Shown piece by piece: positions 1 through 64,000 of a DNA stretch of 64,000 nucleotides (position 1 is its first letter; each line of letters begins with the position of its first letter). A program made the position numbers and the translations under genes. Source of the stretch: Cycas panzhihuaensis (taxonomy: Eukaryota > Plantae > Cycadophyta); the NCBI GenBank assembly GCA_023213395.1, contig CM041465.1, positions 249,495,741 to 249,559,740 of the forward strand. The letters run 5' to 3'. Under the pieces are notes generated by a model that was not told the DNA's origin, did not search any database, and saw nothing but the letters and a program-made list of their open reading frames with translations.

Positions 1-111
1 TCATGGCTTTTATGGACCATAGTATAATAAATACATTTCTATGGATAGTGTTGTGATTATGCGGCTGACATATTGAATATCCCTAGGAATACTACACGGT
101 AGTAGCCTTTC

Positions 112-795
112 TATTAGAATAATGTTTATTCTATGATAAGTCTAGTCGGTTTATCAACACAAGGAAGTTGAGTCGAGGCATTGATAAGAAGTCTGGTCAA
201 TTTGTCGACACAAGGAAGTTGAGTCAGGATGTCGATAAGAAGTCCAGTTGATTTGTTGGCACAAGGGAGTTGAGTCAGGATGTTGATAAGAAGTCTGGTT
301 AGTTTGTCGACACAAGGAAATTGAGTTGGGATGTCTATAATAAGTCTGATCAGTTTGTCGACAACATAAGAATGATCAGTGTCGACATGATAGGTGTCAA
401 CTTAATGTAAAGTTGTGTAGTACAAATAGCTTATGTCAATAAGCCTTTGTCGACAAACAGACTTAATTGTTTGCAAGTCAACCTAGACCTTACAAGCATA
501 TGACATATCTAACACGACTAAGGCAGTTACAAAACAACCTATGATAACTAAAATTGATGTATAAGGCAGTTACAAAACAGCCTATGATAACTACAATTGA
601 TGTATAAGGCAATTACAAAACAACCTGTGATAATTGAAATTGATGTATAAGGTGGTTACAAAATTGTCTGTGATAACTGAAATTGATGCATGTACATTTC
701 CATTCTGTAATATTCTCTTTTAGTTCTATTGAGAGGTATCTCACGATACCAACCTGTTCCTAGGCAATAATATTCTGTAAATTAATTTTTTTAGA
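112..795 (+). repeat. Copia-1 5' LTR (684 bp) with internal 51-bp and 43-bp tandem arrays
   Basis: Direct repeat of 5314-5947; 51-bp units start at about 135, 183, 234, 285, 336; 43-bp units start at 520, 563, 606, 649. Confidence 0.93.
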
Positions 796-807
796 TGGTA
801 TCATAGC
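796..807 (+). promoter_or_regulatory. Primer-binding site, tRNA-iMet (1 mismatch)
   Basis: TGGTATCATAGC versus consensus TGGTATCAGAGC, directly after the LTR. Confidence 0.9.
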
Positions 808-1271
808 AAGAGTTCTGTAGGGGTTTTTGAGACCAGAAAACTCTAGTGAGTCCTCGTTTTTTCAAGTCTCGAAGAAGACAATAAAGAAGAGTGAAGACGT
901 GAAGTAAAAAGTGTATTCTAAATAGTACGATCGTGTACAAACAGTGTACGAAACCATGTGGAGCTGTATGGACTTAAAAAATCAAAGTACCCTTTTTTGC
1001 TGAAATTTTACTAGCAAGGCCATTTTGTGAAGTACATCATCTTATTCCAAAGATACAACTCAAAATCTCGTCATTTTGATGGTGTTTTAGCCGATTTTCA
1101 GCAATTCGCGAGTTTGAAGATATTTTTGAAGATTTTTCTCAAAATACTCGCTTAATGTAGGTAAAACCAGTCCATACAATAGTACTTCCATACAAAATTT
1201 TGTATAATTGTACAACTTGTTTGACATAAGACCAGAAAAACATTCTGAAAATATGTATCCTTTTTTCTGAG

Positions 1272-4200
1272 ATGGCCTCCTCTATTCTTGCCTTGGGTGA
1301 GCAAGATAAACTTACTGCAATAAATTACCATGTCTAGAAAATTAAAATTGAGTCTACTAAGAGCGAAAAATGCTTGGGATATAGCTACAAGGAAGGAGAA
1401 AAGGCTTGTTAATGATGTTGACCAACCCAGTTGGGATGACAGGAACAATTCAAGAGTAATAATTTTAAAATTGTCCATTTCAAACTTCTTATTAGTGTAT
1501 GCTAAAGGAATGAATTCTTTTGAAAAAATCTAGAAGGTATATGCTAACCTTTACAGTCAGAAAAATGAAGCTAGAATTGTAGCATTAAAAGAAGATTTGT
1601 ATAAACTCCACATGGGGGAGAAAGAGAGTGTTTCAGAGTTCATCCATAAGGCCACATCTATCAGAAATGATTTAGTCAATGCTGGACCAAACCCTCAAGA
1701 GCTGGAACTTGTACAAATGATTGTAAACAAGCTTCCGAAGTCATTTGACAATATGGTAAATTCCATAACTAATAATAACTAGACTACAACAATGATTCTT
1801 GAGACTTTAATAGGTCTTTTGCTCAAGCAGGAACAAAGAAACAAAAGATATGAAGAAGAGACAGAAATTGAAGAAGTTTTTTTGTCTAAACTTGGTCTTG
1901 GCACCAGAGGATGAGGACAACCTTGTTTCAAAGGTCATAGCCACATACCGACACCAAAAATCAACCTAGAGGAAGATGGCAAGACACGAGAGGTAGAGGA
2001 GGGTCATCTCCACTAAGAGACTCCAAAGTTTGTTTCAATTGTTGAAGACCAGGGCACTTTTCCAACAATTGTCGAGCCTTTAATGTGTGCTACCATTGTG
2101 GACAAGGAGGACACTATCCCTACCAGTGCTCTCAGAGGTGAGCTGAAATCCATAGAGGGAAAAGACCTACAAGGAACTACAGCAAACAACAAAGCAACTT
2201 TGAAGAAGAAGAAGAGACAACCTTCATAACTGCACTTGCCGCCTCCACCAAAGATGAAGATGTTTGGTACATTGACTTTGGAGCATCTAGCCACATGACA
2301 GGATGAAAAGAATGGTTTGAATCTCACAAAGCATACTCCCTCAATAAATCAATAGAATTAGTGAATAAATATTCCCTTAACATTCAAGGCATTGGAGTAA
2401 TACCAATCAAAATAAAAGGAAAAGTGTTAAAAATTGGTAATGTTTTTTTCATCCCAAGGCTGAAGAAAAATTTACTCTCTGTCTCCCAACTTGGGAAGAA
2501 AAAGTTGAGAACCATATTTGATGAAAATGGGTTTTGCCATATCTTGGACATGAAAAAAAGGGGGAATTGTAGTGGCAAGAGGCATATAAAGCAACGATCT
2601 TTATAGACTGCTTTCTAATCCCATGACTTCAAAAGATGATGTAAAATCTTATGTAAATACTGATAATAACAAACTCTGGCATTTGGAGTATGGGCATATC
2701 TCATTTGATAGATTAGAATTATGCAAAATTTCTAATCTGGTTGATGGGCTTCCAGATATGTAATTTCACTCCTTTGTTTGCAAAAGTTGTCTATTGGATA
2801 AACAACACAAAATTCCGTTTCAAATAAGTATTTGGCATGCACAAAACAAATTAAAACTAGTGCATTCTGATCTCTGTGGGCCCATTGCCCCAAGCTCACT
2901 CAATGGAGCAAGATATTTTCTCACATTTATTTATAATTTCTCTAGAAAAGTCTGGGTATATTTTTTCTATAATAAATCAGAGACATTTGATAAATTCACA
3001 GAATTTAAAGCTAAAGTTGAGCTGGAAAGAGGCAATAAATTAAAATATATCAGGTCCGATGGTGGAGATGAATACACATCGAAAGAGTTTCAGTATTATT
3101 GCAGAACTCATGGAATACATCGACAAATAACCACTCCCTACACACCTTAATCAAATGGAATAGAGGAATGAATGAATAGAACCATCATGGAAATGGCTCG
3201 TAGTCTAATTCAGGACAGGTAGGTTCCAAAGGCATATCGAGCAGAAGTTGTTAATACAACAATTTATTTAATAAACAGAAGTCTAATTCAAGCCTTGAAC
3301 AAGGTAACTCCCGAAGAAGCATGGACGTAGTAATCTCAAAATTTTTTGTTGTTAATCTTTTGTTCACATTCTTGATAAGAAAAGGCCCAAGCTCAATTGC
3401 AAGAGCATAGAATGCATAATGATAGGCTATAGTAAGAATTCCAAAGCATATAGGTGCATAGACCCCAAAACAAATAAAGTCCATGTAAGCAGAGATGTCT
3501 TCAATGAACAAGATATTGTTGCAAGCCAATAAAACGTCAGGAAATTGAAGTATCCACTAAAGAATCCTCCACGGTTGTTCCTTCACCTAAGGACGTTTCA
3601 AGAATTACATCTAAGGACATAGAAATGGAAGAAGAATGTTCTAAAATGGCCCCTTCAGTCATCAAAGAAATGAATCTTGAAGAAGAAGAGGAAATCTGCA
3701 CAACTTCTAAAAAGATATCAAAATGGTACCTTAAGGCAATTGAAGAGGCAAAAGGCAATGTGTTTGATCATAGAACCAAATCCTAGAAACATCAAGCACT
3801 ATTTTACTTAATTGAATCTTAGTCATATAAGGAAGCAAGACAACACGTTGAGTGGAAGTCAACAATGGATATAGAAATGGTAGCTATTTCCAAAAACAAA
3901 ACATGGGAATTAGTTGAACCACCTACTGATAAGTCGATTGTCAATTGCAAACGGGTATACAAGGTGAAAGAAAACTCTGATGGAAGAATAGAAAAATACA
4001 AAGCAAGATTTGCAACCAAAGGATACACCCAAACTGCAGGAATAGACTATGACAAAAGCCTCTCTCCAATAGCAAAGTTGAATACTGTAAGAATGGTTAT
4101 TGCCTTAGCAGCACAACAAAATTGGAAAATCTATCAACTTGACGTAAATAGTGCCTTTTTTAACGAAGACCTAGAAGAAGAAGTATACATGTAGGAATGG

Positions 4201-5294
4201 TCACAAACATCTTGTCTACAAGTTTAAAAAGGTTCTATACGGGCTAAAACAAGATCCCAGAGCCTGGTATGCTAAATTGGACAAATATTTCATACAAAAC
4301 CATTTTCAAAGATGTGAATTAGATCCTAGTTTATATGTAAAGATCAGCCAAGGATTGATCACTATAATTGTTGTGTATGTAAATGATATGATTCTTACAA
4401 GTAGCAATGCAGAGTCCATTACAGTCATAAAAACTCAATTAGAAAAGGGATATGAAATGACAAACTTAAGACTTTTGAGTTATTATCTTGGTATAGAAGT
4501 AAAATAAAAAGAGGACTCAATCACCATATCGCAAAATAAGTATACTAGGAATTTGCTAAAGAAATTCAAGATGAAAGACTACAACAGCTGTGCAACGCCA
4601 ATGGAAACAGGGTGTAACCTAACTCATGACACAGAAGGAACTCCAGTCAATGCAATTTTGTATAGACAACTAGTTGGTAGTCTAATTTATCTTGCTATCA
4701 CTAGACCTGATATCTCATATTCTATAAGTGTAATTTCTAGATACATGCAGGATCTTAAAATATTACATTGGAGAGTAGTAAAAAGACACCTCAGATCTGG
4801 AACTTACATATACAAAAAATGATGGAGAAAAACTAATTGGATACAATGATTCTGATTGGACTATAGACAAAGAAAACAGGAAATCAACAACTGGATATTG
4901 TTTTATTCTTAGCTTAGCAACAATGTCCTGGAGCAATAAAAAGCAACCAATTGTTGCATTATCATCTACAAAGACAGAATACAAATCAATAGTAAGTGCA
5001 TCCTATGAAGTAGTATGGCTAAGACAATTGTTGACAGATCTAAATCAAAAGCAGAATGGCCCAACAACTCTTTATTGTGATAATCAAAGCACAATAAATT
5101 TGACAAAGAATCCAGTCTTTCATGCCAGTACCAAACACATTGAAGTGCATCATCATTTCATATGAGAAAAAGTTCAAAACAAAAAAATAGAGTTGATGCA
5201 TTGTACAACAAATGAACAAGTTGCAAATATCTTGACTAAACCTCTCAGCAAAGATAAATTTCAATTTCTTAGAGATAAGTTTAGTTTAAAGTAG
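1272..5294 (+). pseudogene. Copia gag-pol pseudogene with many stops and frameshifts
   Basis: Gag (KNAWDIA, NKLPKSFD); protease (WYIDFGASSHMT at about 2265-2300); integrase (LVHSDLCGP, IRSDGGDEY); RT (KYKARFATKGYTQ, QLDVNSAF, VYVNDMI); RNase H (YCDNQSTI, TKHIEVHHHFI). Confidence 0.93.
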
Positions 5295-5313
5295 ATAAAA
5301 CATTAAGAGATGG

Positions 5314-5947
5314 TGTTAGAATAATGTTTTATCTATGATAAGTCTGGTTGGTTTGTCAACACAAGGAAGTTGAGTTGAGTTGTCGATAAGAAGTCTGGTC
5401 AGTTTGTTAACACAAGAAAGTTGAGTTGGGATGTCGATAAGAAGTCTGGTCAATTTGTCAACACAAGGAAATTGAGTTGGGATGTCGATAAGAAGTCTGG
5501 TCAATTTGTCGACAACATAAGAATGATCACTCTCGACATATAGGTGTCAACTTAATGTAAAGTCGTGTAGTGCAAATAGCTTATGTCAATAAGCCTTCAT
5601 CAACTAGTAGACTTAATTGTTTGCAAGTCGACCTAGACCTTACAGGCATATGACATATCTAACACGATTAAGGCAGTTACAAAATAACCTGTGACAATTC
5701 AAATTAATGTATAAGGCAGTTACAAAACAACGTGTGATAAACTGAAATTGATGCATAAGGCAATTACAAAATAGCTTGTGATAACTGAAATTGATGCATA
5801 AGGTGGTTACAAAACAGCATGTGATAACTAAAATTGATGTATGTACATTTCCATTCTGTAATATTTTCTTTTAGTTCTATTGAGAGGTATGTCACGATAC
5901 CAACCTGTTCCTAGGCAACAATATTCTGTGGATCAATTTTTTTCACA
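5314..5947 (+). repeat. Copia-1 3' LTR (634 bp)
   Basis: TG...CA termini; matches 112-795 with one fewer 51-bp unit. Confidence 0.93.
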
Positions 5948-6294
5948 TTTTCGACATAGGGGCTTCAAGGGGACAAAGAGCGAGTCAACAAAGCTCAAGA
6001 AGATCAAGAGGACACTATACAACCAAAATATCGTAGGTGACCTCAACAACAAGTGAAGTCGACAACTACTGAAATTTTTGAAACTAACCAATAACCAACC
6101 ACAAGGTGGAAATTGTTGCATATTCAACCCTTTTAAGTCAAACAATCAATACGTATCTCATTTGCAATTAAACAACTAGTCTACCTGAAGATAAAGCAAA
6201 CAATTTAGACTAGCATTTGCAAGATCTAAGAATTTTGTTTCATCCATCCATGAACCTGGCACCTACTACTATTTCCATTTTTTCATATCATATC

Positions 6295-6692
6295 TGTTAG
6301 ATTCCAACATGGAAAGCATTCAACACCAAAGACAATCAACACAATCAATGAACAAAGCAAAGCTTGTATTAATCCAATATAAGCAAGATTACATTAAAAC
6401 ACTCATGCATCATAGACTCAACATAAGTCTAAATGATGACCTGATTACATACCCTACCTCAACTACCTTTATATACAACATAGGTGGTAGAACATACAAG
6501 AGATGAGACGCATGTGGGACAAATACCTCTAACCTAGCCAATGACATTTTACCAACTAATTAACTAATGACCTTCTAACTTTCCACACAATATTATTATA
6601 AGGTATGACCTCTAGACCTTAATACTTAGGACTATGACTATTGACTCTAAGACACACTTAGACACATATACATTAAATATTATATTCTAACA
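6295..6692 (-). repeat. 3' LTR (398 bp) of non-autonomous element copy A
   Basis: TGTTAG...CTAACA termini; adjacent to reverse-complement PPT (AAACATTAAGGGGTGA on the minus strand). Confidence 0.9.
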
Positions 6693-6896
6693 TCACCCCT
6701 TAATGTTTAATGTCATGACCATAAGTATATTGATTACCAAGAACATTATGACACCTACTTCTAAGGACTAACTGACATAAGACTTTGACTTGAATAATTG
6801 TTTGAATTTCCAATGCCTGAGTCTTGGAATTTATCTAAAGATAATGTCATAAGCTTTGTCTTCAACCGAAATGCTGTAAAATCTGTATGATGTGTG

Positions 6897-8297
6897 TTAT
6901 GTCGCCTCTTGTTTCTTGTCTGATGATTCTTCTTGTGTATTCAGGTGTAGGTGTGGTTTTCCTGGATCAAATATGATTACATGTGATTTCAACTCCATGA
7001 AGAGAGTAGACTCCTTCTTGTTTGTCTCCAAGTCTGCCAGGATGATTAACTTCTCAAGCCAATGATCACTTCCTTGAAAGGAAAGGAGCAACAGTGATCC
7101 CTTTCCTAACTTCACCTGTTCAGATACATGTCTAGAACTAACAAGATGCTTTGTTCTCTCCATATTATCCAAAAAATTCTTTGTACCAAATATGATGAGA
7201 ATTTCCATAATGACTAGATGCACATATTTCCTTATTATGGCTACACAAAGATGGAACCTCACTTTAACATGATTTAATCTCATGGTTAAGTAGCCTACCC
7301 AAAACAAACAGTGATCTTGATGAACAAGATTTTGATCAAATGAAATTCCAATTATGTTTTGTCTTATTTTGCATGAATCTTCTGTGGTCATTGCAGGGTA
7401 TGCAAACATTATTTGGATTCTTTTGAAAATAAGAATTGAAAATGCCACCGAATTGAATGTGATCATAGAGAGTCTCATGTATGTGCAAATTACTGTATGT
7501 CCTGACATCATTTGAACCCTCGCAACAAATTTGTCATCACAAATTAAGGTAATATTGCCCATATCTTCTGTTAAGGCACCTGTGTCTCCATGAAGTATTA
7601 CCTGTAAAGGTTGGCGTTCAGATTCTTCAATCTCCACTCTTCTAGAAATTCCCAATGTAGGCTTTCCTGTCAACTTGGTGAGGCTCAAGACATTTGGTGA
7701 ATTCAAATCTTCATTATCTTCATCAAATTTCGAGCAAAGATCATCAAACTCTTTTCCAGAGATAGGTTTATGCAACCTTTCATTCACTTTATGAATATCA
7801 GTTGAGTCAATGTGCGGACTAATCTTACTAGAATCAGGCTGATTTTTCGGTTTCCTCTTCAGATTCTTCTTTTGGTTCTTTGTCCTCCTAATATTCTTCT
7901 ACATTTCTTCAGGACCCTTTTCATTTACTTCTACTAACAGATTCTAGGCCTTTTCAGCTGAGTCAATATTTTGAAGTGTTTGGATAAGAAAATGGTATGA
8001 AGGATGAAGGTTTTCCTTGTTGAAAGTTCTAACCATTACATCAATGGCTACTATGTTTTTCTTCTTGAAGGCTACCTCCCCTTCTTCATTAATTGAAACA
8101 ATTCCAAGAACAATTTTCCATAATCCTTTAATCCTAAAAACGTCTTCTATTTTAATTTTCCAAAATCGAAACTTAATTCCAACATATTTTGGCAAAACTA
8201 TGTTGGTGCCTGTTACCCAAAAATCTTTTTTCTCTGCTGCAAAGGTAATGACTTCACTTAGCTCCATATTGTATGGTTGAATTGAGCAAGAGAACAT
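6897..8297 (-). pseudogene. ORF-X copy A: Copia Gag N-terminal-like domain fused to an unknown region of about 300 aa
   Basis: ORFs 7944-8297 and 6897-7787 are in one frame, separated only by point stops; FRFWKIKIEDVFRIKGLWKIV...SAEKA*NLL resembles the Copia Gag N-terminus; in-frame homologue at 45138-46778. Confidence 0.75.
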
Positions 8298-9089
8298 TAC
8301 CCAAATTTTATGACTTCATAGCCATGATGAGTCAAATATCACATATACTTTTCCCTATTGTCAATTAATGAATCTCTAACCCAAAACTTGCAATTACATG
8401 CCCATTCACCACATATATAAACTCCTCGCATTACCCTTGAGATGTTACTTCATCACCAAAAATAAAGTCACATCCATTAACTTACCAAAGGTAATTTTGA
8501 TCTTTAATCTAAAAATAAATAGGTATAAGGAGTAAGTTGATATATCAAAACTTAAGAACTCAAAATATTTCAATATGTTAATTCCCTATATCCATGTCCA
8601 GGACTCGAACACCCTTATTTAATTTAATTTAATTTCAAATTTATCTCCTTAAAATAATCAAACTCATTTTGGGTCCGCCAAGCTAACCAAGACTTACGAG
8701 TTTGACTTAGATTCTTCTCCTGTAGTTCAACACGATCGACACTTAACATTCACCACAGCTCCTTTTTATTTTCGCCTGCTGACCACGATCTTTGTGTGCC
8801 TAGGCAAGACCTCCCTCTGCAACTGTTGCCTCTCCTTCAGGGATTTCTCTACGGGCTCCTTTGTTGGGGCACAACGATTAGATCAACAGAACAAAATCGA
8901 GGACGAGCGACTTCAAACCCACAGTCTCCACTTTTATGCATGGAGATCACGCCTACTCCTCATGACCTATAGCTGCCATCACTATCGTCGTGCCTCAGTC
9001 TCCTTTGATGAGCTTAGGCGAGAACCCTGAGTGGAAGCACATCCACTTGCCAGGGAGAGGAGTTTCATGTGCATCTGCAACACCTTCCG

Positions 9090-9372
9090 AAAGAGTTATG
9101 AACGTTCCTCCTTTCTTCAGAATATATAGAGTAGAATGCTTGATGGGCAACGAAACGGTTCCCATCTCAAGCAATGGATCTGTGGCGTCAAGGGACATGA
9201 CGTTGGATGCCGACACAGGCGTTTTCGTTCGGTTCTATCTTCCTCGCATTAAAAACTCTAGAATTAGGGTTCCACTAGTGTTATACATTCATGGACGGAG
9301 CTTTCGTATCGAATCAGCGGCATCCCCAACATACCATAACTATCTAAACAAAATGACGAAAGAGGCGAGGTC
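9090..9372 (+). pseudogene. N-terminal fragment of a plant carboxylesterase (CXE/GID1-like alpha/beta hydrolase)
   Basis: PPFFRIY..RVECLMGNETVP..VASRDMTLDADTGVFVRFYLP..VPLVLYIHGRSFRIESAASPTYHNYLNKM matches the CXE N-terminus, with the HGG motif altered to HGR; no GxSxG half. Confidence 0.85.
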
Positions 9373-9426
9373 ATCAAGAGCGGTTGCAGATTGCATTGTT
9401 GGCCCTCAACGATCAGCACTTGGCAT

Positions 9427-10900
9427 CGAGAGGTGGTCAACAAAAATATGGGCTTTTCCTGGTTTCACTATAATTCGAAAGGTAAACTCTTGGAATAACA
9501 TCAACCAACGACTAATTCACCTTCTCAATAATGGTTTATTTACCAGGTACATAAGTGTCTGATGATCCACGTAAAATATGAAGGGGTTTGCTAGTAAATA
9601 ATGGTGAAATTTTGCAAGGCGTACACCATTCCAAGTCCTTCCCTTTTCATTGTTGTATAATTTTGCTCTGCTTTGGTTAGTTTGCGACCAGCAAAGTATA
9701 TAAGTCTATCCACATTGTTATCCCCTGGTTGTGCTAGAACACCCCCGATTGCGTACTGGGAGGCATCTATGTGCACATGGAATATTTTATTCCAATCGAG
9801 AAAATGTTACATAGGAGTTGACGCTATGGCGTGTTTTAAGGTTTCAAATGCTTTCTGTTGATCTGGCCCCCATTGCTAGTCTATTTCCTTCTTCCAAAGG
9901 TCTTCCAATGGTCCCGCTATCTGAGCATAACCTTTTACGAATTTTCGATAATATCCTATTAACCCTAGAAATCCTTTCATTTGTTTTTGGTTTTGGGGCT
10001 GAGGAAAATGTAATATGGCTGTAATCTTAGTTGGATCGGTCATTAACCCTTCCTTACTTACGACATGGCCAAGAAGGTTACAAAAGGGTACCAAGAAGGT
10101 GCATTTTTCTGGGTTCAAACACAACTTGTTTTCTCTGCGGGTTTGTAACATTGTTCTTAGGTTTTCCATGTGATTTTTCATCACTCCATATAAGGTCCAG
10201 TCATCCAAGAATATACCCACTGTTTCTATAATCAATTTTCTGAATATGCTGAGTACTATCTATTGGAAGGTTGCTAGACCGTTCGTAAGATCAAATGGCA
10301 TGACTCGGTATGCGTATGTTCCCCATTCGGTTATAAACGTGGTTTTATGTTGATCTTTAGGTGTGATACTCACTAGATTATAATTGCTAAATTTGTCTGT
10401 AAAGGAGTACACTTCTTTTCCTCCTACAGTTTCTAAGATCTATTCTGTAAAAGGAATGGGAAAGGGATCCTTTTTGGTAGCTTTATTCAGCTGCTGATAG
10501 TCTACGCATACTTGAATTTTTCCATTCTTTTTAGGTACAACCACAACGGGACTTACCCAATCACTATATTCAATTTCGTATATGTATCTTGCTTTTAACA
10601 TCTTGTCTGGTTTTGCTTTTACCTTTTCTTTGTGTTTGGGTTCATCTTATAGGGTTTTTGCTTCACAGGTTTTGCTCCTTCAATTAAATCAATGTGGTGC
10701 ATCCTGATTTCAAGTGGGATTCCCTTAAGGTCTTTGTAGGATCAAGCAAAAACATCCCGGTATTCTTCGAATAGTGCTTGGGCCTTTGCCATTGTTTTTC
10801 CATCCTAGTAATTGCCAATCATAATGTTCTTAGGGTCTGTTTCTGACCCAAGGTTGATTTGAGTCGTCTTAGGTCCTCCTTGTTGTCTCTCTCCCCCATT
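9427..10900 (-). pseudogene. Gypsy RT-RNase H pseudogene
   Basis: EEYRDVFA, WVSPVVVVPKKNGK, DPFPIPF, FLDDW, GFLGLIGYYRKF, IYFAGRKL, YVDHQ. Confidence 0.92.
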
Positions 10901-11104
10901 TGGATGAGCAGGTGTATCCTCTATGTCCCTTCGTTCATACCTTAATTCCGTATATTCTAGAGGTAGGTTTCTAGCTTCTTCCTCTTCCTTCCTTTCTTCA
11001 TGATCGTTGTCCTTTGTGTCTCTAATGTTTTCAAGTGACTCTAAATTTTTCTTTACCTTTCTACTTATATCCCTTGTTCTTTAATACTTTATGTATGGTC
11101 CGAT

Positions 11105-11565
11105 TGTTGGAAGAATATGAAAAGGCTTGGACAAATGAATGTTCTATTTCTTCTCATGTTACTTGTCAGAGTTGTTCTTGTTTTAGGAACCATGTTTTTG
11201 CTAGGGTTCCTAAGGTATGGATGAAAAGGTGGATCCAATGTAGCTTGGGAATACTTCAATGTTTCCATAATATTTTACACCTAAGGAGATGCTTGTTAGG
11301 GCATTCTCCTACTAAGAATCCTGAGATTATAAAGTTTTGAGGTGGATCAAAACTCAACCTAAAGGTTGACTGTAGGTTTTCCCATGTCAGTAAGGTATGG
11401 TGATGGGCTATGTACCACCACCATGCATTATCTTGGAAGGAGATTACAAAATCTATAACCCATTGTTTTTTTATCTAAAACCCTATGTTGCAACCAATGT
11501 TCCATACATTGGATTAAGTGTTTTGTGCCGTCCATTGATTTGCCTGAAAATGTAGGTATTTGTTT
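11105..11565 (-). other. Two tandem capsid-like (Gag N-lobe-like) units between protease and RT
   Basis: Manual translation gives IPTFSG..KHLIQCMEHW..QWVIDFVISFQDNAWWWY..TWENLQSTF and ISGF..KHLLRCKILW..HWIHLFIHTLGTLAKTWF..T*EEIEHSF. Confidence 0.7.
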
Positions 11566-12077
11566 TTGCCTTACGGTTCTATCTTTCGGTATAAGTTCTA
11601 TGGGGTGGGCAAATTCTGCTACCTTTTGAAGGCTATCTTCAAGTTCAGCTTCACTAGGGGGATTTACAAAAAGAGATGTTGGTGAGTCTAAAGAAGTTTT
11701 TTGGTTAGGGATAGAATATTCTACCTCAACCTGTTGGTTTTTGGTAGAAGGGTTTGGAAGGATATCCCTAGAGTCAGAAGGAAGATTGGCTAGATCTTCC
11801 AAATCGGCTCTGGGGATGGGGGGTGCGGGGTTGAGAAGGAACTAAGGGTGGGGATGGGGTGAATGAGAGTCTGTAGGAGTGATAAAATTTACATATGCTT
11901 TGTTTTTTACTTGAAATTCTACTTTTACTAAATATTTTCTAATGGTTTTTTAAGGTTCTCGGCACACATATAATCTAAATTATTATTATTTGATTTACTG
12001 TCAATTGAAAAATATTTTGATAACAAATTACAGCGAAATGAAAAGGGTTGAACTTCATACGAGTTGTCCATCCAATA

Positions 12078-14853
12078 TCAGACCGTGTTGTTAGTCTCTT
12101 CTTCATCAGATGACACTTCGGATGGCAGTTCTCCGTAAATGTTAGGTTCGTACTCTCGGGCATCATTCATATGATTGGTCTCTTTCATTGTGTGATATAG
12201 ATTGGCTTCGTCGAAAGTGGAAGAAGTTTCTTGGGTGGCGATCGTCAAACTGGATGCGTCGTCTGGGATGACTTCTATTGTATACTTCCCTTTTGCCAAC
12301 ATAGGGAGGACGACCTCGTTTCCTTCGTTCGTGAGGGTGAATGTCGCGTCTTTCCAGCTTTGTAAACACTCGGTCCGATACAACCATGATCTTTCTAATA
12401 ATGCTGGATAGGTGACCATGTCTTTGACAATGTCTACAATTGTGAAGTCGATGGAAATGATAATGCCGGCCAGGTTCACTTGGATATTCTCTAGCCGACC
12501 CACTAGTTTGACTAGTAGTTCGTTGGCCAACTTGAGTGAATAATCAGTTGATGCTAATTGTGGGCTCCCATGTTTCTTCCATGTTTGGATTGGTGAGACA
12601 TTTACAACTGCTTCTCCATCCACAATAACGTTTTTGAGGTTTACCCCCAAAATGCTAATATCCACTAAGGGATCCAAGTCGCAAGATGGTTTGATTTTAT
12701 TTAAACTTCTATAATCTTCCTTTGGGTGTATCTTCCCTCCTTTGATCCATTCAATGACTTTTCCTAATGGAATGGTTAAGTTTAATTGGTTAACCAAATC
12801 TTCCATTAGTATTAATTTCTGCAAAAGTTCTTTCGTTTTAGGGTTTCCTTTTGGGTTTTTCGGTAGTGTTTGCTCCTCTAATTTCTTATTCCTCCTTTGA
12901 TATACTTGCTTCACTTCTGGTTTTCCTAGGGGTAGTGATTTGAGTCCTTCTTCCTATGCAGCTTCTTTCAACATTTTTTTTGTAGTAGCAAAACAATCAA
13001 TTTCTACTTTAGGGTTAGGATAATCTTTTTCTCCTTCATTTCTTCGATTCTGCAAGTTGATATTTTTTGGGGATCCGGGTATAACTGTTACCCTGTTTAA
13101 GGCCTTACCCTTGCCTTTGCACTCCTTGGTGGTGTGAGTGCTTGGACCACAGTTCTTACACAAGTATAGGCATTCTTTTTGAATTTTCATTACTGGACAA
13201 TTTGACTTCCAGTGCCCATATTCCAAACATATCAAGCATCTACCGAGCGGAGGTTTCTTTCTTGGATTCTCCGGTTGGGTTCTAGTTGTATAGATTGTAT
13301 GAGTATTTCCATTATTTCTCCTTCGCCCTCTTTCTCGAGCGTTGGAACCTTTAGGATTGAAGTAACAATCTCACATATTATGTGTTCCTTGGTCGCAAAT
13401 ATGGCACCAAACATTTTGTTTGCAATTTCTCGCGTTACATTCACATTGCTTTGTGGTGTGAGTGCTTTCCTCACAAATATAGTACCATTTCTCAATCGGG
13501 GGTTCTTTACCTCTGTGTTTTGGAATCTTCCCCGGGGTTATCCTAGTGTTGTAACTTTAGCCTGGCCACCTTGTTTCTTAAGGCTTCTATCTCTGTGCTT
13601 CCCTCTATCTTGGTCATTTGGAATAGAGGTTTATTTAGATTCTGTGTCTTTAGTTCATAGATTTCTTCTTGCAATCTTACCACTAAGGGGTCATAAGCTA
13701 TCCTCTTAGTATTGATCTCCTTTTCAAAGTCCAAGGCCAACTCTTGTGCATGCTTATATGATTTCAATGGATGGGATGCCATTGCATTCCTTAGCTTAGC
13801 ATTCAGTCCATTCACGAAGAAAATACGCATGCTTAAATCCGTGATCTTCTCATTGGTGGTCATGGTGGTAGCGATCATGTCTATTCTGCTAATATAGGTC
13901 ATGACTGACTCTCCTGGCTTTTGTTGGATTTCCCTTAGTGTTAGCTCTATAATATCATTGTTTCTATATTTCAAAAATCTTGTTTCAAACTCCGTTTTGA
14001 TCTCATTCCATGATTTATGTTGGTCTAGTTGTTTATACCATGCCAATGGTACACTTCGTAGTGAATATGCAAACCTCTCTTTAATTTCATTCTCATCTGT
14101 GATTTTTTTGAGGTTAATCAATCTCTGGAATAAATAGATATGTTTTGCAACATCAGTTGAATCATCAAAGATGAGTTTCCTAAATTCCTTATGGTGTGCC
14201 ATTGTAGTCCTATCTTTCTTCTCTTCCCTTTGAGGTGGGGTTGTTGCCTTCACTTCAGGGAACTTCTTGTAGAGTCTCCTTGGTGGCGTCTCTTCCCTAC
14301 TATTTTCCTTCCTGAACAAAGGATTATGTATTGGTGATTTTCGTTGGATGATCCCTTGTATTCCTAGTATTTCCACCATTATTGGAGTTGTTATTATGTA
14401 TGATTGATCCTCGCTTCCATTCGATGGATCTTCGAAAAATTGTCTAATCAAGTGATTTTCCCAATGTGCTTGGGGACCTTCCTCCGCCTTTTCCTCATTG
14501 CCACTCAGGTCCTTTGGATTAGAGTCCAAACTTTATTCTGTCTCGTGGTTATTTGTTTCTTCTTCCTCTTGTTTCATATCTTTCTCTTCATTATAATATT
14601 TCCCTAGAGCAGGTGTGATTGTCATGGGCTCTCCTTGGCCTCTATTTTCTATTCCCCATGGTGTCTGGGCTCTACTTGCCTCAGATCCTTCCACTGACTC
14701 ATTTTGGTCTTCTTTCTTCTTAACACTTAATCTCCTTGCTCTCCTTATTTTCTTTTCTCGGGACCATTTGAGGGTTCTTTGCCTGCTTGATTTCGGTATC
14801 TCCTGAGGTTTTGCTTGTGACTCCTTCGCCTTCGAAGGTCGTTTAGGTGGCAT
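12078..14853 (-). pseudogene. Gypsy gag, zinc knuckle and aspartic protease region
   Basis: 13543-14529 Retrotrans_gag-like (LAWY..SWNEIKTEF, QKPGESV); Cys/His knuckles at 12954-13235; protease IVDGEAVVNV ... ALLERSWL at 12078-12914. Confidence 0.88.
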
Positions 14854-14986
14854 TGAAAGGTCCCCTGGCTGTCTAGGCTTAGTTAGAGCCTGCCATTACT
14901 GTGACATCTAGGGTGACTTGTTTTTTGGCACATGAATTTTCCGGTTTCTCTTCCCTTTGCTTAGTGGACTTAGGCAACAAAACCAA

Positions 14987-15695
14987 TGTTGACTGATTTG
15001 TTGCTCCCTATTGTAAATCTTCACTTGTCAAGGGTTTCCACTTTAGTCTAGGTTGTGTGCAAGTGGGTAACATACATATTCTTCATTAATCAAGCCACAT
15101 AAGTCCATAAATAACATACATTCCTCAATAAGTACACATAATTGTTCATGGAACTCTCTTATTTTATTAGACAATAGTCAAGATTACATTATACAAGGTC
15201 CATTTGGTCTGACTGGTCAATCGTACCAGATCGGGTACCGTTGGAATCTCTAACTTGGCTCTCACATCCATCTCAATGGACGGATGTGTTTAAATACATT
15301 GTCCATTCCTGTTACAGAACGATTGCGTCTATAGTCGCAATCATCCGTCCTTCCGAATGGACGTCTGTTCATTCCCAATCCCTTTGTTAATTTTTAACCA
15401 TTTGTTTGTTCGTACAACTGTCCACGTGTCACATCTGTACTGCAACCATTCCCATCTGTTTGTTGCGTTCCTTCAGCCCAACATCCATTCCTTCTGTCCA
15501 ATGTTTGTTGCTTCTATGTTCAGTGCGTTTCTGCTGCACAATGTTTGCTCCTATGATGGAATGGATTGCATTTCCAGCTCTATACCGTCCATTCCCTGTC
15601 TCGAATGCACGCTAGTTGACTGTTTTGTCAAAATGACTACTGGTTGTTCACTCGTTCCTTTTCCCGAATGCATGGTGTCAAATATAATCGCAACA
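14987..15695 (-). repeat. 5' LTR (about 709 bp) of the minus-strand Gypsy
   Basis: Inverted termini TGTTG/CAACA; PBS-like sequence adjacent; partner LTR absent, so the boundary is inferred. Confidence 0.65.
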
Positions 15696-18600
15696 CCCTC
15701 TTCCCCTTTTTTGTATATTTGCACATATGAATGCATGTTTGACACTTGCCAAACATGCAATGTCTTTGTATGCATGATTAATACTTGATCATGCAACATG
15801 CCTAAGGAGAGCCCTCTCACCTATATATGGAGACCATTTTCTCTTGTATGGATAATGAGAGTTGATTGTAATGTTATGCTACTGAGTTGAATACAAATCA
15901 TTCTTATTGGAGATAGGATCAATTCCTTCTCCTCCATATTATTTTGTGCTTATGTGTTTGTTGTTTCAAGTTTATTGTGGATGTGAATCATCTTGAGCTA
16001 GTCCTTTATTGTTCCCTTATGATCCAATTTTATCATTTTGGTATTAGGGCATTTAGGTTGGGGTTTTCATTTCAAATTTGAAGGTTAAGCATTTAAGAGC
16101 TTTCCTTTGGTGACGACTTTTGCAATACAAAGGCAATTCAAAGAAGTTTGGCTCATTCTCAGCTCTTAAAAATTTCAGAATAGCTATTTAACTTATTTTT
16201 TGGTTTAATAATGAAAAAAAAAATTCTATACATATACATCGTTTTGAGTTGTTCTAATTTGTAGGAAGAAAAGAGAAGAAATCTTGTTTTTCTTTGTCAG
16301 TGCATCTCTATTTATGAGCTGTAGGTTTTGTAAAAGCAAAAATTAGAAATCACTTTTGAGTTTTTGACTACCTTGCACCTTGGCTGCACACTGTTGGGTT
16401 CATTACACACTACTCAAACCTTGTTGGTAATCTCTTTAGTGATCTGCACTCTATTGGGCATCATCAATATTTGTTGGGTGCATTTTCTTTAGAGAAAACC
16501 CTTGCTGGGTGCTCGATTTCTTAATTGGGGGGCTATGTTCTTAGCTAGACACTGTAGATCCACTTGGGGATCATCGTACAAGCTTGGAGAGCCTCATAGT
16601 GACCAGAATCTTGACTTTTTGACTTACGGACTTGCATTTTTTGAAGCATTAGTCGTGCGCCTCCCATTTTCCTCATATGACTCATAAGTGGCGATTACAA
16701 GCTTAAAACAAATTGAATGACCTTCCATCATCATCATCAACATTGCACAAAGTGATTTCGTTGATCCTAGAACTTTCAAAAAATTTGCAAGTACTCTTTT
16801 TTTGACTCATACATTGTTTTTAAGCAATCTTTTGTTGTCTTAATGAGAAAAATTCACCATTGTACTTGATTTTAGGCTTCTTGCATGGTGTCCTATCTCA
16901 TTAAAATGGACTCAAAAAGCACACTAGCACCAATAAAGTTCCAACCTTTTAGAGTGTGGTAGGACCATCAAAGGTCCTAAGTCATTCTTGAGTGCTTATT
17001 GTTTGCTCAAATTTGCTTAGGGCTCTTTAAAAATATTTCTTTTTGTGCGCTAAGGAAGGAATCTTACAAAGCACTACATGCAAGCAAGTATTTTGTTTTA
17101 TCATATCAACATCATACTTGGCAGTATTTAAGCTTTATTTTAAGCATTAACTTATTTGGAAAAATTCGAATAACTTCATTTAGCAATTCACTACACATCA
17201 TTTCATTAAGATCTATTAAATTCTCTAAGTTGGGAGGCTTGAAAAAGGTTCTAAACTTGGCCTCAAAGTTTTAAGATTAGTGTATTTTCTAGGGGACCAA
17301 CTGGGTCATATGGCCAATACACAACAATTAAAACATTTTTTGTGGGAGTGGTTTGAAAAATGTGTTATTAGAGCTATGAATTGTAAGGAAAACACGGTAT
17401 AACTGTGTAGATCAACCCTACCTTTATATACTAAAACTTGATATTTGGCCAACTATTGGATCTCCTTTATAGATTAGGGTTAGACTAGTTGATAGGCTAA
17501 CCTCTACCTCACATTCTTCAATTATTGGATGTTTTCATAGATTAGGGTTGGTGGTGTGTTTACAAGTGAAACTTAAGCGACAAAAACTTAAGAGTTTCAA
17601 AATCAATCTTTTAGTTATAAAAACTTAATTTTAAAATTGTTTGCTATATCAATGTTTAATGCAAGTCCTATTAAGCTCAATGGACCTGAAAATTTTCAAG
17701 GTTGGAAGAAACAAGCAAAGAACTTGTTAATTATGAATTAACTATGGAGTTATGCATGCGGAAGATTTTCTAAACTTGCTCCTACTCCAACTCTTGCAAA
17801 TTTAAATGTGATGGTTCCTACATATCTTGTTACTATTGTTGCTTGTGAAGCTAAAAATGAGATAGCATTAGCATTTTTGCACATGACAATATATGATGTT
17901 GTTGATCAAAACATAGCTAATGCATCCACTTTAAAAGAAGCTTGGGATATTTTGTTATCTTTGTATGAAAGGCTAGATGATGCTCGCATAGTTATCTCCA
18001 AAGCTACATTGTTTAGCATTAAATTTGTTGAGTCTGTGATGGCTTTCTTGTTAAATGTAAAGGAAATTAATAATTAATTGACAACATTAGGCAAGCCAAC
18101 TACATATGAAGACCTTGTAATTGCGACCATTCATGCATTGCCAAGGGAGTACAATGGCTTCATTTCTTTAGTCACTCGAGGAGGCACTTTGGGCACAATG
18201 ACTTTCAATCAACTAAAAAGTCTCTTAATACAAGAAGAGGAAATCTACTCTTGTCAGGATGAAAGGACAATTTCTGATGCTTTTAGTGCAATGCACAAAG
18301 GTAAGCAACCTATGGCCCTAAAGCAAAACTTTTAGAAAATGTTTGAAAATTTTAATATAAATGCTTCCAAATTTAAAATAGTTGTATGTAAGTATTGTGG
18401 CAAGGTTGGCCACATTAAGCCTTAATGTAGAAAGAGACAGCATGATATGCAACAATAGTAGTAACAACAACAACAACTACCATAAAGACCAAATGGAGGT
18501 GCATATTGAGGATGTCGTCGTGGAAGTCAAAGGGGGGCATACAGAGGTGGCTATCGAAGCCATAATAATTAGTATGATGGTGAAAATTTGTTTTATACAT

Positions 18601-21107
18601 ATGACAACAACAACAGTTACAACACTTGCATTGTTAACTCTAGTGCATCCTGTCACATGATAGGTGATGCTGAATTTTTAGAAGATATTGAAGAGAATAA
18701 GGGATAAACAATTACTTTTGGAAATAATCAAAGTGTTCAAATTTTTGGTGTTGGAAAAATTGTCTCATTCAACACTCACAGAACCTTGCTTGATCATTTA
18801 CTAATGGCAACTTCTTTCTAGTTCCATCCATGTCGAGAAATCTCCTCTCTGTTAGCCAACTTGACAAGCAATGGATGAGTTTGCTATTTAAAAATGGGAA
18901 ATGCACAATAAGTGACAGAAAAAACCAAGTTGTTGCTATTGGTCATGAGGGCCATGGACTTTACAAAAAGACGTAGCAAATCCCATGCCTACATCACAGT
19001 CACTTACTAAGGTAAACCTATGGCATAATAGGTTAGGTCACTTGAACCTAAAGAGTATCAAATTGATGTTCAGAAAAAACATGGTGTTTGGCTTACCTAA
19101 GATCTCAACGGGTAAATGCTTATGTGAAGTTTGCATTATGAGGAAACAATATAGAGAACTTTTTCAAAAAGGTCAAGCATGGAGTGCAAAATAATTATTG
19201 TAGCTGGTATACATAGATATTTGTGGACCTATGTCTATGTAGTTGTTTGGTGGAGCACTCTTTTTCATCCCCTTCATCGATGACTTCTCTCACAAAGTTT
19301 AGATATATTGTACAAAACACAAATCAGAAGCATTTTCTAAGTTCAAGGAATTCAAACTTGCTGTAGAGGAGTCCAATATGCAAATTAAGATCTTGCGATT
19401 TGACAATAGAGGTGAATTTACTTCTAAAGAATTCAACTAGTTTTGCATTGATAATGGCATCAAATATCAGTTTACTACCCCATATACACCACAATAAAAT
19501 GGGGTAGTAGAGAGGATGAACATAACTCTTATAAGCAAAACAAAGACAATGATGCATGTCAAAGGTCTCCCACAACCATATTGGGCAGAGGCATTTCAGA
19601 CAACTACCTAGTTACAAATAGAAGCTCCACAATTGTAATCTAGGATATGACACCAAAGGAGGATTAGATTGGCAAGAAATGTACTGTTAGCCATCTATGC
19701 ACTTTTGGGTGCACTACATAGATGCACATTCCTTGACAACAAAGATGTAAACTTGATGATAAAAGTTTAAAATGCATCTTTATTGGTTATGCAGTAGGAA
19801 GCAAAGTTTATTGGAGATATGACCCCATTAGAAGAAAAGCACATATAACCAGGGATATAATTTTTGTTGAAGATAATGAGGAAATGGATGCTACCTCTAT
19901 TCATATGCCTTTTGATAAAGGCAAAACGATTGAGGAGGATTTTCTACTCTCAACATCGTCAACACCATGTACTTCATCAACACCTGTCTTTCCTTCATTG
20001 TCTACTTCAACTCCATCCACTTCTACGGCTCCTCCACTTGATTCTGGTTGTCCATTTGACATTGTACGACCTTTGCAGGCTTAGAATATTGATGTGACAA
20101 TGACAATGATGAAGAAATTACCAAAACGGTACCTACAAACTATGGAGGATGTACATACTAAAGAAGGAAAACGTCCATTTAAAATACGGTAATAGAATGT
20201 GAATTACGCACTGATGGCTGAAGTGCTAATTATTGACGAGCCTTCCAACTTTGAGGAGGCATGCAAAGAAAAAAGTGAAATGCCACTATGAATGATGAGG
20301 TCCATTCTATTCAAAAGAATGGAACTTGGGATTTGGTTAAATTGCTTGAAGGTAAGAAGGCAATAAGTTGTAAATGGGTCTATAAAACCAAATTTTGGGC
20401 TGATATTTCAATCGAGCGACACAAAGCTTGACTAGTGGCTAAGGGATTTAAACAAATAGAAGGCATTGATGAAACCTTTGCACCGGTAGCTAACATGAAC
20501 ACCATTATACTTATAATGGCCTTAGCAACACAATGCAAATGGCCTATTTTTTAGATGGATGTCAAAACCACCTTTCTTAATGACAATCTTTTAGAGGAGG
20601 TATATTTGGAGCAACCTCCTAGCTACAGTGATCAAGGCAAAGAACATATGGTTTGTTGCCTTAAAAAGGCTTTGTATGGCTTGAAGTAGGCCTCACATGC
20701 TTGGTATTTCAAAATTGATGATTACTTTGTGGGACATGGGTTTCATCGATCCTTATTAGATCTAAATTTGCACATAAAGGTTTGAAAACAACACGTGACC
20801 TTTCTCATATTATATGATGATGACTTAATTATTACATGAAGTGATATTGAAATGATTGAAAGTCTCGAAAGGGATTTGAAGAGAAGTTTTGAGATGACAG
20901 ATCTTGGACTTCTTCACTACTTTTCAGGGATGGAGGTGTGGTAGCAATGAGGTGACAACTTCATTTCTCAAGCTAAATACACTTGGGATATTTTGTAGTG
21001 ATTTAGAATGGAGGACTGCAAATTTGCATTTACATGGATGGAGACTGATATCAAACTTTCACTTGATGAGGATGCAAAATTAATTGATTCCACTCTTTTA
21101 TACCTAA
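15696..21107 (+). mobile_element. Truncated decayed Ty1/Copia (Copia-3)
   Basis: Partial 5' LTR ending TATCA at 16035; PBS-like TGGTATTAGGGC at 16039-16050; 1.6-kb leader; gag-pol from 17652 breaks off in late RT. Confidence 0.85.
17652..21107 (+). pseudogene. Copia gag-pol pseudogene lacking RNase H
   Basis: KLNGPENFQGWK, KEAWDIL, CKYCGKVGH knuckle, LWHNRLGH, VHIDICGP, LVAKGF, MTDLGLLHYF. Confidence 0.9.
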
Positions 21108-21154
21108 TGTGTCAAAGTACACACCCACACTATTCCTAGTGTTGTATCATATTC

Positions 21155-22365
21155 TGTAACATAACCCCACTTTCCTAAGCACTAGTAAGCGAGAATCACC
21201 AAAGGGTTAAGGATTGATGTTTGTTATTAAGATTTGTGCATTGGCTGCTAAGCCCTCCAATAAGATGTAAGGCCACTAAGGCCATCAATAAGATCACAAG
21301 AAGGAGACCCCCGCATGTCTATTTAAAGGGCCAAAGATCACTTCTAAGGTTGTACAAGATTATTATTTATTGAAGGGAAAGGTGCTTCGGTACTCCCTTT
21401 GGTGCTTATCTTGTTTGTGTGATCTGTTTAAATGTTTTGTTATAAATAAGTGCGACATTTGGCCTTTTGTCTCCCGTTGTGCTGAATTTGCTAGGCTAGT
21501 TTTTTAAAAGAAACACTCTGAGTGTTATCAGAGCTAGGTTACGTGATTCTGAGGAGCTACTCAGTGGGCAAAAATTGGGAAATTTTTTTCCGCCAGATTG
21601 AGTACTTTCTCTACTCAAGTAGAGATTGAGGAAAGACCATCGCTTAATGCTCTCTCCACAGGGAGATTGATGAATGGAACTAGTACCATTTAGGAGTCGT
21701 GAAGGAAGGGGAAATTTTTCCCTTGGGTAACACCCAACACTTCCTTTTTCTTTCTTTGTATTCATTCAGTTCAATTAATTTATTTCAATCTTTGTGCTGG
21801 AGTCATTAGTTTAAGGGTAGATAATGCTGCTTGGCGGCTACCCTTCTCGCTCCCACCCCTCATTCCCGGGTAGATAATTGCATGTGGCAGCTACCCAAAG
21901 TAGTTAGGTACATACCCTGTATTGGGGGTCTATAAAAATTGTAGGGATTTGTTGTTTGGCTAAGTGCACCGTGGCTTTTCCGTCCCTTGCATGAAGGATT
22001 GGAGATAACACTTTTGAACCAAGCCCTAGACAGAACTTGGCTACGAAATTGCACCTCCACATACCCTTGGATATATATGAGGACCCCTATAGGATTCTTT
22101 CTCCATCTTAGCATAGGTAGGCTTGCAACCATTTATCTTTTGTGGTGCACAGGTTAGCGGTTAGCATCCAGAAGTTACTATGCCTGAACACCTTTGCACG
22201 ACTGTAGACCTTATGGAGACAGTCATTCCTCCGTAGGTAGTGCCCTGAGATATTGGGCTGAGCTATAGTATTAACAGAGAAGTTTATTGTAGAGCCTGTA
22301 GAATCAAACACTCCTCTGTCAAGTGTGTGGTAGGCTTCCTCGAAGTCAACATCGAGCCTGTGACA
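21155..22365 (+). repeat. Probable LTR (about 1.2 kb) of another element that interrupts Copia-3
   Basis: TGTAAC...GTGACA near-inverted termini; TATA-like CTATTTAAA near 21320; degenerate PBS-like sequence follows; no partner or TSD found. Confidence 0.45.
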
Positions 22366-23216
22366 TTGCTAGTATAGCCTAGAAAGCAAGGGTTGTAATT
22401 TTTTCAATTTTGCGCTGATTCAGAAACACCTTGAACAAGCGAGTTAGCTGAAAACGTCCATAGCAAAAAAATTACTATTAAAAGTCATGTCTTATTTCGA
22501 TTAGCACGTTGTGCTAGTCATTTTGCACTAGGTTAATTTCTGCAGATAGTTTTTACGCTTAACAATACCCCGATCGCTGGTGTCCCCCGCTGCCCAAATT
22601 TCACCTTTAAATCTCATCTATCCCATTTCTACGAGCTCTTCACACTTGTCCAAATGGACTAGGTATCTTGGTTATGTAATTTTCGGGGTCAATAGGCTAT
22701 AGACACCTCACATCCCCTTCTTTGCCCCATCTCTTCTTTGTAACATCTCCCTAGTTCTTAAATCCCATTTCTTCTTGATCTTTTCCACTTCGTATATTCC
22801 CCCGTTCTTTCTGCTTATTCCCTTCTTTGTTAAGTCAATTCTGTAGTACTGATGGCACTGACACAGGGAGAGAAAATTGCTGACTTGAACCAAGACTTGC
22901 AGAATTTCAAACAAGATGCATACAACAAACTTGACAACCTCCCGACGAAAGCAAACTTTGATTGCACTAAAGCAGAACTTCTTGAGCCGCTCAATTGGAT
23001 GCTGCAAAATTGGATGTTACAAATGGTGGTGGACAACAATCCAAGGTTGAAACTTTCATAACATTTGCAATTTTGCTCCAAACCTTGCAATTTAACCACT
23101 CAAAATTTACGACATGCATTTGATCATCTCAAATATGTGGTCACTTTCTTAAAATTCAACTGTTTACACCTCCAAAATCATTGATCTTTGGTAAAACCCT
23201 AATTGTCCAAAACTGT

Positions 23217-23228
23217 GCTCTGATATCA
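23217..23228 (-). promoter_or_regulatory. tRNA-iMet PBS of a minus-strand LTR relic whose LTR begins TGTAA at 23231
   Basis: GCTCTGATATCA is the reverse complement of TGATATCAGAGC (1 mismatch). Confidence 0.6.
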
Positions 23229-23526
23229 CTTGTAATGAACCCAAAACCAAAATGGAAATAAAATTCTTAAATTATAATAGGAAATTACAACAAAATCATC
23301 CTTGGCCCCAAAGGTGCCAGAAGGAATAAATTCCAAATTGAAATAAATTCATGAGTTTAAAGTCGAATGAGTGAACCTTTATAGAACGATTTCCCTTAAT
23401 TATTTTAATCATATATGAAGTCGGTATTTTTCTTGGGTTACATGAATAGAACCATACTTTAATTATTTTAATCCTTTTTAATTCCATTTGAAATCCGTAT
23501 TTTTCTCAAGATGCGGGAACACAACA

Positions 23527-24553
23527 TATAATGTTCTTCACCTCGAGATCATTGGGTCCCTCAAACATCAATTCTCTCATCCTCATATTCTTCACCCCTA
23601 GTTCAATAGGTCCTTTGAACATCAATCAATCCTTGTTATTGGGTTCCTTTTACATCCCATCATTTACAAATAAGAGCTAAGCATTACACTATTGATAATT
23701 GTTACCAAAAGTACAACAACATCATTATTTATGCGGTTATATAAATTAAACTATGGTCACCTTGCATTACCTTAGAATTTGTATGCTAGTTAGAGCACAT
23801 CTCATCACGTTTTTCTTCACTATGAGAATGAAGTCTATTTAAGGATGTGACCGCCCAAAGTTTTGCATGTAGTCATAGGGGGAGAGAGTTGTGATCCTGA
23901 AATGTAGGTGGTTGAAGCAAAGGCAACACAACAACTAGACAAGTTTTTTCATCCTAGTCAAGTTGAGTTTTTTCTCATTTACAGGTAGGATTGAATGATA
24001 GTGGTAGCAAATGAATTGGCTTATAATTATGCATAAGCTAGTAATGATGAGCTGTGTATCTAAGGGATGTCCTAGCAATTGGTGGGCATAGTGGCTAGTT
24101 ACTTATGTGTCTCGGTGTATGGTTGTGTCTTATTTAGATTTCACTCTAATAATAACGATGAACTATGTATTTGAGGGACATCCTAACAACTAGCTGTTAC
24201 AACAAGTAATTACCCATGTGTTCTAGTGGATAGTCCTGTCCTTTTATAGACTTCATTCTCATAGTGAAAAAAAGAGTGATGGGTTGTGCTCTAACTAGTG
24301 TATATTCTAAAGTATATAGAGTGACCATAGTTTAATTTGTAAGGCCTCCTAAACAATGATGTAGTTGGGTTCTTGGTAATGATTGTTAGTAGTGTTATGT
24401 TTAGTTTTGATTTGTAAACAATGGGATGTACGAGGAATCTAATATTAATGATAGATTAATATTTTAGGGGCCTAGTGATCCAATGGTGAAGAACATGAGG
24501 ATGATAGAATTGATGTTAAAGGAACCTAATGATCAGTGGTGAAGAATGCTATA
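23527..24553. repeat. Long imperfect inverted repeat (arms about 23527-23850 and 24231-24553)
   Basis: For example TTCACTATGAGAATGAAGTCTAT (about 23816) pairs exactly with ATAGACTTCATTCTCATAGTGAA (about 24246); arms are collinear in reverse over about 320 bp. Confidence 0.85.
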
Positions 24554-26064
24554 CAAGGGTGTGTTGAAGGAGGATAGGCAACCTATAAAGGGATTGAGTA
24601 ATAGCATATGCTATATGAGGACTAGCAACCCAATATGATGATAGATGGGATGTTTGAGGAACCTAATGATAGTAGTAAAGAACATTATACTCGATAATTA
24701 AGGGGAGAAGTACATTGTCAAAGTGTTATATAAAGCAGCCCTAGTCATGCCCATGATATCATTACTTTCACTTGAAAGACAATGACAACAAAGGTATTTT
24801 GTGTTACAAGGTCACTTGTAGCTCCCATGACGTTGTTAAGGAAGACTCACGATTAGCTCAAAATTTTGAGGGGGAGGAAGGAGCTAATTAGGCCATTGAA
24901 TCTTGAAAGTTTTGAACTAATTTATGCTAGTGAGGACAATCAAAGGGTTGGTGTTGGGCGAGATGTGTGTCGATAAGTCTTCACAAAATTTTGGAGCCAT
25001 TTTAATGGCATTCAAGCTTAAAAGTTTGTTGATAGTTGCAACCAAAGATTAGACAATTGTGATTAGAGATGGTGATCGTGATCCACTTATTGCAATGGGT
25101 GATGTGGCAATCTCAACCGACTTAAATCCATTGTGCATCTTTTTGCTCTATTTTGTTATTGTCTTAATATAAAGTTAATTAATGAGTCAATTAGGAGTTA
25201 GTTGGGAAACCAGTTAGGGGAAAAGCGTATAAAAGATTGAATGATATAACTGTTAGACGTTTATGAAGAGGTATATGTTGGCCCATATTTCTCTATTTAG
25301 GATGTAACATCTAATCTTTGGTTTGAGTCTAAGGTAATCTGGGCTACTATACTTTGGGCCTACATTTGGTTGTGAGGACCGGATGCAATCCACATCTTCT
25401 AAATATATGAGATTGCCTCAAGATTCGTGTGCAATGTATGATTGGTTCTGTGATGGTTTCATGATGGCATTTTTAGTGTGCTTTCTACTTTGCCTGATTC
25501 ATAAAACTTCCACAAAAGGACAAAATATGAAGTGCACAAATCATAAATTGATCAATCAAAAGCCAATACAACTGTGGAAATTTTAGTATGTCAAAACAAC
25601 ATGATAGGCATTTTCCAAGAGGTAGTATTTTTCATTGAACAACATACAACTAGAGCCTCTAGCTTCTTAGCAAATGCAAAGACATAAGGTAATACTACCT
25701 GCATCTTAAATGAATCTAATATTAACAATTGTAGTTGTGAAAAGCTTACATGCACCAAAGTGTACATTGTCCATCTCATTTCATTTATTCTTTTCTACAT
25801 TACTCTTAAGGCTTGTAGCAAATAGGTTGAGTCAATATCATCATATGTAATTATGAGGAATACATGGTAACATATTAACATGCACACCATGGGATAGAAT
25901 AACACTCTTGGCACAATAAAATTATGAGGTGTGTGGGACCATACATTTCCATAAGTTTAAAGTTTTGAGCGGTATCTATATGTTAATTTTCAATTGTTTA
26001 TTATTTTAATTCATTTCATTGTAATTCTTATTATCATGATAAAACTTCAATAAATTTTCACTTT

Positions 26065-26066
<2 letters not shown>

Positions 26067-26108
<42 letters not shown>

Positions 26109-26110
26109 AT
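26067..26110. repeat. (AT)n microsatellite
   Basis: About 17 perfect AT units plus a degenerate tail. Confidence 0.95.
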
Positions 26111-27786
26111 GGTTGAAAAATGGATGCTTCTACATATTGAAAGAATTCCAAGCTGAGAAGTTTACAACAAAAAAAAACTAGGGAGAGAACATCAACCCCA
26201 CCATTCCTTGGATGAGCTCAGAGCAAAGAGAACTTGTAGACTTGGCAGCTTTGAAAGCACAAGTCTACCTGCAAAGTGGGAACATCTAAAACTTGAAGAA
26301 AGCTACTGACCAACTGCAGGCATGGGGTAAATTTAGAGGTTGCTAGGCTCAACAAACCATAAGAGAACTTGCCACATACACCATAGGCAATGGTCGAGCT
26401 TCAGAGGGTAGACAAACACAGACATCCAATTCAAACTGTGGTGGATGGTTACATAGGACTATAGTCCTACTGACCTTGTGAACCAGATAAATGGCAATTC
26501 ACTGTGGGCACCACCAAACTTTGAAGTAGACAGTTGACACCACCTAAAATAAGGCCCACATGCATGGGCCATGCTCCAAAGGCTACTAGACACCAAAAAC
26601 CACATAATATGTAGACTTGAATCTTGAGACCAGAGGCAAAGCCAAGGGCATTCGCCTGAGATACAAAAAATATTGACTGGGTTTCACTCCCCTAACCTTA
26701 GCGAATTGAATGAGCAAGTAGTTGTTACCATACACTGGCAGTCCTCTAAAATACTGACCATAGGCCAAGCATGGAGGTAGTAAGCTAATTGACGTCTGTG
26801 TTGAACTGTTGTCCTTCACATGACTTGGCGTAGACATCCACAAAGTCCTTTTGTTCGTAGTAGTCGTCAATGGAGCCCACGTCTGATATGACCTCCTCAC
26901 AGGGGCACCACTTTAAGCTATGACAGTCATAATAGACTATGTTCAGAGAGAGAACGGTGTGTAGACCCTACATGTCTTCAATGAGAAAATGACAGCTACC
27001 ACATAGCCAATCTTAGAAATGCGAGTTGGAGAGCTAACTCTCACTCCATGTCTTTTGCCCAACAAGAGGGCATCATAACTACAAATGGAAGAAAAGAAGA
27101 ACCCAGGTGTCAAAGACGTCGAAACAGAAGAAAATGGCAAAACCGTAATTGCTAGCAACGAATCCACTTGAAGACATTCTTCACCCTCCACTTTCACTAT
27201 ATTTCACTTTCATTATAAAATGGACTTTATTTTATATAAATAATTATTATAATTTTGTTGGAAAATTTATCAAATGGTCATGACACACACATGCATGTGT
27301 GTGCTTGTGTGCATGCACGCACATGTGCGCTTATGCGACAATGATTAGTAGTAGTGATGCTCCAGTGACATTGATGAAAAAATAAATATTTATACATGTT
27401 TCAATGGCAATGGTGACTAGTGACAATGATGCTTTAGTATATGCAAAATGAAATGTGTCAAATAAATATGGATTTATGTTTCAATGATGATGGTGACCAA
27501 TGGTAGGGATGCTTCAATGGCATTGATAGAACTAACACCAAACCCGATATATAGTAATAATAATGTAGTGTGACAAAATTGGATAGATTCTATCTACGTT
27601 TTGTGCATGGATGCATTGGATGCACTATAAATACAATGAGATTTTATGATATTATAAAAAATGTGAAACATGCTCTTACATAAGCAATATCTACAAGAAC
27701 GACATTTGGTCTACAAGTAACTCGAATGGAGAGATGCGTAATAGCAAATAGTTTGGGAGCCTAGTCACAAAAGAAAGATTCCTGCT

Positions 27787-30700
27787 TGTTATGTATTAAA
27801 GTCACTAAGCTTTAGGTAGTTATTAAATAATATTAATTGGAATATTAGAATAGGTAGTAAGTCATGTTTTGATAGGATGTCTCTTGGAAACATATAAATA
27901 AGCAATGCGCTAAGACACTAAGTATTAGGTATTGTTGTCTTGAAATAATCAATGGCTATTGAAGTCATTTAGCTCCTTGTATTGACATTGATTTGTTATT
28001 GCCTAAGTTTTGAAACAAGCGGTATTAGAGTCCGATTCATCCCAAATGTCCCAATTATCCTTCATTGTTGGTTTCCTAGGACCACATTAACTCTAGCAAC
28101 ATCCATTACACAAAAGTTTTCTATGATAATTATGTCTCCCACATTAAGCTTAATGTTTTATGGTATGCCTTGTTCTGAAATTACCTTTTTGCCTCTAACC
28201 CATTCTTGGAAACGAGGTATCCTTGATGGAAAAAGTCTCAAGTGTTGTTGTAAATTTATTAACAAAATTATTAGTGTTGCCAGGGTCAACTAAAATAATG
28301 ACAAGTTGCTCCTAATTGAATCCTTGTAATTTTAATGTATCTAGATTGATGACACCTATCACAACTAACGAAGACATTTGAGGTATGTCATGTTCCAAGC
28401 TGGGTATCCCCTTTTCAACCAGCTTTAGTTCTGCTTTAGGTTCATCATCACCACTTGTCTCATCGCCCTCGTTTGGGTTCAACTCAATAGTGTAAAGTTG
28501 GTTCTTGTTGCGTTTACACCCTAGGTTCCATTTCTTAGCACATTTGAAACAAACATCCTTTCATTAGAGTTGATCTTGATCTACCTTGCATTATTGAAAT
28601 ACTAGTTGAGTTAGCTTATTAGGTTTGATTGCATGTAGGTTTGCTCAAGCAAATGGAAGAATGCACATGCCTAATTTGGTCCAATGTTGATAGGTGATCT
28701 TGTCCTCATATAAGTGGCCCAACTGCATTGCCTTGTTTATATTTTGGGGATTAGCCATCTTAACATCCATTTAAATTTCCACGTTCAAGCCATCAACACA
28801 TAATTGGATCAACCTGTTAGTAGGGATGTCCTATGCTATGTATGCGAGTCTAGTAAAAACCTCATTATACTTGTCTATTGAATTTGATTGTTTTGATCTT
28901 CTTAACTCATGATAATTATCTTGATTAGTGGTCATTTCAAACATGTCCATGAATAGGGTTACAAATTCTTCCTAGGGCAGTAACTAACCCTGATACTTGG
29001 TTCTATTGAGGCTTTGGCACTGTTTATATGTAATATGGTCCATGTGTAGTGTTGCAAGTTGGACGTGGTTGTCTTGGTCAATCTCCATAATGTGAAAGTA
29101 CTATTCCTATTGTTGAATCCGCACTCTAGATCATGAGACTTTTGCTTAATGTTGAATCATTGAATTGTAATGTTTTCCCACTTTTGTTTTTCTTTTCCAT
29201 CTATATTGACTGAAGTTAGTTGAATCTAATTACCTTTTGTTCTTGTGAGGACAAGCTCTAATAGTTGAGATACTTTTGTATAGGTTTGTTGACTAGATTC
29301 CCCTGGTGGTGTTTTATTTTTTATGAGTGATCTTTGACTTGTTGACGATTCTTATTAGGAGATTTGCTGCTCCTTCATTGTTAGATTCTAGCATGCCCTT
29401 TTTCTTTGTATAGCCCTCTATAATTATAGTCAACTTTTCAAGTGCCTTCTTCAATATGCCTTCCATTAGCTCATCGGTTTCCCTCACTAACTGTTTCACA
29501 ACATAAGCAATAGGCCCCTTTTGTTCTTGTGAGGACAAGCTCTAATAGTTGAGATAGCCCTCTATAATTATAGTCAACGTTTCAAGCGCCTTCTTCAATA
29601 TGCCTTCCATTAGCTCACTGATTTCCCTCACTAACTGTTTCGCAACATAAGCAATAGGCCCCTTTTGTTCTTGTGAGGACAAGCTCTAATAGTTGAGATA
29701 CTTTTGTATAGGTTTGTTGACTAGATTCCCCTGGTGGTGTTTTATTTTTTATGAGTGATCTTTGGCTTGTTGACGATTCTTATTAGGAGATTTGCTGCTC
29801 CTTCATTGTTAGATTCTAGCATGTCCTTTTTCTTTGTATCGCCCTCTCTAATTATAGTCAACCTTTCAAGCGCCTTCTTCAATATGCTTTCCATTAGCTC
29901 GTTGGTTTCCCTCACTCACTGTTTCATAACATAAGCAATAGGCCCCACATGAAGTCCTGATGTCTATTGATTTCTTCTTTGTTCTAGTTTTCGTACTTGG
30001 CTTCCATGATGGTTTCTTGACTTACACAATTAATGATTCAATAGATAGACGAAAAATCAAGGGTAATGCCCTTTGCTATTGAATCACAACCCCTCCAAAC
30101 CTTTTAGTATAGAATGAATTTTTGTGAGTTCTCAAACGATACGTGTACAATTCTCAGATGAAAAGAAAACACAATTCTTAAACGACATAGGTGAACTTCT
30201 TGCCACAATAACCCACTTGTTTCCCACAATCAAAACTTTTACTAACTATTAATCTCATTTGAATGGGAGAATAAAGAACATTCTAATTTAAATATTAAAA
30301 TAGAACCCTAGGAATCAACGAGTATTTGGGTACTTCCCTATATGCTACCCCGCTTTCAAGATTTCATAGGCATCACTTTAGTGGGAGCTTTTGGCTAACA
30401 AGGAGGAATAGTGGCATCAACTATGGAATGAGGGTCAAAAGTGGATGGTGAAGAGTTGTCGTTGACATGCTTGCTTTTCTACTATTCGAACCCTCTGTGT
30501 TGGTTGATTCCATGCTACTAGCCTACCCTTCCATCTACTACGTACTTGTTTGCCTTGGGACCCTCTTGAATCAGAGCCAACTTAGAGGAAAATGGGAGAA
30601 AGTGGAGAATGGCTAAGTAGGAGTCAATTCATGGTTCATGTTTCTATTTGGAAGATCAACATAGAAAATGGGAAGGAAGATAAATGTGAAGTGGATTTAA

Positions 30701-31100
30701 ACCCTAACATGAGGAAGTTCAAAGGAGAGAAGCGTTGAAAAATTGATTCAACCCTTAACATGAGGAAACCATTGGAGGTTTAAAGGGAAGAAAGCAAGTG
30801 CAAAACTAATTAAAACCCTAATATGAGGAAACTAAGATGCAATATGGAGACACAAGTTGTTAGGAGGTCGATGGATTGGATTGAGAGGTGCTAGTGAAGA
30901 AGGAGACTCACAGGTATGGTAGTGTGGGCAAAGCCCAAACTTGCTATGCTAACACTTTTAGCATGAAGCATGGCCATTATGAGTTCAAAGTGGTGCCCTT
31001 TGCTCTTATAAATGCTTTAGCTACATTTCAAGTAGCAATGAATAAGGTGCTAGCCCCATTCCTACAAAAATTTGCCTTACTTTTCTTTGATGATGTATAA
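27787..31100. mobile_element. Rearranged relic of a short-LTR chromovirus-type Gypsy
   Basis: Plus-strand LTR-like 27787-28017 and PBS-like CGGTATTAGAGTC at 28020; minus-strand protease and gag at about 28033-30010 (LVDPGNTNNF..ENFCVMDV..VVLGN), similar to 57130-57600; plus-strand RT fragment GHYEFKVVPF...FFDD at about 30950-31100. Confidence 0.75.
29235..29946. repeat. Tandem triplication with units of 284, 144 and 284 bp
   Basis: Units 29235-29518, 29519-29662 (internally deleted) and 29663-29946 are near-identical. Confidence 0.93.
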
Positions 31101-31668
31101 TGTTCCTAATTGTCAAGTTCACCTATGTATCTCTACTATTGTTTTTGTGGCATCTAGAAAAGGATATCTAGATAATACAACTTGTTTTGGTTGTAGCTTG
31201 TATGTGGTTGTGATAAGCAATAAGCTTATCTATAACCATTCATTGCTAATGATTTTTTTTGATCTCTACTTTGTATCCTAGTAAAAAATGCATAAGCCTC
31301 TTGATTTTGTATTTTATGGTTAATCATGCATATTTCAAGAGTATGACAAAGTGTTTTGAACTCAAGTTGCTTTTTGCCCCTACTTTTCTTTATTATCAAC
31401 AAATAAAGTGTAGTAATAATATGTGGGGTGTTTTTAGTTTTCTTTGAGTAGTCAACTATGGATTATCTATAGGTCAGGTGCTGGGTTAAGGTTTAGGTTA
31501 GATCTGTGAGTCGTGCTCTTTTATAAGGAAACTTGTATAAGTAGCTTCTATTAGGATTTATTGTAACCATCACTTGATTTTAGATTGTATCTTTTCATGG
31601 ATGGATTCTACTTTGTAATAGAATGATCTTTCAATGGTATAATTTTTGTATGGAGCAAAGTTATGTCT

Positions 31669-31905
31669 TTGGATATGTGGATCAATTAGTTTCCTATAAC
31701 ACATCTCTTTTGTATTGGTTCATCATAAGCGAATGATATTGTGTGCTTTTACATGTTTTGGAGATTGCAATTCACATCATTATTCTTGGATATGTGGATC
31801 AATTGGTTTGCTATGACACACCTTTTTTGTATTGGTTTATTGTAAATGGATGATCTTGGCTACTTTTACATGTTTTAGGGATTGTAATTTGCATTAGTGT
31901 TCATG
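31669..31905. repeat. Old 117-bp tandem duplication
   Basis: TTGGATATGTGGATCAATT at 31669 and 31786, with collinear downstream sequence. Confidence 0.8.
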
Positions 31906-33082
31906 GCCTTCATAGAGGGGTTTCGTGCCTAATAGGTAGTATCAATGTAGATGTGGCAATGGTAGAGCATTGCTAAAGGGCTAGATGGCGGTAAGTTTAT
32001 CGACAATTTAAAGAGAGTCAATCATATGGCAAGATTTTAATTATCAAGCATAATAATTTTAGCCATGGCAAACATGTGGGTTGTTAGAAGAGATTTCCAG
32101 TTGGTGGTGGTGGATAAAATCAAAAAAATGGGATTAAAGGAGATTTAAGGAGTCCAACTATCTAACATTGTCTACATTTGATATTTCAAAGTTTATACAA
32201 TTGGTGATAGAGGAGTTGAAGTTGAAAAGATGTATCCTTGCTAGGTAAGGTGTTATGAACCCATTTTTGATTAGTTATATATAATTTGTAGTCGTGAATT
32301 AAGGTTTATGTTATCCACTTTTTGCATTAGTCACCTAGTTGATATTAGGTGAGCTTAGATGCATAGAGATTTGTGTAAAGCTTGTAGGAGAAGCTAAGGT
32401 CAATGTATAGCTTATAAGAGAAGTTAAAGTTAACAAATAGCTTGTAAGAGAAGCTACTAAACAAAGGAAGGTATTATATGTTAAAAATAATATTCATTCT
32501 AATTGTACATATCCTTATATTTTTGTATTTTAGATGTAACTCTATTATGTACCATAGATATTTTTCAGTTCATTGTTATAAACTCTAGTGAGCTCTTTTA
32601 GCAAGTCACACATGATGGATAAATGTCATTCATGCATATTATTGGTTTTTGTATATGTCAACCATACTTCATGCAATGGATTAAGGCAAAATATTTCATT
32701 CTTTGTGTGTGTTGGTATCTTTGAATTTAACATGGTATCAAAGCAAGGTTTTGACTTGTTACGTAAGACCAATTTTTTTGAAGGGATCACTGCATGGAGG
32801 CTTCAAGGAGGGTCTAGGGTAAGATCATTGTGTTAGGCTCATGAAGCAATTGAGTTGTCATTCCCAAGAAAGATTGCTCATCGTCGTTGTGTGTGTGGAA
32901 TGAGTCCACAGTTAGGAGTCAAACGCAGAGATCACAACTTTCGAAATTAGTGAATACTTTGCATTGTCAAAGGTGTATCTGATACATTTTCAAATTTGGT
33001 GAATATCTTGCCTTGGCCAAGCAAGAAGGTAGTTAGCTATGGCATCTTTGGTACATTAGTGAGACATCAAGTCATCTCGCAA

Positions 33083-33605
33083 AAGGCAATTAATTTAGCA
33101 ATTATAACTTTGCTCTTGTTTGTTTTTGAGTGAACTTCCAATGGCCTTGAGTGTCAAATTTGCCTTTCTTAACTATGACTAAGTTTGGGTTTGCTCCTAT
33201 TTGAATGTCTTGCAGTGGGCCCACATTTGTGTTGATAAATCATGCTCCGTGCATCTTTGTGGGCTTCGTTTGAAACAAAGGCACTTGGTCAAGAAAATCC
33301 TTAGGGAGATTTGAAAATTTGAACTAATGTATGTAGAAGGCAGTTACTTTAGTGACTGTAACTTTGCTCTTATTTGTTTTGAACAAATTTCCAAAGGTCC
33401 TGCGGGTCAAATTGGCCTTCCTCACTTGTGTCTAAGTTTGGGTTTGCTCCCATTCTAATATCTTGCAGTGGGTCTACCTTTGTGCTGATAAATTATGCTC
33501 GTTGCATCTGTGTGGGCTTCACTTGGAACAATGGTGCTTGGCCGAGAAAATCCCGGGGGGGATTTCAAGATTTGAACTCATGTATGAATGCAGGTCAACT
33601 TTAGA
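33083..33605. repeat. About 254-bp tandem repeat in the Copia-4 leader
   Basis: TAACTTTGCTCT at 33105 and 33359, with collinear continuation. Confidence 0.85.
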
Positions 33606-34377
33606 GCAACTTTGGAAATTGAACTAGTGTTCACTTGATCATCGATACTTCAATCTTGTAATTTTGGTCTCTAGCTCAAATTTTGAGATATGTTTTCACT
33701 GTAGGAAGTGCACCCATTAGGACTTTGTTTGTCTAAAAAGACTCACCCAACATTGATTCTTTTGAGTTGTCTCCTGTTCATTGTTTCTTTTTCTCTTTGC
33801 TCATAAAACAAGGGTTTGAATCCCTCACTTTTTTGTCATTTACATTTGGAGCAATGTTATAGAGAATCAAAACATTATGTTTTTTTCATCACATCAAAAT
33901 ATAACGGTTGAGCATCCCTCAACAGAGACCTAGATTTGCTCACAGTCAAATGGTTTGAGGAAGAAATTAGGCTTGATGAGATTTTACCTATTCCCAAGGG
34001 CAAGCATTTAGAGTCACTCATCAAATTTTCTTTCCCCATGGTTTCTTTGGAAAAACTCTTTTTAGATTGTAACTTTTCAATAAAAAGATAATAATTTTTG
34101 TGGTGAGGGAAGGACCTCCTTGTTGGCCTTCAAGGAGTTTTGCTCCTCCCTCCCCCCTTTAAGTGTTCTTGAATGGTTTGAATCTTCAATTATTTTCTTT
34201 CAGGTACATTCTGTCTTCCAGCATAAATGGTTGATATTTACTCTTTGTTAGAGCAAGATAAGCTCAATAGTGAGAACTACAACAATTGGAAGATCAAAAT
34301 GGGAAGCATCTTGATTGCAAAGGATGCATGGGGCATAGTAGATGGAATAAAGAAAATCGCATCCAATCTTAAAGAGT

Positions 34378-35299
34378 TGTCGGAAAATGCTAGAATAACT
34401 ATGGCTGCTGATCCAAGAGGATCTACCATATGTCTACAGGAGGCAAAAAATGCTAGGCATTGGCACAACTGAAAGAGATAGGGCCAAATAGTGTCAAACT
34501 AATATGAAATTTTATGGAAAGGAAGAGACACATCCTACTACATGTGTGCAAAAGGTGGGGTTCAAAAAATATCATTTGATTAGATGGCAAGCCTTGTTTT
34601 GCAGAAAATAGCTCCCACGACCAACAGAAAAATAACAAATACATATTATTTTTAAATCAATGAAAATGGGGGCAAATGATATCCAAATGAGCTAAAATTT
34701 TGACGAAGTAAAGGGGACATATGTACCTATACGTGTATCAAATTTGAGCTTAATTGGAGTTTGTTAGCCCTAGGTACCAAGCTGCAATTTTTGGGAATTG
34801 CATGAATGCCACTTGGATAACATACATTCTGGTTGTTGGTGATTGTACTTGCATGAATGCCACTTATTAAACATGCATTTTGGTTTTCTTTCTATAAATT
34901 GAGCCCTCTTGAGCTCATTTACGATGATGGAGACTTGGTTCTTGTGTGTGAGAGACACTTGACTTGGGAGCAACATTGAGGTAGCACTTGAAAGGTTTTG
35001 GAGACCATAGAGGAGGCAAATTTCAGCACTTCAAGCACCCATTTTGGAGAGTGGGAGCTTCATTGAAGGAGTCTTGGGAAGTTGGAAGCCCCTTGTGGTA
35101 TTATTGTATCATTTTTTCATTGTAACTTGCCTATTCTTTGCTAGTTGTTTTTCTCCACCATTAAATGGAGGTTTTTCTAGTTTAATAAAAGTATTATTCT
35201 TTTTACCTTGGAGTAATGACAAGTATGCATGAGTTGGTGTAGAATATTCTTTTATGGGCTCACTCTTTTAATGATGTTATTGAGAATTTTACACTAACA
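34378..35299 (+). mobile_element. Solo-LTR-like insertion (about 920 bp) interrupting Copia-4 gag
   Basis: Gag frame stops at about 34375 and resumes (DFKEKD) at about 35306; insert reads TGTC...TAACA with TATAAAT and AATAAA; TSD not clearly resolved. Confidence 0.65.
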
Positions 35300-36165
35300 C
35301 CTTAGGATTTCAAGGAAAAAGACTGGTAATTGATTCTTTCACCAATCACACTCCACTTTGGGATCAGTTGCAATCACACTTTTGGTCATCGATCACATTC
35401 TTTTGCACATCTTAAAAAAAACAACATCAAATGAAGCTCAGGTCATCCTCCAATCCATGTTTGAATTTAAAAACATGGCCAAAATCATATGCATGAAGGA
35501 AGAACTCTACAACTTAAAGCTAAAAGAAGGAGAAATAGTGATAGACTTCTTGACAATGATAAAATAAACCAGAGAGCAATTTGGAGTTGTTAGTAAGAAG
35601 ATTGGGAACAAAGAAATAGTTCAACTTGCTCTAAACAAACTTCCTAGATCATTTGACAATGTGGCAACTCAACTTACCATCTCAAAAGCAACCAAAACTA
35701 TAACCTTCAAGGAGTTGTGTGGTCTTGTGCTTATCCCAGTAGCTCAAGAATAAGAATATGATGAAGAGACATAATTGGAAGGGGCTTTTGCCTCAAAATT
35801 GGAATTAAAATGCCCTAAGACTGAAGCACCAAAAGAAGAATTCATCATATTAGAAAAAAGAAATTGTTATTACTGTGGAAAACTAGGACATCTCATTAGA
35901 GATTGCAGAAAAAGGAAATTTGATATACAAAAAAAGAAGAGATAGTGAAGTTACATCTTTGAAGAAATAGAAAATGAAGAAAAACCTACATTTGTTGCTA
36001 CCCTCTCCACTAAAGTAATTCCCTTGGATAATTGGTACATTGACTTTAGAGCATCCAAGCACATGATCTCTCAAAGAAACTAGTTTGAAAGTGTGGAAGA
36101 CCACTATGAAAACAATGTAGTAGAGTTAGGAGACAACATCACTCACATTGTCAAAGGGAAAGGGG

Positions 36166-37089
36166 TCCTTCCCATGAGAATGACTAATGGAGAAATCAAG
36201 AAAGTTGGAGATGGCTATTTTGTACCTGGGCTAAGAAAGAATCTTCTCTTAGTCTCTCAAATTACAAAAAGCAGTTTAAAGTTGAATTTGATGATGGCAT
36301 GTGTCTTGTTAGAGACAAAATCTAAAAGTAATTACTAAGGGAAAGGAAGAAAACGACCTTTATAGATTCATGGTCACTCCTATTCTATAAGCATTGGTTG
36401 TGAAAAATCGAAGTTTTATAAATGAAACTTGGCATTCAAGGTATTGGCATTTGTGTTACCAAAATCTAGTTTAGTTGAGAAAACAAAACATGGTAAACAA
36501 TTTGCCTAACATCAAAGAGAATAAAGAGATATGCAAAGGATGCATGCTTGGGAAGTGACATAGGAACAAATTCCCATAAGCCTCATGGAGAGCTGTGAGC
36601 AAATTGGAAATTGTTCATAACAATCTATCCTTCCCATGAGAATGACTAATGGAGAAATCAAGAAAGTTGGAGATGGCCATTTTGTAACTGGGCTAAGAAA
36701 GAATCTTCTCTTAGTCTCTCAAATTACAAAAAGCAGCTTAAAGTTGAATTTGATGATGGCATGTGTCTTGTTAGAGACAAAATCTAAAAGTAATTACTAA
36801 GGGAAAGGAAGAAAACGACCTTTATAGATTCATGGTCACTCCTATTCTATAAGCATTGGTTGTGAAAAATTTAAGTTTTATAAATGAAACTTGGCATTCA
36901 AGGTATTGGCATTTGTGTTACCAAAATCTAGTTTAGTTGAGAAAACAAAACATGGTAAACAGTTTGCCTAACATCAAAGAGAATAAAGAGATATGCAAAG
37001 GATGCATGCTTGGGAAGTGACATAGGAACAAATTCCCATAAGCCTCATGGAGAGTTGTGAGCAAATTGGAAATTGTTCATAACAATCTA
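36166..37089 (+). repeat. Recent 462-bp tandem duplication inside Copia-4 pol
   Basis: 36166-36627 and 36628-37089 differ at about 7 positions and share all stop codons. Confidence 0.95.
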
Positions 37090-40000
37090 TATGGACCTAT
37101 GAAGAACGCATCTCTTGTAGAACCTGAATACTTCATCACACTCATTGATGACTTAACCGTGAACAATTGGGTGTTCTTCCTCAAAAACAAATTTGATGCC
37201 TTAGCATCTTCAATGATTTTAGAACTTACGTAAAAAAAGGAAGTGGAAAAAACATTTAAATTTCTAGAACTGACAATGAAGGGAAATCACCTCCAATGAT
37301 TTCTTCAAATATTGCAAAGCTCATGAGATTAGGAGACAACTGACAACGACTTATACTTCCCAGTCAAATGGAGTGGCTAAATGGAAAAATAGAACAATCA
37401 AAGAAATGGAAAGGAGAATGATAAAAGGAAATGGGATATTGAATATCTTTTGGGTTGATGTTGTTAAGACAATCGTCTACCTTATTAATAGAAGCCTGAC
37501 AAAGGTTATTGAGGAAAAAACTCCAAAAGAAGTCTAGACCATTAGGAAGCCAAATGTCAATCACCTACAGATATTTAGGAGCACAACATTTGTGCACACT
37601 CCAAAAGAGGAAAGAGCCAAGCTTGATGAGAAAAGCATAAAATGCATCTTTCTAGGCTACAATGAAAAATTCAAAGCCTACAGATGTATCAAATCTAAGA
37701 CAAATGAAGTTATCATAAACATGGATATAATATTTGAAGGAAGATCCACCTTGATTGGAAAACCATCAACAATTAGGGAAGAAGGCATCACAAAACTCTC
37801 GTCCATGGTTGTGGAAAAGGAAGTTCAGATTGAAGATCAACCAAATGAAGAAGAGTCTAAAGAGGAAGAAAATTCACAAAGTGACAATGATCTAGAATCA
37901 ATTGAAGATCTACCACAGGGACAAATTCCCAAATGGAATTTATCGAAGGCAAACAAGGTCCCAAAGTCATCTTAGAAACATTGTTGCACTAAGTTGTACA
38001 TTAAGCATAGACAAACCCATATCCTTTAAAGACACTTGAGGGAACAAGACCTAGGATAAGGCCATGGATGAAGAAATCTCAGTTATCCAAAGAAACACCA
38101 CATGCAAATTAACTCAATTTCCAAAAGACAACAAAGTTGGTGGTTGCAAATGGTTATTCAAAACAAAATTCAGACTAGATGGAACAATAGAAAAGCAAAA
38201 GCTAGATTGTTAGCCAAAGGCTTCATTTGGATAGAAGGAATTGATTATGAAGAAACCTTTGCTCTCATGGCCGAATTGATCACCACATGAACCATAATAG
38301 CCTCAGTTGTTTAATTCACCTGGAAAGCTTATTAGATGGATGCCAAAAGTGCATTTCTAAATGGAGACCTTGAAGAAGAAATCTACATGGACCAATTTCC
38401 AAGGTTCATAAAATGTGGAGAAAAGCATCTTATTTGCAAATTAATGAAAGCTCTATATGGCTTAAAATAAAGTTCGTAGAGCATGGTTTGACAAGATTGA
38501 CTAATATCTATAAAAGGATGGCTTTTACAAGTGTGAATTCAATCGAAGTCTACATCAAAGAAAGACATATGGGTCTCATCACTATTATAGTAGTTTATAT
38601 TGATGACCTCCTTATCATTGGAAGTGATGAAGATACTATCTAAAAGGTAAAAGGAAATTTGATGCAATCTTTTGATATGATAGACATAGGGCTATTCCAC
38701 TACTACCTGGGAGTTGAAGTAACTTAAGAAGAAAGAAGACTATTTCTAACTCATACCAAGTATGCGAAAGAACCGCTACTCAAGTTCAAAATGGTTGATT
38801 GCAAGCCGACCCCCACTCCCATGTAAATTGAGTGCAGACTAACAACAAAAGATTAAGGTCCTGTAGTTGATGAAACATTATATAGGAAATTGGTAGGAAG
38901 TTTGATATATCTCACTTGCACTCATCTTGACATTATGTATGCTGTAGAAATTGTGTCAAGATTCATGAATGCTCTACAAGAAGTTTGTTGGAAAATTGCA
39001 AAAGGAATTTTGAGATACATACATGGAACCTTAGACTTTGGACTTGAATACAACAAAAATTAAACCTTTAGGCTTCTCAGCTTTAGTGATTTAGACCGGG
39101 TCAGAGAATGCAATGATAAGAAATCAACGTTTGTTTATTGCTTCAATCATGGATTAGGGATAGTCTCTTGGAGAAGCAAGAAACATTGCTTGGTTGCACC
39201 CTATCCAACGTAAGTTGAATATAAGGTAGCCATTGGGAGCCACCTACTAATTAGTTTGGCTAAGAAAATTTCTGGAAGATCTAAGGCAAACTCAACATTG
39301 TCCCATAGTGATCAACTGTGACAATCAAAGTGTGATCAAACTAGTTAAGAACATGGTCTTTCATACTGGAACTAAACATATTGAAGTTCATAATCACTTC
39401 ATAAGGGAAAAGATTTAGAACAAATAAATAGAATTGATCTATTGTCGTAGCGAAGACCAACATGTACACATCTTCACTAAACCCCTTGGCAAAGATAAGT
39501 TTCAGTTCTTTAGAGAACAAATCCGGGTAAAAACGAAATAAAATAAACATTATGCGGGGGTGTTAGAAATAATGTTCATTCTAATTGTATATCTCCTATT
39601 TCTATATTTTAGGTGTAATTCTGCTATGTACTATAGACATTCTTTAGTTCATCATTATGAACTCCAACTTTGTTAATAAGTCCCACATGTTAGACAAATG
39701 TCATTCATGCATATTAGTGGCTCTTGTATATATGTCAGTCCTACTTCATGCAATGGATTAACGAGAATTATTTCACTCTCTATGTTTGTGTTGGTATCTT
39801 TGAGTTTTAACATTATAAATACCCCATCTATGTATTTACTTGGACTCGTTTTGGATCTTTATTTGGCTTGTAGCCTTTTGGGTAAGTCCTACTCACAGGA
39901 CTAACTATGGAGGCTTCATTCACTGTTGCAGCCATCTTGTAGTATGAATGATTGTTATCTTGTGAATGATTCAGCTATCATCATATTTGAGCATTGTGCA

Positions 40001-40255
40001 TGGTTGGAAGTATTTTTACCCATATTGCAAATTTTACTTAACAAACCCAAATTTGGTTGTTACGCAAGGCCAATTTTTGGACCAATTTTCTTGCAGATGC
40101 TATCAAACATTTCATAAGCAACAATTTTGAGATGCAAGAGAGCAGTGACATGCCAGTATTTTGCTTGACGCATGTTGAAAATTTGTTGAAATTTCTGTGG
40201 TAGAATTTCCATAGTGTTTTTGAAGTTCATGGAAAATTATTTGATTTGTCAAAGT

Positions 40256-40467
40256 GTTGTCAGATTTAAACTAAATTTAAGGGTTTCTTTTAATTGAAGA
40301 AGGTTGGACATGGAAACTTTTTATATTTCTCAGTCTTGTAAGATTCAAATTAAATTTTAGTGTTTCTTCTAATTGAAGAATTTTGGGCAAAATAAATTAT
40401 GTGTTGTAAGATTCAAATTAAATTTTAGGGTTTCTTCTAATTGAAGAATTTTGGGCAAAATAAATTA
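40256..40467. repeat. About 68-bp tandem repeat (2 near-identical copies and 1 degenerate copy)
   Basis: TTGTAAGATTCAAATTAAATTTTAG at 40336 and 40404. Confidence 0.85.
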
Positions 40468-43400
40468 CTCTGTTACTATGTCCTTTGGAAATTCCTCTTT
40501 GGTGAGTTGAACCATGCTACAAAGTTGGTCATTATTCTTATTGGGCCTTGTCTATAAGAGCAAGTTTGCTTGTGTGTTCCTTTATGATGTGCTCTTTCTA
40601 GCTAATGGATGCACAATTGGTGCATCAATAATAGGTGAAACACTGTCTTGCCTTGGTAACAAATAGGAAGAAACAAGCCATGAATGTTGTTCAAGCAAAG
40701 GCTGGTTGTTTGCATACCGTGTTTGGTAGAGACAAAAAAAGCATTGCAAAGTATGGTCGGAAGGTCGTGAGTGAATTTCTACAGAAGAAATTTGAGGCAA
40801 GGCATTGAAAAAGGTTCAATCTCAATGTAGGCAAGCTTATGAAGCTGCATTTCATAATATTTTAAAAGTGATTGTGTCAAGTCACTTTTGTATAAAAAGT
40901 GAGTTGTTGAGTCTCCAATTGCTTTGAGGTTAAAGCTATTTTCTCACTCAATTTGGAGAATCACCATGCTGCTGAAAGAGCTCTCTGAGTTTGGATTGGG
41001 AAATTGTTGGAAGGATTGAAGATATTGGTATTTTTAGTCCAAAATCATGCATTTCTGGAGGCTGATCATTGAAAGGATTTCACTGAGACACCCTTCATCC
41101 AGGAGGGATTTGACTATTTATTAAAATTCTTCATGATCCTAAAGGATTCGGAGGCGCAATTCTATTTGTGATTGATTGAAGTATGGTATGTAGTATTTGT
41201 GCCTCGAATCTGAGAAATTGCAAAAGGTTCAGATATTTTGAAGCATAAAAGTTGGTGGATAAGTACGACTACAACTTTATTTTGAGGTTTTTTCCACAAT
41301 GAATAGTTTTGGAGGTTTGTTTTGAATACTTTTTGATGCTTCAATTGCATTTGTTTTAACTGTGACTAGCTGTTCAAGCCAAGCCAGGAGTGGCGTAGTT
41401 AGTTCAATCCAAGCCAAGAATGGCTTAGTCACTAATTGCTTTGGGTGTGCACTCCCTTTATTTTATCAATTGTTAAGCAGTATGATTATCCTTTGGAAGA
41501 TTTTAAGCTTTGGTGGGGTTGGAGTTATGCTTGAAGAACATACTTGAAGATAACAACAGTTAACCGAGATTTAGGATTTTTAATTGAATGTGGGACAATA
41601 TTTGAGTGTTTTGTATAATCAGCAAAGGAGTGCAGTGATAGATCTTAGGCTCATATTGGAATACAATCAAACAAATATGCTTTCAACAATATTTTGCAGT
41701 TGCCTGCACAATATTCCATGAATTATCTGCCAAGCAAATGTAAATATGGATGCCTGTGAAAGGCTGTTGAATAACATAAAAGTAAGATTCATAGGCAAAA
41801 GGATCAAATGAACACTTCTACTCTAATGCCCCTAAAGGTACATGGACAAATTTAAAAACAAACAATTGATAAAAAATCCAAATAAGAATTATACTACTTT
41901 GGGGAAATTGTGCTTTAAATATTACCAGTTTCAGCAGGTTGTGGCTAGGTACAGAATTCACAAACTACAGTTGCACAGATCCAGCTTAATTTCCTTGGAG
42001 AGGAGGGCACTCAAATGTGGTTTAAGCTGGTGGGCAATAGAACAACTGTGGTAACATTGTCTGTCACATATTGCAGGAGATGCAGTGTTCACTTTACGTC
42101 TATTAGAAGATAATAAAGTATGTGATTGGCAAACAAGTGAAGAGGTCAATCAATCACCACAATGGTATAGATTGAACAAACAAAACAGTGATTGAGAAAA
42201 TACCTGAATATTCAAATAATGTGATAATGGCTATTATAACAAACATAATTTGTCTACAACTCTCAAAGGAAGGCATTCTTGCTTTAATAAATGGACGTTT
42301 GTTCATTGTTGCAGTAGTCATAGTAGCTGATCTGAATTCTTATGGACTGGGCAGAGCTGGGTGAGAAGGCGGATAAACATGAACAGGAGCATGTGACATT
42401 TGATTTTTGCTTGTTGTTGACTGGTAGAATTGTTCAATGAAATTTATGATATTCCCCACTAATCTGGAATTTTGGGACTTTGCATACAGCTAGTTTTCCT
42501 TTATGAAGCTTACGAAGAGTTTTGGCTTGGGACCATCTAGAAAGCTAGGTGGTGGGCATGAGGTGCTACTAAAAGTCCCCTCAATAACTAATTTGTGATT
42601 TGCTGAACTCCTCAGCAAACAGGTCAATATTATTCTTAGTGCAAATGCTGGTTCGATTTTGGCTAATAGCTCCCATGTGAGGACTAATAAATATCAGTAT
42701 GTTATAGAGAACATGGAGGAACGCATTGTAACTGAAATGCAATGTTGGAGTTTGTAACTCTAATTTAGATACAGCCTTTTTACCATCTTTGACTTGAACT
42801 TTCACTTGTGGTAAATTCAAAGGTAGGTATATCAAAATCTGAATCTTTGTATGAGGTTAATTCACAGCCCAACAGTCAGCCATAACATTTATCATTTAGG
42901 GCAGAAACCGCGGAACATCAGGGTTTTTAAATGGAATAAAGTAATCATCCCAAGGCAGCTTTTGCTATCGTCGGGGCCAGAACAAATATGGAGGGGTTCA
43001 ACAGTCTAGGTAATGTTCGAAGAATTGTTCTGAACTTCAAATTGGTTTGTTACATGCATAGTGGATGTTGTTATGGAGTCTTTAGTATGAAGTCATCAAG
43101 TACTTGTTCAAGCTGTTGGAACTTGGAAGCACCATTTTTAATGCATTGGAGATGTTTAGGTGGTTTTTTCATAGATAACCTTGGAAGGAGAACTTTGCCT
43201 AATGCATGAACTTGTCCTATTGAACAGTGATGCATTTTAGATTCCTTGAACTCTAAGGTGATAGGCCTATGCACCAAAATGTGAAAGGCATCTGTTGCAA
43301 TACAATTTGGCCCGGTTCATACAGGGAGATTCTCTGTTGACAGTCTTGGTTAATCCTAATAAGCATCAGGCCCTCACTTTTACTATGCTTCACTTGATTG

Positions 43401-44537
43401 TATCATTGTACATCATGCTTTCACTAATTACACATGACAGAAGTATATGGGCAAAGTCACAATAGATTCTAATAGTTATGCATCACGGAAGGTTCTAGCA
43501 CAACCCTTAATGATGCATGAGAATGATATAATATGATGTTATATCCCACATACTAGAAACATTGTGTATAAATACCCTCAATTGTCATTATTTGCTTCCT
43601 TTAACTCAAAGGCTACTACTGGCCATTACAACTCATCAACCTTTTGACAGGTAGCTAACCTTTAATAACTTTGGTTTATACTGATTATGTCATGTCGCTA
43701 CCAAATATGTTGAACTTCAAAACCAATTTTTTAAAACATTAAGTACAGATAGTTAACTTGCAGTCTGGAGTGAATACTAGTGATCTTCCTCCCAAATCTC
43801 TGTATAACCAAATTACTTGTGATAGCTACCTATTTCACTGTCAAAATGTGCTATCAATCTCCTGATAATGATGTTGCACATGCTCATATTTAGGCATTCT
43901 ATTCTCAGAATTGGGTTGTACATCCTCTTAACTGGCTGCTCTATTGTCAAAATCAAATTATTATGCTACTCAACTAGACTCTTGTTGACCGGCTTATTTT
44001 TGCTCGTGATTGTTCTTGTTTGACACAAAAATTGACTACTTTTGTACCTAAAAAGTGGTGCACATTTGCTTGCCTACATGTCTGACATAATGTATTTGTG
44101 CCCTCACTTGCATAATATTTGGCCCATGTTGAGAAGAAAAATGTTTAATATTAAATCTATCTAAAGCTGTGGAGTGAGGCTCCATGAACTGCCTTTTGCT
44201 CTACTGGGTATATTACTCTTCCTTTTACTATCCTTTAATGTAGCACAAACAGTTCTGCTTGCTCACTTATCATGTATTTTTGGTAGCAGTTTTACACTCC
44301 CTGATTCCTCAAGTGGCCTATATACTATGTTATTGGAAACATCTCCCAGGGCCCTGCTTTCTGTTTCCAAATCTTGAAAACAGCTTGAAAATGTCCCATA
44401 AACTTTTCTAGGATGTTTTTAGCTGACCAAAGACGTTTCCCCTTGTCCAGTAACTTGTCCAACTCTTGGCACATGATTCATGGGGTCAACATGGCAGGTG
44501 GGATCCACAAAAACTTGTGATTTTCTTTTAAAGATTC

Positions 44538-44812
44538 CTTATCTATCTATCTATATATGTATTTTTTAATTGATATATATATATATATATGGTTATGGAT
44601 GGATAGATAGATAGATAGATATGCATTTTTATTTTGTATATGTATTGATGTGTGCGTGTATTCTATATATATGTATTTATATTATGTATTTTTATTGACA
44701 TATATGTATTTATGTATTTATTATATATGTATATATATATCTTTGATTCCATATATAAGTGTGCAATTTTCATTTTGTATATATTATGTATTGAATCTTT
44801 TTTTTTTTATAC
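44538..44812. repeat. Compound microsatellite and low-complexity tract (TATC, TA, GATA, TATG, poly-T)
   Basis: Seen directly in the sequence. Confidence 0.85.
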
Positions 44813-45137
44813 ATTTTGTTAGATTTTAACATGGAAGGCATTCAACTCCAATCATAATCAACAAGATCAATAGACAAAGCATGACTTGTATTAGCTCAAC
44901 ATAAGCAGATTACATTAGACACTAATGCACCATAGACTCAACATGAATCCCAATGATGACTTTACATTCATATACTACCTCAACCACCTTTATATACAAC
45001 ATAGGTGGGAGAACATACAAAAGGTGGGACACGTGGGACAATTACCTTTAACTTAACCAATGACACTTTACTAATTAATTAACTAATAACCTTCTAACTT
45101 TCCACATAATATTATTATAAGGTATGACTCCAAGACC

Positions 45138-46778
45138 TTAATACTTAGGACTATGACTATTGACTTTAAGACAACACCTCCCCTTAATGTTTAATGTCAT
45201 GACTACAAGTGTACTGACTATTATGACACCTACTTCTAAGAATTGAGAAGATGAGTGACATAAACTGACACAGACCTTGACTTTGAAGTGTTGATTGAAT
45301 TTCCACTGCCTGAGTCTTGGAACTTTTCTGAAGATGATGTCATAAGCTTTGTCTTCAACCGAAATGCTGTAAAAGCTGTATGTGGTGCATGTTCTGTTAT
45401 CTACTGCTTCTTGTTTCATGACTCATTTTGTGTGTTTCAATTGCAGATGTGATCTTCTTTGATTTTTGTCTCCTAGATTAAATGAGACAACATATAATTT
45501 AAACTCTATGAAGATAAATGAATCTTCCTTGTTTCTCTTGAAGTCTGTTAGGACGATCAACTTTTCGAGCCAATGAGTATTTCTTTGAAAGGAAATGAGG
45601 AACAATGTTTCCTTTCTTAACTCCACCTGTACATGTTTAGAACCCACAAGATACTTTGTCCTTTCTATGTCATCCAAGAAATTCTTTGTGCTAAGTATGA
45701 TGAGAATCTCCATTATGGCTACATACACATATTTCCCAATTATGGCTACACAAAGATGGAACATCACTATGATATGGTTGAATCTTATGGTTAAATAGCC
45801 TACCCAAAACACACAATGATTTTGATGGACAAGATTTTGAACATATGATGTACTAGCTATGCTCTTTCTTCCTTTGAATAGATCTTCTAGAGTCTTTGCA
45901 GGGTATGCAATCACAATTTGGATTCTTTAAAAAATGAGAACCGAAAATGCAACTGAGTTGAATGTAACCATAGAGAGTCTTCTGCATGTGCAAATAACCA
46001 TATGCCCTGAAATCATTTAAACTCTGACAACAAATCTATCAACACAGATTAAGGTAATGCTGCCCATACTTTCTACCAAGGTACCTGCGTCTCCATGGTG
46101 TACCACCTGTAAAAGTTGATCACTTTTGGATCGTGCAATCTCCATTCTAGATGCAAAGTTTCTTGTCAACTTGATGAGACTCAAAGTTTTTGATGAAATC
46201 ATGTCTTTAGATTGCAAATAGTGCTCATCTGTCTTATTTCTAGAAATGGGTTCTTTATCTCCTTTATGAGTGATAGATGAATCTGTATGAGAATTGGTCT
46301 TACTAGAATCAATTTGGTTTTCCCTTTTTGCTTTCCTCTTCAACTTCTTTTTTTGGTTCCTTGTCTTCTTGATAGCCTTCTGCAGTTCTTCAGGACCCTT
46401 TTCATACACTTCCCTCAATACCTTCTACGCATATTTAGTTGAGTCAGTGTTCTGAAGTATGTGGATAAGAAAGTGATATAAATGAGGGAGGTTATTTTTG
46501 TCGAAAGCTACAAGCATCACATCAGTAGCTACTTTGCTATTTTTTCTAAAATTTTCCTCCCCTTCTTCATTAATCTTTGGAGTGCTATCACAAACTATTC
46601 TACTTAACCTTTTAATCCTAAAGACGCATTCCATTTTAATTTTCCAAATTCAAAAATTAACTCCATATTTAGGCAAAACTATATTGGTATCTATTACCCA
46701 AAACTCCTTTTTTTCTGCTACAAAGGTAATAATTTCACTTAACTCCATAATGTATGATTGAGTTGAACACGAAAACAT
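45138..46778 (-). pseudogene. ORF-X copy B (Gag-N-like domain plus unknown region)
   Basis: ORFs 46425-46634, 46017-46418, 45423-45914 and 45138-45419 and the ATG at 46778 are all in one frame; clear amino-acid homology to 6897-8297 (WVGYLT, FHLCVAII, HWLEKLI). Confidence 0.78.
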
Positions 46779-49430
46779 TACTCAAAGATTATGTCTTCAT
46801 AGCCATGTCAAGCCAAGAATCTTTATCAAACAAGTTGCCCCACTGTCAATGAATAAATCTCTAGCCTAATATTTATCTTTCAATTTTGAGTAACCATATA
46901 TAATCATTACTTCATCGTCAACAAATATAAAACAATATTTACTAACTTGAAATATGTGATATTAAGGGCAAAAAATCAAAAGAGCTAAGATGATACACCA
47001 CCTTAATATATCAATATTGATTGACTTAACTTCGAAACAAATTTTAAGATGTGGATTCGACCAACCTTATTCAAATCAATTTGATTTCAACTTTAGGAGA
47101 TACGAGATACATTAGGGATAAAACCCTAACCGAATGAGCGACGACTGATGCTCTGGGAGACCTTGGAGGCGACGATGAATTGCTACTACTACCGCTTGAC
47201 CCAGGTGCTCTATGGTGTTGTTTTGTCACAGATGCTGAGATCAATGTCTTTTAGACAACACCAACGACAACATCGTACTTGATGGTCGAACCAATAAACC
47301 GAGACCCTCGTTTTGTCTTACCCCAAAAAGGAGGTACACCCCTATGCAAAATATACAGTATAACTCAGTGCTGCTTCTGTACCATAGTTATATCGCAAGA
47401 CTTCATGAGCTACATAATATGGACTGCCCACAATATCTTTCATTCAAGCATATCCCTTGTTGCTGTTGACATTTCAACATCTGCAGTTATCAAAGGTGCA
47501 AAATTTGATGATTTTAATCTTGCTACTTCTCATGGTTAGAGCTAATGTTTTCTGACTGATGGATCTCTTCCTGGTCTCTTTGAAGTAGTTGAGTTGCTCA
47601 GGAGCAATTTAGCTAATGCACAAGAATTTGTTGATGAAATGTGGAACATAGCCATTAAGTTAGGGAGTAGCCTGAAGCTCAATTCAGTTGTAGGATCATT
47701 GTATAGTGGTGGTATAGTATCCACGTCAGTGGAAATGACATCTGAATCATCAGGATTGCTAATTAGTAATTCGAGTTATCCAGAAGGGTCATCTGTTAAA
47801 TCTAGGAAGAGAAGCTTTGATGCATCATTTTCCCTTGATCCCAAGCCACTAGTAACATGCTCATTTCTAGTGGTTCTTGCAAGAAAGCACAAGAGTGCTT
47901 CTTGCCCCATGTTCTGGGTCGCAGATTGGATTTTGGAATTCCTTCCCAGTCTTCAAGTGTAACGAATGTAAAGCATAGGGTATCTTTGAATCATTCGAAT
48001 AAGCGCTCTAATGCTTCAGTGGCAAGTGTGGGTGTTCTATCTAAGAATAGATTAGGTGATGGGAAATATGATATTTTGCATTTAAAGGGGCCATATTTAG
48101 ATACACCTCGGACAAGTGACCTAACTAAAGTTGGTCACAATAGAATATTGGATTTTCAAAGTGGTGATTCAGATATAGAGGGCCTAGAAAAGATGGACTG
48201 TGATTACCCAATGATACACCCGTCTATTGAAAATTTCTATGATGGTCTCCTTACCGTTCTAGAGGAACCTCCCTTAGATGAAATTGCAGAGTCTTCTTCA
48301 TAACATATTCCATCTAGTATAAATACAACATTATTTTCGGATGAAAATGCTGAGATTCCACTGCATTCATCATTAGGGCTGAGCATTGTCATCGTCATTC
48401 ACTACGACCGTAACTTTGTACAGGTAACCATAACCCTCAAGGTTGGACCTTCATCTCCTTTGGCAGGTGCTTCAATTATTGGTCGGCTCCCTCTTAATGG
48501 CTCATACATATGCTATGCAGAAGCCTCTTTATATGCAGGGTTGAATGCTACTCCTTTAAGCAGGACGTTGTCCCTTCATCACATAGTCTGGCAAGTTCAA
48601 CTCTACGGTACTACACCAATTTGTGTCAACAACTGGGGGGTTTTCATCCACAGACCTTATTCGAACACACATGCAATATCCTCTTTCTTTCACAGCTTAG
48701 GCGTCTCCTTTATGGTAGAATCTCTTCTATTTAGGGATATCCAACTCTATTTTCACCTGTGCTTTGTTCATTCTCCATGGCATATAACCATCCTCATACA
48801 ACAATCAATAGAGATAACTATCTGTTGTACACCATGAGCAATCACGGAAAAATGCAACTGGGAGACTTCTATTCTCTTGTGGACAGATTTTTGCAAATTA
48901 TTTCCCTTCTTCTATGAGCAGACAACAATTTTTACACAACTATTTCTCTTCTCTTTTTGAGCAAATACTCAACAATCATTAGTCACAACCTTGAAGAATC
49001 AGTATTTCACCCAACACTACTGATTCAGAAAACACTTTCATCACCAGTTTTAGATTTCATGATTGATTTTTCATCCCCCCTTTGAATTTTCAATACAAAC
49101 CCTATGGATAGAAATGTGGCCTTATCTCTCACATTCAAGACAAATTCAACAATCAACAATTTCTTCACATCACCTTTTCATAAAACCCCTGTTTCATACT
49201 CTTTTCCTTATGACAAAAATAGAGGAGCATAGTTACCTGGGAGAGACTCTTACTTGGATTACTATTGGCACACCTTTGAGCAACAATGGACTTGGAACTT
49301 CTCCCCCGCAACTCAATCTTCAACCTGGCAAACGACTTAACAGAGTCTCCTCCTTTCTTACTGGAAACTTGACTAATTTGCACACAATGCCCTTAACTTG
49401 CAACTTGTAGTTACACAGATATGGAAGCCT

Positions 49431-49442
49431 GCTCTGATACCA
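49431..49442 (-). promoter_or_regulatory. Primer-binding site, tRNA-iMet
   Basis: GCTCTGATACCA is the reverse complement of TGGTATCAGAGC and abuts the LTR. Confidence 0.95.
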
Positions 49443-52400
49443 TGTTAGATTTTAACATGGAAGGCATTCAACTATAATCAACAAGATCAATAGACAAAGC
49501 ATGACTTTTATTAACTCAATATAAGCAGATGACATCAGAAACTAATGCACCATAGACTCAACATGAGTCCTAATGATGACTTGACATTCATATACTACCT
49601 CAACCACCTGTATATACAACATAGGTGGGAGAACATACAAGAGGTGGGACACGTGGGACAATTACCTTTAACTTAACCAATGACACTTTACCAACTAATT
49701 AACTAATAACCTTCTAGCTTTGCACACAATATTATTATAAGGTATGACCCTTAGACCTTAATAGTTAGAACTGACTATGGACTTTAAGACATACTTTATT
49801 TTAGATACATATACATTAAACATTATATTCTAACACATTCTACTACCACCTTTTTATTTTCAAATTTTTTATGTTGGTGACATATTGTGGTTGTGTTATT
49901 CCTTGTTGCAGTCCTTTTCAAGCATATGGTGCTTATGATGTTGCCTTGATGGAACTCACTTGAGTTTCTCAATAAGGCCAACACCAAATTGTCCAAAACT
50001 TGAATTTGCGAAAGCCTAAATCAATTAATACATGCATAGCAGAAACCTATGTCCAAAGGATGTGACAAACTCAAGTGAACATAGGTGTTCATACACCTGT
50101 AAATATATTTCTTTTACTATTGAAAGTAACTTCAACAACACTAACAACCCAAGCAACGTATTCCTCAGAGTCAAATATAATTTTAGAACAAATAGCAAAA
50201 GATATAGTATTTTTATTCACCAATTGAACATCTTTTATACATATTCATCTCGATTGAAAAGGAGGCCAACCATACTGCTTTAAATGTGGATTCATTGCCC
50301 AACCAATCGCAATCTTAAAGAGGAAAGCATCCCCAAGCTGGAGCATGTGATATGAATGTCAATGGTACTAGTATTTCACTCTTCATTCCCATCTCCAAGT
50401 ATCATTTTTTATGAAAGACTTCTTTTGGATTACAAATGTGTAATTAGTTGTTGTTGCAATCTTTTAATCATTTCTATAATATCTTTACAAATAGTTGTTG
50501 TTGTAAACTTTTTAATCATTGGTGTAATACTTTTATTTTCAGCTGTAACATCTCGCATCTTCACAATTTACTTATTCTTCATAATAAAATCAGAGACGCT
50601 ATACAACATATGGATCCTTGTTGGATCAATCTTATTAGATTACTTCACTATGACCACACGTGTCCCAAACTACGTAGTGCATAAAGGTAATGGTTGTGTG
50701 TTTCATACCACACAATGTCTGCACGTATGATCATTGGGTCTCATCTATATGAGAAGTGTGTTTCATACCACAACCTACTTAAGTATGAAATGGTAATCCA
50801 TACCATACAAGAATTACCCATAGACAAAATAACTAATGAGGGCTTACTTTGTCTCATATTCTTGCACATAAAATAACCAACAAAGGTTTACTTTGCCCTG
50901 CATGGCTTACTTTCCTTGTGAAAGAAAACATAGAAGGGCTTATTTTGCCTTTATAACAAAAATATCCAAGGGCTCACTTTGCCCTCTTTCAAATTGTAAT
51001 TTAGGACCCATAAAGTAGCCCAATGAGAATAAAACAACAATTCAAACACAAGTTTATAACATGATCTAATAAATGTCCCTTCATGAGATGGTAGTGGTCA
51101 CCAAGAGGATACCAAACCAATTTGGATATTTGTCCTTGAAGCCAATATTTTTAGATTGTGCAAATTTCATACAAGCTGGTTAGTAAATACCAAACTTTGA
51201 CCGATTAAAACTAATATTTCTAGGTGCAAAAAATCTCAAATAGGTTGCTTAACAAATGTCAAATTTTGAATCATCTAACCCAATAATTTTAGGTTGCAAA
51301 AAGCCTTTTACAAGTTGGTTAATAGACCACAAAACCTTGAATATAAAACCAAACTAATATTTCAACATCTTTCCTCCATACAACAACTTATGCTCCTAAA
51401 GAAAACTAGATTTCTTTGTTGAATTATCTTCTGCCAGCCATAGAGGCATACTCCAGTTTTCTACATTCTGTGAGCTCCTCCTCACTTCCAACCTATCTCA
51501 ATTAATTCTTTGTCCCCTTTGTCTCTATTATTCAATCTTTTTCCTTTGCTTTTCTAGAATTGATTCCTTGCTAATAAATGTCATTAATGTTGGGTGTCAG
51601 AAATCTGAGCTATAGTGATTGTAGAGTGCTTTTCATTATTATTGTTCGAAGCGGCTATCATTTATCCATGATATCCAAGTTACTAAGAACATATCCATGT
51701 CATGCGTCTCTTTGATCCTTAATTGTCTAAATGTCTAGGCGCATTTATTGGGACTCCAATGAGGCTAGTCCGATGTGGTTTTGTCAACCAATGAGAAAGT
51801 TGCAAGTGGAATTGTGTAGATTTATCATCCCTCCCTTTGTCTCCACATTTTTGTGGCCCTTTAGGGAATTATTTACTTGCATAGGTTCAGTTGCGCAATT
51901 GCAAAATGCACTCCTTTGTTTTCGTAATTCCACACTTACGCATATTAAGATCCACCTCCCAATGACCATTTGCGAAGCCACGAGGGATCTTTTGCTTAGT
52001 GAGAACTTAACTTGATCATTCACTTCAATCCTTATCTATACTCCATTGCTTGTTGGAGACCTATTCTTTCATTTGATGGAGTGATTTCCTGCAAGTCTTA
52101 TGCCTCTATCAACTAAGCTCTTGAGATGTTATACAGATTTTTGTACCTAGCATCTACCCTTACATTTATTTGGCCCTTTTTCCTTTTTCGGTTCCTCGGT
52201 CTATATGGACCATTTGAGCAATATAATTGGCTTTTGTATTATGTTAGTCATAACAAAATAAAGATTACATCATTCAATGTATTAAAAGAAGAAGGGTCCA
52301 ACACCTTATAACATAATACACAAACAAACTATCCTAATGAATGAAACTAAATGGTGCACCCTCACTCTGCACCCTCACTCCTAGTGGAGCATGGAATAAG

Positions 52401-53619
52401 CTTCTACCCTACATAGGGTGAATAAGATAATGAAACAAAAAGAATTTGCATTTGACCAAAGTATGAGATGGGAAAGACTTTACATATATACATGATTTGA
52501 GAAGTAATTTGTCCAAGAAAGATAGGAGGTCAAGTGGAATCAAGGTTGGGTCCTTATACTTCCATTTTCTCATTTTCATTTATTGAATATTTTCTCATTT
52601 TACCAACATGTGCATTTACACATCTTGATCAATTTTGATGTTATTCATGGTGGATGTATAATTTAAGTTTGTTGTCATTTGGGAGTTTTAGTGGCAGCTT
52701 TCCATCCAACAATGTGAATTGTACTAATCCAGTTCTTTTTATGTTTTCCATGATATAGGGTTTTAATCATCTCAATTGAAAAAGGGGGGTTTACATTTGG
52801 AATTCAAGTCTATCATGCAACTATCCCAATTTCTCTTTTCCACCACTTTAGATTCTGGACGTCTTTGTGATGTTTTGCTTTTTGTTTTTATTTTATTGTA
52901 CAAACAATCCTTGTTTCCTCTTAGCTTTGTCAATTGATATAACCTTTTGTGTATTGACTTTCTTTCCCTCGACTCGTGTTCCATTGTAATCTTTATATTG
53001 GCAACTTCATGTACGTCCTATTGTCAATACTTCATTTAATTTTGTTTTAACTCATTGTCGACTTTGGGTTTGTTTGATAAGTTCTCCATCTTGCCAGCTT
53101 GTTCTCCTCATAGCTCAAATCTCTTGTATTCCTAACTCTAATGGAATGACCTTTACATCCTTAAAAGACAAGACTTACATTTTGTAAATATTATCCCCAT
53201 ACTCTTAAATAATGCTAAGTTTTATGTGTGGCTCATTTCTAATGCCAATTCTTTTATGTCTTCAATTCTTGCTAATATACTTGCTTTCTGTGTCTTATTT
53301 GGGTTAGGGATTTATTGATTAACCTTTTTCCATTTGTAATCTTTATATTTTTAATGTCATAACCATGCTTCATTCCTTGGTTTCATCATCTTCACATCTT
53401 TTCATTATGTGGGCTTTCTAAGGTATTTTACCTATACTCTAGGTCATCATCTTCATCTTAGCATGTGTTGCTTGATTGGGTATTCCTCGACATTAGTAAG
53501 GATGTTTTTTCATCTCTTAGTTCTAATATCCTCTACTCTAAGATTAATGATTTCTTCTAGCTAAGGATGCATTATCCGCCCTATTGCTCACTTTCTAGTG
53601 GCAGGGATTGGAGGTGGTT

Positions 53620-54219
53620 TCATCTTACACTAGAGTACAATTCTCTATCTTTATTTTTAGCATGCATCCAATAGCTCCATCTCAACTTTGTAAGGATATG
53701 CCTCACTCTTGATTTAGAGAAGCGATGTTTTCAGATGTATTTTTAGGATATTTATACAAACCAATTGTTATTTGATTCTCTAGTTAGCTCAATAATTTTT
53801 TATGGAGCAAAGATGTTGGCATTGAGTCTATCCTCGGACTCGAGAGTGCAAATTGTTATGCTTTCTAGGACCATACATCATAAACACACGATTCCTCTTC
53901 AAATGATATAGGTAGAGTTTGGCGCACCACCTCTTCAATTAGGCCATGCTTGGGATTGCTTGGTATTTACATAGGGTCAAGAGTATGGGAGACTCTAGTA
54001 CTAGGAGGGGTAGATGCCCATTTTTGGCGGCTTTTTCTTCACAAGATTTGTCTTGGATGCAATCCAAGTGTTGGTATGCTAAGGTATTAGTTCTATTGTG
54101 AATGATTGGGATTCTTACTGGTTGACTTCGACCCACACAACTCTCATTGGATAACCCCAATTTCAATCTATTCAAGAAAGAGATTAATGAGGCCATAATG
54201 AATGAACTTTATTGGACAT
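53620..54219 (+). mobile_element. Decayed LINE ORF2 C-terminal region (left part, split by the chromovirus)
   Basis: LLFDSLVSSIIFYGAKM (53765-53815) resembles the LF.SLV.P.LLYG.E.W motif downstream of LINE RT; TIPLQMI*VEFGAPP follows. Confidence 0.55.
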
Positions 54220-57200
54220 TGTTATAAATCTTTATTAATTGTTGAAAAGATACCTTCTAAGGGTTACGTCCCTTAATACAACAACAGATACCATGCATTT
54301 ATTTATATGGCCGTTGTTCTGTTGTATGGATATCTGGAGTCTACATCAATAATACTTGTAAACTTTCAAAACTCTCAGCATTATTTGCTCATCTCTCTTA
54401 ATTCTTGAGTTGGGTTCGATACAAGTGGTATCAGAGCATCCTTTCTGGCCTGTGAAGAAAAAAACAAGTATTCAAGATTCTAACCACTGCAATAATGACA
54501 AGCAGCCATTAAACAAGCTTTGCTGGAGATCTAGAGGAATTGAATCTGCCAGACGGGAAAGGACCATATCTTGTTCTCTGTGTACGACAATCTCGTCATA
54601 AACACCAGCAAGCACTCTGATTCGCTTAATTGTTAACATCATCTTCCGTTCCTTGTCACATCACCGCCATATCGCTTTAGCATATATACCATCAATTCTG
54701 CAATCGTTGAAAACACATCTTAACGCACTTATCATCTGTGCATTCATCAATCAACCGTCTTCAGACATCTTTACTTTGTATGTTAGCTTGGGAACTGGTC
54801 CCTTTTGATTGGCCGAGCATTCATTAGTCTTTGTAGTTAACCGTTGCATTACTAAGCAAGATCCGAGGTCTTCGTTGCTATGTCTGCGTGATTACCAGAT
54901 CTGCGTCTGGGTATTTTTCATTGCGTCTTCACCCTCGTTGACCCTGGGTATTTTTCGTTACGTTGCGTCCGTGATTACCAGATCTGCGTCTGGGTATTTT
55001 TGCGTTGCGTCTTCACTAAGTTGCGTCTTCATCTTCATTGCGTCTGCATCTTCACTACGTCGCGTCACGCTTTCACATCTTCATTACGTCGTCCTCTTAA
55101 GTTTTCATTACGTCTTCATTACATCTTCCTCTTAAGTCTTCATTACGTTTCTTTCTTACGTCTTCCTTCTTCAAGTCCGCTTACATTATTTAGGCCGTAC
55201 ATTATTCTTATTAGATATTACTAATATCTATTGAATATTATTAAATATAAGTCATTTACATAGCCGCCAAGATTATTTAACATTATTTATTGCATTCACT
55301 TCAATACATTATTTGTAATAACTAACCTTTATTTGTAATAACTAACCTTTATTTATTAACTAACTTTATTTGTAATAACATTTTGTTACTCCCGATTGAT
55401 TAAATATAACTTTATTTTCACTCTATTAATCATATATCATAAACACTCAATTGTATTACCATATCAATAATCTTTAAGATCTTCATCCAAAATCCTTGAT
55501 TGTCATAACATTGGGTAGACAGTATTGTTAGCTTATGTGAGACATTTAGGCCTTGACTTTTCCTAATTCACGTCCCCATTCAATCTATTAACAATTGTGA
55601 ATAGGGGATAATTGACCAAATTCTCCTTTATCTATCCCTATTATCGATCTTCTCAAATAGGCTTCAGCAATCTGTCAATTTATTTAATTAACTGCTTATT
55701 CTTGGCCAAAAGTTTCGCAAAATTTGATAAGTATTGGAAGCGTGTGACAGTCCTTTTACAAAGCTTCATTCAACTTATGAAATTTATACACAAGTGTAAA
55801 AGAGATTAACAAGAGAAGCAGAGACTTGCATTGGCACACTAAACACGACCGTCAAACAGTGGAATCGTATTTATACGATTATTAAAATAATGAATACTGA
55901 AGACATAGCTGATAATACCATTCAAAAAGAGATCGTCGAACCAATCACTCAGGTAGTCCATAGCGCAGTTCAAACGTTAAATGCCCTTTTAAACCATACT
56001 TTACACCAAATTTTGGATAAACTAACAATCATGGCGACAAGTAGAAAAGAAGATATGATTGTACCTGATTCAGAAGATGAAGCAAATAGTTGTCAAACAC
56101 ATTTCAGACATCAAACGCCAAGAAATCAGTGGGGTCCTCAAATATCTCTCATTAATTTTGAAAACGAGGCTATTAGGAAATATCTTAATGAATACCGGAA
56201 TTTAATCCCTGAAGAACAAAAGATAGTGGGTTTTCAGGCATACTTTAATTGCTTACAGAGCATTCAAACACAAAAAGAAAAAGTTAGAAAAAATTACTAT
56301 ACAACGTTTCAGTATAGAACAAAAGTCGCATGAGCCAAGAGTATGGATTCAACAGATGGAAAACTACTTTCGTTTAATGGAGATTGAGCAAGTAGAGCAA
56401 GTCCCGTTAGCCACCCTCCACACCCTCCACATGGATGGAATAGCATGTGAATGGTGGCAGTGTTTAGAACGAACCTCTTTTCGGATTCAACTTCCAACCT
56501 GGAAAGAATTTATACGCTTATTCATTGAACGGTTTTGAGACTGTATCTAATTGTGATTATTATTGTGAATTACGAAGATTAAAACAAACTGGTTCTGTGG
56601 AAGAATATAGTGCTACGTTCACGAGACTAAGCTATGTGTTAGAAGATATTCCGACCAATCGACTTATCCAGTTATATATAGATGGTCTGATAACATAAAT
56701 CCAGGCTGATGTTCAAATTCAAGAGCCTCGGGATCTGAATAAGGCCATATAATTAGCCAAAATACAAGAAGGAAAGATTAATGAATTAAGGAAGGTAAGA
56801 ACAAAACCTTATATTCCTTCGCATGCTCGTTCTAATCCTCCTTCAACTATACGACCTAGTTTTGTATCCAACAGAGTTACTCGGCCAGTTAAACTGTTAC
56901 TTCAAAGAACAAGAGCTAAGCAAGAAGAACTACGAAAAAATAATCTTTGTTTCAGGTGTGCCGAAAAATGGACACCTAATCATAAATGTCAGAAAAATCA
57001 ACTATACACTATTGAATATCTCCGGTAGCCGAAGATGAGGAAATTGAAGAAGAAGGGGGCACCGAATGTGACCAAGGAAACATTGAAAATCATGAGTATC
57101 AATATAACCAGGAGGAAGACACCTTAAAAATGTCATTCTCAGCTATGAGTGGATTGACAAGATCTGACACACTTAAACTACGAGGATTTATTAAAAATCA

Positions 57201-60200
57201 AGCTATTACGATTTTGATCGATCCAGGAAGTACTCATAATTTTATTGATAGAATATCAGCTCAACAATTAAAATTATTTCCATCTAGAACAACACCTTTT
57301 CAAGTAAGTGTTGGAGGGCGACAGGTTATATCTGGGCAAGGAATGATGGAGAACCTTAAAATCTCAATTGGGGACGTTACTCTCAAAGAAAATTTTTACG
57401 TATTAGATGTTGGTGGAGTAGATGTTGTTCTGGGAAGTGAATGGTTACGAACCTTGGGAACTTTTGAGATGAATCTTAAAGAATTATTTATGAGATATAA
57501 GAAAGATGGAAGAATTATCACCCTTCAAGGGGAAAGACCTGGAAATAGCCAACTGATATCATGTAAAAAAATGGAAAAATTAATCAAGAAGGGTCATTGA
57601 GGTATGATGGCTCAATTTTTTTTGATCCATTCAGAAATTAAACCAACTGCACAAGAAAATGAATTACAAAGGCTCATCCAAAGAAAGATAAAGAAGAAGT
57701 TTTTCAAAATATTCCGGTAATTACCACCGACAGAGGATGTGAACATCAAATCGAATTGGAAGGTGCACTAATCCGATTGTTATCCTACCTATAAACAACC
57801 ACATCATTATCGGAATGAGATTGAAAAGATCGTACAAGAATTATTAGATATAGGAGCAATAACTCCTAGTAAAAGTCCGTTTGCAGCACCAATAATTTTA
57901 GTAAGAAAAAAAGATGGATTTTACCGTATGTGTATAGATTATTGAGCATTAAATAAAGTTACAATAAAAAATAAATTTCCGATACCAAGAATCGATGAAT
58001 TATTAGACGAATTACATGGAGCAGAATACCTTTCTAAAATCGATTTAAAATCCGGCTATCATCAAATTCGCATTAAACCGGAAGATACATACAAAATAGC
58101 TTTCAGTACACACTATGGTCATTATGAGTTCAAGGTAATGCCCTTTGGCTTAACCAATGCACCAGCCACATTCCAAGTTATAATGAATGAAGTTCTAAAA
58201 CCTTTCTTACGGAAGCTTGTCTTAGTCTTCTTTGACGACATATTAATATTCAGTAAACAATGGGAAGAACACCTAAATCATCTCGACCAAGCACTGAACA
58301 CCTTAAAGAAACATAAATTCTATGCGAATAAATCAAAATGTTATTTTGGAATGAAAGAAATAGAATATCTGGGTCATCTTATATCAAAAGAAGGAATTAG
58401 AGCTGACCTCAGAAAAGTTAAAGCAATTCTAGAATGGCCGATACCTAAAAATATCACGAAGCTCCGAGGATTTCTGGGTTTAACAGGATATTACCGACGT
58501 TTTGTGAAAAATTATGCACAAAGAACAATTGTTTTAACTTGTTTATTAAAAAAGGATTCTTTTCAATGGAATGAAGAAGCAACAAAATGTTTCGAACAAA
58601 TTAAGCAAATAATGATCTAGTTACCGATACTTACATTACCTGATTTTTCTAAAATCTTTATAATAGAATGTGATGCATCAGGCACGGGAATCGGTGCAGT
58701 ACTGATACAAGAAGGCAAACCCATTGCATTTGAAAGTAGGAAGCTAAACAACCGGGAAATCTTCAAGTCAACTTATGATAAAGAAATGCTGGCCATTATA
58801 CACGCTCTAGTTAAATGGCCAAGATTCCGCTTTCAGAGCAAATTTATAGTTAAGATAGATCATAATAGTCTACAATATTTACTAAAACAAAAGAGTTATC
58901 CATTGAACAACAAAAATGGATAAGTAAAATTCAGGCATTTGATTTCGACATAACATATAACAAAGGAAAAAATAATGTGGTAGCTGATGCTTTGTCACGG
59001 AAAGATGAAGAGAATACAGAACCTCAACTAAAGGCTATCTCAATGATAGAGCCAGTATGGATAATGGATTTACAATCGGAGTATGTGAAAAATCCTGACA
59101 TTCAACAACTCATTTAAAGAATTCAACAAGGAAAAGAAGACAAATTTGAATGGAGAAATGATATTATATGGTATAAAGGACGAATATTTTTAGATTCAAA
59201 CTCAGCTTTCCGTAACAAGATATTAAACGAAGCCCATGTAGTACCGGCTGCAGGACATGAAGGATTTTATAAAACATATCTGCGAATTAAACAGTCATTT
59301 TTCTGGAAAGGAATGAAAAAGGATATAATGAAATTTGTAGCTAAATGTATAGTATGCCAAGTCAATAAATATGAACGTATTGCTACTCCTGGTCTGCTCC
59401 GGCCTCTTCCTATTCCGCAACAAAAATGGGAAAGTATTAGCATGGATTTTATCACAGGTTTACCAAAATCAGAAGGGAAAGATGCTATATATGTGGTTGT
59501 GGATCATTTAACAAAGTTTGCTCATTTTATATCCATACAATCTAACTACAAAGCTCAGCAGTTAGTTGAAGTATTTATCAAAGAAATTCACAAGTTACAT
59601 GGCTTTCCAAAGACTATTGTTAGTGACAGAGATCCTAAATTTTTAAGTCATTTCTGGCAAGAAATGTTTCGACAAGTAGGTACAAAATTAAATATGAGTA
59701 CCAGTTATCATCCGCAAACAGATGGACAAACTGAAGCTATTAACAAATGTTTAGAGAGTTATTTACAAAATTATGTAACAGATAAACAACATTTGTGGGT
59801 CAAGTGGTTACACTTAGCTGAAGCATGGTATAATTCTTCTTACCATTCGTCCATTAAAATGACCCCTTATCAAGCATTATATGGATACCAACCAACTCAA
59901 TTAAAAGATTGGGTCCAAACGGATAATAAAGTTCCAGCAATTAATGACTATATCCAAGAGTCATATAACATAATTCAAATACTAAAGCGACATTTAGAAG
60001 AAGCAAGGAATCGTATGAAACAACAAGTTGATAAAAATCGAACTGAAAGAATTCTTGAAGTTAGCGACTGGGTCTATGTGAGGCTGCAACCATACAAGCA
60101 AGCATCATTAAAAAAATTCTCAAAAACAGAAATTAAGTCCTCGCTTTTATGGTCCTTTTCGGGTTCAACAAAAATTGCAAGATAGCTTATGCTTTAGAGC

Positions 60201-60708
60201 TCCCAACCTCAAAATTACACAATGTATTTCATGTATCATGTCTTAAAAAGAAAATTGGAGATCATGTGCAGGTACAAACATACTTACCTCTCCTAGATGA
60301 AGAAGGCAAATTAATCTCATTACCAGAAGCTATCCTTGAAGTTCGAGAACGCCGATTACAGTCAAAATCTATTCAAGAATATTTGATCAAATGGAAACAA
60401 TTGCGTATAGAAAACGCTTCTTGGGAATCCTCTGATTTTATCAAGCTTCATCCTGACTTGAGACACGAGAGTTTCGTGGGCGAAACATCTTGAGAGGGAG
60501 GAATTGTTATAAATCTTTATTAATTGTTGAAAAGATACCTTCTAAGGGTTACGTCCCTTAATACAACAACAGATACCATGCATCTATTTATATGGCCGTT
60601 GTTCTGTTGTATGGATATCTGGAATCTACATCAATAATACTTGTAAACTTTCAAAACTCTCAGCATTATTTGCTCATCTCTCTTAATTCTTGAGTTGGGT
60701 TCGATACA
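54220..60708 (+). mobile_element. Full-length chromoviral Ty3/Gypsy (Reina-like size, short LTRs)
   Basis: 204-bp LTRs at 54220-54423 and 60505-60708 with 2 differences; PBS TGGTATCAGAGC at 54426-54437; PPT GAGAGGGAGGAA at 60492-60503; TSD GACAT/GAGAT; order gag-PR-RT-RH-IN-chromodomain. Confidence 0.97.
55890..60493 (+). pseudogene. Chromovirus gag-pol pseudogene with C-terminal chromodomain
   Basis: LIDPGSTHNF (PR); MPFGLTNAPATF and FFDDIL (RT); ECDASG (RH); ISMDFITGLP, VSDRDP, HPQTDGQTE (IN); YGPF; PEAIL..EYLIKWK..ASWE (chromodomain). Confidence 0.95.
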
Positions 60709-61060
60709 GAGATATATCTAGGACACTTCCTATTTTTTCTACAAAGTGGCTTTGTCTTGAATGATCTTTTTACTATGAGCATTTGCTCATATTTATGAAT
60801 GGCATGATAGGTCCACTAGGGTGGCATGAAATTCTGCATGGGGCAATTGAGGATATGCTCTTATTAACTTAGGATAGAAGTTGCAGATTTTATTCCTTGA
60901 ATAAGTAGATTTGTACACTGTGTCTTGGAATTAGAGACTAAAGATCATTTTATTTTTTAGTAATATACTATGAGATTAGGGGAAGATTTCACAGTCTATT
61001 TAGAGACTCTAAAAGGGTCTTTATTGGTTTTTATTTCTTGTACATATTAGAGTCTCATTT
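60709..61060 (+). mobile_element. Decayed LINE ORF2 C-terminal Cys/His domain (right part)
   Basis: QLRICSY*LRIEV..ICTLC..LETKDHFIF..YYEIRGRFHSLFRD resembles the LINE C-terminal zinc-binding region. Confidence 0.6.
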
Positions 61061-62830
61061 CTCTTTTTTCCCTAAAGAGTTTTTTCTTAGCAGGAAGTGG
61101 CTTTTGATTATCCAAGAGCCCTCTAATATGTAGTTGATGATTACATCATTTTTTAGCTCATGGGCTATACTTCATTTGGATAAAAATGCTCTCTAGTCTC
61201 TTAGGGTAATCAACGATAGATTAGACATGCACCTTAGGCCTTGGCTTACCTCATATTTAGGCTATTTGTAGGAGAGACTATAACTAAAAGATCAAGATCT
61301 AGATGATCCCCAACTTCATGATTTATCTCTACACTTTTTGTGTACTACCTATTTTTCTTTCATACATTATACACTTTGACTTTGAGTGCTCGGAGAGAGA
61401 CTTCTCAATGTGGAGAAGAACTGCCTCTTAGGATACCATAACCATGACTCATCACTAGCTTTTTGCATCGAAAGGCAAGATTTCACTTCATAGGTTCATA
61501 CACTAGGTGATTGGGGATTTTGTAGAGGTGAGAATAACATGTTGCTAGTAAATTTGAGACTACATAATCAAGTGGATGGCCATAAAGGCCAATGTTGAAG
61601 GATTCTAGGATGTAAAATAATGCAATGAAATCTAAGGTTGACATGTAATGATACAAACAATAAGGTTGACAATGTCGCAACAAGACCTTCAAGATTGAAA
61701 AGTATGTGCTTGCAGACACTCTAATACGCAACAAAAGGCTTTATGCCATTGGTTCACCACGTTAAGCGATGAAGGCATATCTAAGTACAAATTTGGTAGG
61801 AAGATGAACTTGAGTGGTGTCTTATGGTTTAAATATTGCAAAATGAGATTGAAGCCTACCATGAGGTGTAAAAAAGTTGCAACAACATGTATAGGATGTG
61901 TAATCTTATCAATAAAATATTCTACAACATGAGATAATTGCATGAATTATCAAAATGTTATTTCCCATTGGAGCAATAACGACTTAGCAAAAGGTGGTAT
62001 TTGAAAGATTTAATTGTTTCTGTAAAAGAATTGTAGTTGAATGATACCAAATCACCTATAAAAATTGGTAGGATTTTAGAAGTGGAGAACAAATATCGAC
62101 CTTTTGAAAAACAAACTAAAATAAATTTTTGGAAACAAAACATATAATATTTACATTAAAAAGACATGTATAACTATTAATTAGGCTCAAGTGGACTATA
62201 TCAATTAGAAGTACACCAGGTTTTATGAGTTGAATGCTTTAGCATTTTTGTTGTGATTTTTAGATTTTTTATTTATTTTTATTTTAAAAGTTTGATGAAG
62301 ACTTAAGAAAACATAGAAGTGAAATGGTCAAAGCTAGAGTTTGAAGGGAAAGTTGCCCATAAATATGCATTGCATCATAGAGGAACAACTAGTAATTATA
62401 GGATTAAACCTACAATAACGCAATGATGAAAGAAATGATGCATGGGGGTATATGAGGATAACCTATCCTTGCTTTTGCTCAAATGAGCATGAGTTCGATT
62501 ATTAGCAGGGAGATAATAGTCTTCCACTTCAGTTGACTTGAATGACTTGTGAAAGTTACTTGAAAGCTAACTCCAAACTAAGTGGGTGAAAATGATATTC
62601 ATCAATGAAGTTTAAATCGACCATAGGTTTAGGTGACTCAATGGAAATGCAATCAATAAGATTTTCATTTACAAAAATATCCTTACTTGAGTTGAGTGGA
62701 AGTGAATCAAATGATTAAGCAAAAGATGAATTATTAATGAAGTCTAACACATCATAAAATAATTTGGAGTCATATGCAGAGTTAGATGGACTATCTAAAG
62801 GCTCATTTGGCAAAGGGGTAACCTTGTTAA

Positions 62831-63965
62831 CAACCTCAAAGGAGGTGCCAACAAATGGAGGAGTAGCAAGTGAACTAAGTACCTCTTCATTCTTAATAGA
62901 AATAATGTAAAGTGACTATGAATAAACTTAAAATTGAGGATTTGAAAAAATGTCATATTGTATAGGCTTAGACTGTATAGACTTATTGATCTATGAGGAT
63001 TCAACTGATTGTTTAAATTCTAAGCTTGAGTTAGAGGAGGATGTCAAATTATCAACAAAAGATGACTGTTGAATATGGAATTGTCATCAAATATGATGAA
63101 AGATTAACATTGTTTGAACCCTATGGGTCAAGAAATGTTGAATCGTAGATATGAGGAGGTGATGAACATGCACAAGTATCAATATTTAGCACTTGGCAGT
63201 AAGAAGTTTAGTAGTTTTTTATTTCAAAGGGAACACCCTACCATAAAACTCAATTCCCATCTTATTTTATTAATTGTGATCAATGTCAACAAACATAATT
63301 ATTTGGAAAACTTAGTAGTTTTAACTTAATTTCTATACAAGAATTGAATCTCTCCTAAAAGAGAGAATGGAATGACAAAATAGCTTGAATCTAGTTGTGA
63401 CTGAGCAAAACACTATAATCAAGAATCATATTGACAATTTCAACATCAACCTTAATAGTTTTACCTTCAAAAGTGATGGGAAGGTTAATCTCTCACATTG
63501 ACAGATGCTTAATAGCATCAAAAGCTTTAATCATCTTTGAACTTTTTATCCAACTTCATAAGTTGGAGGGTGTGCACGAGAGAAATGTGAATTAGTTTAA
63601 TCATGAGCCATCATCAATAATAATTTGATGGACTAAGGTTTCATTAATGATCACCTAGATAACTGAAGGTTTAAGATTAGGCAAAGAGTTAACATTTTCT
63701 AACAAAAATGAAGGATTGAAAAACATGATACCAGAGTAAGGATTGGATGATTAGATCTTGCATGATCAGAGACAATTTTGTCTCTACAAAGGGCAACATT
63801 TCAACAAGTCATAAAGTGACATCCTCGATGAAATACTCTTTAAATCCTCAACCTCAAAGGAAGTCCCAACAAATGGAGTAGGGGCAATTAGTGAACTAAG
63901 CAACTTTTCGTTCTTAAGAGAGAGAATGAAAAGCAACTCAGAATAAACATCAAGTTAAGGTTCTA
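62831..63965 (+). repeat. Degenerate direct repeat with about 1018-bp spacing
   Basis: CAACCTCAAAGGA..CCAACAAATGGAG..AGTGAACTAAG at 62831 and 63849. Confidence 0.6.
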
Positions 63966-64000
63966 CGAAAAAACCCTGATTGTACAGGCTCAAACTACGT

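What the first reader, a model, noticed from the sequence alone, without database searches (positions are those of the whole stretch)
45138..46860. ORF-X stays in frame in two diverged copies despite several indels
Seen in sequence: copy B holds one frame from 46778 to 45138, and copy A from 8297 to at least 6897. Both are broken only by point stops, mostly of the TGG>TAG, CAA>TAA and CGA>TGA decay type. By-eye alignment needs about six indels between the copies, and the frame is preserved across all of them. Examples: KRKPKNQ/KRKAKRENQ, HKVNERLHKP/HKGDKEP, RHVSEQV/KHVQV. By contrast the autonomous Copia copies here are full of frameshifts. The N-terminus resembles Copia Gag-N; the hydrophobic, Cys/His/Trp-containing C-terminal part is not a domain I recognise. 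Inference: a roughly 500-aa element-encoded protein was under selection, possibly affecting helper particle assembly or RNA packaging.
Basis: partly seen in the sequence, partly recalled or inferred. Interest (0 to 1): 0.8.

Follow-up and report, generated by a model that had tools for sequence, protein, structure and literature searches.

The report
Half-capsid orphan protein of parasitic retrotransposon
An abundant plant jumping gene with no copying enzymes of its own carries one long gene, conserved by selection but now broken in both copies here, that fuses the front half of a Copia capsid protein to a domain of no known family, and this protein likely helped the element ride in the particles of its enzyme-bearing relatives.

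Summary
ORF-X lies in a 5.0-kb LTR element (44817-49835, minus strand; PBS, PPT, 5-bp TSD, no pol) and in a 5'-truncated second copy. In frame-blind DNA alignments, 11 of 13 internal indels are multiples of three, against about 4 of 22 in non-coding pairs. dN/dS is 0.47-0.67 against permutation nulls of 0.70-0.96 (p 0.003-0.007), and it is lowest in this frame.

Corrections:
- Copy A has a ~17-codon out-of-frame patch.
- B's end at 45138 comes from an LTR deletion.
- Only half the stops are transition-type.
- The contrast with autonomous Copia copies more likely reflects insertion age than selection.

The family is high-copy in three differently labelled organisms. Nine unnamed homologues (31-64% identity) keep the frame. 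The N-terminus matches only the Copia capsid N-terminal domain; no CTD or zinc knuckle is detectable. A basic segment and a ~220-aa hydrophobic orphan core follow; nothing matched the core in Pfam, PDB or PHROGs, and AlphaFold failed. Best reading: a non-autonomous Copia derivative like TR-GAG or wheat Quinta, whose protein probably tags helper particles. The function is untested.

The parts
44817..49835 (-). Complete non-autonomous LTR element, copy B (5,019 bp)
   Evidence: LTR pair, PBS, PPT, TSD GAATG (49836-49840) / AAATG (44812-44816), 1 mismatch. No pol match in any of its six frames.
49443..49835 (-). 5' LTR of B (TG...CA)
49431..49442 (-). Primer binding site directly after the 5' LTR (the initiator-Met tRNA label is recalled); the same motif with at most 1 mismatch follows other LTRs of the window
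47273..48837 (+). Antisense ORF-like cargo in B (two overlapping frames, few stops), unidentified
   Evidence: no Pfam match at cut-off and no PDB match below E 0.6
46830..47130 (-). AT-rich (28.5% GC) leader shared weakly with copy A, beginning at a splice-donor-like site next to a 48%-GC block; read as an intron by inference only
46789..46806 (-). Five-codon upstream ORF, at the same distance from ORF-X in both copies (A: 8308-8325)
45177..46778 (-). ORF-X copy B, 5 internal stops; the second Met (46748) lines up with the first residue of two distant homologues and is the likelier start
46383..46664 (-). Copia capsid N-terminal-domain-like region (B aa 39-132)
   Evidence: Copia polyprotein profile positions 14-105; Drosophila Copia capsid 11-185 = positions 12-193; NTD = residues 1-90 (PMC11835246)
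46323..46370 (-). Lys/Arg-rich segment (B aa 137-152), a candidate RNA-binding or nuclear-import signal
   Evidence: present in 5 of 6 aligned proteins that span it
45459..46121 (-). Orphan hydrophobic core (B aa ~220-440; A 6963-7607)
   Evidence: dN/dS 0.43-0.59 vs null 0.74-0.95, p ~0.01; homologues P0003, P0004, P0005, P0009
45186..45242 (-). C-terminal hydrophobic segment (19-aa Kyte-Doolittle mean 2.2 in B, 2.5 in A)
45177..45185 (-). Polypurine tract, overlapped by the last ORF-X codons
44817..45176 (-). 3' LTR of B, lacking about 40 bases near its start; K2P distance to the 5' LTR 0.066 over 349 sites
6693..8297 (-). ORF-X copy A, 5 internal stops, out-of-frame patch at about 6890-6940
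6295..6692 (-). 3' LTR of copy A (83-85% identical to B's LTRs); no 5' LTR for A in the window
9086..9412 (+). N-terminal fragment of a plant CXE carboxylesterase, antisense and head-to-head to ORF-X A; not shown to lie inside the element
   Evidence: PDB 6rs4 E 1e-10, 2o7r E 7e-7

Best explanation
ORF-X is the one conserved gene of a high-copy, pol-less Copia-derived LTR element; it encodes a Copia capsid N-terminal domain, a basic segment and an orphan hydrophobic domain, and it likely works as an adaptor that joins particles built by an autonomous Copia helper and would favour packaging of the element's own RNA. Shown: the element structure, the lack of pol, selection on this frame, the family's abundance, homology to the capsid NTD only, and that both window copies are dead. 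Inferred, step by step: (1) the protein cannot build a shell alone, because no CTD is detectable and CTD-CTD contacts are proposed to lock Copia and Ty1 shells; (2) the NTD would enter the capsomer centre, where Copia NTDs sit; (3) the basic segment would stand in for the missing zinc-knuckle nucleocapsid; (4) the orphan domain would anchor the complex to a membrane or host factor. I put a real selected protein at about 0.9 and this particular role at about 0.35.
For: Element anatomy. 11 of 13 indels are 3n vs about 4 of 22 in non-coding pairs, Fisher p 2e-4. dN/dS 0.47/0.67 vs null 0.70/0.96, p 0.003/0.007; 4 new stops vs 15 expected. This frame has the lowest dN/dS of the six and only 1 stop shared by both copies, vs 12-32 in the others. 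That shared stop is a minority state in family contigs: 86%, 81% and 57% of depth read otherwise in three runs. Nine homologues at 31-64% identity align in this frame. DUF4219 E 2e-4 in 2 of 11 members and Retrotran_gag_2 E 0.007 in 1. A Copia profile hits P0007 at 6e-8 over positions 13-101 of a capsid spanning 12-193. NTD = residues 1-90, at the capsomer centre (PMC11835246, passages). The PPT and LTR start resemble those of the window's autonomous Copia copies. Precedent: wheat Quinta encodes Gag plus a DUF and uses a helper (PMC11302176, passages).
Against: No binding, expression or structure evidence; AlphaFold gave pLDDT 30-32 twice. dN/dS is high for a structural protein and rests on one pair of decayed copies. 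The listed family-versus-B differences show no third-position excess (12/14/14 and 9/11/12 by codon position; 72 listed places of several hundred). The core shows no beta or helical amphipathic period above shuffles. The Gag match of the window copies is weak on its own (E 2e-4 to 4e-2 in small searches) and no Gag family matched either copy in Pfam. ORF-X starts 2.6 kb after the PBS, behind an upstream ORF, so how it is translated is unexplained. No helper was identified: LTR similarity to the window's Copia LTRs is not significant (p 0.08-0.28).
Confidence: 0.35

Rival explanations
1. ORF-X is a nuclear accessory protein: the basic segment is an import signal, the orphan domain acts on transcription, silencing or integration, and the Gag part is a vestige.
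For: The basic segment is kept in 5 of 6 proteins that span it. Extra ORFs such as Grande gene23 are nuclear and have their own promoter (PMC7264820). ORF-X has its own leader, far from the 5' LTR.
Against: The Gag-N part is itself under selection (p ~0.03) and keeps the N/F-x-x-W-x-I-K motif in 4 of 4 proteins that span it. The core is very hydrophobic for a nuclear factor.
Confidence: 0.2
2. Selection is mainly for an open frame, not for the protein: translation up to the PPT protects the RNA from nonsense-mediated decay or couples it to packaging. ORF-X is then a worn gag-pol deletion product whose tail still echoes the RNase H end.
For: The ORF ends at the PPT, where Copia pol ends. Indels are 3n even in the linker and tail, where dN/dS equals the null. 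The tail scores above shuffles against 18 RNase H ends (p 0.012-0.036, three non-independent tails).
Against: Core dN/dS is below the null (p ~0.01) and homologues at 40-54% identity show conservative replacements. Profile tests of RNase H or any pol domain fail (hhalign P 0.5-0.7; HMM scores within shuffles), and other windows of copy A score as high as its tail.
Confidence: 0.2
3. ORF-X is a dominant-negative capsid fragment that poisons or throttles helper particle assembly, as Ty1 p22 does, so limiting copy number or diverting enzymes.
For: It holds one capsid domain only. Ty1 p22 is a one-domain Gag fragment that blocks assembly (PMC12724554, passages).
Against: p22 is the CTD and acts at a CTD interface; ORF-X has the NTD. 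An element that needs the helper and reached high copy number gains little from blocking it.
Confidence: 0.12
4. ORF-X is an env-like membrane protein made from a spliced message, with the Gag piece linking particles to membranes or plasmodesmata.
For: 3' position next to the PPT, two hydrophobic segments in both copies and an intron-like leader. Plant env-like ORFs have transmembrane segments and can be spliced (PMC7264820).
Against: No conserved glycosylation sequon. The internal hydrophobic segment contains charged residues. The tail segment shows no measurable selection. No env or fusion-protein match.
Confidence: 0.1
5. The open frame is an artefact of composition, or the shadow of a gene on the other strand.
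For: The core is rich in I, V, F, L, H and M and poor in A and P, as antisense readings often are (own knowledge). One antisense frame has core dN/dS 0.63.
Against: That frame has 7 stops shared by both copies in the core, and the in-register antisense frame has dN/dS 0.97. No antisense frame matches Pfam or the Copia profile. An ancient antisense origin of the core stays possible.
Confidence: 0.03

Closest known systems
RLG_Quinta of wheat (PMC11302176, passages seen)
   Same: Non-autonomous LTR element whose single ORF is Gag plus a domain of unknown function, mobilised by an autonomous partner.
   Different: Quinta is Gypsy/centromeric with a clear Gag and LTRs shared with a known helper. 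Here the Gag is Copia-type, only the NTD is detectable, no helper is identified, and the ORF lies 2.6 kb from the PBS. DUF1 was not available for comparison.
TR-GAG elements (PMC4350172, abstract and passages seen)
   Same: LTRs, PBS, PPT, 5-bp TSD, one Gag-related ORF, no PR/IN/RT/RH.
   Different: TR-GAGs are under 4 kb, and TR-GAG1 carries a full UBN2 domain plus a zinc knuckle. This element is 5.0 kb, lacks a detectable CTD and CCHC motif, adds about 300 aa of orphan sequence, and carries unrelated upstream sequence.
Additional ORFs of plant LTR elements: env-like, Grande gene23, Retand (PMC7264820, parts 1-2 of 3 read)
   Same: Family-wide, orphan, near the 3' LTR, function unknown.
   Different: Those accompany gag-pol; ORF-X replaces it and is fused to a capsid domain.
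Ty1 p22 (PMC12724554, passages seen)
   Same: A single capsid domain expected to act on full-length Gag.
   Different: p22 is the CTD, made from an autonomous element, and restricts it. ORF-X is NTD-like with a long extension.

Membership tests
TR-GAG | LTRs (TG...CA), PBS, PPT, 5-bp TSD | tested here: met
   copy B; TSD has 1 mismatch
TR-GAG | Length under 4 kb | tested here: not met
   5,019 bp (44817-49835)
TR-GAG | Gag HMM hit (UBN2 or Retrotrans_gag, E < 1e-5) | tested here: not met
   best Retrotran_gag_2 E 0.0066 and DUF4219 E 2e-4, in homologues only; NTD homology shown with a custom profile
TR-GAG | No protease, integrase, RT or RNase H | tested here: met
TR-GAG | Two or more copies | tested here: met
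   two in the window; 6,391-6,516 contigs laid per run in three DNA runs
Autonomous Ty1/Copia | pol with IN-RT-RH order | tested here: not met
   no pol in copy B
Autonomous Ty1/Copia | Copia-type Gag | tested here: met
   N-terminal half only
Autonomous Ty1/Copia | Capsid CTD and CCHC nucleocapsid | tested here: not met
   no CCHC in the 6 proteins scanned; profile matches end near position 105, apart from one weak extension to 145 in P0011
Quinta-like Gag+DUF elements | One ORF of Gag plus a domain of unknown function, no pol | tested here: met
Quinta-like Gag+DUF elements | LTR sequence shared with an identified autonomous partner | tested here: inconclusive
   only termini, PBS and PPT resemble the window's Copia copies; LTR p 0.08-0.28; no genome held
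env-like additional ORF | Lies between pol and the 3' LTR | tested here: not met
   no pol; the ORF begins with a Gag domain
env-like additional ORF | Transmembrane segment(s) | tested here: inconclusive
   two hydropathy peaks of 2.0-2.5 in both copies; no topology predictor run
env-like additional ORF | Spliced message | not testable with these tools
   no raw RNA reads were listed
Copia RNase H remnant | Detectable, colinear RNase H homology | tested here: inconclusive
   tail p 0.012-0.036 but hhalign P 0.5 and HMM scores within shuffles

The most novel reading that the evidence does not exclude
This is a new way for a non-autonomous retrotransposon to exploit its helper. Instead of supplying a whole Gag, as TR-GAG and Quinta do, it makes a capsid-NTD-tagged adaptor with a new, perhaps de novo, domain that docks into helper shells. 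The fixed 3' module (ORF-X, PPT, LTR) travels with exchangeable host-derived sequence placed head-to-head upstream, which would make the family a vehicle for gene fragments in very large plant genomes.
Probability: 0.25. Interest if true: 0.75.

Novelty: new variant of a known kind. Interest (0 to 1): 0.5.

Why it matters
How non-autonomous LTR elements get their RNA into helper particles is poorly understood. A family that kept only half a capsid, fused to an orphan domain, under selection across subfamilies as distant as 31-64% identity offers a concrete protein to test. It also adds a protein family that Pfam, PDB and PHROGs do not hold, in an abundant repeat that domain-based annotation would call non-coding.

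Tried and rejected
- Composition or antisense artefact: rejected.
- Family-wide stop or readthrough at codon 118, suggested by the stop both copies share: rejected, it is a minority state.
- Core as RNase H or protease beta-barrel, suggested by eye: not supported by a profile of 28 Copia proteins or 19 RNase H regions. Only a weak tail echo remains; DNA-level tests gave p 0.03, 0.21, 0.95 and 0.97.
- Core as a captured host domain: all 9 hits among 1.84 billion representatives are unnamed Logan ORFs. Word searches found 0 hits (lengths 293-935) and 3 already known (lengths 93-506); longer forms of the core were not searched.
- Pfam, PDB and PHROGs for the core: nothing meaningful.
- AlphaFold on 2- and 6-row alignments: pLDDT 31.6 and 30.2, so no fold search was run.
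- ESM Atlas gave no answer.
- No related loci in metagenome or viral contigs; no genome held.
- Expression: no RNA holder listed. Run X24 is only guessed to be RNA and shows nothing about transcription. The RAD-seq run laid no reads.
- Earlier scan notes by sequence and place: none.
- Literature: six searches listed no paper on this family. Most subscription journals and the TE libraries (Repbase, REXdb, GyDB; names recalled) could not be searched, no supplements were read, and the family may already be there under a name.
Full report
Observation. Copy B reads in one minus-strand frame from 46778 to 45138 and copy A from 8297 to 6693, each with 5 internal stops. The other frames hold 20-59 stops, and 31-33 per frame are expected from each copy's trinucleotides (p ~1e-11). 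The copies are 74% identical in DNA over 2.1 kb and 61% in protein. Frame-blind alignment gives 13 internal gaps, 11 of them multiples of three (at gap-open -24). The other two, of 1 and 2 nt, put about 6940-6890 of copy A out of frame relative to B, P0003 and P0005. Looser penalties split gaps (13 of 33 are 3n at the loosest), yet 94-97% of columns stay in phase. Non-coding repeat pairs of the window gave 4 of 22 gaps of 3n; I left out end gaps and the third LTR pair, and one event is probably counted twice. Fisher p is 2e-4.

Selection. Nei-Gojobori dN/dS over 517 codons is 0.47 (bootstrap 0.36-0.62), or 0.67 (0.53-0.84) with transitions weighted threefold. A permutation that keeps the substitution spectrum gives 0.70 and 0.96 (p 0.003, 0.007) and 15 new stops against 4 seen. 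By segment, Gag-N gives p ~0.03, the core p ~0.01, the linker p 0.4 and the tail p 0.5. This frame has the lowest ratio of the six and one shared stop, against 12-32 in the others. That shared stop, at codon 118, is a minority state in family contigs (86%, 81% and 57% of depth read otherwise). Against this: the 72 listed family-versus-B differences are flat across codon positions. That is expected for B's private decay, but it gives no support among the polymorphic places either. Post-insertion decay pushes the pairwise ratio towards 1, so the active-phase value was probably lower (inference). The autonomous Copia copies show about 5, 3 and 6 frame switches, which likely reflects their age, not selection on ORF-X.

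The element. Copy B is complete: 5' LTR 49835-49443, PBS from 49442, PPT 45185-45177, 3' LTR to 44817, and a 5-bp TSD with one mismatch. Its LTRs differ by K2P 0.066; recalled gymnosperm rates would make that roughly 15-45 million years. The 3' LTR lacks about 40 bases, which is why B's frame runs on to 45138; in A the stop lies at the PPT/LTR junction. No pol domain is found in any frame. Copy A has no 5' LTR in the window and abuts a cut Gypsy pol. About 6,400-6,500 contigs lay on ORF-X in each of three DNA runs labelled as three organisms, a third of them under 90% alike: a large, old family, though this is not a copy number. The nearest named relative of the window's Copia RNase H is a Gb_ gene model, which I recall as Ginkgo (58%), so a gymnosperm-like host is likely.

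The protein. A profile search of 1.84 billion representatives found 9 proteins, all unnamed singletons from Logan contigs, 31-64% identical to copy A and in the same frame. The N-terminal ones match DUF4219 (E 2e-4, 2 of 11 members) and Retrotran_gag_2 (E 0.007, 1 member), and a profile of 28 Copia proteins (P0007, E 6e-8). On a seven-sequence Copia profile, four ORF-X proteins cover positions 4-105 and one extends weakly to 145. The Drosophila Copia capsid, residues 11-185, covers positions 12-193, and its NTD is residues 1-90, forming the capsomer centre (PMC11835246, passages). ORF-X therefore keeps about the NTD. No CTD or CCHC knuckle is detectable. A Lys/Arg-rich segment follows (5 of 6 spanning proteins), then an indel-rich linker, a ~220-aa hydrophobic core and a hydrophobic C-terminus. 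The core matched nothing in Pfam, PDB or PHROGs, shows no amphipathic period and did not fold (pLDDT 30-32). By eye the tail recalls the RNase H end, and it scores above shuffles (p 0.012-0.036), but profile tests fail. I leave it as a possible vestige.

Upstream. The copies stay weakly alike for about 350 bases above the start, through a five-codon upstream ORF and an AT-rich stretch that begins at a splice-donor-like site. Beyond that they differ. A has an antisense N-terminal fragment of a CXE carboxylesterase (E 1e-10); B has a 1.5-kb antisense ORF-like stretch with no match. Both point away from ORF-X and begin 0.5-0.8 kb from it. Gene-fragment capture by TEs is common in gymnosperms (PMC13477047, passages). 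Two copies, one of them truncated, cannot show that cargo is exchanged family-wide.

How it likely works. The element needs a helper for RT, integrase and a complete capsid (follows from the missing pol and CTD). I favour an adaptor: the NTD joins helper capsomers, the basic segment holds the element's RNA, and the orphan domain anchors the complex (0.35; all three steps inferred). Rivals are a nuclear accessory factor (0.2), selection for an open frame only (0.2), a p22-like inhibitor (0.12; PMC12724554, passages), an env-like membrane protein (0.1; PMC7264820) and an artefact (0.03).

Comparison. It works like TR-GAG (PMC4350172, abstract and passages) and wheat Quinta (Gag plus DUF1; PMC11302176, passages), but it fails the TR-GAG length and Gag-HMM criteria and is not filed there. 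A recent survey treats such categories as a continuum of non-autonomous elements (PMC13570524, passages). The bioRxiv Copia tomography paper (10.1101/2024.02.21.581285, passages) gave no domain boundary. Two unchecked notes from this scan describe pol-less LTR elements with orphan or KH proteins in other kingdoms; they are analogies, not support. Six literature searches listed nothing on this family; TE libraries and supplements were not seen.

Verdict. A real, selected, now dead ORF. It is a new variant of the Gag-bearing non-autonomous LTR elements, notable for an NTD-only capsid fused to an orphan domain. Its function is open. Interest 0.5.

Noticed in passing
window 47273-48837 (+): About 1.5 kb of nearly open antisense reading inside element B (one frame change, three stops), unidentified; part of it resembles a PWI-like motif by eye only (recalled).
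   Followed up: partly
window 9086-9412 (+): N-terminal third of a plant CXE carboxylesterase between ORF-X copy A and a Gypsy pol cut off in its RNase H region.
   Followed up: partly
window 8340-8697 and 46830-47130 (-): An AT-rich, intron-like leader starting at GT donor-like sites next to a GC-rich block in both copies; similarity between the copies ends about there.
   Followed up: partly
window 8308-8325 and 46789-46806 (-): A five-codon upstream ORF conserved in both copies, out of frame with ORF-X.
   Followed up: no
window 130-792 and 5316-5943: LTRs of an autonomous Copia copy contain a 51-bp tandem array and an 87-bp duplication.
   Followed up: no
window 36166-37090: A 462-bp tandem duplication, 98% identical, inside a decayed Copia copy at the integrase start; recent, or an assembly error.
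   Followed up: no
window 23534-24546: Inverted repeat arms of about 310 bp, 78% alike, around a 400-bp core; foldback or MITE-like.
   Followed up: no
window 54218-60708: A Gypsy element with 99% identical 206-bp LTR stretches, apparently the youngest insertion in the window.
   Followed up: no
window 29233-29981: A 144-bp tandem repeat array within a minus-strand Gypsy remnant.
   Followed up: no
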